Shown here in pieces: positions 1 to 38,146 of a stretch of DNA of 38,146 nucleotides. The stretch comes from Phycisphaerae bacterium. GTDB lineage: Bacteria; Planctomycetota; Phycisphaerae; JAAYCJ01. The DNA lies in the NCBI GenBank assembly GCA_012514125.1, contig JAAZAW010000314.1, positions 1-38,146 of the forward strand, written 5' to 3'. The notes under the pieces are model-generated. The model saw only the letters and a program-made list of their open reading frames with translations. It ran no database searches and was not told where the DNA came from. The translations under genes and the position numbers were made by a program. Positions within the stretch are counted from its first letter, which is position 1. Every line of letters begins with the position of its first letter.

Positions 1-1670
1 AGGGCGGCGTCGCCGAAGATGATGAAGGCGGGGACCCCTTGTTTTTCGGCAATTTCGCGCCGCAGGATGCGAAGTTTTTCAAAGAGCAGATCATCGACGC
101 CTTGCCATGAGTCGTATTTGATTCGGGCCACTCTTTCTTTCTTTTCTTTTTTCAGGGCGGGTTTAAGCAGCATGGGCGTTTCTTCTTTTCGCAGGACCTT
201 CCAGCCTTTGGGAGTGACGGCCAGGACGTTGTATTCGCCGGTTTTAATCAGGTATTCCTGCCCGATGAGTTGTTCGATCCAGTCGCGGACGATACGCTTG
301 TTGAATTCTTTGAGCAGGCCGTAGGTGCTGAGTTTATCGTGGCCGTTGGCGAGAATTCGTTCTTCGCTCGATCCGGTAAGGACCATGGCGTTATAATCGC
401 CGCCGAACGATTCCTTGAGGCGAAGGACGCCGGAGATGATTTTTTGCGCGATGATGAGACGGTTTTCGACGAGGTTCAAACCGCCGAGGCATACATCGCA
501 GGCGTCGCAGGATTTTTTTTCGAGCGATTGCCCGAAGTAGCGGACCAGGGCTTGATGCCGACAGGTCACGCCGGTGCAATATTGATAGATGTGGCGGAGC
601 TTGGTCAAGGCGATTTCACTGCCCTGGTTTTCGGAGTTGTTGACGATATTTTCCCAGATGTTAAAATCCTGGCCTGAGTAGATGAGATGACATTCGGCTT
701 CGAGTCCGTCGCGGCCGGCCCGGCCGCTTTCCTGTTGATAATTTTCGAGCGATTTGGGCATGGCGGCGTGGATGACGTAGCGGACGTTTGACTTGTCGAT
801 GCCCATGCCGAAGGCAATTGTGGCGACGATAATATCCACCTTTTCCTGGATGAAAAGTTCCTGATTTTTCTTCCGCGTTTCATCGGTGAGTCCCGCGTGA
901 TAGGGCAGGACGTTGTATTTGTGAGCGGAGAGAGTATCGGTGAGTTCATCGACGTCTTTTCGACGGATGCAGTAGATAACGCCGGATTCTCGCGGGTGGC
1001 GGTCGATGATCTGTCGGATTTGTGTAATGAGGTTCTGGCGGCGTTTGACATCGTAAATCAGGTTGGGACGATCAAACGATCCGACAAGGACTTCGGGGTT
1101 GGCGAGATTGAGTTCTTTGGCGATATCGTTTCGGACCAGTTCGGTGGCGGTGGCGGTATAGGCATGGATGGCGATATTGGGAAAGACGGATTTAAGACGT
1201 TTCAGATCGCGATATTCGGGTCGAAAATCGTGGCCCCACATGCTGATGCAATGGGCTTCGTCGATGGCGATAAAGGCGAGGGGGAATTGTTTGAGATAAT
1301 CGATAAAGCCCGGACTCAGCAGGCGTTCGGGGGCGACGTAAAGCAGTTTGAGGGTTCCGCTTCGCATTTTCTCGGCAACATCGCGACGTTCCTGAGACGA
1401 TAAGCTGCTGTTGAGACATGCCGCCGAAACGCCGACCCCGGTGAGGGCATCGACCTGATCTTTCATCAGGGAGATCAACGGCGAGATTACCACCGCAAGC
1501 CCCGGCATGGCCAGGGCAGGGGCCTGAAAGCACAGCGATTTGCCGCCGCCCGTGGGCAGAACGACCACGGAATCCTGATTTTTCAGGACGCACGACATGG
1601 CTTGTTCCTGAAGAGGCAGAAAGCGATCATAGCCCCAGTATTTTTTCAATATGGCTTGCAGCGTTTGCAT
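1..1670 (-). CDS. recQ: ATP-dependent DNA helicase RecQ (C-terminal end runs off the left edge)
   Basis: Open frame from ATG at 1670 to position 1. It is absent from the ORF track because it has no stop in the window. My translation: MQTLQAILKKYWGYDRFLPLQEQAM..VVLPTGGGKSLCFQ (Walker A), FIAIDEAHCISMWGHDFRPEY (DEAH box), ATIAFGMGIDKSNVRYVIH, QESGRAGRDG, a Zn-binding SCDACDVC, and an HRDC-like EKLRILRREIAEKQGVPAFIIFGD at the edge. Confidence 0.9.
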   Translation of the reverse strand, partial: MQTLQAILKKYWGYDRFLPLQEQAMSCVLKNQDSVVVLPTGGGKSLCFQAPALAMPGLAVVISPLISLMKDQVDALTGVGVSAACLNSSLSSQERRDVAEKMRSGTLKLLYVAPERLLSPGFIDYLKQFPLAFIAIDEAHCISMWGHDFRPEYRDLKRLKSVFPNIAIHAYTATATELVRNDIAKELNLANPEVLVGSFDRPNLIYDVKRRQNLITQIRQIIDRHPRESGVIYCIRRKDVDELTDTLSAHKYNVLPYHAGLTDETRKKNQELFIQEKVDIIVATIAFGMGIDKSNVRYVIHAAMPKSLENYQQESGRAGRDGLEAECHLIYSGQDFNIWENIVNNSENQGSEIALTKLRHIYQYCTGVTCRHQALVRYFGQSLEKKSCDACDVCLGGLNLVENRLIIAQKIISGVLRLKESFGGDYNAMVLTGSSEERILANGHDKLSTYGLLKEFNKRIVRDWIEQLIGQEYLIKTGEYNVLAVTPKGWKVLRKEETPMLLKPALKKEKKERVARIKYDSWQGVDDLLFEKLRILRREIAEKQGVPAFIIFGDAA

Positions 1671-1703
1671 GGAGAAATTTTATCGTTGCGGACCTGGGCA
1701 ATC

Positions 1704-1866
1704 AAGTCATACGCTTTTAATTTCATCGTGTCGTAGCATTTAAAACGTCAGAATTTTTGTTCGCTGAGAAAAGTCGAAGCGACATGGGGGATGCAAACAA
1801 AAGACCCTTCGACTTTCCTCGGGGTCCGAAACGACGACACGATTCAATCAAAAGCGTATCATACCG
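1704..1866. repeat. ~160-nt nested imperfect inverted repeat between the upstream terminator and the recQ start
   Basis: Three complementary arm pairs: ATACGCTTTT 1709-1718 with AAAAGCGTAT 1850-1859; TCGTGTCGT 1726-1734 with ACGACACGA 1834-1842; AAAGTCGAAG 1770-1779 with CTTCGACTTT 1807-1816. Confidence 0.6.
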
Positions 1867-1884
1867 AACTTCAACAAAGCGGAG

Positions 1885-1922
1885 ATAAAAAAGGCCGATA
1901 CGGTGTATTCGCCGTATCGGCC
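1885..1922 (-). terminator. Rho-independent terminator of the 1969..3381 gene
   Basis: Stem GGCCGATACGG 1893-1903 pairs with CCGTATCGGCC 1912-1922 around an 8-nt loop. A6 at 1887-1892 gives a U-tract on the minus-strand transcript. Confidence 0.75.
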
Positions 1923-1968
1923 GGGAGATTCAACCCTTTTTGACTCGACTCCGTTTGCCGCCGTATGC

Positions 1969-3381
1969 TTATTGCTGATATGGCTGAGTTGTTGGTTGTT
2001 CCATGATGTCCGAGCTTCCGTTTCGTTGTTGAGACTGTTCCGGACACATCGGGCAGGTCATATCGCAACCTTTGCCCTGCGATTTTTGTTGCTGTGACGA
2101 CTGTATCTTTCGGCAGACTTCACGGTGCAGATCGCTGAAGGTGAACTGCTGCGTCGGCAATTTCGCCAGTTTATCCCTTTGTTCCTGTGTCAGAATCTGC
2201 TGGGCCTGAGTGCGCGACTGTTCATTGAGAGTCTGGAGCTGCTGCTGTTGATCCGAAGTCAGATTGAGATGTTCTTTCAATCCCAGCAGGAATCCGGGAC
2301 TGTTGGTGTAGATCGGGGTGTGCATGATTCCCTGCCACTGCTGAATCTTGTCGTCGGAAATACCGTGCTTCCGCAGTTTTCTTTCTGCGTCCATCGAACC
2401 TTTGTCCTTTCCGGTCATTCCATTCTTTCCGGCGTTCCAGCTCTTTTGCTCGGTGGAACCGTTTTGCTGTTTGCTTTCACTGCCCAGGAACTGTGTACTG
2501 CCGTTTTGCTGCTGCTGAATATCGGAGCTTCCATTTTGCTGTTGCTGCTGAATACCGGAACTGCCGTTTTGCGATTTCGATGGGCACAGCGGACACATCA
2601 TATCACACGTCTGCCCTCTCGATTTTTGCTGGCGCATTTTGGATTGCATTTTTCGGCATGCTTCCTGATGTAATTCATGAAAGGTGAATTGCTGTGTCGG
2701 CAGTTTCGAGAGTTTGCTTCTCTGTTCCTGCGTCAGAATCTGCTGGGCCTGGGTGCGGTTCTGTTCATTGAGAGTTCTGAGCCGTTGCTGCTGGTCCGAA
2801 GTCAAGCTCAGATAGTCTTTGAGTCCCAGCAGGAACCCGGGCGAGTTGGTATAAATGGGAGCGTTGAAAACTCCCTGCCATTGCTGAATTTTTTCTTCGG
2901 AAACGCCCGCTTTTCGCAGCGCCTCGACCGATTCGGTCGAACCGGTATCCTTGCCTGTCATTCCATTCTGTCCGGCTTGCCCGCTTTGATACTCGGCACC
3001 TTTGCTGAGTCTGTCCATTGAACCATTCTCAAGGCCGGTATCTCTATCCTGGAACTGCGAGTCACCGTTTTCTCTCAGGATATCACTGTCGCGTTCCTGG
3101 GTATCGATCGTTCCCTGGTCACGGCCTTCAAGTGTTTCCTGCTCTTGAAATTCTGTTGTTTCCTGATCCTCTATCGTTCCCTGGTCGGACGAATCGTATG
3201 TCCCCTGATCAGAGCCGGTGGTCCCTTGATCCGACCCCGTGGTTCCCTGGTCATATCCGGTGGTCCCTTGGCCCGTCCCTGTCGCCCCGGAAGAACTTCC
3301 GTCACCTGCGGCGTAAACTGTGATGAATGCGATGAGCATCAGCATGCTTGCAAAAAGTAGAATTAATTTACTTTTCATCAT
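1969..3381 (-). CDS. Secreted low-complexity protein with two tandem LTxxQ-motif (CpxP/Spy/ZraP-like) modules, each ending in a Cys/Met-rich motif
   Basis: N-terminal signal peptide MMKSKLILLFASMLMLIAFITVYAAG. AGGGGGA RBS upstream. LTSDQQ and ILTQEQ motifs occur twice. C-x16-CDMMCPLCP and C-x16-CDMTCPMCP. Confidence 0.8.
   Translation of the reverse strand: MMKSKLILLFASMLMLIAFITVYAAGDGSSSGATGTGQGTTGYDQGTTGSDQGTTGSDQGTYDSSDQGTIEDQETTEFQEQETLEGRDQGTIDTQERDSDILRENGDSQFQDRDTGLENGSMDRLSKGAEYQSGQAGQNGMTGKDTGSTESVEALRKAGVSEEKIQQWQGVFNAPIYTNSPGFLLGLKDYLSLTSDQQQRLRTLNEQNRTQAQQILTQEQRSKLSKLPTQQFTFHELHQEACRKMQSKMRQQKSRGQTCDMMCPLCPSKSQNGSSGIQQQQQNGSSDIQQQQNGSTQFLGSESKQQNGSTEQKSWNAGKNGMTGKDKGSMDAERKLRKHGISDDKIQQWQGIMHTPIYTNSPGFLLGLKEHLNLTSDQQQQLQTLNEQSRTQAQQILTQEQRDKLAKLPTQQFTFSDLHREVCRKIQSSQQQKSQGKGCDMTCPMCPEQSQQRNGSSDIMEQPTTQPYQQ
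2038..2427 (-). repeat. Intragenic duplication, copy 2 (aa 319-448 of the secreted protein)
   Basis: This 130-aa module is clearly homologous to aa 139-268 (NGMTGKD..IQQWQG..PIYTNSPGFLLGLK..LTSDQQQ..LNEQ.RTQAQQILTQEQR.KL.KLPTQQFTF..C..CDM.CP.CP). The copies are 540 nt apart. Confidence 0.85.
2578..2967 (-). repeat. Intragenic duplication, copy 1 (aa 139-268)
   Basis: See copy 2. The similarity is also visible at the DNA level, for example cagaatctgctgggcctg and cccagcaggaa occur in both copies. Confidence 0.85.
3208..3270 (-). repeat. 3 x 21-bp imperfect tandem repeat encoding (QGTTG[YS]D)3
   Basis: Plus-strand units: atcagagccggtggtcccttg / atccgaccccgtggttccctg / gtcatatccggtggtcccttg. 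Confidence 0.8.
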
Positions 3382-3480
3382 ATTATCCCCCTAAAAGTAT
3401 TGGCAAACCTAAAATCCCCATTGGGCTAAAGCCCGCTTTACAGGTCATTATAAAGGTTATTTTGAGAAATAGCCAATTGA

Positions 3481-3507
3481 AAAAAACGACACAAAATGCC
3501 TGTGCCC
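3481..3507 (-). terminator. Candidate terminator downstream of the fused transketolase
   Basis: On the minus strand, GGCACA-N7-TGTGTC (one G-U pair) is followed by G and T6. Confidence 0.4.
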
Positions 3508-3566
3508 CAAAGAAATCAGGGAAGTTTTGTAAAAACAAACATCGACGAGTCATCGTGTCGGTCATT

Positions 3567-5522
3567 TTACTGCATTAGCATTTTGGCCGCGGCAAGGATA
3601 TCTTCCGGAGCCAGATGACACCAGACGAGTAATTCCTGTGGTGTTCTTCCGGATTTTGGAACCACAGGGACCGTCAGCGAACGGACCTTGATCGAACCTG
3701 TTTCCGAAGCGATTTCCGCGATGCCGGACGCCAACGCGCCGATGTAATTGTCCTCGAGTGTAAGAATCTTATTGCCGGACTCTTTGGCGGCCTGCAAAAT
3801 GAGTTCAGGATTGATCGGCAGAGAGTAGGCGTCGATCAGGCTTGCGTTGATGCCCTGAGATTCAAGCTCGCCAAGAATGTTCCTGGCCATGTGAACCATA
3901 TAGCCGGTGGCGACGATGAGCAGGTCCGATCCGCGGGCAAGAATTTTGCATCCGCCGACTTCGAACGTTTCATCGGGACTATAAATCAGGGACGTATCCG
4001 GCCGCATCGTTCGGATATAGACCATGCCATTCCAGTCCGCGGCGAGTTGGACGCATTTGTAGCTGCAAACGGCATCGGCGGGATTAAAAATCACGACCAT
4101 GGGTTTGCCGTTTTCCCGAGCACCACTTAAACTGCGGAAAAAAGCCATATCCACCAGTCCCATTTGACTCGGTCCATCCGCCGCCAGGGTCACACCGATG
4201 TGCGAGCCGACGAGTTTGATGTTGGCTCGTGAGATCATCGCCATTTCGATCTGATCGCAGGCACGGATCAGGAATTTGCCGAAAGTGGAAATGAAGGGGA
4301 TATATCCCGCGGCGGCCATTCCCACGCCGGCGCTGACCATATTTTGTTCGGCGATTTTGCATTCGATGAATTTTTCCGGATCGCTTTTTTTCAGATAATC
4401 GGAAAACGTGGAATTGCTGACATCGCCGTCGAGGGCAACGATACGCTCGTCGAGTTTGGCAAGTTCACGAAGACCCAAACCATAAGCCCGTCGGGTGGCG
4501 AGAACTTTTTTCGATTGCCAGGTCTTGAGGAAACCATCGTCCGCGAGCAGCTTGTCGAAATCGGGGTTTCCCAGCTTTCCCCGAGGCGCGGCGAATGAAA
4601 AATGACTTTTTTCCGGAAGTGCGGGACGAAAGGCGCCGGTATCGATCTTTTCGGGTAAATTGAGAATCTGTCGCATTTTATCCAGATCGGCATAGGCTTC
4701 CCGGGTCTGTTCCGCCGACAGGGCCTTTCCATGGTTGGTATAAGCGTGAAGGGCTCGTGCGCCCCAGCCTTTGACGGTCGCGGCGAGAATGACGTAAGGC
4801 CGATCGGTCATGCCTGCCATTGAAAGGGCAGAGACGACCTGTTCGACATTATGTCCATCGATGCATCGAACGTTCCATCCATAGGCGGTGAACTTCGCGG
4901 CGAGCGTGCCCTGACTTTGCTGAGGGGAAACGTAATCCGCCTGGGCCTGACCGTTGCAGTTGACGATAGCGCAGAGATTGGTCAATTGATGATCGATGCA
5001 GAAATCCGCCGCTTCCCATATCTGGCCTTCACGCGATTCGCCGTCGCCGCAGATCGCGTAGATCGTTTTATTGATCTTTTCTTTTTTCGCTGCCAGCGCC
5101 AACCCCGCTGCGACCGACAGGCCTTGTCCCAGCGAACCGGTGGCGGCGTCGAAAAAGTGAACGCCCTCGGCTGGGTTAGGATGACCGTCGAGAATGCTGT
5201 TCATTTCGCGGAGTGTATCGACGTCGTCAATCGTTAAGGCACGCGCTTCGGCGGGCGTTTTGCCGACGGCGGCGCCCAGATCGGCCAGTGCGGCGTAAAT
5301 GATCGGCACGGCGTGGCCTTCGGAAAGCACCAGTCTGTCGTTATTGATCTTCCACGGATCGTTCGGGTCGTATTTCATCTGGTGGTACATCAGTGTGACG
5401 ACCAGGTGTGCCAGACTCAGTGACGAACTCGGATGGCCTGAACCCGCGGCGGTAGTCATGCGGATGGCGAGTTTGCCCAATTCAATCGCCCGATCGTTGA
5501 TGAATTCGTATAAACTGCTCAT
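3567..5522 (-). CDS. tkt: Transketolase, single-chain 'short' type (651 aa)
   Basis: AAGSGHPSSSLS, the TPP-binding GDGESREGQIWEA, and a Pyr/C-terminal domain (FIECKIAEQNMVSAGVGMA). GGGAGG RBS. Confidence 0.9.
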   Translation of the reverse strand: MSSLYEFINDRAIELGKLAIRMTTAAGSGHPSSSLSLAHLVVTLMYHQMKYDPNDPWKINNDRLVLSEGHAVPIIYAALADLGAAVGKTPAEARALTIDDVDTLREMNSILDGHPNPAEGVHFFDAATGSLGQGLSVAAGLALAAKKEKINKTIYAICGDGESREGQIWEAADFCIDHQLTNLCAIVNCNGQAQADYVSPQQSQGTLAAKFTAYGWNVRCIDGHNVEQVVSALSMAGMTDRPYVILAATVKGWGARALHAYTNHGKALSAEQTREAYADLDKMRQILNLPEKIDTGAFRPALPEKSHFSFAAPRGKLGNPDFDKLLADDGFLKTWQSKKVLATRRAYGLGLRELAKLDERIVALDGDVSNSTFSDYLKKSDPEKFIECKIAEQNMVSAGVGMAAAGYIPFISTFGKFLIRACDQIEMAMISRANIKLVGSHIGVTLAADGPSQMGLVDMAFFRSLSGARENGKPMVVIFNPADAVCSYKCVQLAADWNGMVYIRTMRPDTSLIYSPDETFEVGGCKILARGSDLLIVATGYMVHMARNILGELESQGINASLIDAYSLPINPELILQAAKESGNKILTLEDNYIGALASGIAEIASETGSIKVRSLTVPVVPKSGRTPQELLVWCHLAPEDILAAAKMLMQ

Positions 5523-5755
5523 CGTACCTCCCGATTATTTGGTTATAGTTTATAAGGTAGTGCCCCTCGATTGAACGTCGATTAAGCCGGGAGATATTCC
5601 CGACATTATCCATCAGATTAATCTCATCCCCCCTTTCTGTCAAAATATATTTTGGTTTTGAGTTTTTCGGATGTTTCTATTAAAGTATTACACTATTGTT
5701 GCCCAGAGACAAAGGCAAACGCCTTAGTAGATATTTTTTAATCGAGGAGTGTTTA

Positions 5756-6598
5756 ATGGACCAGTTTAATCGCGAAGAGTTTGATCAATTAGCCGCTGAA
5801 TGGCGGTATGTTATTACGGACCTTATCTGCCGGGCCGGCTCCGGACATATCGGTGGGGCACTGAGTCTGGTGGAAGTCGTCCTGTCATTGTACTATCGCA
5901 ATATGAAGGTCGATCCGAAGAATCCGAAATGGGCCGATCGTGATCGTCTGGTACTCTCCAAGGGCCATGCCGCACCGGTGCTGTATGTCGCCTTGGCCTA
6001 TAAGGGTTATTTTCCGATGAGCTGGTTGCCGACGATGAATGCCGATGGAACCAAACTTCCCAGTCACGCCGACGGCAGAACCGTTCCGGGCGTCGATATG
6101 ACCACCGGTTCACTGGGCCAGGGCCTTTCCGCTGCCTGCGGGATGGCGATGGCTGCCAAAACCGACGGTCGGACCCATAATGTCTTTTGCATCATCGGCG
6201 ACGGCGAGAGCAACGAAGGCCAGAACTGGGAAGCCGCCATGTTCGCCGCTCACAACAAGCTTGACAATCTGGTGGCGATTACCGACTGTAACCAGATGCA
6301 GATCGATGGAACAACCCAGGAAATCATGTGCCTGGAACCCCTGGCCCAGAAATGGAAAGGGTTCGGCTGGGAAGTTCTGGAAATGGACGGCCACGATTGG
6401 GACTCAATCAATACGACCATCAATCAGGCCGTCGCCGTCAAAGGCAAACCTGTAATGATCATTGCCCATACCATCAAAGGCAAGGGTTGTACGATTATTG
6501 AAAATACTGTTGAAAGCCACAATATCAAAGTGCCCGATCAAGCCGCCTACGATAAATATATGAACGCGTTGACGGTTTCGGCGAAACTGCCTTATTAA
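5756..6598 (+). CDS. Transketolase, N-terminal (TPP-binding) subunit of a split enzyme
   Basis: RAGSGHIGGALS and IIGDGESNEGQNWEA. I prefer the ATG at 5756, which has a GAGGAG RBS at about 5744-5749, over the track's TTG at 5696. Confidence 0.9.
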   Translation: MDQFNREEFDQLAAEWRYVITDLICRAGSGHIGGALSLVEVVLSLYYRNMKVDPKNPKWADRDRLVLSKGHAAPVLYVALAYKGYFPMSWLPTMNADGTKLPSHADGRTVPGVDMTTGSLGQGLSAACGMAMAAKTDGRTHNVFCIIGDGESNEGQNWEAAMFAAHNKLDNLVAITDCNQMQIDGTTQEIMCLEPLAQKWKGFGWEVLEMDGHDWDSINTTINQAVAVKGKPVMIIAHTIKGKGCTIIENTVESHNIKVPDQAAYDKYMNALTVSAKLPY

Positions 6599-6636
6599 CA
6601 AAAACGATCCTGGAAAGATAAACGGAGAATAGAACG

Positions 6637-7605
6637 ATGAATTATCATGAAATGGAAATGCGGGCGGTTTACGCCGCGACCTTAAGCGAGTTGGTGAAGG
6701 AAAACCCAAATATCATGTGCCTGGAAGCGGACCTGTCCAAGGCGTCGGGAACCTTCTCGGTCATAAAGAAAAATCACCCGAAGAACTTTATCAACGTCGG
6801 CGTGGCAGAAGCCAATATGATCGGTATTGGCGCGGGTCTGGCGGTGGAAGGGAAAATTCCCTTCTGCGCAAGTTTCACCCCGTTTGCCTCCCGACGGGTC
6901 TATGATCAGATTACCATCAGCGTCGCCTACGCGAACAACAACGTCAAAATCGTCGGCACCGCGCCGGGCATTACCGCAGGCCCCAACGGCGGCACGCACA
7001 TGTGCTTCCAGGACCTTTCGATCATGCGGGCCATGCCCAATATGCACGTCTATAGTCCCGCCGATGCCTACGAACTTCGCGCGACGCTCAAGTACATGGC
7101 CAAATCGACTCAGCCGACGTACATGCAGCTGATTCGCCCCAAAATGCCCAAAATTTTTGATGAAAACGTCACCTTCGCCCCCGGCAAGGCCCAGATTCTT
7201 CGAGAAGGCACGGATGTGACATTGATTTCCACGGGCTATATGACCAAGTTTACGCTCCAGGCTGTTGGGGAACTCGAAGCCAAGGGTGTGAGCGTCGATT
7301 TGATCCATTGCGGCTCGGTCAAACCTATCGACGAACAGGCTATCATCGCCTCAGCCAAAAAAACCGGCGGTGTCGTGACGGTCGAAACCCAGAACATCAT
7401 CGGTGGTCTGGGCAGTGCGGTTTGCGAAGTGCTTTCTGAAAATCACCCCACCCGGATCAAACGTCTGGGTATTCCCGACCAGTTCGGCGAAGTAGCCACC
7501 GAAAAATATCTCTTTGAAAAACACAAATTCGGTGTCCCGCACATCGTCGCCGCCTGTGTCGAAATGAAAGAGAAAACCGCCAAAAAACATAAATGCTGTA
7601 GCTAA
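6637..7605 (+). CDS. Transketolase, C-terminal (pyrimidine-binding) subunit
   Basis: FINVGVAEANMIGIGAGLA and GGTHMCFQDLSIMRAMPNM. It starts 38 nt after the N-terminal subunit gene. Confidence 0.9.
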   Translation: MNYHEMEMRAVYAATLSELVKENPNIMCLEADLSKASGTFSVIKKNHPKNFINVGVAEANMIGIGAGLAVEGKIPFCASFTPFASRRVYDQITISVAYANNNVKIVGTAPGITAGPNGGTHMCFQDLSIMRAMPNMHVYSPADAYELRATLKYMAKSTQPTYMQLIRPKMPKIFDENVTFAPGKAQILREGTDVTLISTGYMTKFTLQAVGELEAKGVSVDLIHCGSVKPIDEQAIIASAKKTGGVVTVETQNIIGGLGSAVCEVLSENHPTRIKRLGIPDQFGEVATEKYLFEKHKFGVPHIVAACVEMKEKTAKKHKCCS

Positions 7606-7635
7606 TGACCCAACGCTGCGCATAAACCTGAAATC

Positions 7636-7676
7636 AAATCGGACGCCCGTAAAGCGGGCGTCCGATTTTTGTTTTT
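7636..7676 (+). terminator. Rho-independent terminator after the split transketolase pair
   Basis: Stem TCGGACGCCCG 7639-7649 pairs with CGGGCGTCCGA 7655-7665, loop TAAAG, followed by TTTTTGTTTTT. Confidence 0.85.
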
Positions 7677-7953
7677 ATACGGATTTGATTTAATCCATGC
7701 GCGGCTCAAAAACAAAAAAATCTTATCGGGTAGAAGAACCTGAAAAATAAGGGTGCAACGATATTGGCCCCCGCGCAAGCAGTAAGTGGAAATAGTATTA
7801 CTTGTCGGCTGTATGCAATGAACGTTTGATTTGATGCCGCTGCAATTTCGATCTCAGGCGAAACGGCAAAATGAAAGACAAAAAAAGTGATCTTCCAGCG
7901 AAATTCATATAAAATATCGGGCCGGGTTTGATAACAATAAAAGCGAGGAACCC

Positions 7954-8658
7954 ATGCTCGAAAAACGATCTACAGAGGCGGAATTTACCGATCAGCCTGA
8001 TTGTGTCCCCGCATTGGCCGATCAGGCCTATGCCGGTATGACGTTTTTTAACAAAATTTCCGGGGCAACCCGAGCCGTGCGCCAATTCATCGTTTCCGAA
8101 GCCCTCGCCGTTCCGGACGCCCGACCTTTCCGAGTGCTCGATATCGGCGCGGGCAGTTGTGATATTCCCCTGGCACTGAGCCGATGGGCTAAAAAACACC
8201 ATATAGACATTCAGATCACATGCCTGGACCATTCCCCCCGGGCCTGCGAATTGGCGAGACAGAAAATCGCAAGGGCGGGCGAAACAGCCGTCGATGTCGT
8301 CCAGGCGGACATCTTCACCTGGCAACCCGACAAGCCCTTCGATTGTGCTGTCGGATCGTTCTTTTTTCATCATTTTACCGAAGACGAAATCCTGAAATTG
8401 ACGAGGCATCTGCAAACGTTTGTCCGCCGAAGTTTGCTGATTAACGATCTTTTGCGTTATTGCACGACCTACGCCGGCGGCTGGCTGTTGACATTGCCCT
8501 TTCCCGCAAAATTACGGCACGACGTACTGGTTTCCATCGCGCGGGGTTTTAAAGTCACGGAGCTTCGACACCTTTTCCGCAAGGTTCCCGGCGTTTCGGT
8601 AACCGTTAGACGCCATCGTTTTTTTCGTGTGTTGGCCCAAATCAGATTTGATGGGTAG
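7954..8658 (+). CDS. Class I SAM-dependent methyltransferase
   Basis: Motif I VLDIGAGSCDI, then ITCLDHSP and VQADIF. Confidence 0.7.
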   Translation: MLEKRSTEAEFTDQPDCVPALADQAYAGMTFFNKISGATRAVRQFIVSEALAVPDARPFRVLDIGAGSCDIPLALSRWAKKHHIDIQITCLDHSPRACELARQKIARAGETAVDVVQADIFTWQPDKPFDCAVGSFFFHHFTEDEILKLTRHLQTFVRRSLLINDLLRYCTTYAGGWLLTLPFPAKLRHDVLVSIARGFKVTELRHLFRKVPGVSVTVRRHRFFRVLAQIRFDG

Positions 8659-8703
8659 ATTTCCGATTTTTTCATTTTGGTTCCGGCGATTTTTATTTAT
8701 CCT

Positions 8704-9699
8704 ATGTGCATGGCTGCAACATTCGATCAATTAGTCCGACAAAATAAACGCAACAGCGTCCTGCTGATGATCATCGTCTCACTGGTGGTGATCGTTTTCG
8801 GCGGCGTCATTGGCGGTGTGATTGGTGAAAACGTCCGCCCCGGAGCGTATGGCGATATGGAGTCCGGATCGCAAAATGACATCACCGCAGACGTCATTAC
8901 GGGCATGTTCATCGCAACAGGCGTCGCGGTCGTCATGCTGCTTTTCGGATTTTATGGCGGCAGCGGGACGATTCTTGCGATTTCCGGCGCCAAACGCATC
9001 GAAAAACAAGATGATCCGCAATTATTTAACGTGGTGGAAGAAATGGCCATCGCGGGCGGCTTGCCCATGCCCCAAATTTACCTGATAGACGATTCCGCCC
9101 CTAACGCCTTCGCTACAGGCAGAGACCCTGAGCATAGCGTCGTCGCCATTACCACGGGGCTGCGAACCAAACTCACCCGCGACGAGCTTCAAGGGGTAAT
9201 CGCCCACGAAATGAGTCATATTCGTAATTATGATATTCGATTTGCCATGCTGATGGCTGTGTTGGTCGGGTTGATCGCCCTGATGGCGGATTTTTTCTTG
9301 CGATATTTGTGGTTCGGCGGCGGACGTCGATCGCGGCGGTCGGGCAACAGTTCGTCGGACGGTGGGGCGGCAGTGTTGATCATGATGCTTGTTGCCATTG
9401 TATTAAGTATTATTGCGCCGATCATAGCCAAGCTGATTCAATTGGCGGTTTCCCGACAGCGGGAATATCTGGCGGACGCCTCGGCGGTGGAACTGACTCG
9501 AAATCCCGACGGTCTGGCGGGGGCGCTGGCAAAAATTGCCGGCGATAAAGAGGTTCTTGAATCCGCCAATCGAGCCACGCAACATTTATATATTGTCAAC
9601 CCTATTAAGTCGGCAGAAGAACGAGCCAAATTTCTTTTCAGCACGCACCCGCCGATCAAGGAACGTATCGCCCGCATCATGTCACTCAAGCATGCCTGA
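8704..9699 (+). CDS. htpX: M48-family zinc metalloprotease, HtpX-like
   Basis: N-terminal TM helices, NAFATGRDPEHSVVAITTGL, the HExxH motif VIAHEMSHIRNYD, and the C-terminal LFSTHPPIKERI. The start is uncertain: ATG at 8704 or 8710, versus the track's TTG at 8677. Confidence 0.85.
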   Translation: MCMAATFDQLVRQNKRNSVLLMIIVSLVVIVFGGVIGGVIGENVRPGAYGDMESGSQNDITADVITGMFIATGVAVVMLLFGFYGGSGTILAISGAKRIEKQDDPQLFNVVEEMAIAGGLPMPQIYLIDDSAPNAFATGRDPEHSVVAITTGLRTKLTRDELQGVIAHEMSHIRNYDIRFAMLMAVLVGLIALMADFFLRYLWFGGGRRSRRSGNSSSDGGAAVLIMMLVAIVLSIIAPIIAKLIQLAVSRQREYLADASAVELTRNPDGLAGALAKIAGDKEVLESANRATQHLYIVNPIKSAEERAKFLFSTHPPIKERIARIMSLKHA

Positions 9700-9954
9700 A
9701 ATTTGTTCATTCACCAACCGGTTCTTTTGAAATCCTGTTGAAAATGTGTGAATATCTTGGCATGATAGGGGGGCGCAATATTTGCTTTATGAAATGCGTA
9801 AAATTTATTATCTATTATTGTTATAACGTCTACAACTAAGAATTACCGGCCTGGAATCCAAAACAGCCTCAAGAGCTTTCTCTGGATCGTCCGATAATCT
9901 TAAGATTGCAAGGATATAATGAGAATACAAAAACTTTTTTGATGGAAGATTCTC

Positions 9955-11748
9955 ATGATGAACCGTACGGATCGAACCTGTAAGGTTAAACGAATTTCGA
10001 TGGTAATCACAGCCCTGGCGGGTTGTGTATCGGTGTTTTTAATTGGTTGCCGGAGTGGGGGAATGACTCTGGGGACCACTCAGCCGGCGAAAGATGCCCA
10101 AACATTGAAAGCGGAAGCGGAACAGGCGGCGCTTTATCAAAAAAATGGCCCATTGCCGGGAACCATCGGTTCGGCGACGTATGTGGAAGGGGCGAGGTCG
10201 ATGTTTGTCCAGGGATACGGTCTGGTGATCGGCCTGGCAGGAACGGGTTCGAGCGAATGCCCTGAGCCGTTGCGTATGGAGTTGATGAATACGATCGCCA
10301 AATATCAAAAGTTGTACGGTGAACGGGGACGTGTGCCGAGTATTGCGGCAGGGGCGATTATCGATTCGCGCAATACCGCGGTGGTGCGGGTATCGGGAAA
10401 CATCCCCTTTGGTACGGTCAAAGGCGGACGTTTCGATCTGGTGGTCGAGGCGATGCCCAATACGGGAACGACGTCGCTGGAGGGGGGACGTTTGCTGGCG
10501 GCGGATATGCGTATTTACGCCGGTTCGATGGTGGGGCGAAACAACAGCTCACGAATTATTGCGAGCGGTGAGGGACCGATTTTCATCAATCCCTTTGAGA
10601 AAAAAGAGAAAAAGGGTGTTTTGCAACTCAAGCGAAAAGGCTATGTGCTCGACGGCGGGATCAATCTGGAAGATCGCCGGATTCACTTGAAACTTTATCA
10701 GCCTTCATATGGAACCTCGCGGGCCATTGAGCAGCGGATCAATTCCATTTTCGGACCGCCGCCCGACGATCCATTGTGGCAGACCGCCAGGGCGGACGGA
10801 CCCGACAGTATCGCGATTCAGATTCCTCGCGAGTATCGTGACCGCGATCGGCTGGAAGATTTTCTCAAGCTGGTTCGGAATTTATATATTCAGAGCGATC
10901 CGGGATATATCGAGGGGATGGCCAATAAACTCGCGCAGCAGATCAGCGATCCGATGGCCAATGCCGAGGCGATTTCCTACGCCTGGGAAGCGATGGGGCG
11001 ATCGATGTTACCGTTGATTCAGCCGATTTATACCAGTTCGAACAAACAATCGCAATTTTATGCCGTTCGCGCCGGAGCGAAGCTCGGCGATATGGTCGCG
11101 ATCGAACGTCTTGCCACTTACGCGGTTGACGTCAAGAATCCGTATCGCAAACGCGCGATCGATACGCTCTGTTATTGCGATTCGGTGCATTCCAGGCGGG
11201 TGTTGCGAAAACTCATGGACGATACGGACCTCGATATTCGTATCAAGGCGTATGAAGGATTGGCGAGAATGCGGGATATTTCGATCTCTCGCGTGTACGT
11301 GGGCGAGGACATGCTGATTGTCGATACAGTGGACACCCGTGCCTGGCCCTTGGTTTACGTGACACGGTCGGGTCAGCCCAAGATTGTGATTTTCGGCAGG
11401 CTTCGTATCGATCCGCCGGTATTTTATGCTCATCCGGACAATAGTGTGACGATTTCAGCGGATTCGAACGACAAGGTGGTCGGACTGATTCGCAAATCGC
11501 CTTCAGGCATCAGCAGCGGTCGGGTTGAAAAGCCGTTGGAACTTGCGCCGTTGCTGGTTTTTCTGGCGAATGACGCAAAGGTATTGCAGGAGGGGAAAGT
11601 GGCGGGTTTTGCTCTGCCGTACAGTCACCTGGTGGCGATATTGAACCAATTGTGCAAAGACGGGGCGATTCCGGCGAAATTTAAAATGCAGGACCTGACA
11701 CAAATCGAGTCTGAAGACGATCTGTTCGGTCGGCCTGAGAAGGATTGA
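9955..11748 (+). CDS. FlgI (flagellar P-ring)-like lipoprotein with an internal HEAT-like repeat insertion
   Basis: Lipobox candidates LAGC and LIGC. FlgI-like blocks VQGYGLVIGLAGTGSSE, TAVVRVSGNIP...GGRFDLVVEA...SLEGGRLL, and the C-terminal VAILNQLCKDGAIPAKFKMQ. The middle region (about aa 320-450) reads as HEAT/PBS-lyase-like repeats (AVRAGAKLGDMVAIERL...RKRAIDTL...DLDIRIKAYEGLARMRD). Confidence 0.65.
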   Translation: MMNRTDRTCKVKRISMVITALAGCVSVFLIGCRSGGMTLGTTQPAKDAQTLKAEAEQAALYQKNGPLPGTIGSATYVEGARSMFVQGYGLVIGLAGTGSSECPEPLRMELMNTIAKYQKLYGERGRVPSIAAGAIIDSRNTAVVRVSGNIPFGTVKGGRFDLVVEAMPNTGTTSLEGGRLLAADMRIYAGSMVGRNNSSRIIASGEGPIFINPFEKKEKKGVLQLKRKGYVLDGGINLEDRRIHLKLYQPSYGTSRAIEQRINSIFGPPPDDPLWQTARADGPDSIAIQIPREYRDRDRLEDFLKLVRNLYIQSDPGYIEGMANKLAQQISDPMANAEAISYAWEAMGRSMLPLIQPIYTSSNKQSQFYAVRAGAKLGDMVAIERLATYAVDVKNPYRKRAIDTLCYCDSVHSRRVLRKLMDDTDLDIRIKAYEGLARMRDISISRVYVGEDMLIVDTVDTRAWPLVYVTRSGQPKIVIFGRLRIDPPVFYAHPDNSVTISADSNDKVVGLIRKSPSGISSGRVEKPLELAPLLVFLANDAKVLQEGKVAGFALPYSHLVAILNQLCKDGAIPAKFKMQDLTQIESEDDLFGRPEKD

Positions 11749-11860
11749 GAGAGCGGGCATTAGGCTTTGGACTTTGGGGTTGGGGAAGAGGGCGAAGCTT
11801 TGAGTTGCAAACTTTGATGATTAAAAAGGGTGGCAGTCATACAACAGAGGACTATTGCTT

Positions 11861-14800
11861 ATGCGTTTGAAAAAATTAACCTTGCACGGTTTTAAGAGTT
11901 TTGCTGACAGGACGGAATTGGATTTCGACGCGGGGATCACGGCGATTGTCGGGCCTAACGGCTGCGGCAAGAGCAACGTGGTCGATGCGTTCAAGTGGGT
12001 GCTTGGCGAGCAATCCGCCAAAAGTCTGCGAGGCCGACAGATGCTCGACGTGATTTTTAACGGATCGAGCGGGCGAAAGAGCAGCGGCATGGCGGAAGTG
12101 GCGCTGACGTTCGAAGCGGAGGGTGAACTCTGCGAACAATACGGGGCCGAGGTGGTGATTACCCGTCGGCTTTATCGCAGCGGCCAGAGCGATTATCTGG
12201 TGAACAACAAACCATCGCGATTGAAGGATATTCGCGAGTTGTTCATGGATACGGGCTGCGGTGTCGATGCCTATAGCCTGATCGAACAGGGCAAGGTCGA
12301 TTTGCTCTTGCAGGCGTCGAACCAGGAACGCCGGGCGGTGCTTGAAGAAGCGGCGGGTATCAGCAAATACAAAGCCCGACGAAAAGAAGCTCAGAGACGT
12401 CTGGAAAACGTCCAGCAGAACTTGCTGCGTCTTGGCGATATCGTTTCCGAGGTCGAAAAGCAGTTGCGAAGCGTCAAACTTCAGGCGGGCAAGGCGAGAA
12501 ATTATCAGCAATACGTCACGCAGCTTAACGAGATGAAATCGCAGTATTATCTGGCGGAATATCATCGTTTGATGGAACAACAGGGTCATCTGCGTGTCGA
12601 GCTTGACGAGGTGAACCAGGACCTTCGCGATTCGAAGATCAAACAGGACCTGGCGGAGTCCAATCGCAGCGAGCTTGAACTCCAGCTTGTCGATTACGGC
12701 AATAAAATTTCGGGTATCGAAAATCAATTGACGCAAACGGTCGGTCAGATCACCTCCGCCACCGACAATATCGATCTGCTTCACCAGCGAATCGAAGAGC
12801 AAGGCGAAATTTTGAACCAGGCGAGACGCCGGCTTCAGACGTATCATACGCAGACCGAGATTTTGCAGCGACAACAGAAGGAACTGGAATCTCAGCTTGG
12901 GGAATTCACCGGCGAGGATCAATCGTTCAACCTGAGAATTCAGGAGTTGCAAAAACAACTGACGGAAAAGACGCTCGACCTGACCGAACTGACCGAAGAG
13001 GTCGAAGCGGAAAAATCGAACCTGATCGAACTGATGCGTCAGATCGCTCAGGCGAATAATATGATCAATCAGACGTCGATTCAGCACCAGAATATTATCT
13101 CCAATCGTGAACGGCTCGAAGCCCGCCAGACGCAACTCGAATCGCAGCGGTCGGAAATCCAAACCCGACGAAGCGGCTTGCAACATGAATTCGAGGAAGT
13201 GCAGGAAAGTTTGACGGCTAGCGAGAACGACTTGTCGCAGGTTCAACGGCAATACGAAGAACTTCATCAGCAAGCGGACCAGATCACCAAGGACCTCGCG
13301 CACGCGAGAGAAAAGCGTTCCGCCGTTCGGTCGCGTCACGATGTCCTGCACGATATGGAACACAAACAGCAGGGCCTGGACAAAGGCGTCCGGACGCTAC
13401 TTGAGCGTAAGGAAGAAAAGCCCGAAGAGTTCGCCGGCATTTTGACGCTGGTGGCGGATGCGATTCACACCGATCTGGAACACGCGAAAATGATCGAAAC
13501 CGCATTGGCGGGGCGAGATCAGTGCGTGGTGGTGGACAAGGCGGAATTTCTGGAACGCCATTGTCCGCTTTTGACAGAGTTGCCGGGACAGGTGAACTTT
13601 TTTCCGATGGACCTTCTCGCTCCGGTGGTGAATCCTCGCGATTACGGCCATATCGACGGTGTGATCGGCCTGGCGACGAAATTCGTCCGTAACGACCCGG
13701 CTTACGATCAACTGGTTCATGTGCTGCTGGGCAAGACCGTGCTGGTGCGCGATCTGACAACGGCGATGACACTCCGGCGAGACGATAACGCCGGTATGCG
13801 GTTCGTCACGCTCGACGGCGAACTTATCGAGTCGGACGGTTCGGTGCATATCGGTGTGGGCAAGGGCGGGGGCGGTTTGATCTCGCGAAAATCCGAACTC
13901 GAAGCCCTGACGGCGCAACTGGCGGAACTCGACGAACAGATCAACCAACTCGACCAGCTTTCGCGTCAGACGAATGAACAGCAGCGAGAACTGGCTGCCC
14001 GTCAGCAGCAATTGCGAACGAAAATTTATGAGTTCAAAACCGCCCGCGTGCAGTTGCAGACGAATCTGGCCAATTGCGACGAACAGTTTCGCAAGATCGC
14101 CCAGGAAGAGCCGATCATCAAGTCGGAACTCGACTCGCTCGAACAGCAGGAAAATTTCGCCATCGAGCAGCAGGAGCAGGCGTTGGAAAAAGTCGCCACG
14201 CTGGAGTCCCAACAATCCGAAGCACAGTATAAACTTCAGGCGATGCAGGGGCAATTGCAGACGCGGCTGGTCGATAAAAACAAACTCGCCGAACAACTTA
14301 CGGAATTGAAGATTCAGGCGGGACAACTGGCGGAAAAACGCCGGGCCGCCGTCAATGCGATTAATTCGCTCAAGCAGCGGATCCAGCAGATCCACGCATC
14401 TTATGAAACGGCGGTCGTGGAAATTCAATCGGCTCAAACCCGCATTCAACAGGCGGAACGCCAGATTTTGAACCTTGAAAGCCGACAGGCCAAGGCGTAT
14501 CTGGACAAGCAGGAACTCCAGGCAGAATCCGCCTGGCTTCGCCAGCATCGCGACGCCCATCAGCAGACGCTTCAAACACTGCTCGATTCGACGCAGGACG
14601 TTCGTCAACGAGTCGAAACTCTCCAGCAACGCACGCAGGACCTGGCTTTGAAGATCAACGAATTGACCGTTCGCCAGGAAACGCTGATTCAGCGGGTTCA
14701 GGAAGAGCTTCAGGTGGACGTCGAACATGCCTACGGCCAGTATGAATATCAGGAGCGGGACTGGGAGGCGGTGGAAGACGAAATCAACGAACTCAAGGGC

Positions 14801-15460
14801 AAAATCGCTCGGCTTGGCAATGTCAATGTCGATGCCATCGCCGAGCAGGAACAGCTTGAAGCTCGGGAAGTATTCTTACATTCGCAGCAGAAAGACCTGA
14901 TCGAAGCCCAGGAAAAATTGCAGGACCTGATCCAGAAACTCGACGAGGAGTCCGCTCGGCGATTCAAAGAAACCTTTGAAAGCGTTCGGGCAAATTTCCA
15001 GGATTTGTTCCGCAAAATCTTCGGCGGCGGCAAGGCGGACCTGGTGCTCGACAATCCGGACGATGCGCTCGAAAGCGGCATCGATATTCTGGCCCGTCCG
15101 CCGGGAAAAGAAACTCGTTCGGTAAGCTTGCTTTCGGGCGGCGAAAAGACCATGACGACGGTGGCATTGCTGATGGCGATTTTCAAATCCAGGCCTTCGC
15201 CGTTCTGTATTCTGGACGAAGTGGATGCGGCCCTCGACGAGGCGAACGTGGATCGATTCAACTTGGTGATTCAGGAATTCCTGAGCCATTCGCAGTTTAT
15301 CGTAATTTCGCACAACAAACGAACGATGAGCTATGCCAATGTGCTTTACGGAATTACGATGCAGGAAGCGGGCATCAGCCGCCGTGTCGCCGTGAAGTTC
15401 GACGACAAAAGCGGTGCTCCCAAACCCATCAACAAGGACGATGAAACCGAAGCCGCCTGA
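11861..15460 (+). CDS. smc: Chromosome partition protein Smc
   Basis: MRLKKLTLHGFKSFADRT...GPNGCGKSN (Walker A), long coiled coils, hinge (GRDQCVVVD, GGGGLISRK), signature LSGGEKTMT, and Walker B FCILDEVDAALD. I prefer the ATG at 11861 to the TTG at 11855. Confidence 0.95.
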   Translation: MRLKKLTLHGFKSFADRTELDFDAGITAIVGPNGCGKSNVVDAFKWVLGEQSAKSLRGRQMLDVIFNGSSGRKSSGMAEVALTFEAEGELCEQYGAEVVITRRLYRSGQSDYLVNNKPSRLKDIRELFMDTGCGVDAYSLIEQGKVDLLLQASNQERRAVLEEAAGISKYKARRKEAQRRLENVQQNLLRLGDIVSEVEKQLRSVKLQAGKARNYQQYVTQLNEMKSQYYLAEYHRLMEQQGHLRVELDEVNQDLRDSKIKQDLAESNRSELELQLVDYGNKISGIENQLTQTVGQITSATDNIDLLHQRIEEQGEILNQARRRLQTYHTQTEILQRQQKELESQLGEFTGEDQSFNLRIQELQKQLTEKTLDLTELTEEVEAEKSNLIELMRQIAQANNMINQTSIQHQNIISNRERLEARQTQLESQRSEIQTRRSGLQHEFEEVQESLTASENDLSQVQRQYEELHQQADQITKDLAHAREKRSAVRSRHDVLHDMEHKQQGLDKGVRTLLERKEEKPEEFAGILTLVADAIHTDLEHAKMIETALAGRDQCVVVDKAEFLERHCPLLTELPGQVNFFPMDLLAPVVNPRDYGHIDGVIGLATKFVRNDPAYDQLVHVLLGKTVLVRDLTTAMTLRRDDNAGMRFVTLDGELIESDGSVHIGVGKGGGGLISRKSELEALTAQLAELDEQINQLDQLSRQTNEQQRELAARQQQLRTKIYEFKTARVQLQTNLANCDEQFRKIAQEEPIIKSELDSLEQQENFAIEQQEQALEKVATLESQQSEAQYKLQAMQGQLQTRLVDKNKLAEQLTELKIQAGQLAEKRRAAVNAINSLKQRIQQIHASYETAVVEIQSAQTRIQQAERQILNLESRQAKAYLDKQELQAESAWLRQHRDAHQQTLQTLLDSTQDVRQRVETLQQRTQDLALKINELTVRQETLIQRVQEELQVDVEHAYGQYEYQERDWEAVEDEINELKGKIARLGNVNVDAIAEQEQLEAREVFLHSQQKDLIEAQEKLQDLIQKLDEESARRFKETFESVRANFQDLFRKIFGGGKADLVLDNPDDALESGIDILARPPGKETRSVSLLSGGEKTMTTVALLMAIFKSRPSPFCILDEVDAALDEANVDRFNLVIQEFLSHSQFIVISHNKRTMSYANVLYGITMQEAGISRRVAVKFDDKSGAPKPINKDDETEAA

Positions 15461-15491
15461 CGACGGAAAGGTTTTGTTCGATGAATCAGTT

Positions 15492-15528
15492 AAAAAAACC
15501 ACGACGGATCAATCAGCCGTGGTTTTTT
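15492..15528. terminator. Candidate bidirectional terminator between the convergent smc and FGE-domain genes
   Basis: AAAAAAACCACG 15492-15503 pairs with CGTGGTTTTTT 15518-15528 around a 14-nt loop. The stem is flanked by an A-tract and a T-tract. Confidence 0.5.
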
Positions 15529-15549
15529 ATGCCGATCGGTAAAAATGAT

Positions 15550-16644
15550 CTATCGAATTCTCAGTACGCCGCGGAAACCGATATTCATTCCATGATAATT
15601 CGGATTGGCTGAATTTCGGAACGTGGTTCGACACTTGGCCAGTTCGCTGGTGAACGCTCCGCCGCGAATGACCCGGTTGCACCCGAACATGGGACCCTGA
15701 GGATTGACAAATTCCCGCTCGACCTCCAGATCGCATCGGATTTCGTCGCCGGCGGCAAAGTTCGTTACCGAATAAAACGTCGGATCATAAAAATCCTTGG
15801 CCCATTCCCAGACATTCCCCGCCATGTTGTAAACACCGTAAGGACTCCGACCGGCAGCGTAAGACGTCACTGAAGCGGTGTAATCGGCTCCGTCGCCCTG
15901 AGAGGGAGCAATGTAGTTTAGTCGATAATTCCTGCTGTCGGGTTGGATGTCGCCCCAGGGGTATATACGGCCCTGAGGCCCCTTGGCGGCGAGTTCCCAC
16001 TCCGCTTCGGTGGGAAGGTCCTTGCCGACCCATCGCGTGTAGTACCAAGCCTCCCAGAAGCTCACTGCCCTCACCGGATGACAGTCATTGACGCAGGGTT
16101 CCCAGTATTTCTTGAAAAATTCGACATTCATGCAGCAGTCCTGCAAGCTCTCGCAAAGCTCATAGCACTCGTCGCTCGCCGCCCGCCATTTGCTGGTCAA
16201 TGTCGGATAACAGGAATCGATGGTAATTCTTGCGGTTGACAGACAGGGATCGTCTTTTTTCATGAAACACCCCTGACGTTTTGTCGCTTTCGCGAATCGA
16301 TTGAATTGAACGTTGGTGACTTCATACAAATCGATATAGAATTTATCGACCTTGACCACATGAGCGGGAACTTCGTTAGGTCTTCCCGCCGATGACCCCA
16401 TGACATAGGTCGTTTCCGGCACCAGCACCATCACCGAACCGTCCTTGCAGTTCATAATGTAGGTAGGCCAGTTTTCTTCGTCGTAATCGCAGTCGCCAAG
16501 CCCCTGAACGACAACGTAATTTTTAGGCAAAATTACGTCGGTCGTCATTTCACCGTCACAAGCGACTTTGGCACAGCTGGAAAAGAACACAACAGACAGG
16601 AACAGAAAAAACATTGCGGACACACAGACCCGTTTCGTCTTCAT
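15550..16644 (-). CDS. Formylglycine-generating enzyme (SUMF1/FGE-sulfatase) family lipoprotein
   Basis: Signal peptide and lipobox FFSSC. LPTEAEWELAAKG, YPWGD, MAGNVWEW, and RVIRGGAF...NIGFRGV. GGGAGG RBS. Confidence 0.8.
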   Translation of the reverse strand: MKTKRVCVSAMFFLFLSVVFFSSCAKVACDGEMTTDVILPKNYVVVQGLGDCDYDEENWPTYIMNCKDGSVMVLVPETTYVMGSSAGRPNEVPAHVVKVDKFYIDLYEVTNVQFNRFAKATKRQGCFMKKDDPCLSTARITIDSCYPTLTSKWRAASDECYELCESLQDCCMNVEFFKKYWEPCVNDCHPVRAVSFWEAWYYTRWVGKDLPTEAEWELAAKGPQGRIYPWGDIQPDSRNYRLNYIAPSQGDGADYTASVTSYAAGRSPYGVYNMAGNVWEWAKDFYDPTFYSVTNFAAGDEIRCDLEVEREFVNPQGPMFGCNRVIRGGAFTSELAKCRTTFRNSANPNYHGMNIGFRGVLRIR

Positions 16645-16754
16645 TGGTGTAACCTCCCATTACCAAGACAGACTCAATGCACATCATACAAAACGTGTTA
16701 TCTCCTAATCCCCCCAAATGAATCTTCCTTGCATCAGGTCATTGGGTCTCAACG

Positions 16755-16790
16755 AAAAGCAATCCGGTGTTTGCCGGATTGCCTTATTTT
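16755..16790 (-). terminator. Candidate terminator downstream of the 16856..17866 gene
   Basis: GCAATCCGG 16759-16767 pairs with CCGGATTGC 16774-16782. The stem has A/T runs on both flanks. Confidence 0.5.
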
Positions 16791-16855
16791 GATGCTCCCC
16801 AATGAGTACAAGGAGCCGTTATTCATTTGTTAAGAGAGTTGTTGCCTCGCGGTTC

Positions 16856-17866
16856 TTATTGCACCACAGGCGTTTCAACGATATTAACCGTTTGCGATTC
16901 GGTCGATTCGATCGATACGGTGGCTTCGGACGGCTCGCAACCCCACTGCAGATGCCGACCACCGACTCGCATGACCAGAACCACCTGCCCCAGATAGCTC
17001 GCTGCCTCGACCGGATCTTCGTGAGGCGGCAGAACTTCATCGGTGGCCAATACCATCATTTCACGACGGATCAAAACATTGTTCGCGTTAAGCAAGGCCT
17101 GATAACGAGCAGACTTGGCACGATTTTCATCCATCATCAACTCAAGCTTTTTGAGTTCGCACTGAATCTTGATGAAATCGTCATCGCACGGATTTTCCAG
17201 CCAATCAAGCTTGGCTTCGCAGAGCAAAGCCCGCAGACGCTGCTGATTTCCTCTCATGCAAACATACTCAACTTCAAGTTTGTCCAGACAGCATTTGATT
17301 TTCTTGAGATCGGCGATGAAAACGACCTTGGTCACCATATCGCCTGCTGCCAGACGTCCAAGATCGCTATACGTAATCCGCAGACCGGCAGGGGACTGAT
17401 ACGGGAAAATGGAATCCTTCGCTTCCAATCGGGTCGTCGGAGACGGTAACGCCACCGGAATAAAGGTTCGACGAATCATATCTTGGGCACCGGGCAGGGC
17501 ACATTCGTTCACTCTGAAAATCTGAACATCGCCATAAATGTTCGCACCGTCCCAGTCCTGACTCAGACCGGTGTATTTGAATTCATATCGCCCCGGAGCC
17601 AGATTGAACGTCGCCGTTTCTTCCGGAGTTCGTTCCAGTCGGCTGGAATCTTTCGTGTAAATTGAAATCTCATGTGAGCGGTTGGGAACAATCGTGCCGC
17701 AAACCTGGTCGCCGACCGTTACCATTGCGCCGGTGGGAGCAAAAAATTGAACCTGAACCTTGTTGAAATCATGATACCCTGTCTCGGGGCGTTCGCCACT
17801 GCAACCAAACAAAAACGCAACTGCCGACCCCAGACAAACCACCTTCGCCATTCTACTGATCACCAT
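16856..17866 (-). CDS. Hypothetical lipoprotein (beta-rich N-terminal half, Cys-containing helical C-terminal half)
   Basis: Lipobox LFGC. AAGGAG RBS 6 nt upstream of the ATG at 17866. I recognise no family. Confidence 0.6.
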   Translation of the reverse strand: MVISRMAKVVCLGSAVAFLFGCSGERPETGYHDFNKVQVQFFAPTGAMVTVGDQVCGTIVPNRSHEISIYTKDSSRLERTPEETATFNLAPGRYEFKYTGLSQDWDGANIYGDVQIFRVNECALPGAQDMIRRTFIPVALPSPTTRLEAKDSIFPYQSPAGLRITYSDLGRLAAGDMVTKVVFIADLKKIKCCLDKLEVEYVCMRGNQQRLRALLCEAKLDWLENPCDDDFIKIQCELKKLELMMDENRAKSARYQALLNANNVLIRREMMVLATDEVLPPHEDPVEAASYLGQVVLVMRVGGRHLQWGCEPSEATVSIESTESQTVNIVETPVVQ

Positions 17867-18081
17867 ATCGACTCCTTAGGCTAGACCAAATCTTTCGACG
17901 GATAACTTCGTAATGCCAACGCTCGCTTCTCCGAATTTAAATTCCGAAAAAGACAATAGTTACAACAATCAAAGATTAAATACTCACGCGAATTTGTCAA
18001 GAAAAAACTGCATTCCTTTTAGAAATAAACATTTTTTATCGCCCGTGAATTTCATGACTTACGCAGGTTATCCTGAAAAAG

Positions 18082-18114
18082 AAAAAGGGATCGTTTCGAC
18101 AACGATCCCTTTTT
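18082..18114 (-). terminator. Rho-independent terminator ending the ROS-detoxification gene array
   Basis: GGGATCGTT 18087-18095 pairs with AACGATCCC 18101-18109, loop TCGAC. The stem is flanked by A5 and T5. Confidence 0.8.
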
Positions 18115-18116
18115 AT

Positions 18117-18278
18117 CTATTTGACGGGGGTAAATTCCTCTTTTCCCGCTCCGCAGACAGGGCAGACCCAATCGTCCGGAAGGTTCTCAAACGCCGTCCC
18201 CGGTTCCACTCCATTCGCCGGATCGCCTTTGGCAGGGTCGTAAATGTAGCCGCAAACGACACATTCATAACTTTGCAT
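18117..18278 (-). CDS. rub: Rubredoxin (53 aa)
   Basis: Not in the ORF track because it is under 60 aa. My translation: [53 protein letters not shown], with the two CxxC pairs and the conserved DDWVCP. Confidence 0.9.
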
Positions 18279-18298
18279 GGTGCTGTCCTTTCAAAAAA

Positions 18299-19519
18299 TT
18301 AAATGACTGTTTTTATCTTTTCCGCAATGCGGATTCCGAACTCTCGACACTGCTGCAACGCCGCTTGATCGGGAACATATTTAATATTGATCGGATCTCC
18401 GACCAGATCGACTTTCATCTCCGCCAGGATACCGGCGATGTCCTTGGCCCCTTCGCCGCTCCAGCCATACGAGCCGAAAACGCCTCCGACAAGATTTTGC
18501 GGTTTCAAACCCTTCAAATAGCAAAGCACATCTGCCAGCGTCGGAAACATCTGGTTATTGATGGTAGGGGACCCGACAACCAACCCCGCCGCTTCGAGCA
18601 CTTCCGTCGCTACGTCGCTTCGGTTCGAACCATGCATCGGCATGACCTTGATATCCTTCACTCCACCCGCCAGCAACCCCTCGCTGATTACCCCCGCCAT
18701 CTTCGCCGTGCTGCCCCACATAGTGTCGTAAACGATCACCGCTTTATTCTGCTTTTTCTGATGCCCCCATCGGCTGTACTGCTCAAGAATACGCCCGATA
18801 TCTTCCTTCCGCCGATAGATCGGCCCATGGTCCGGCGCAATAATGCTGATTGGCAGATTCATCTTCTGAACCTTATCCAGCGTCTTAAGCACAATCGGCG
18901 AATAAAGCATGATAATATTCGCGTAATACTTCGCAGCCTCGAAATCCAATATGCACGGATCCACCTCGTCCGCGAATCGCTGTTCGCTCGCCAGGTGCAT
19001 CCCAAAACCGTCCTGCGAAAAAAGCAATTCATCTTCCGCCAGATAGCTGAACATACTATCGGGCCAGTGCAGCATCCGCGTTTCGATAAAAGTCAACGTC
19101 ATATTCCCCAGACTCAGCGTCTCGCCGTCTTTCACCGGTGTAATTGTCGCAGGCTCAAAATGAAAATGGTCCACCAGCGCCTTTTGTCCCATCGTCGAAG
19201 CGAAAATCTTTTCAGGCTTAAACCATTCCATCGCCTGGGGCAATCCGCCCGAATGATCCAGCTCCGAATGATTGGAAACAATATACTGTATTTTCGCCGG
19301 ATCGATAATCGAAGCGATTCTCGCCCGCATCTGTTCCATAAACGGCGCTTTAACCGTATCGATCAGCGTGACCTTGTCAGCCAGCACCAGATAAGCGTTA
19401 TACGTGCTGCCACGTGACGTCGTATATCCATGAAAATCACGCAATGCCCAATCGCCCGCGCCTACCCAATAAACAAGATCGGTAACTTTAACTGCTTGTA
19501 ATGGTCCGTTCATCTTCAT
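18299..19519 (-). CDS. Flavodiiron protein (rubredoxin:oxygen/NO oxidoreductase type)
   Basis: Metallo-beta-lactamase-like diiron domain (VSNHSELDHSGG) followed by a flavodoxin-like domain (AVIVYDTMWGSTAKMA). Confidence 0.9.
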   Translation of the reverse strand: MKMNGPLQAVKVTDLVYWVGAGDWALRDFHGYTTSRGSTYNAYLVLADKVTLIDTVKAPFMEQMRARIASIIDPAKIQYIVSNHSELDHSGGLPQAMEWFKPEKIFASTMGQKALVDHFHFEPATITPVKDGETLSLGNMTLTFIETRMLHWPDSMFSYLAEDELLFSQDGFGMHLASEQRFADEVDPCILDFEAAKYYANIIMLYSPIVLKTLDKVQKMNLPISIIAPDHGPIYRRKEDIGRILEQYSRWGHQKKQNKAVIVYDTMWGSTAKMAGVISEGLLAGGVKDIKVMPMHGSNRSDVATEVLEAAGLVVGSPTINNQMFPTLADVLCYLKGLKPQNLVGGVFGSYGWSGEGAKDIAGILAEMKVDLVGDPINIKYVPDQAALQQCREFGIRIAEKIKTVI

Positions 19520-19531
19520 TCCCCCTCTTTC

Positions 19532-20032
19532 TTATTCAGCGTTCAATAAGGACGCCAATTCCTGATTTAAAATGGTAATATGTTTCATTTCTTCATGGAT
19601 AATAGAATCAATTTTCGCTTTCCCAAGTTCCGCCGGAACAATTCCCTTTAAACCCATATAAAAAATAATCGAATCTTTTTCAAGACCGATCGCGATCAGC
19701 AAAACTTCTTCCATCGTGATCCCCTGCGTGAAATATCGCATCGGATCCGCCTGATAATTAAACACTCTGCCGTCCGCCAACGCCTTGATATATCGGCCCG
19801 TCAATCCTTCCGGATCGAACGTCGCCGGTGCGCATTCCCTGCCCGATAATTCTCGCCGCATCTGCGTAAATGTCTGCTCATGCGTCTGCTCCATCTTCGC
19901 CAGTTCAAGCAGCGTAGCCTTAGCCTTCGGCGCAGAAATCACCTCCGCCGCCCGTTGATAAAACGCCGCGCCGTTTCGTTCGATTTTTTCGGCAATCTCA
20001 AAAATCTCATCCGCGTTGAATTTAATACCCAT
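19532..20032 (-). CDS. Ferritin-like diiron four-helix-bundle protein (rubrerythrin family, no rubredoxin domain)
   Basis: Two ExxH motifs (MEQTHE, HEEMKH). I prefer the ATG at 20032, which has a GGAG RBS, over the track's start at 20089. Confidence 0.7.
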   Translation of the reverse strand: MGIKFNADEIFEIAEKIERNGAAFYQRAAEVISAPKAKATLLELAKMEQTHEQTFTQMRRELSGRECAPATFDPEGLTGRYIKALADGRVFNYQADPMRYFTQGITMEEVLLIAIGLEKDSIIFYMGLKGIVPAELGKAKIDSIIHEEMKHITILNQELASLLNAE

Positions 20033-20207
20033 CGTAAAAACTCCAACTGTCAAAAAATCTTCGTAGAGTGGGCTTGGCCCACCATTCAATTTCTAATCTT
20101 TCCTCTTAACCTCTTCCCTGACGTCTTGACGGTTCACCTTTCTTCGCTTCCCGCCATACGCGCGAGGACGGCTGCGAACCGTCCCCGGCGTCTATTTTTA
20201 CCAGACT

Positions 20208-20696
20208 TTACTTGCGTTGTCCAAGGAAACTATCCATCATGAACAATCCATGCGCCGAATCCTTGATCATCCTGAGCTTCTGGACGATCTCGTCCGCGGA
20301 AGATTCCTCTTCCACCTGTTCACTGACGAACCATCCAAGCATGATCTCCGTCGCGTAGTCTTTTTCCTCTTTCGCCAGCGTCACAAGCTCTTTGATCGAC
20401 GCCGTGACCTTCTTTTCATGTCCCAACGCCGCTTCAAATGCCGCCAATGGCGAATCCCATTCTTTCGGCGGTGCTCCGACCTCGCTCAACACCACCCGGG
20501 CGCCTTGCTCATTTAGATAATGTCTGATCTTGTTCGCATGGCTCAGTTCTTCACCCGCCTGAACATTCATCCAGTTCGCGAATCCTTTCAAATTGTTCGC
20601 CTGGAAATATTCCGACATCGCCATGTAGATGTAACTCGAATAAAGTTCCATGTTGATCTGTTTGTTTAACGTCGAAGTCATTTTTTCACTCAACAT
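20208..20696 (-). CDS. ftn: Non-haem bacterial ferritin
   Basis: LNKQINMELYSSYIYMAMSEYF...AGEELSHANKIRHYL. ATG at 20696 with a GGAGGG RBS 7 nt upstream. Confidence 0.85.
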   Translation of the reverse strand: MLSEKMTSTLNKQINMELYSSYIYMAMSEYFQANNLKGFANWMNVQAGEELSHANKIRHYLNEQGARVVLSEVGAPPKEWDSPLAAFEAALGHEKKVTASIKELVTLAKEEKDYATEIMLGWFVSEQVEEESSADEIVQKLRMIKDSAHGLFMMDSFLGQRK

Positions 20697-20698
20697 TG

Positions 20699-21073
20699 TC
20701 AAACCCTCCATAATCCATGAATGTTACAATACTCTCGTGCAGTAATAACCGACGCTTCTATCTTGAAAATCGCTTCCGGCAAGTCGCCCGGTTTCAAAAA
20801 TTGACGATACGCCTTACCGTCCGCGATCAACTCGATCCATTCGATGTAGTGTTTTTCTTCCATCGGGTGAACCACGCTTCCAACTCTCACCTTATATCCG
20901 CCCTCGATCTTCTCGATCACCGGCACATGTTTTTCTTTCGCGGCATCCACGGTGTTTTCAACAAGCAACTTCATCGGCTTGCCGCAACATACCAGTTCGC
21001 CCTCGCCGCCATGTAGCACCTCAACCACATTCGCACAAATCTCGCACTTGTAAATCTCCAACTCTTTCGCCAT
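20699..21073 (-). CDS. dfx: Desulfoferrodoxin (2Fe superoxide reductase)
   Basis: Desulforedoxin-like domain [10 protein letters not shown]...VCCGKPM. SOR centre: [26 protein letters not shown] at 21073 with a GGAG RBS gives 124 aa. Confidence 0.9.
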
Positions 21074-21169
21074 CGCAGGCTCCTTTCTCTTGTTGTAAAT
21101 CGTTGTCAAATTTTCTCGTCGTCGCTCTTCGATAGGGCGGACCTTGCTCACACTCCTCGCCCGATAACG

Positions 21170-21826
21170 TCATTTCTTCTCTTCCGGCAATTTCTTGTGG
21201 CAGAACCACCAGTCATATCCCTGGTATTCCTTCATCCGTTCAACCGCCGATCTCTCATCCTGAGGCGGTGGAATGATCACATCGTCCTTGATCAATTCAT
21301 TTTCAGGCCAATTCGCCGGCAAGGCCACTCCCTGCTCCGTCGCCACCTGTAACCCTTTGACCATGCGCAGAATTTCGTCCATGTTCCGACCAAGCTCCTG
21401 CGGATAGTATAAAATCGCCCGAATCTTCCTTTGCGGATCGACAATAAAAGTCGCCCGCACAGTATTCGTCCCCTTGGCCGGGTGAACCAATCCCAGACGC
21501 TTGGCAACCTCGCCGTCGTCGGCGATTATCGGAAATTGAATTTGCGTCTTGAGATTTTTATTGATCCATTCCACCCATTTAAGATGGGCAAAAACCTGAT
21601 CGACGCTCATTCCGATCAAATCGCAGTTAAGCTTCTGAAAATCGTCATACCGTTGTTGAAACGCGTAAAACTCCGTGGTGCATACCGGGGTGAAATCGGC
21701 GGGATGGCTGAAAAAAACCACCCATCTTCCTTTAAACGCCTCGGGAAGTTTCATCGGCCCGTGCGTCGTTTTCACCTCGATCTCCGGAAACGGATCGCCC
21801 AGTAAAGGCATCTTGCATTCTTCCAT
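21170..21826 (-). CDS. Peroxiredoxin (Prx6-like, PVCTTE active site)
   Basis: [14 protein letters not shown] and the C-terminal YDWWFC. I prefer the ATG at 21826, which has an AGGAGG RBS 7 nt upstream. The track ORF extends to 21904 and would add a hydrophobic leader. Confidence 0.85.
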
Positions 21827-21928
21827 CGCTTTTCCTCCTAAAACAAGTAAGAATATCAAACAACCCATCACACCCACAGCATACCCACTATATCGTTTCA
21901 TCACATTACCCCCCCGGTATTAAAACGA

Positions 21929-22501
21929 TTACCAGTTTTCTGCGAGCACCTCAAAATAATCCTTCGGATGCGCACATGCCGGACACGCTTCCGGCGCTTC
22001 CGTCCCTTCATGCAAATATCCGCAATTCCGGCATCGCCAGACTACAGGCTTGTCTTTCTTGAACACCGTGCCCGATTCCACATTCGCCAGCAATCCGCGA
22101 TAACGCCGTTCATGCTGTTTTTCCGCCACCGAAACCTTCTCAAAAACTTTCGCAATAGCTTCAAAACCTTCTTCACGCGCTTCTTGGGCAAACTGGGCGT
22201 ACAACGTCGTCCATTCATGGTTTTCACCATCCGCTGCCGCCTTGAGATTCTGTGCCGTCGTTCCGATCACACCTGCCGGAAACGCCGCAACGATTTCAAC
22301 ATCTCCGCCTTCAAGAAACTTGAAAAATCGTTTCGCATGTTCTTTCTCCTGGTCTGCCGTTTCCGCAAAAATATCCGCGATCTGGACATACCCTTCTTTC
22401 TTCGCCTGACCCGAAAAATACGTATACCGATTTCTCGCCTGAGATTCTCCGGCAAACGCAGTCAGCAGGTTCTTTTCTGTCTTCGTTCCTTTAATACCCA
22501 T
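21929..22501 (-). CDS. rbr: Rubrerythrin
   Basis: GTKTEKNLLTAFAGESQARNRY, EEKEHAK-type diiron motifs, and a C-terminal rubredoxin-like WRCRNCGY...CPACAHPK. ATG at 22501 gives 190 aa. Confidence 0.9.
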   Translation of the reverse strand: MGIKGTKTEKNLLTAFAGESQARNRYTYFSGQAKKEGYVQIADIFAETADQEKEHAKRFFKFLEGGDVEIVAAFPAGVIGTTAQNLKAAADGENHEWTTLYAQFAQEAREEGFEAIAKVFEKVSVAEKQHERRYRGLLANVESGTVFKKDKPVVWRCRNCGYLHEGTEAPEACPACAHPKDYFEVLAENW

Positions 22502-22546
22502 TCTTCGATCCTTTCCAAAAATCCAAAACATGGTGTTATACTCTCT

Positions 22547-22567
22547 GTATGTTCAACTCAAACATAC
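22547..22567. promoter_or_regulatory. Perfect 7-7-7 inverted repeat upstream of rubrerythrin (candidate operator)
   Basis: GTATGTT 22547-22553, a 7-nt spacer, then AACATAC 22561-22567. It lies 46-66 nt upstream of the rbr ATG, next to TATAAC on the minus strand. Confidence 0.35.
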
Positions 22568-22608
22568 AATCCAATAACCATCGTCAAAATGGCCCGTCCG
22601 CCATCTTC

Positions 22609-22668
22609 CTGTCATTCCCGCGCAGACCCGAATCCAGAAACGGCTCAAGCCGTTGTACAATTCTCTTC
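22609..22668. repeat. Intergenic repeat family, copy A (core)
   Basis: ctgtcattcccgcgcagacccgaatccagaaacggctcaagccgttgtacaattctcttc aligns with copies B2 and C. Confidence 0.85.
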
Positions 22669-22732
22669 TTGGCGTCTTGGCGGTTCCAAACTCTTTCTTC
22701 TCCCGACTTTCTCAACTCTCTTATCTATCAAC

Positions 22733-23251
22733 TCACACCACCGCCACGACCTTTTCAATCGCCTTCATCGCCGCATCATAATCCGGCTCGCTACCGACAT
22801 CTTCAACGATTTGTTGATATTGAATCTTCCCTTCCGGATCGATCACAAGCACCGCCCGGGCCAACAAATACAATTCGTCAATCCGCAATCCATAAGCCTT
22901 TCCGAATTTCCCTTCTCGATAATCCGAAAGGGTTTTAACATTCTTGATCTCGTGCGCACCGCACCATCGTGTCTGGGCAAACGGCAGGTCCATACTCACA
23001 ACAAGCATCTGCACCGATTCATCAAGCTTGCTTGCCTTTTCGTTGAATTTTTTTGTCTCCAAATCACATACAGGCGTATCCAGCGATGGAACCGAAATCA
23101 AAACCACTGTCTTGCCCCGAAACGAACTAAGTTTCACAGGCTTAAGTTCCGTATCGATCAACTCCGAATCCGGAGCCTGATCTCCGACCTCAAGTCCCTG
23201 GCCCACCAAATGTAACGTATTGCCTTTAAATGTCACTGTTCTTTCATTCAT
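22733..23251 (-). CDS. tpx: Thiol peroxidase (atypical 2-Cys peroxiredoxin Tpx)
   Basis: VTFKGNTLHLVG, VGDQAPD, and ISVPSLDTPVCDLETKKFNE. Confidence 0.9.
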   Translation of the reverse strand: MNERTVTFKGNTLHLVGQGLEVGDQAPDSELIDTELKPVKLSSFRGKTVVLISVPSLDTPVCDLETKKFNEKASKLDESVQMLVVSMDLPFAQTRWCGAHEIKNVKTLSDYREGKFGKAYGLRIDELYLLARAVLVIDPEGKIQYQQIVEDVGSEPDYDAAMKAIEKVVAVV

Positions 23252-23326
23252 AATTGATCCCTTCCCTCATCTATAAAGTTTTAGTTTTCATAATTTTCGT
23301 CTAGCGAACTCTGTCGCCACACATCC

Positions 23327-23356
23327 CTGTCATTTCCGTGAAAGCAGGAATCCAGA
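23327..23356. repeat. Intergenic repeat family, partial copy B1 (first module only)
   Basis: ctgtcatttccgtgaaagcaggaatccaga. The hairpin TTCC(G/T)..GGAA is retained in a variant form. Confidence 0.7.
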
Positions 23357-23388
23357 GTTTGCATCAACGTCTTCGTAACCCTCACGAT

Positions 23389-23447
23389 CTGTCATTCCCG
23401 CGAAGGCGGGAATCCAGAAACGGCTCAAGCCGTTGTACAATCCTCTT
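23389..23447. repeat. Intergenic repeat family, copy B2 (best-preserved core with two hairpins)
   Basis: ctgtcattcccgcgaaggcgggaatccagaaacggctcaagccgttgtacaatcctctt. Hairpins TTCCCGC-gaag-GCGGGAA and AACGGC-tcaa-GCCGTT, plus the palindrome TTGTACAA. Confidence 0.9.
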
Positions 23448-23489
23448 CCAACTTCCAACTTCCAACTTCTAACTTCTAACTTCTAACTT
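23448..23489. repeat. Heptamer tandem repeat (CCAACTT)3(CTAACTT)3
   Basis: Six exact 7-bp units read directly from the sequence. The TAG stop of the permease gene (23476-23478) lies inside the array. Confidence 0.9.
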
Positions 23490-24762
23490 CTCTCCCCTCC
23501 TCTTCTCTCAACCTCGCAGTAAATCCCAGGTTATTCACTTCCCGTATCGCCTCTTCAACATCAATATCCCTGCCATAAACCTTCGCCTGCGCACTTTTCA
23601 TATCCACTTCGGCGCTTTGGACACCGGAACTTTGTAAAAGAGCATTTTCGACCGATTCGGCACATTCAGGACAACTCATTCCCTCGACGTCGAATATAAT
23701 CATCTCCTTTGTCCTGTCAAGCTCAGTTTTCCTTTCCATGCGATTCCATCGGCGATAAATCGCAGGCCCGATGAGCATGCCAAGAAAAACCACCGATCCG
23801 ATACTTTTAATAAAATCCGATATCGGAGTCTCTGCCATAATCTGACTCGCCATCGCCGCCCGATCCGCCAAAAAAATCTGATCCAGCAAAAGTCCCGCTG
23901 CCAGCGCCGTCACCGCTGTTGTTAACAAATAAATCCCGGTCGTCCGCGAACCCATGATCCTCCAGATCGTCGCAATCGCCGCCGCGTTTGTCGCCGGTCC
24001 ACTGATCAAAAAAACCAACGCCGCTCCCGGCGAAACTCCCTTCGCCATCAACGCCATCGCCATCGGAACCGACGCCGATGCGCACACATACGACGGTATC
24101 CCCACAGCCATCATCACCAGCATCGCTCCGATACCACCAGACATGAAAGTCTGCGAAAAATACTCCGCCGGGACAAAAACCGCAATCAAGCCCGCAATCA
24201 AAATACCCACAAGGAGTGATTTTCCGATATCCGCAGGCAAAACCACAAATCCATGATGCAGCACCTGATAAAATCGATTCCGCTTCGGACGACCCAGATT
24301 GCAGCAATCGCCTTCACATGCCGGAATCTCCTGATCCTTCTGGGGCCGACGAGCATCAATAAAATTAATCATCAGACCGCTGATAAATCCGCTCACGATG
24401 GAAACGATCGGGCGAAAAATCGCGAAAACTCCGCCCAGCAAACTATAAGTCACCAGGATACTATCAACGCCGATCTGGGGCGTGGACATCAAAAACGAAA
24501 TCGTCGCTCCTCTGCTGGCGCCGTGACGACGAATCGATGTCGCCACCGGAATCACACCACAGGAACACAACGGCAACGGCACTCCAGCCAGTGTCGCCTT
24601 AATAAGTGGCTTAATTCCATGACCTCCAAGATGTTTCTCCACCGTCGAAGGAGAAACCAACACCGACAAAAGACCCGCAATAAAAAAACCAAAAATCAGG
24701 TAAAGCGACATCTCGCCCAAAAGGTCCCACATCTCCATCAATATATTCTGGACAACGTCCAT
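23476..24762 (-). CDS. Predicted metal permease (DUF318/ArsP-type, PLCSCG motif) fused to a C-terminal heavy-metal-associated (HMA) domain
   Basis: Multi-TM protein with LAGVPLPLCSCGVIPVA. C-terminal IIFDVEGMSCPECAESVENAL...AKVYG is a ferredoxin-like HMA fold with the GMxCxxC motif. Confidence 0.75.
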   Translation of the reverse strand: MDVVQNILMEMWDLLGEMSLYLIFGFFIAGLLSVLVSPSTVEKHLGGHGIKPLIKATLAGVPLPLCSCGVIPVATSIRRHGASRGATISFLMSTPQIGVDSILVTYSLLGGVFAIFRPIVSIVSGFISGLMINFIDARRPQKDQEIPACEGDCCNLGRPKRNRFYQVLHHGFVVLPADIGKSLLVGILIAGLIAVFVPAEYFSQTFMSGGIGAMLVMMAVGIPSYVCASASVPMAMALMAKGVSPGAALVFLISGPATNAAAIATIWRIMGSRTTGIYLLTTAVTALAAGLLLDQIFLADRAAMASQIMAETPISDFIKSIGSVVFLGMLIGPAIYRRWNRMERKTELDRTKEMIIFDVEGMSCPECAESVENALLQSSGVQSAEVDMKSAQAKVYGRDIDVEEAIREVNNLGFTARLREEEGREVRS

Positions 24763-24870
24763 AACTTACCCCTTCTCTCCAGCATCCCACAGCTTCAGCC
24801 ATATTTCAAAATATTTTCAACCCGCATTTTACTTTGGTTTTCATAAGGTGGACTCTACCCACCACCTTCC

Positions 24871-24957
24871 CTGTCATACCCGCAAACGCCCGAATCCAGA
24901 AACGACTCAGGCCGTTATACAATCCTCTTCCAACTTCCAACCTCTAACTTCTAACTG
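24871..24957. repeat. Intergenic repeat family, copy C (core plus 4 degenerate heptamers)
   Basis: ctgtcatacccgcaaacgcccgaatccagaaacgactcaggccgttatacaatcctcttc followed by ccaactt ccaacct ctaactt ctaactg. Confidence 0.85.
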
Positions 24958-24961
24958 ACTT

Positions 24962-25783
24962 TTATCTCCCCCTCCCCGTCCCAAGCATCTCCCCAACTTC
25001 CGTATCCTTTCGTATTCCCATCCGCGTCAACGAAAAATCATACTTCACCGCGTCACTGGGCGAAAATCTCCGAAATCCTGACGTAATTTCACAAGCCGTC
25101 CGAATATCCGCTTGCCGACGTCGGGTCAACCCGAACAACAACCCAATCCGGTGCATGTGTGTATCAAGCGGCACAATCAATCGCGACCGCGAAACCCGAT
25201 CCCAGCCGCCGGGGTCCACCGCGTCCTTACGGATCATCCATCTTAAGTACAAATGAATCCGTTTAAATGCGCCTTTTCCATTCGGAATCGGCAGTAAACT
25301 GTTTCGTTTGTCAAAAGGCTTGCTCAACTTGCGAACAAACTCGCGGGCCGCCATATCCAACGTCTCATCATCGCTGTTGCATCCATACAGAAAACACGAC
25401 TCAAGCGAGCCATAATATTCCAAAACGCCTTTAATGCCCATCAACATCCGTACCATGTCGTCGCCGGTGGTAAATCGATGCTTGAAATCCGTGAACCGTT
25501 CCCGCATCTGACGCTCCGAATTTGTCATGACAAATTCCCTGGGACGACCCATCCTGCCCAGCACCTTTTCTACACTTTTCAAAATCTGCGCCACACGGCC
25601 ATACGCCAAACCCGATGCCACCAGTCCCACAATTTCACGATCGCTCATATCCTCATAATTATAAAGGAATTGCAACGGATCCGGATTCACATATTCCCGT
25701 CGATTATACCGGGCGTAAATCGCTTCGAGCTTTTCCGTATCAAAAATCACGCCGTTTGTTCTTTCTTCTTCGTCAGCTTGCAC
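24962..25783 (-). CDS. DUF2400/TIGR02757-like protein (possible HhH-type DNA-glycosylase-like fold)
   Basis: DPLQFLYNY, GLVASGLAYGRV, LIVPLDTHMHRIGLLFGLT, and KYDFSLTRMGI. The family name is from memory. The start is uncertain: GTG at 25783, or GTG at 25750, which overlaps the upstream TGA as GTGA. Confidence 0.55.
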   Translation of the reverse strand: MQADEEERTNGVIFDTEKLEAIYARYNRREYVNPDPLQFLYNYEDMSDREIVGLVASGLAYGRVAQILKSVEKVLGRMGRPREFVMTNSERQMRERFTDFKHRFTTGDDMVRMLMGIKGVLEYYGSLESCFLYGCNSDDETLDMAAREFVRKLSKPFDKRNSLLPIPNGKGAFKRIHLYLRWMIRKDAVDPGGWDRVSRSRLIVPLDTHMHRIGLLFGLTRRRQADIRTACEITSGFRRFSPSDAVKYDFSLTRMGIRKDTEVGEMLGTGRGR

Positions 25784-26178
25784 TCAGGACACAAACCGGT
25801 GAAAATCACTTCATAAGACTTTATTTCAAAATCAGTTAACGTCTGAACTATCTTTTGGATGTCGTCGTGCGGATTCATCGGCAAATCGATCATCGCGTTG
25901 CAGCACAGACAACGAAAATGAAGGTGGGGGGTTGAATTCCCATCATACCGCTTTTGCCCGCCGCCGTCGAGCCGGAGAATCATTCCTTCGGTTGCCATCT
26001 GTTCAAGGTTTCGATACACCGTTCCCATGCTGATTATCGGCAGCTCTTTTCGCACCATTTCATAAATAACATCGGCGCTTGGATGTGTCACAACACTTTC
26101 CAAAGCGTTAAGAATCGCTCGACGCTGCGGCGTCAGATATTTTTTTTTCTTTTGACTTTCAGGTTTTCCGGCACTCAC
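25747..26178 (-). CDS. perR: Fur-family transcriptional regulator, PerR-like by genomic context
   Basis: LTPQRRAILNAL, THPSADVIYEMV, GTVYRNL, HLHFRCLCCN, and a C-terminal CPEC (two CxxC pairs). I prefer the GTG at 26178, which has a GGAG 8 nt upstream. The track's TTG at 26244 coincides with a -35-like hexamer. Confidence 0.8.
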   Translation of the reverse strand: MSAGKPESQKKKKYLTPQRRAILNALESVVTHPSADVIYEMVRKELPIISMGTVYRNLEQMATEGMILRLDGGGQKRYDGNSTPHLHFRCLCCNAMIDLPMNPHDDIQKIVQTLTDFEIKSYEVIFTGLCPECKLTKKKEQTA

Positions 26179-26197
26179 TTTGAATTCTCCAAAATGA

Positions 26198-26244
26198 GAA
26201 TAGTAATCATTCCTAAATTGTAATCGGAAATTTTTAAAATGCAA
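26198..26244 (-). promoter_or_regulatory. Candidate sigma70-type promoter with an overlapping 7-1-7 Fur/PerR-type box
   Basis: The minus strand reads TTGCAT(26244-26239)-N16-TACAAT(26222-26217)-ttag-GAATGAT-T-ACTATTC(26212-26198). The half-sites match 5/7 as an inverted repeat. Confidence 0.45.
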
Positions 26245-26513
26245 GACCTTTTTAGGAAAAAATCCGAAGAAAGTATTTTACTGAATAGATGCTGTTTTAG
26301 GGATGAATATTATTTAATTTAATACGTTTCGGTCATTTTACGCCGATCCGCTCTCGCCCAATGGCTGAAACTTTCTTAGACTTTCGGGGCGATTACAAAT
26401 TTTATCAAAAACGCTGCTTGTCCAGTTCAATTAATCCTTTACAACTTCATTGTGCGGCGTTAAGATTGTAAAATTACTTGGCCCAAAGTGCCAGCCAGAA
26501 GGAGCATGCCGAA

Positions 26514-27293
26514 GTGCTAGCCCGACGAATTATACCATGCCTTGATGTCAATAAGGGTCGCGTTGTTAAGGGTATTAATTTCCTTAACTTACGAGACGCG
26601 GGAGATCCTGTGGAAGTGGCCCGGCGATATGAGCAGGCCGGCGCGGATGAACTGGTTTTTCTGGACATTACCGCCAGCCATGAAGGGCGCGATATTATTT
26701 TGGATGTGGTTCGAAGCACCGCCCAGCAGATATTTATGCCGTTGACGGTAGGGGGGGGCATTCGGACTATCGAGGATATTCGCCGATTGCTTAACGCGGG
26801 CGCGGACAAGGTTTCGATCAATACGGCTGCGGTGAAAGACCCGGAGCTGGTGACGGCGGCATCGCGTCGATTCGGCAGGCAGTGCATTGTGGTCAATATT
26901 GATCCCAAACGGGTTTACGATAGCGGGAAAGAGGTTTGGGAAGTGCATATTAACGGCGGCAGGGTTCGGACGGGACTCGAGGCGGTGGTCTGGGCGAAGG
27001 AAATGGAACGCCGGGGCGCCGGTGAGATTGTCCTGACGAGCATGGACGCCGACGGTACGCAGAATGGATATGATTTACCGATGACTCGCGCGGTGAGCGA
27101 GGCGGTGGATATTCCTGTGGTGGCCAGTGGGGGGGCAGGTTCGCCGCAGCACATTCTGGAGGTCCTGACCGAAGGCAAGGCGGACGCGTCGCTGGCGGCG
27201 AGTATTTTTCATTATGAAACGCATCCCATTGGCGAGGTCAAACAAATTCTGGCAGAACATCATGTGCCGGTGCGGATTGTCGAACCGGTGTAG
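26514..27293 (+). CDS. hisF: Imidazole glycerol phosphate synthase, cyclase subunit HisF
   Basis: [31 protein letters not shown], and [12 protein letters not shown] at 26514 with a GGAG 9 nt upstream gives a family-typical N-terminus. Confidence 0.9.
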
Positions 27294-27353
27294 CGTTAAA
27301 AATAAAAAGTTTATTATAATTAGTATAATTTTGCGGTGTGGAGATAGAAGGCG

Positions 27354-28508
27354 ATGAGTGAAGTATCCAATGGCGATGGACAGATTTCGATCGAATCGAC
27401 GGATATGTCCTCCGGTGAAGCCAAAATTGCATCTTTGTTCAAGGCGTTGATCAAACTTGGTGGTTCGGATTTACATCTTAAGGCGGGTGCCAAGCCCCGA
27501 ATTCGTTTGCAGGGGAGTTTAAAGGCGCTGGCGATGGATCCTTTGACGGATGAGCAGATCCTGGAGATGATGTTTGCGATCATGTCACCGGCCCACAAGG
27601 AACATTTCAAGGTCAATGGTGCGTCGGACTTTGCGTATGATCTTCATGGTCAGGACCGTTTTCGTATCAACGTTTTTCGTCAGCGGGGTGTGACGTCGGT
27701 GGCGGCCCGCCGTGTGACGCGGACGATTCCGACCCCGGAGCAGCTTCACCTGCCTCCTCACATGCTCAAGATCGCCGATGCCCGACAGGGGTTGATTTTG
27801 CTTTCGGGAATTACAGGCTCGGGTAAGAGCACCACGATCGCGGCGATGATCGAGTATATCAATATGGGGCGCGCGTGTCACATCGTGACACTGGAAGACC
27901 CGATTGAATATCTTTTCGAGGACCGCAAGTCGTTTATCAACCAGCGTGAAATCGGCATCGACGTGAATAATTTTCACGACGGGATCAAGTACCTGATGCG
28001 TGAAGACCCGGATGTCGTGCTGATTGGTGAAATGCGTGACAAGGAAACTTTTTCCGCGGCATTGCAGGCGGCGGAGACCGGTCACCTGGTATTCGGAACG
28101 GTTCACGCCTCGACGACGGCCCAGACGATTTCCCGTTTGCTGGATATGTTTCCCGCGGAGGAACGGGCGTTGATTCGTCAGTCGCTGGTGTTCAATTTGC
28201 GGGCGATCGTTACGCAGAAGCTTTTACCGAGCATTCTGGAGGGAGTGAGCCGGGTTCCGGCGGTGGAAATTCTGTTGACGAATCCGATGGTCAAAAAACT
28301 GATCGAAGACAGCCGTGAGACTGAAATCACCTCGATTCTCCGGAGCAGTTATCGCGACGGGATGCAGGATTTCACCGAATCGTTGCGTCAGTTGGTGGAC
28401 AAGGAATGGATCGAAGTCGAGGTGGCGTATGAAGTGGCGCCGAATCCGGAAGAATTGAAGATGCGGCTGCGGGGTATTTCGACCGGCGGTGGTGGGATTT
28501 TAGGATAA
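27354..28508 (+). CDS. pilT: Type IV pilus retraction ATPase PilT family
   Basis: GSDLHLKAG, RFRINVF, Walker A SGITGSGKSTT, Asp box TLEDPIEY, Walker B DPDVVLIGEMRD, and His box TGHLVFGTVHA. All are intact. Confidence 0.9.
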   Translation: MSEVSNGDGQISIESTDMSSGEAKIASLFKALIKLGGSDLHLKAGAKPRIRLQGSLKALAMDPLTDEQILEMMFAIMSPAHKEHFKVNGASDFAYDLHGQDRFRINVFRQRGVTSVAARRVTRTIPTPEQLHLPPHMLKIADARQGLILLSGITGSGKSTTIAAMIEYINMGRACHIVTLEDPIEYLFEDRKSFINQREIGIDVNNFHDGIKYLMREDPDVVLIGEMRDKETFSAALQAAETGHLVFGTVHASTTAQTISRLLDMFPAEERALIRQSLVFNLRAIVTQKLLPSILEGVSRVPAVEILLTNPMVKKLIEDSRETEITSILRSSYRDGMQDFTESLRQLVDKEWIEVEVAYEVAPNPEELKMRLRGISTGGGGILG

Positions 28509-28586
28509 GGCCGTCAAAAAGAAATCCAAAGAGACGATTCGTCAGAGTGTGTCTCTTTGATGAAACAGAAACCTTGGAGTACACTT

Positions 28587-30272
28587 ATGCTGGAAAATTT
28601 GATCTTGGGACAGGAGGCTGCGGTTCGTCTTCCGGAGATACCGGGGGAAGGTGGTTTTTTCAGTCTGGCGAAAATTATCGTCATGCTCGTGTTCATCTTT
28701 CTTTGGGCGCCGCCGGCGGGCTGGTGTGCCCGCGACGCTAAGCGGCTTAGCATCAACCAGTTCATGTGGGGTTGTGTGATCCTGAGCGGCGGAGTGCTCG
28801 GTTGGTTTTTCTGGTTTTTTGTACCGATTTACGCGGTGGGGTTGTTGTTCAATATCCTGCTGGCGTTCGGTGTGATTGTGGCTTACGCCGTTTATCGGGA
28901 TACGCTGGTCAATGATGACGAACGGATTTTAAAACCCTCGAATTTGCTCGCGGCGATCAAGGGCGAATCGGCGGGCGCTTCCTTCGAGGTGGTTGAAAAA
29001 GTTCGTTTGGCCAATTCCGCGGGACGCGAGCCCAAGATTCCGGAAGACCCCGAAGAGCAGAAATATTACCAGGCCTTCCAGGACCTGATGTTCGATGTAC
29101 TCTGGCGGCGTGCGGAGGAATTGTTCGTTCAGCCTGCCGGTGAAACCATGAAAATCCTGTTTCGCATCGACGGTGTAATCGCGGAATATGGTCATTGGGA
29201 TCGCGCTTTGGGGCAGTCGGTCATTCAGTATGTCAAGACGATCTGTGGATTGGATGTGAACGAACATCGCCAACCCCAGAAGTCCAAGTTAATGGCTCAG
29301 CAGGTTCACGTCGACCGCAAGGTGACGCTGGATATTGAAACCGCCGGCTCGCGGGCGGGCGAAAAACTGGTGATCCGGATTCGCGCGGAGGAAGCGAAGT
29401 TCACCGTTACCGATATCGGATTTTCCGATGAGCAGATCGCCAAGGTTCAAAGTTCCATCGACGCGAAAAAAGGACTCGTGCTCATCAGCGGCATGGGTCA
29501 TGCGGGACTCACGAGTACGATTTACGCCATTGGGCGAAGTATGGACGCGTTTGTTCAGAACATTCACAGCGTCGAGACCAAGCCGTTGATGGAGCTTGAC
29601 AATATCACCCAGAACATTTACGAGGCGGGATCGGATAAATCTTTCGCCCGTTACTTGCAGACGATTTCCCGGCGTGAACCTGATATTCTTCTGGTCGATC
29701 CGTGCAAAGACGCCGAGACGGCCAAGATGATCGTTCAACTGGTGTCGGGAAAGAATAAGAAAGTCTTTACCACGCTCCATGCGACCAATACGCTGACCGC
29801 CCTGGGACGGATGATGAAGTGGAACGAATCGCCGGAACAGGTGGCGGACACGGTGCTGGCGGTGATGTTTCAACGTCTGGTTCGTAAGCTGTGTCCCGCC
29901 TGTCGGGAGGCGTATAAACCCAATCCGGAGACGCTACGGAAGATGAATCTTTCGAGCCGCGAAAATGTGACGTTTTATCGTCCGCCGTCCCAGCAGATGG
30001 TGGACAAGAAGGGAAATCCGATCGTTTGTGCAACCTGCCAGGGCAGCGGGTATGTCGGCAGGACCGCCGTTTTTGAGACCATGTTTATCGATGACAACCT
30101 TCGCGAGGCGATTCGCAGCGGCGAGGGTCGGGCGATCAAATCGGCGGCCCGGAAGTCGGGTTTGAAATACTGGGACGAATCGGCCCTGGAAAAAGTGCTT
30201 GCGGGAATCACGAGCGTTCAGGAAATAATTCGCGTAAGCAAAGAAGCCCAGATGGCGATCAAGAAGGACTAG
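28587..30272 (+). CDS. Membrane-anchored GspE/PilB-family protein with degenerate nucleotide-binding motifs (predicted pseudo-ATPase)
   Basis: About three N-terminal TM helices (aa 36-113 in track numbering). GspE N2-like FRIDGV...GLDVNEHRQPQKSK. In place of the Walker A, SGMGHAGLTST; in place of the Walker B, PDILLVDPCKD. The tetracysteine CPAC...CATC and GYVGRTAVFE are retained. I prefer the ATG at 28587 (GGAG 7 nt upstream); the alternative is 28560. Confidence 0.75.
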   Translation: MLENLILGQEAAVRLPEIPGEGGFFSLAKIIVMLVFIFLWAPPAGWCARDAKRLSINQFMWGCVILSGGVLGWFFWFFVPIYAVGLLFNILLAFGVIVAYAVYRDTLVNDDERILKPSNLLAAIKGESAGASFEVVEKVRLANSAGREPKIPEDPEEQKYYQAFQDLMFDVLWRRAEELFVQPAGETMKILFRIDGVIAEYGHWDRALGQSVIQYVKTICGLDVNEHRQPQKSKLMAQQVHVDRKVTLDIETAGSRAGEKLVIRIRAEEAKFTVTDIGFSDEQIAKVQSSIDAKKGLVLISGMGHAGLTSTIYAIGRSMDAFVQNIHSVETKPLMELDNITQNIYEAGSDKSFARYLQTISRREPDILLVDPCKDAETAKMIVQLVSGKNKKVFTTLHATNTLTALGRMMKWNESPEQVADTVLAVMFQRLVRKLCPACREAYKPNPETLRKMNLSSRENVTFYRPPSQQMVDKKGNPIVCATCQGSGYVGRTAVFETMFIDDNLREAIRSGEGRAIKSAARKSGLKYWDESALEKVLAGITSVQEIIRVSKEAQMAIKKD

Positions 30273-30337
30273 ACGATGTGTCATACGGAACGATTTGAGA
30301 CTGTGAACCAGAGAAAATATATTACGGAGGTTTTGCC

Positions 30338-32128
30338 GTGTTATTCGTAATCCTTTCCTTATTGCTCTTTGCCGGCATCGCGTTTTTTCAGACGCTTCAG
30401 GGAACGTACAGCGCCCTGATCATGGTGGTGCTGACGATCCTGTCGGCGGCTTTATCGGCGAACTATTATGGTGTGCTCAGCCAGGCGTTCTTTATCGAAT
30501 ATATTCCCGACTATGCCGACGCGGTATCGCTGGCGGCGATTTTTTTCATTACGCTGATGGTGCTTCGGACGCTGTCGGACCATTTCATTCGTTCCAATAT
30601 CGTGATTTATCCGCTGCCGGATCGGATTTGCGCGGGGCTGTTGAGTATTCCCTCGGCGCTGCTGATCGTGGGCATGGGCAGTATTTCACTTGAACTGTTG
30701 CCGTATAACGACCAGGTCATGCTTTTCGATCGTTTCAAGACCACTAATGGCAAGACCGTTCAAAAAGGGATTTTTCCGTTCGCCGATGAATTCACCGGCG
30801 GGTTGCTCGCGAAACTCAGCAACGGCAGTTTGAGAAGCGGCGACGATATGGACAAGAAATTCGGTGCGGTTCATTCGGATTGGGCCTCGGAGACCAGCGC
30901 CGGCCGAATCGCGATTCAGAAAGAATCTCGCCATGCGGTGGTGAAAGATGCGGTTCGGGTCACTCGGGTCTGGAAGTTGACCAGTCCGCTGGTTGTGAAG
31001 AATTTTGAACTCAACCGGAGATATCACGGTGGAGCGTGGGAAAAGCAGGTCACGCTGGGCGAAAAGCGCTATGCGAGCGACAATGCTTCATACCTGGCCA
31101 TGACGATCGAACTGGATTCCCGTGCGGCGGACGGCGACGGGTTTCATCGTTTCGGATGGGGGCAGGTCCGCCTTGTCGGATTCAAGGGCAATCCCGCAAA
31201 CGAACGGATGATGAATATGTACGCGATCGGATTTCGCGATCCGAGCAAGTCGGCGGAATTTGATTATATGCGGGTAAACGTTCCCATTGAGCCTCCCGCG
31301 GAGGATGATGAGGCCGAGCCGGGCCGGCGGAACTATGGTCCGATTTCGAAAAACAACACCTTTGATGTGGTGTTTGAAGTACCAGAAGATTTCACCCCGT
31401 GGTTCCTTGAATATAAACGCTGGGCGAGGGCATCGATGCCGAAGATGCAGGATGGAAAGACCGCCGAGCCGGAATCGGTGGTGACGGTGCCGACGGATAC
31501 GCAGTCCCCGGCAGGCGGATCGGTCGGGGAGACGGAGCGGGCGGGCTGGCATAGCGAACTGCAGGTCGATTCGAATCGAACGCGGTTCACGAAGGAATTG
31601 CCCTTTACTGTTAAACTCGATGCCGTTCGCAACGCCGGCGATGCGGAATTTGACGGAAGCGAGTTTGCACGGGGACGAATCGCCGGAGATCTCGGAACCG
31701 GTCAAGGCTCGCTGAATATCGGTATCAGTGCGACGATTCGGGAATTTTCCGTTCCGCAGGATAAACGATTGCTGCGGGTGGAATGCGACTTTAGTCCGGC
31801 TCAGAATTCCCTGCTTCAGAAAATTTTCGGCGCGGTTCAGGGCGTGTCGCAGAAAAAAGCCATTTCCAAAGACGGTACGACGTTTTTGCCGGTCGGCCAG
31901 TATGTGATGGTCAATGATTCGAATGGTCAACAGGTCGAGTTGATTTATGAACCGGACATGGAAGGGCAGGCAATGACCTTTCAGAAGGTTCAGATGAGCC
32001 GGCTCAGGGGCAGCGGCGGCAAGATCGGGCTGTTGTATCTGGTCCCGCCGGGAACGGAACTTTCACGGTTTGAAATCGGTGGGGTTCCCATCGAGGCACA
32101 AACGCTGCAACTGTCGGCTCCGCGATAA
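30338..32128 (+). CDS. CvpA-like four-TM membrane domain fused to a ~470-aa C-terminal domain of unknown function
   Basis: GTG start with a GGAGG RBS 7 nt upstream. The N-terminus resembles the CvpA family (TM helices, DRICAGLLSIPSALLIVGMG). I do not recognise the remainder. Confidence 0.6.
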   Translation: MLFVILSLLLFAGIAFFQTLQGTYSALIMVVLTILSAALSANYYGVLSQAFFIEYIPDYADAVSLAAIFFITLMVLRTLSDHFIRSNIVIYPLPDRICAGLLSIPSALLIVGMGSISLELLPYNDQVMLFDRFKTTNGKTVQKGIFPFADEFTGGLLAKLSNGSLRSGDDMDKKFGAVHSDWASETSAGRIAIQKESRHAVVKDAVRVTRVWKLTSPLVVKNFELNRRYHGGAWEKQVTLGEKRYASDNASYLAMTIELDSRAADGDGFHRFGWGQVRLVGFKGNPANERMMNMYAIGFRDPSKSAEFDYMRVNVPIEPPAEDDEAEPGRRNYGPISKNNTFDVVFEVPEDFTPWFLEYKRWARASMPKMQDGKTAEPESVVTVPTDTQSPAGGSVGETERAGWHSELQVDSNRTRFTKELPFTVKLDAVRNAGDAEFDGSEFARGRIAGDLGTGQGSLNIGISATIREFSVPQDKRLLRVECDFSPAQNSLLQKIFGAVQGVSQKKAISKDGTTFLPVGQYVMVNDSNGQQVELIYEPDMEGQAMTFQKVQMSRLRGSGGKIGLLYLVPPGTELSRFEIGGVPIEAQTLQLSAPR

Positions 32129-32158
32129 CTTTTTGTGTTGACCGACAAACTCCGAAAA

Positions 32159-32710
32159 TCAGGATGCGTCATTCTCCTGGAACGAGGCGCGTTTTTCCTG
32201 TTTCATGGAGGAGATTTTTTCTTTGAGTTTTTCAGCCACCCGTTGGGGGACCATGGAACTGACGTCGCCGCCCATTGTCGCTACTTGCTTGATCAGGGAA
32301 CTGCTTGTCAGTGCGTAACGGTCGCCTGTGAGCATCAGCAGCGTTTCAACGCCCCCGGCCAGACGGTTGGTGTTGGCTTGCTGGAGTTCGTAACGTAAAT
32401 CGACCGAGTCCCGCACGCCCTTGATGATGACGGTTCCGCCGACGGATTTGACGAAATCGATGGTCAGGCCTTCGTAGCCCTGGACTTCGACGTTGGGGAT
32501 ACCCTTGATCAGCTCGCGGATCAACTCGACGCGTTCGGATTTGGAAAAAAGCTCGACTTTTTCCGGGTTGGTGCCGACGGCGACGATAACACGATTGAAA
32601 ATCAGGGCACTGCGCCGGATGATGTCCAGGTGGCCTTCGGTAATCGGATCAAACCCGCCTGAAAAAACGGCGATGACCGGTTTGATATTGTGTTCCGTAT
32701 TGTTGTTCAT
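32159..32710 (-). CDS. coaD: Phosphopantetheine adenylyltransferase
   Basis: IAVFSGGFDPITEGHLDIIRR, VAVGTNPEK, and the C-terminal SSSLIKQV. ATG at 32710 with an AGGAGA RBS. Confidence 0.9.
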   Translation of the reverse strand: MNNNTEHNIKPVIAVFSGGFDPITEGHLDIIRRSALIFNRVIVAVGTNPEKVELFSKSERVELIRELIKGIPNVEVQGYEGLTIDFVKSVGGTVIIKGVRDSVDLRYELQQANTNRLAGGVETLLMLTGDRYALTSSSLIKQVATMGGDVSSMVPQRVAEKLKEKISSMKQEKRASFQENDAS

Positions 32711-32758
32711 CGTTTTATCTCCTGGTCCCAAAGGGCTCCATCCTTCGCCGCCGGCGAT

Positions 32759-33847
32759 TCAGGAACGGTTGACTTCCTGTTGTTTGTCCCATCGATATCG
32801 CCAGACCTGACGCGAGGTAATCAATCCCGCTATTTTATCATCATGCAGGACCAGAACGCACGGTAAATTTCGTTGATCCATGAGTTGAACAATCTGTGCC
32901 AGGGGATCCAGGGGCGAGCAATAATGGATTTCAAGACTCATCAATTGTGAAACCCGGCGATCCATCTGATGGTCCTGCATGGCCGTGACGATGGTCCGGC
33001 GGGTGAGGAGTCCGACGGTTTCATCGCCTGCGACGACGGGAAAATGGTCCTGGGTGGATTCCATCATCCGATGAAAAACCTCGTCGATGGTCTCGTCGGG
33101 ATGGACGGTCTGGACTCGCGTCTGCATGACGTCGGCTACTAGGGCGTCGGCAATGGCGGTTCGCCAGGCGGCGGAGCGTTTTTCAGATTCGGCACCGAAA
33201 TAGATGAAAATAGCGATGAGTCCCAGCCAGGAGTTAAAATATCCGAATAACGTCATCAGGAACAAACCCACCGCAAGCCCCTGTCCGATTTTGACGGCGA
33301 TTTGTGTGGCGGGTTCAAATCCCTGCCTGGACCATAGAACCGCTCGCAAGATGCGCCCGCCGTCCATCGGAAAAGCGGGGACAAGATTGAAGATGCCCAG
33401 AGCCAGATTGATAATGCTCATCTCGACGATCAGGGGTGTGGCGATGGCGGATTTTGCCAGGGAATTCCAGAGGTCCGTTCCATATTGATGATAGGTTCCC
33501 ACGAGAAAAGCCGTGCCCAGCGACAGGCTTACCGCCGGTCCTGCCAGGGCGATGAGGAACTCGGCGCGGGCGGAATCGGGCAGAGTTTTCATGGCGGCCA
33601 TTCCGCCGATGGGCAGGAGCGTGATGCTTTCGACTCCGACCCCGTATCGTCGTGCCATCAAACTGTGTCCAAGTTCATGGAGCAGGACGCAAAAGAAGAC
33701 AAGAACGACATGAAAGATACCGGGCAGACCTCCCTGATTTCCCGATGAAGAGGTATTGAACCCGATCCAGGCCAACAGTAGTAGAAATGTAACGTGCAGC
33801 CGGATGGGAATGCCGAAAATCGTTCCTATGGTAAATGACCATCGCAT
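32759..33847 (-). CDS. Site-2 protease family (M50) metalloprotease with a C-terminal CBS pair
   Basis: HELGHSLMARRYG (HExxH), NLVPAFPMDGGRIL, and CBS-like DVMQTRVQTVHPDE... Confidence 0.85.
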   Translation of the reverse strand: MRWSFTIGTIFGIPIRLHVTFLLLLAWIGFNTSSSGNQGGLPGIFHVVLVFFCVLLHELGHSLMARRYGVGVESITLLPIGGMAAMKTLPDSARAEFLIALAGPAVSLSLGTAFLVGTYHQYGTDLWNSLAKSAIATPLIVEMSIINLALGIFNLVPAFPMDGGRILRAVLWSRQGFEPATQIAVKIGQGLAVGLFLMTLFGYFNSWLGLIAIFIYFGAESEKRSAAWRTAIADALVADVMQTRVQTVHPDETIDEVFHRMMESTQDHFPVVAGDETVGLLTRRTIVTAMQDHQMDRRVSQLMSLEIHYCSPLDPLAQIVQLMDQRNLPCVLVLHDDKIAGLITSRQVWRYRWDKQQEVNRS

Positions 33848-33950
33848 GAAAGAGATATTCCTTATCTGCCCGGAGCAGGCCCGGCCTGCTGCGAGCGTTG
33901 AAAAGAATCTGTCAACTTTGTATCAGAGCCTGACTTGTATATCCTGGTTC

Positions 33951-34826
33951 TCAATATGATTTTTCCGGACTTTTATTTTCAGAAAGTTCGAGTTTTTTGG
34001 TTCGGCGGACAACGTTTGTGCCGACTGGACGGCGTTGATTCCGGGCGAGAATGAAAATCGGTTCATCACAATCAAGATCGCCGGGCTCCTGTTCCAGCGT
34101 TCGGGCGATTCGTTCTCTGGCGGAGACAACATAGGTTTCCGAGAGATCGAAGGCGAGATAGTTTCTTTTCAGGACCGCGGCGGTCAGTGCGGTTGTCCCC
34201 GAACCGCTGAACGGATCGAGAACGAGGTCGCCGGGATTGCTCGATGTTTTGATGATTCGAGCGAGCAATTTTGTGGGCATCTGACAGTTGTGCCAGCCCT
34301 CGCGTTCTTTAAAGGTTCCGCAGACTCTGGAATATCGCCAGACATCATCGGGGATCTTTCCTCTGGAATCGGCGCGCTTGTCGTTGTAGACCAACTGACG
34401 AGCCGAGGGGACTCGAATTTCCCTGTCATTGAAAAGAAAATTCTTCGGATCGGCGACGAAATAGAAAATGTGGGTATGGGCACGGGCGAATTTCATTTTT
34501 GTCTGCTGACCAAAGGTGTAATGCCAGATGATCCAGTTTCGCAGGTGCAGGCCCAGTTCCCGTGCGAACATTCGGATCTCCGCCGCGTAGTCGTCGCCGA
34601 TGGCGATATAGAACGAGCCGTCGGGCGTGAGCACTTCCCGGCAGGCGTGCATCCATTGTCGGGTCCAATCGCAATATTCATCGTATTTTTTGTTGTCATT
34701 GTAAATATCGTAGGCATAGCCGATGTTAAAAGGCGGATCGGCAAAGATCAGCCGCACAGGCAGACCTTTGACCTGGCCGAGAAGTTTGATGCAATCGCCG
34801 TGATAAATTTCGTTGATTTTCAGCAT
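33951..34826 (-). CDS. Beta-class DNA methyltransferase (N6-adenine or N4-cytosine), apparently orphan
   Basis: Motif IV IFADPPFNIGY lies N-terminal to motif I VLDPFSGSGTTA. No endonuclease-like neighbour is present. Confidence 0.8.
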   Translation of the reverse strand: MLKINEIYHGDCIKLLGQVKGLPVRLIFADPPFNIGYAYDIYNDNKKYDEYCDWTRQWMHACREVLTPDGSFYIAIGDDYAAEIRMFARELGLHLRNWIIWHYTFGQQTKMKFARAHTHIFYFVADPKNFLFNDREIRVPSARQLVYNDKRADSRGKIPDDVWRYSRVCGTFKEREGWHNCQMPTKLLARIIKTSSNPGDLVLDPFSGSGTTALTAAVLKRNYLAFDLSETYVVSARERIARTLEQEPGDLDCDEPIFILARNQRRPVGTNVVRRTKKLELSENKSPEKSY

Positions 34827-35036
34827 TGTCGTCTCATATTAAAAAATCATATTTTTGTTATCCGCTCATCGGAATGGATACATGGTATAATATTACAACC
34901 GTTATGTCGATATATTGTATTGATACAAAGCAAAGAAGAAGTTGGGAAAAGTCTGTGAATCTGGAGAATTCGGGATTTTCAGGCAGACACACCAGCCAAC
35001 GCCGCAGAAAATTTACTTGAAAACCCCAAATAACTC

Positions 35037-35060
35037 TTTACAATAGTATAGTATTGTTAA
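35037..35060. promoter_or_regulatory. 24-bp near-perfect palindrome upstream of the haem-biosynthesis gene pair
   Basis: TTTACAATAGTA|TAGTATTGTTAA, with 10/12 half-site matches. It lies about 95 nt upstream of the ATG at 35153. Confidence 0.35.
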
Positions 35061-35152
35061 TTCTGGTCTGATTAAGTCAGTCATGATTGACGAGTTTTCG
35101 TATCGGTGATGTGTTTGCTGATTGCAAGGCGAAGGGGGGTCATAGAAAGAGG

Positions 35153-35866
35153 ATGACCATGCAAGAAGGATATTACATTTTATTGGGCTTGAAGGATCGC
35201 CGCTGTGTGGTGATCGGCGGCGGATCGGTCGCTACCCGCAAGGTAGAGGCTCTGTGCCGATGCGAAGCGGAGGTTCACGTGATTGCCCCTCAGTTTTGCG
35301 ATATGCTCGCGAAACGCACCGATGTGACCCGCCATGAAATGAAGTATGACAAATCCGTTCTGGAAAAAACCGTGCTGGCGTTTGCGTGCACGGACGATAA
35401 CGAGCTTAATCATCAGATTGCCGTCGATTGCCGCGAGATGGGCGTGTTGTGTAATGTGGTGGACGATCCTGAATGGTGCGATTTTGTCGTTCCGGCGGTC
35501 TTGAAGCGCGGTCCGATCCAGATTGCCGTGGGAACCGCCGGTGCTTCTCCATACCTCGCGGGTCGGATTCGAGATTTAATCGGCAGCTGGCTCGATCGGG
35601 CGTATGAACCTTTTGCCCGAAAACTTGCGGCATTGAGGCCGTTGCTCATGCAGCGGATCTCCCAGAGCGATTCTCGAAAAACCATCTATCAGCAACTCGC
35701 CGGCAGGGAGAGTTTTGATCGCTTCAAGCGCGAAGGCACCGAGTCCTGGTGCAAGTGGATTGCTCAGAATACCCATAACGAAGTTAGCCCGGAAGAAATT
35801 ATCGCCCTGGCGACGCAATATGCTCATCGGCAGATGAATGAAGAGCGAAAAGAAATTGAGCGTTGA
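35153..35866 (+). CDS. Precorrin-2 dehydrogenase / sirohydrochlorin ferrochelatase (SirC / CysG N-terminal domain type)
   Basis: Rossmann CVVIGGGSVATRKVEAL, and VVDDPEWCDFVVPAV. ATG at 35153 after an AGAAAGAGG RBS. Confidence 0.8.
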   Translation: MTMQEGYYILLGLKDRRCVVIGGGSVATRKVEALCRCEAEVHVIAPQFCDMLAKRTDVTRHEMKYDKSVLEKTVLAFACTDDNELNHQIAVDCREMGVLCNVVDDPEWCDFVVPAVLKRGPIQIAVGTAGASPYLAGRIRDLIGSWLDRAYEPFARKLAALRPLLMQRISQSDSRKTIYQQLAGRESFDRFKREGTESWCKWIAQNTHNEVSPEEIIALATQYAHRQMNEERKEIER

Positions 35867-35926
35867 GCGAGAGTGGAAAAAAGTTGATGAAGGAAGGCGG
35901 GGGGCGTTTTTTGTGGAAATTAGATC

Positions 35927-37261
35927 GTGAGTATTGTGTTGCTCGGGACAAATTATCGCCAGGCCGACCTGGCGCTTCGGGAACGCCTTGCGGGGGACCC
36001 TGAGTGTGTCCGAAAGATTCTGTGCCGGCTCAAACAGACATTTACGACGAATTGCGAAGCCGTCGTTTTAAGTACGTGTAATCGATTTGAAATCTACCTC
36101 TGGCGAAGTTCACATCAGCGGCCCGATGTCGGCGATATATTGACCCTCGTTTGCGAATTGTCGGGCCTGCCGCGGGCGCTGGTTGAACAAATCTTTTATT
36201 GCCGTCGTCATGAGCAGGCGGTGGAACATCTGTTCAAAGTGGCCTGCGCGATGGATTCGATGCTTGTCGGCGAACCTCAAATCATGGGACAGGTTCGCCA
36301 GGCACTGGAACAGTCGCGAACTCTGGGAACCGCGGGAACCTACCTGATACGTTTATTTCAGGACAGTTTATCGCTCGCCCGGCGGGTTCGCCGTAAGGCC
36401 TGTATTGCCGAGGGGCATTTCAGTCTCGGCTCGGTGGCCGCCGAATTTGCCGATCAGATTTTCGGATCGCATCGAGACAAAACATTTCTGGTTCTCGGCG
36501 CGGGCAAGATGGGGGCCGGCGCGTTGCAGCGGCTGGTTGCCGACGGCGCCCGGGACGTTTTTATCGCCAACCGCGACCGGCTCAAAGCGAGACAGCTTTC
36601 CGCCTCGCTGCCTGTGGCCAGGGCGATTGGGTGGGAGCAGATCGATGAATATCTGGCCCGGGCCGACGTGGTGATCTGTTGTCTTGCTGTCGAAGAACCG
36701 ATTTTGACACTTGAACGGATCGAGAAAATCGCTCAGGCGCGTTCGGGCTGGCCGATGTTGATTATCGACCTTGGATTGCCCCGAAATGTCGATCCCCGCG
36801 TCGGACAGCTTTCGTGGGTTTACCTGTACGATCTTGACAGGCTTGGAAGTGTCCTGGAAAAAAATAACGAAGAACGTCGTGAAAAACTTAATGCCTGCCG
36901 GACGATGATCGACCAGGCGGTTATGAGCTATCAGAATTGGCAGCAGCAGCGAACCGTCATTCCCGTGATCGTCAGTTTACGGAAAAAGATTCATCAAATC
37001 GGGCGGGAGGAACTTGCGAGACTGGCGGCGCATGAAAACGAATTTACCCCGCAGCAATGGGCCTTGATGGAAAAGGCGGTCCACCGCGTGATTCACAAAG
37101 TTCTGCATGACCCGACCAGCGCCCTGAATCAGGCGGCGAAGGAATCCCGTAGCGCCGTCTATGCGGGTATCTTACAGAAATTGTTCGATCTGCCCTCCGA
37201 TTCGACACCGGAGGTAACCCCTTCCGAATCCCTTCAATCCGATTTCAGCGAACACGATTAA
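35927..37261 (+). CDS. hemA: Glutamyl-tRNA reductase
   Basis: LLGTNYRQADLALRERLA, VVLSTCNRFEIY, GEPQIMGQV, and the NADPH motif VLGAGKMG. The GTG start is uncertain by about 12 nt. Confidence 0.9.
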   Translation: MSIVLLGTNYRQADLALRERLAGDPECVRKILCRLKQTFTTNCEAVVLSTCNRFEIYLWRSSHQRPDVGDILTLVCELSGLPRALVEQIFYCRRHEQAVEHLFKVACAMDSMLVGEPQIMGQVRQALEQSRTLGTAGTYLIRLFQDSLSLARRVRRKACIAEGHFSLGSVAAEFADQIFGSHRDKTFLVLGAGKMGAGALQRLVADGARDVFIANRDRLKARQLSASLPVARAIGWEQIDEYLARADVVICCLAVEEPILTLERIEKIAQARSGWPMLIIDLGLPRNVDPRVGQLSWVYLYDLDRLGSVLEKNNEERREKLNACRTMIDQAVMSYQNWQQQRTVIPVIVSLRKKIHQIGREELARLAAHENEFTPQQWALMEKAVHRVIHKVLHDPTSALNQAAKESRSAVYAGILQKLFDLPSDSTPEVTPSESLQSDFSEHD

Positions 37262-37296
37262 AAAAAACGCCCATCGATTTTTCGATGGGCGGTTTA
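37261..37296. terminator. Bidirectional Rho-independent terminator between convergent hemA and the phosphohexomutase gene
   Basis: CGCCCATCGA 37268-37277 pairs with TCGATGGGCG 37282-37291, loop TTTT. An A7 run precedes the stem and GTTT follows it. Confidence 0.8.
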
Positions 37297-37357
37297 AAGA
37301 TATCTTGCCGTCGGCAAAGGATCGTATTGATCGGATGCCGATTTTTTTATTTTTATT

Positions 37358-38146
37358 TTAATGTTTCGCCGGCTCACCGAGCAGCGGGGCGATTTCCCTG
37401 ACTTTTTCTTCCAGCAGCGTCTTGCTCCTGGCTTCGAGGTTCAATCGCAGCAGGGGTTCGGTATTACTCTTGCGAACGTTGCACCACCAATCGTTGTATT
37501 GGATTGTGATACCGTCGAGATAATCGATCTGGCCGTCTTTGTATTTTTCCGCCAGACTCTGAATTCGGGCATCTTTGTCTTCGGCGATAAAGTTGCATTC
37601 GCCGGAGGCAAAATAACGTCTCAGCGGGGCGATGAGCCTGCTGACTGATTTGCCGGTCTCCGTCAAAATATTCAGGACGTTCGCCACCGCGATAAACCCC
37701 GAATCGCAATACCAGTTATCGCGGAAATAAAAGTGTCCGGAAAGCTCACCGCCGAACGCCGCCTTCGAATCCGCCATGGCCTTCTTCATGAACGAGTGCC
37801 CCACACGCTCCCGCTTGGCCACACCGCCGGCCTTTTCGATTTCTTCCTTGAGCACCCAACTGCTCCGCAGGTCGTACACAATCGCCGTTCCCGGATTCTT
37901 CTGGATGAAATAACCAGCCAGAAGGGCGGTCAGGAGGTCCGAAGGCACCGGCTGACCCGTCTCATCCACCAGCACCGCGCGGTCCGCATCGCCATCCAGG
38001 CAGATGCCCAGATCGGCATGCGTCCGCCGAACCGCGTCCCGCAGCATTTTGAGGTTCGATTCCACCAGCGGATTCGGATCGTGAACAAAATCGCCGTTGT
38101 GTTCGAAGTTCAAACTCGTCAATTGAATTTCGGCGATATCGCTGAA
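37358..38146 (-). CDS. Phosphomannomutase/phosphoglucomutase (alpha-D-phosphohexomutase), N-terminal part beyond the right edge
   Basis: Mg-loop GICLDGDADRAVLVD, GGELSGHFYF, and the C-terminal RKSNTEPLLRLNLEA. The frame stays open upstream of the track's TTG at 38122, out to the window edge. Confidence 0.85.
   Translation of the reverse strand, partial: FSDIAEIQLTSLNFEHNGDFVHDPNPLVESNLKMLRDAVRRTHADLGICLDGDADRAVLVDETGQPVPSDLLTALLAGYFIQKNPGTAIVYDLRSSWVLKEEIEKAGGVAKRERVGHSFMKKAMADSKAAFGGELSGHFYFRDNWYCDSGFIAVANVLNILTETGKSVSRLIAPLRRYFASGECNFIAEDKDARIQSLAEKYKDGQIDYLDGITIQYNDWWCNVRKSNTEPLLRLNLEARSKTLLEEKVREIAPLLGEPAKH

Follow-up and report, generated by a model that had tools for sequence, protein, structure and literature searches.

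To our knowledge, ATPases of the PilT/PilB type have been described solely as the motors that drive pilin-based filaments and related secretion systems, in which they are soluble and active; in phyla other than the Planctomycetota their genes occur in pilB-pilT-pilC clusters. CvpA, a widespread inner-membrane protein, has been obscure in function since its discovery, the only functional lead for its family being an envelope-related role, and there is little molecular explanation for the cell biology of the Planctomycetota, with its enlarged periplasm, uptake of macromolecules and division without FtsZ. CvpA has been tied genetically both to bile-salt resistance and to the sigma-E response to envelope stress, its function being described as otherwise largely unknown (bioRxiv 10.1101/2020.09.25.314492).

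Here we describe a planctomycetal gene trio that brings these two families together. The trio is unusual in that an apparent PilB pseudo-enzyme is welded into the membrane across a phylum and paired consistently with a CvpA-like protein, an intact PilT being the usual third gene. A literature search returned no membrane-anchored dead PilB/GspE, no link between PilT and CvpA and no description of such a module, in keeping with an earlier note on this DNA, made from the sequence alone, whose author knew of no system of this composition. The module, built from parts of a type IV filament motor, is thus apparently undescribed, and it supplies a testable partner for the poorly understood CvpA family.

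The locus and its products

The window (the whole stretch of 38,146 nucleotides that was analysed) is an entire Phycisphaerae MAG contig, on which ORF calling placed three consecutive genes (A, B and C) on the forward strand. The features discussed below are as follows.

26478..27293, forward strand: hisF (TIGR00735), directly 5' of gene A; a conserved syntenic neighbour that may lie outside the module
27354..28508, forward strand: gene A, PilT/PilU-family hexameric ATPase with intact motifs, 384 aa (NLE30151.1)
27807-27833, forward strand: Walker A of A, GITGSGKST, intact
27891-27911, forward strand: Asp box of A, LEDPIEY, intact
28011-28040, forward strand: Walker B of A, DVVLIGEMRD, intact
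28095-28112, forward strand: His box of A, GTVHAS, intact
28287-28310, forward strand: MVKKLIED of A, in place of the AIRNLIRE motif (alignment)
28587..30272, forward strand: gene B, membrane-anchored PilB/GspE paralogue with dead motifs, 561 aa (NLE30152.1)
28653..28907, forward strand: three N-terminal TM helices of B, in place of a soluble N1/MshEN domain (hydropathy, AF2)
29490..29513, forward strand: degenerate Walker A of B, GMGHAGLT, Lys to Leu (alignment to PilF)
29682..29711, forward strand: degenerate Walker B of B, DILLVDPCKD, catalytic Glu to Pro (alignment to PilF)
29892..30038, forward strand: tetracysteine (Zn) motif of B, CPAC...CATC, with a DKKGNPI insert (alignment)
30338..32128, forward strand: gene C, 596 aa (NLE30153.1), CvpA-like membrane protein extended by a large C-terminal region
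30338..30694, forward strand: CvpA-like four-TM domain of C, aa 1-119 (Colicin_V, AF2, hydropathy)
30695..32125, forward strand: beta-rich C-terminal region of C, aa 120-596, at least two beta domains, predicted periplasmic (AF2)

Taking the ATG at 28587 as the start of gene B, the spacers are 78 nt (A to B) and 65 nt (B to C), the values that the earlier note had given for three same-strand genes. This start is the NCBI call (561 aa), is preceded 8 nt upstream by a GGAG, and is where conservation begins in the alignment of B orthologs; other possible starts lie at 28557 and 28560. The flanking genes, which had been read as housekeeping, scored above their TIGRFAM cutoffs (hisF, TIGR00735, 392 versus 295 bits; coaD, TIGR01510, 168 versus 103 bits), and scans for promoters and terminators yielded nothing decisive on operon structure.

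Protein A matched the pilT_fam model (TIGR01420) with 408 bits against a cutoff of 319 and aligned to Aquifex PilT with 323 bits. With its four catalytic motifs present, the description of the first gene as a fully intact PilT-type ATPase was borne out, and by family membership protein A is, as judged from sequence, a bona fide T4aP-type retraction ATPase. Likewise, the Walker A, Asp box, Walker B and His box were all kept in 55 of 55 PilT sequences linked to this module. The AIRNLIRE motif of retraction-competent PilT, which is required for PilT function in pilus retraction, was found neither in protein A nor in the linked PilT clade, where the corresponding position reads [ST][VI]RKLIxE and carries the Asn in none of the 55 sequences.

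Protein B matched PF00437 (T2SSE) with 198 bits and fell far below the equivalog cutoffs both of its best NCBIfam match, GspE (TIGR02533, 216 versus 630 bits), and of PilB (TIGR02538, 205 versus 676 bits). Its AF2 model aligned by Foldseek to PilF, PilB, GspE and EpsE with E values of 7e-34 to 1e-30 and TM-scores of 0.65-0.77, the match at 7e-34 having a TM-score of 0.75. No T2SSE_N/N1 domain (MshEN; PF05157) was matched in the protein, nor did residues 1-168 match any Pfam family. Hydropathy segments at residues 23-41, 63-81 and 81-99 agreed with AF2 helices at 27-53, 58-78 and 82-107, and these helices are conserved across all orthologs; the N-terminal tail is acidic and the first loop basic. 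The assignment of the middle protein to the GspE/PilB family with about three TM helices is thereby upheld. A likeness of this region to small PLDc_N-type TM domains was considered and discarded, as no match supports it.

In alignment with Thermus thermophilus PilF, the Walker A sequence GPTGSGKS is replaced in protein B by GMGHAGLT, the Asp box IEDPVEYE by VETKPLME and the Walker B core VGEIRD by VDPCKD; the His of the His box and the tetracysteine motif remain in place. The inactivation of the catalytic motifs claimed at the outset thus held on proper alignment, the Walker A Lys and the Walker B Glu both being gone. The DKKGNPI insert, which is specific to the B family, served as the search pattern for the family. 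The Walker A Lys was present in none of 82 B clusters, its position holding a hydrophobic residue (L, V, I or M) in 76 and Arg in two, and the Walker B Glu and the His-box His were kept in 34 and 9 of the 82, respectively. The four zinc cysteines were found in every cluster, and together with the Walker A Gly and Thr/Ser, the first Asp-box Glu and the Arg and Gln of an R-x-P-Q motif they make up the invariant residues of the family. Protein B is a PilB/GspE-family pseudo-enzyme, to all appearances catalytically dead in every member examined.

The Colicin_V model (PF02674) matched residues 5-126 of protein C with 18.4 bits, below its cutoff of 29.3, and the orthologs at loci L013, L015 and L022 with 36.8, 34.8 and 32.0 bits, above it. 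The partner genes at L103 and L104 are listed as Colicin_V, and the partner protein from Planctellipticum aligned to the C profile with 96.6% probability (hhalign). AF2 placed four helices over residues 2-119, in accord with hydropathy, and R77, D81 and D95 in the loop between TM3 and TM4 are invariant in the alignment, a pattern that would fit a conserved cytoplasmic contact. We also considered a divergent PilC/GspF and rejected it, as there is no T2SSF signal and orthologs exceed the CvpA threshold.

The remainder of protein C is predicted to be rich in beta strands (about residues 200-370 and 405-590, pLDDT 70-90). Residues 125-596 matched no Pfam family, no PDB sequence was matched at E <= 1 by a profile search with this region, and Foldseek comparison of the AF2 model with the PDB gave only generic beta-sandwich and jelly-roll folds (best E 0.01, TM-scores <=0.11). 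A weak bias in loop charges and the likeness to MarP, discussed below, suggest that this region is periplasmic. The C family profile recovered 803 cluster representatives at E <= 1e-30. In Planctomycetia the orthologs consist of a plain CvpA protein, 194-250 aa in length. Of what had been said about the third protein, the CvpA-like four-TM domain is supported by the ortholog scores and the AF2 model, and the domain of about 470 aa is present here as a lineage-specific extension, carried by C in Phycisphaerae, that the Planctomycetia do not share.

Conservation of the gene arrangement

In a neighbourhood survey of 105 loci, which collapsed to 82 B clusters (the denominators below are the clusters testable in each case), the gene after B was CvpA-like in 76 of 77 clusters, at a median distance of 18 nt. 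PilT is encoded just upstream of B in 44 of 69 (about two thirds), adjoining it far more often than any other gene does, and it does so in both Phycisphaerae and Planctomycetia; it was replaced once by an intact FHA-GspE ATPase. At the Planctomycetia loci L022, L103 and L104 the pilT stop codon and the start of B share nucleotides, which implies translational coupling. In the remaining third or so of the B-C pairs no PilT is adjacent, and unrelated genes lie upstream or hisF abuts B. The gene order is retained even where identity falls to 26% for B and to 25% for C, the flanks being otherwise unrelated. With over 100 loci showing it, the arrangement is not due to chance; the named members of the module are all Planctomycetota, the Planctomycetia branch of B alone comprises 545 clusters, and both the B and the C families are large and under purifying selection.

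The difference between the two counts (76 of 77 for the B-C pairing, only 44 of 69 for PilT) identifies the dead PilB and the CvpA-like protein as the invariant core. As about one third of the pairs have no adjacent PilT, PilT is not obligatorily linked in cis and the core may work without it. The trio does co-occur in related and in distant genomes, with order and strand unchanged, PilT being a frequent but not a universal member. We note that in 19 of 58 clusters, drawn from both Phycisphaerae and Planctomycetia, the upstream neighbours include hisF, which stands directly before B in several lineages. It is as persistent as many PilT neighbours, so that deep synteny is possible at this locus without an obvious functional link.

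Candidate roles of the module

The reading that we favour, tentatively and at a little short of an even chance, is that B and C constitute an inner-membrane module, found throughout the Planctomycetota and derived from a type IV filament motor set, through which PilT acts. Protein B would have exchanged its soluble N-terminal docking domain for three TM helices and lost catalysis, to become a fixed, PilB-shaped membrane adaptor that forms an ATPase-docking or platform layer, in a role parallel to that of PilM/GspL and PilC/GspF in pili. It would pair with C via membrane or juxtamembrane parts and recruit the PilT hexamer, whose ATP-driven conformational cycle would act on, or be regulated through, the B-C complex towards the periplasmic side. 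On the strength of the motifs, PilT would be the sole ATP-hydrolysing component, both here and wherever else it is encoded directly upstream of B (about two thirds of lineages). The complementary motif states (the Walker A Lys in 0/82 B clusters as against all four motifs in 55/55 PilTs) count in favour of this proposal, and the adjacency of PilT to B, the overlap of the two genes, the occurrence in both classes and the replacement of PilT by an active T2SSE-type ATPase argue for a functional need of an active partner. From these patterns we infer a physical complex of B, C and PilT, the direction in which energy or signal would pass, and independence from pilins; that PilT powers the complex and that it operates without a pilus, much as the earlier note suggested in speaking of a self-contained membrane machine, are plausible predictions. 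If the complex forms, the type IV filament motor would be seen in a new use, CvpA would be placed in a biochemical setting and the planctomycetal envelope would gain a conserved, genetically tractable component.

As the earlier note had remarked, pilus and secretion genes are missing from the window: Pfam searches of all ORFs of at least 150 aa found no pilin, PilC/GspF, PilM/GspL, prepilin peptidase or secretin in it, and a scan of it for the prepilin motif G[FMYW][ST][LM]xE was equally empty. Across the survey that motif occurred at 2 of 105 loci (about 1.1 Mb of flanks), and no PilC/GspF, PilM/GspL, prepilin peptidase or secretin was present among the called genes of L001-L006, L019-L022, L103 and L104. 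Planctomycetes scatter their pil genes, however, so absent neighbours do not prove absent partners, and independence from a conventional pilus is not demonstrable by neighbourhoods, as illustrated by L061, where a canonical PilB lies 4 kb from the B-C pair, and by Rhodopirellula baltica, in which PilT, T2SS-E, PilC and PilM genes are annotated and the first three are clustered. The R. baltica cluster (RB12773, PilT, 368 aa; RB12774, T2SS-E, 596 aa; RB12781, PilC, 479 aa), which is salt-induced, was considered as an ortholog of the trio, but its PilC annotation and its non-overlapping 40-nt spacing suggest that it is more probably a canonical cluster.

It is possible, if rather unlikely in our estimation, that the module belongs, as an accessory or a regulator, to a conventional planctomycetal T4P or T2SS-like system whose pilins, PilC, PilM-Q and PilD have their genes elsewhere. 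Retraction would then be controlled by B, as a membrane anchor or decoy through which PilT is positioned, sequestered or gated, and the CvpA-like protein would couple this to an envelope cue. The family score of PilT as a T4aP-type retraction ATPase speaks for this, as do the canonical PilB/GspE proteins in the same genomes (PilB at L061, the FHA-GspE at L014), the R. baltica gene set, and the order of a pilT, a pilB-like and a polytopic gene, which resembles the pilB-pilT-pilC clusters of other phyla. DUF1559 pseudopilin-like genes also adjoin cvpA at L103 and L104, although DUF1559 genes are so numerous in Planctomycetia that this adjacency could be chance. Against it stand the rarity of the prepilin motif, the absence of PilC/GspF, PilM or secretin from the called genes of the loci listed above, and the altered AIRNLIRE position in the linked PilT clade. 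If true, pilus retraction would be controlled in a new way, by a decoy or anchor that holds PilT at the membrane. The opposite possibility, a pilin-independent machine in which PilT has been captured by a membrane-embedded, dead PilB-shaped stator and a CvpA-family platform and performs mechanical or gating work on the cytoplasmic membrane or the periplasm, we hold to be equally doubtful; its target could be, for example, the periplasmic beta-domain of C or an envelope component. Such a machine would open a new class of systems driven by PilT and would give the CvpA family a mechanistic partner for the first time.

We consider it improbable that B and C form a structural or sensory complex that works independently of PilT and is tied to envelope homeostasis, as suggested for CvpA, with the dead domain as a cytoplasmic scaffold or ligand sensor and PilT, like hisF, a case of inherited synteny. 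The near-universal B-C pairing, the third or so of pairs that lack PilT, the lineages with hisF directly before B and the link of CvpA to envelope stress and bile-salt resistance would all be accounted for, and the retained P-loop Gly/Thr, Asp-box Glu and R-x-P-Q residues could form a pocket that binds something other than hydrolysable ATP. Yet PilT is the commonest neighbour, in both classes, overlaps B in Planctomycetia, and in its sole observed replacement gave way to another active T2SSE-type ATPase.

That B is instead an active NTPase with a non-canonical P-loop, making the locus a set of two motors like an extension/retraction pair, is very improbable: the family does preserve the overall fold, the Zn motif and some of the nucleotide pocket, and Arg occupies the Lys position in 2/82 clusters, but that position is hydrophobic in 76/82, the His-box His is lost in 73/82 and the Walker B Glu in 48/82, the protein of the window is without both Lys and Glu, and a P-loop NTPase that loses its Walker A Lys no longer hydrolyses nucleotide. 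An anti-phage defence system was likewise rejected, PADLOC giving only weak, generic P-loop matches (E >= 7.7e-6).

Comparison with known systems

Akin to the type IVa pilus clusters of Myxococcus and Geobacter (PilB/PilT/PilC), the locus encodes an ATPase, a second ATPase-family protein and a polytopic membrane protein in similar order; A belongs to the PilT/PilU family, above the family cutoff, and B shares with PilB the N2 and C-terminal ATPase fold and the tetracysteine motif. As opposed to PilB, B has no N1/MshEN domain, carries three TM helices and is predicted to be catalytically dead, the AIRNLIRE motif of A is altered relative to type IVa PilT, and the third gene is CvpA-like rather than T2SSF/PilC, with no pilin, PilM-Q or PilD nearby. 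The GspE-GspL-GspF assembly of the T2SS offers a further parallel, since in both cases an ATPase is held at the membrane beside polytopic or bitopic partners. However, GspE is soluble, tethered by GspL and active, whereas B would be tethered by its own helices and inactive, and no Gsp partners, pseudopilins or secretin lie beside the module.

Two related nucleotide-binding proteins that are co-encoded, one depending on or scaffolding the other, are also seen in PilT-PilU pairs and among the atypical or non-catalytic ATPase partners of type IV filament machinery (TadZ/CpaE and FlaH), although PilU is active and soluble, unlike B, and TadZ and the archaellum protein FlaH belong to other P-loop families. 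PilU has been described as dependent on PilT (PMC13142100). On the side of protein C, the N-terminal four-TM domain is shared with Escherichia coli CvpA and with Mycobacterium tuberculosis MarP (Rv3671c). MarP is a CvpA-like four-TM domain fused to a periplasmic domain, and in C this domain likewise precedes a large region that is probably extracytoplasmic; in contrast to MarP, the extension of C is beta-rich, with no protease or other recognisable domain. We know of no pairing of either CvpA or MarP with T2SSE-type ATPases.

Gene layout and predicted products

The window makes up one complete contig (38,146 bp) of a MAG from Phycisphaerae (Planctomycetota). The three genes, designated A, B and C and encoding NLE30151.1, NLE30152.1 and NLE30153.1 in the NCBI records, lie as follows:

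26478-27293, hisF, directly upstream of the module
27354-28508, + strand, A, a PilT of 384 aa
28287-28310, + strand, position of the AIRNLIRE motif of A, reading MVKKLIED
28557-30272, + strand, ORF of B, a predicted membrane-anchored PilB/GspE paralogue; probable start ATG 28587, giving 561 aa
30338-32128, + strand, C, a CvpA-like protein of 596 aa; GTG as start codon, with GGAGG before it

ORF calls bore out the earlier note's description of three + strand genes with spacers of 78 nt (A-B) and 65 nt (B-C), flanked by hisF (TIGR00735, 392 bits) and by a convergent coaD downstream (TIGR01510, 168 bits). The start of B is most likely ATG 28587, since NCBI makes the same call, a GGAG lies 8 nt 5' of it and ortholog conservation begins there. 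Within the B-C spacer, a sigma-70-like promoter match, TTGAGA-17-TATATT (10/12), was found at 30295-30323; C may also have a promoter of its own.

The PilT-type ATPase had been described as intact, and this holds: A scores 408 bits against TIGR01420 (cutoff 319) and 323 bits against Aquifex PilT, and all four of its catalytic boxes are complete. Judged by these scores and motifs, A is an ordinary PilT and belongs to the PilT/PilU family; it carries MVKKLIED where the AIRNLIRE motif is expected.

B, by comparison, contains the complete T2SSE domain (198 bits) but scores far under the equivalog cutoffs for GspE (216 versus 630 bits) and PilB (205 versus 676 bits), with no N1/T2SSE_N domain. Alignment to T. 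thermophilus PilF, the residue-level reference, upheld the claim that its catalytic motifs are inactivated: Walker A GPTGSGKS is changed to GMGHAGLT, the Asp box IEDPVEYE to VETKPLME and Walker B VGEIRD to VDPCKD, while the His-box His is retained, as are the two CxxC pairs. The roughly three N-terminal TM helices proposed for B were recovered by hydropathy, which marks three hydrophobic segments, an acidic N-tail and a basic first loop, and by AlphaFold2 (AF2), whose model (pLDDT 75) places helices at 27-53, 58-78 and 82-107, followed by an N2-like domain and the ATPase core. Foldseek matched this model to PilF, PilB and EpsE (E = 7e-34 to 1e-30; TM-scores up to 0.77). Confidence in the AF2 models is moderate (pLDDT 73-75), and topology is based on hydropathy and charge bias. 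The TM segments, the PilB fold match and the broken motifs therefore make B a predicted membrane-tethered, PilB-shaped pseudo-ATPase.

Motif residues of B in the 82 B clusters (proteins collapsed at 90% identity)
Walker A Lys: 0/82 clusters; L 36, V 24, I 10, M 6, A 3, R 2
His-box His: retained in 9/82
Walker B Glu: retained in 34/82
Invariant residues: the last Gly of Walker A and the Thr/Ser after it, the first Glu of the Asp box, Arg and Gln of R-x-P-Q, and the four cysteines of the Zn motif

The mixture of lost catalytic residues and invariant ones points to selection, not decay, with a specific non-catalytic state of B being maintained. Between the Cys pairs, a 14-aa insert, DKKGNPI, is a signature of the family. 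B lacks three defining features of PilB/GspE (catalytic residues, an N1 domain and scores at equivalog level), and despite its PilB/GspE fold the labels GspE, PilB or TadA that current annotation gives it are not appropriate.

C has four N-terminal TM helices by AF2 and hydropathy. Of the two Pfam models that the earlier note proposed to search with, PF00437 matches the T2SSE domain of B; PF02674 (Colicin_V/CvpA) matches C itself weakly (18.4 bits, cutoff 29.3), but C orthologs exceed its threshold (36.8, 34.8 and 32.0 bits). At the family level, the N-terminus of C is assigned to CvpA. The remaining 475 aa, predicted by AF2 to form beta-rich domains, had no match in Pfam, PDB sequences or PDB folds, in line with the unassignable C-terminal region of about 470 aa first noted. 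Going by the charges of its loops, C would have an N-out/C-out topology, with the extension in the periplasm. M. tuberculosis MarP has the same arrangement of a CvpA-like TM part and a periplasmic extension.

Conservation and gene order of the module

Homologs of C and B, together with genome and metagenome scans, yielded 104 loci (numbered with the prefix L), in which ORFs were tallied from stop-to-stop frames and HMM scores and MAG taxon labels were taken as given. The trio recurs in related genomes, as the reading in the earlier note requires, with the same order in both classes of the phylum. A CvpA-like gene lies directly 3' of B in 76 of the 77 clusters with enough sequence (median gap 18 nt, 10th-90th percentile 3-65 nt), and PilT is directly 5' of B in 44/69 clusters, a slight undercount (e.g. 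L070). The sole exception to the B-CvpA order, L096, has a purN-like gene after B (L096:7771-8403).

Gene order is still kept where identity has dropped to 26% in B and 25% in C. The Phycisphaerae form of C is long, about 550-650 aa; some lineages have a medium form of about 350-400 aa; and in Planctomycetia the protein is a plain CvpA of 194-250 aa (L103, Pirellulales; L104, Planctomycetaceae; L022; and L019, the cultured Planctellipticum variicoloris). In three of the Planctomycetia loci, L022, L103 and L104, pilT and B overlap, the stop codon of the former with the start of the latter. With 803 representatives (50% identity) matching the C profile at E <= 1e-30 and 545 clusters in the Planctomycetia branch of B at E <= 1e-50, the B-C family is large and old, and no oddity of a single MAG; all taxon-named matches covering the B TM region are from Planctomycetota.

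The Walker A Lys, Asp box, Walker B Glu and His box are present in all 55 distinct PilTs encoded beside B. These proteins have a variant, [ST][VI]RKLIxE, in place of AIRNLIRE, its Asn being replaced by Lys or Gln in 55/55, which suggests that the module-linked clade is a specialised PilT paralogue. In one case, a Phycisphaerae MAG (L014), PilT is replaced by a 603-aa FHA-domain GspE/PilB-type ATPase (L014:4131-5942; T2SSE 382 bits, FHA 58 bits) with all motifs intact. Thus, going by predicted activities, the dead B is regularly partnered by a live T2SSE-type ATPase.

The gene hisF lies upstream in 19/58 clusters, preceding pilT in 12 and abutting B in 7; this adjacency occurs in both Phycisphaerae and Planctomycetia (the window, L004-L009, L022, L028, L029, L031-L048, L103 and L104), and otherwise the flanks consist of unrelated housekeeping genes. 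In E. coli, cvpA is transcribed together with purF, and the upstream hisF and the purN-like gene of L096 may reflect a recurrent link of CvpA genes to purine/histidine (PRPP/AICAR) metabolism. In L103 and L104, a DUF1559/SBP_bac_10 (pseudopilin-like) gene and a 271-aa unassigned gene adjoin the short cvpA (L103:10717-12936; L104:8790-10659), in opposite orientations; the adjacency could be due to chance, as such genes are abundant in Planctomycetia.

Other genes of the window

Pfam searches of the window recovered transketolases, a methyltransferase, an M48 peptidase, SMC, an FGE-sulfatase, an M50/CBS protease, a DNA methylase and haem biosynthesis genes, along with the following:

3567-7605, full-length transketolase/DXS-like gene (- strand) adjoining a split transketolase (+ strand), whose N- and C-terminal parts are separate genes
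9955-11748, 597-aa FlgI-like/HEAT protein with a partial flagellar P-ring (FlgI) domain (82 bits) and HEAT repeats, adjoining SMC; no further flagellar genes in the window
18299-26244, - strand, dense oxidative-stress/metal cluster: flavodiiron-like ODP with flavodoxin, two rubrerythrins, ferritin, desulfoferrodoxin, two peroxiredoxins, an ArsP-type permease with an HMA domain, DUF2400 and a FUR-family regulator

The last of these suggests an anaerobic or microaerophilic lifestyle.

Filament partners and possible functions

As the earlier note had it, the window is devoid of PilC/GspF, PilM/GspL, prepilin peptidase and secretin (Pfam, all ORFs of at least 150 aa) and of pilins (six-frame scan for the prepilin motif). 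Nor did 1.1 Mb of flanks contain pilus genes, a prepilin motif occurring in just 2/105 loci; all other parts that define a type IV filament system are missing in all neighbourhoods examined. On the best-supported reading, the module derives from the type IV filament motor set: B would serve as an adaptor of PilB shape, fixed and embedded in the membrane, with C as its obligatory membrane partner and PilT as the usual energy source. Gene linkage and the motif states of B and PilT are direct observations; we infer a physical A-B-C complex, its direction of coupling, the periplasmic site of the C domain and its output.

The main alternative, that B and C are part, or a regulator, of a conventional pilus or T2SS-like system with its genes at other sites, would fit the scattering of such genes in planctomycete genomes, and a PilT-less B-C pair (L061) indeed has a canonical MshEN PilB/GspE 4 kb upstream (L061:2-1711, - strand, cut by the locus end; TIGR02538, 619 bits), which shows B to be an additional paralogue and not the sole PilB of the organism. 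Rhodopirellula baltica, moreover, has adjacent, high-salinity-induced genes for PilT (RB12773, 368 aa), T2SS protein E (RB12774, 596 aa) and 'PilC' (RB12781, 479 aa) (PMC2754498), which probably form a canonical pilus motor cluster rather than an A-B-C module. The empty flanks and the altered AIRNLIRE motif of the linked PilT clade argue against this alternative. A second one, in which B and C work without PilT, is consistent with the one third of loci that have no adjacent PilT and with the sole functional lead on CvpA, a preprint that links it genetically to the sigma-E envelope stress response and bile-salt resistance (bioRxiv 10.1101/2020.09.25.314492). Given its broken motifs, it is very unlikely that B is still active.

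Literature searches turned up no description of a PilT/dead PilB/CvpA module. If the module were a pilin-independent, PilT-driven machine, which we consider possible but on the unlikely side, it would represent a new kind of system. The gene slot taken by C is that of PilC in pilB-pilT-pilC clusters.
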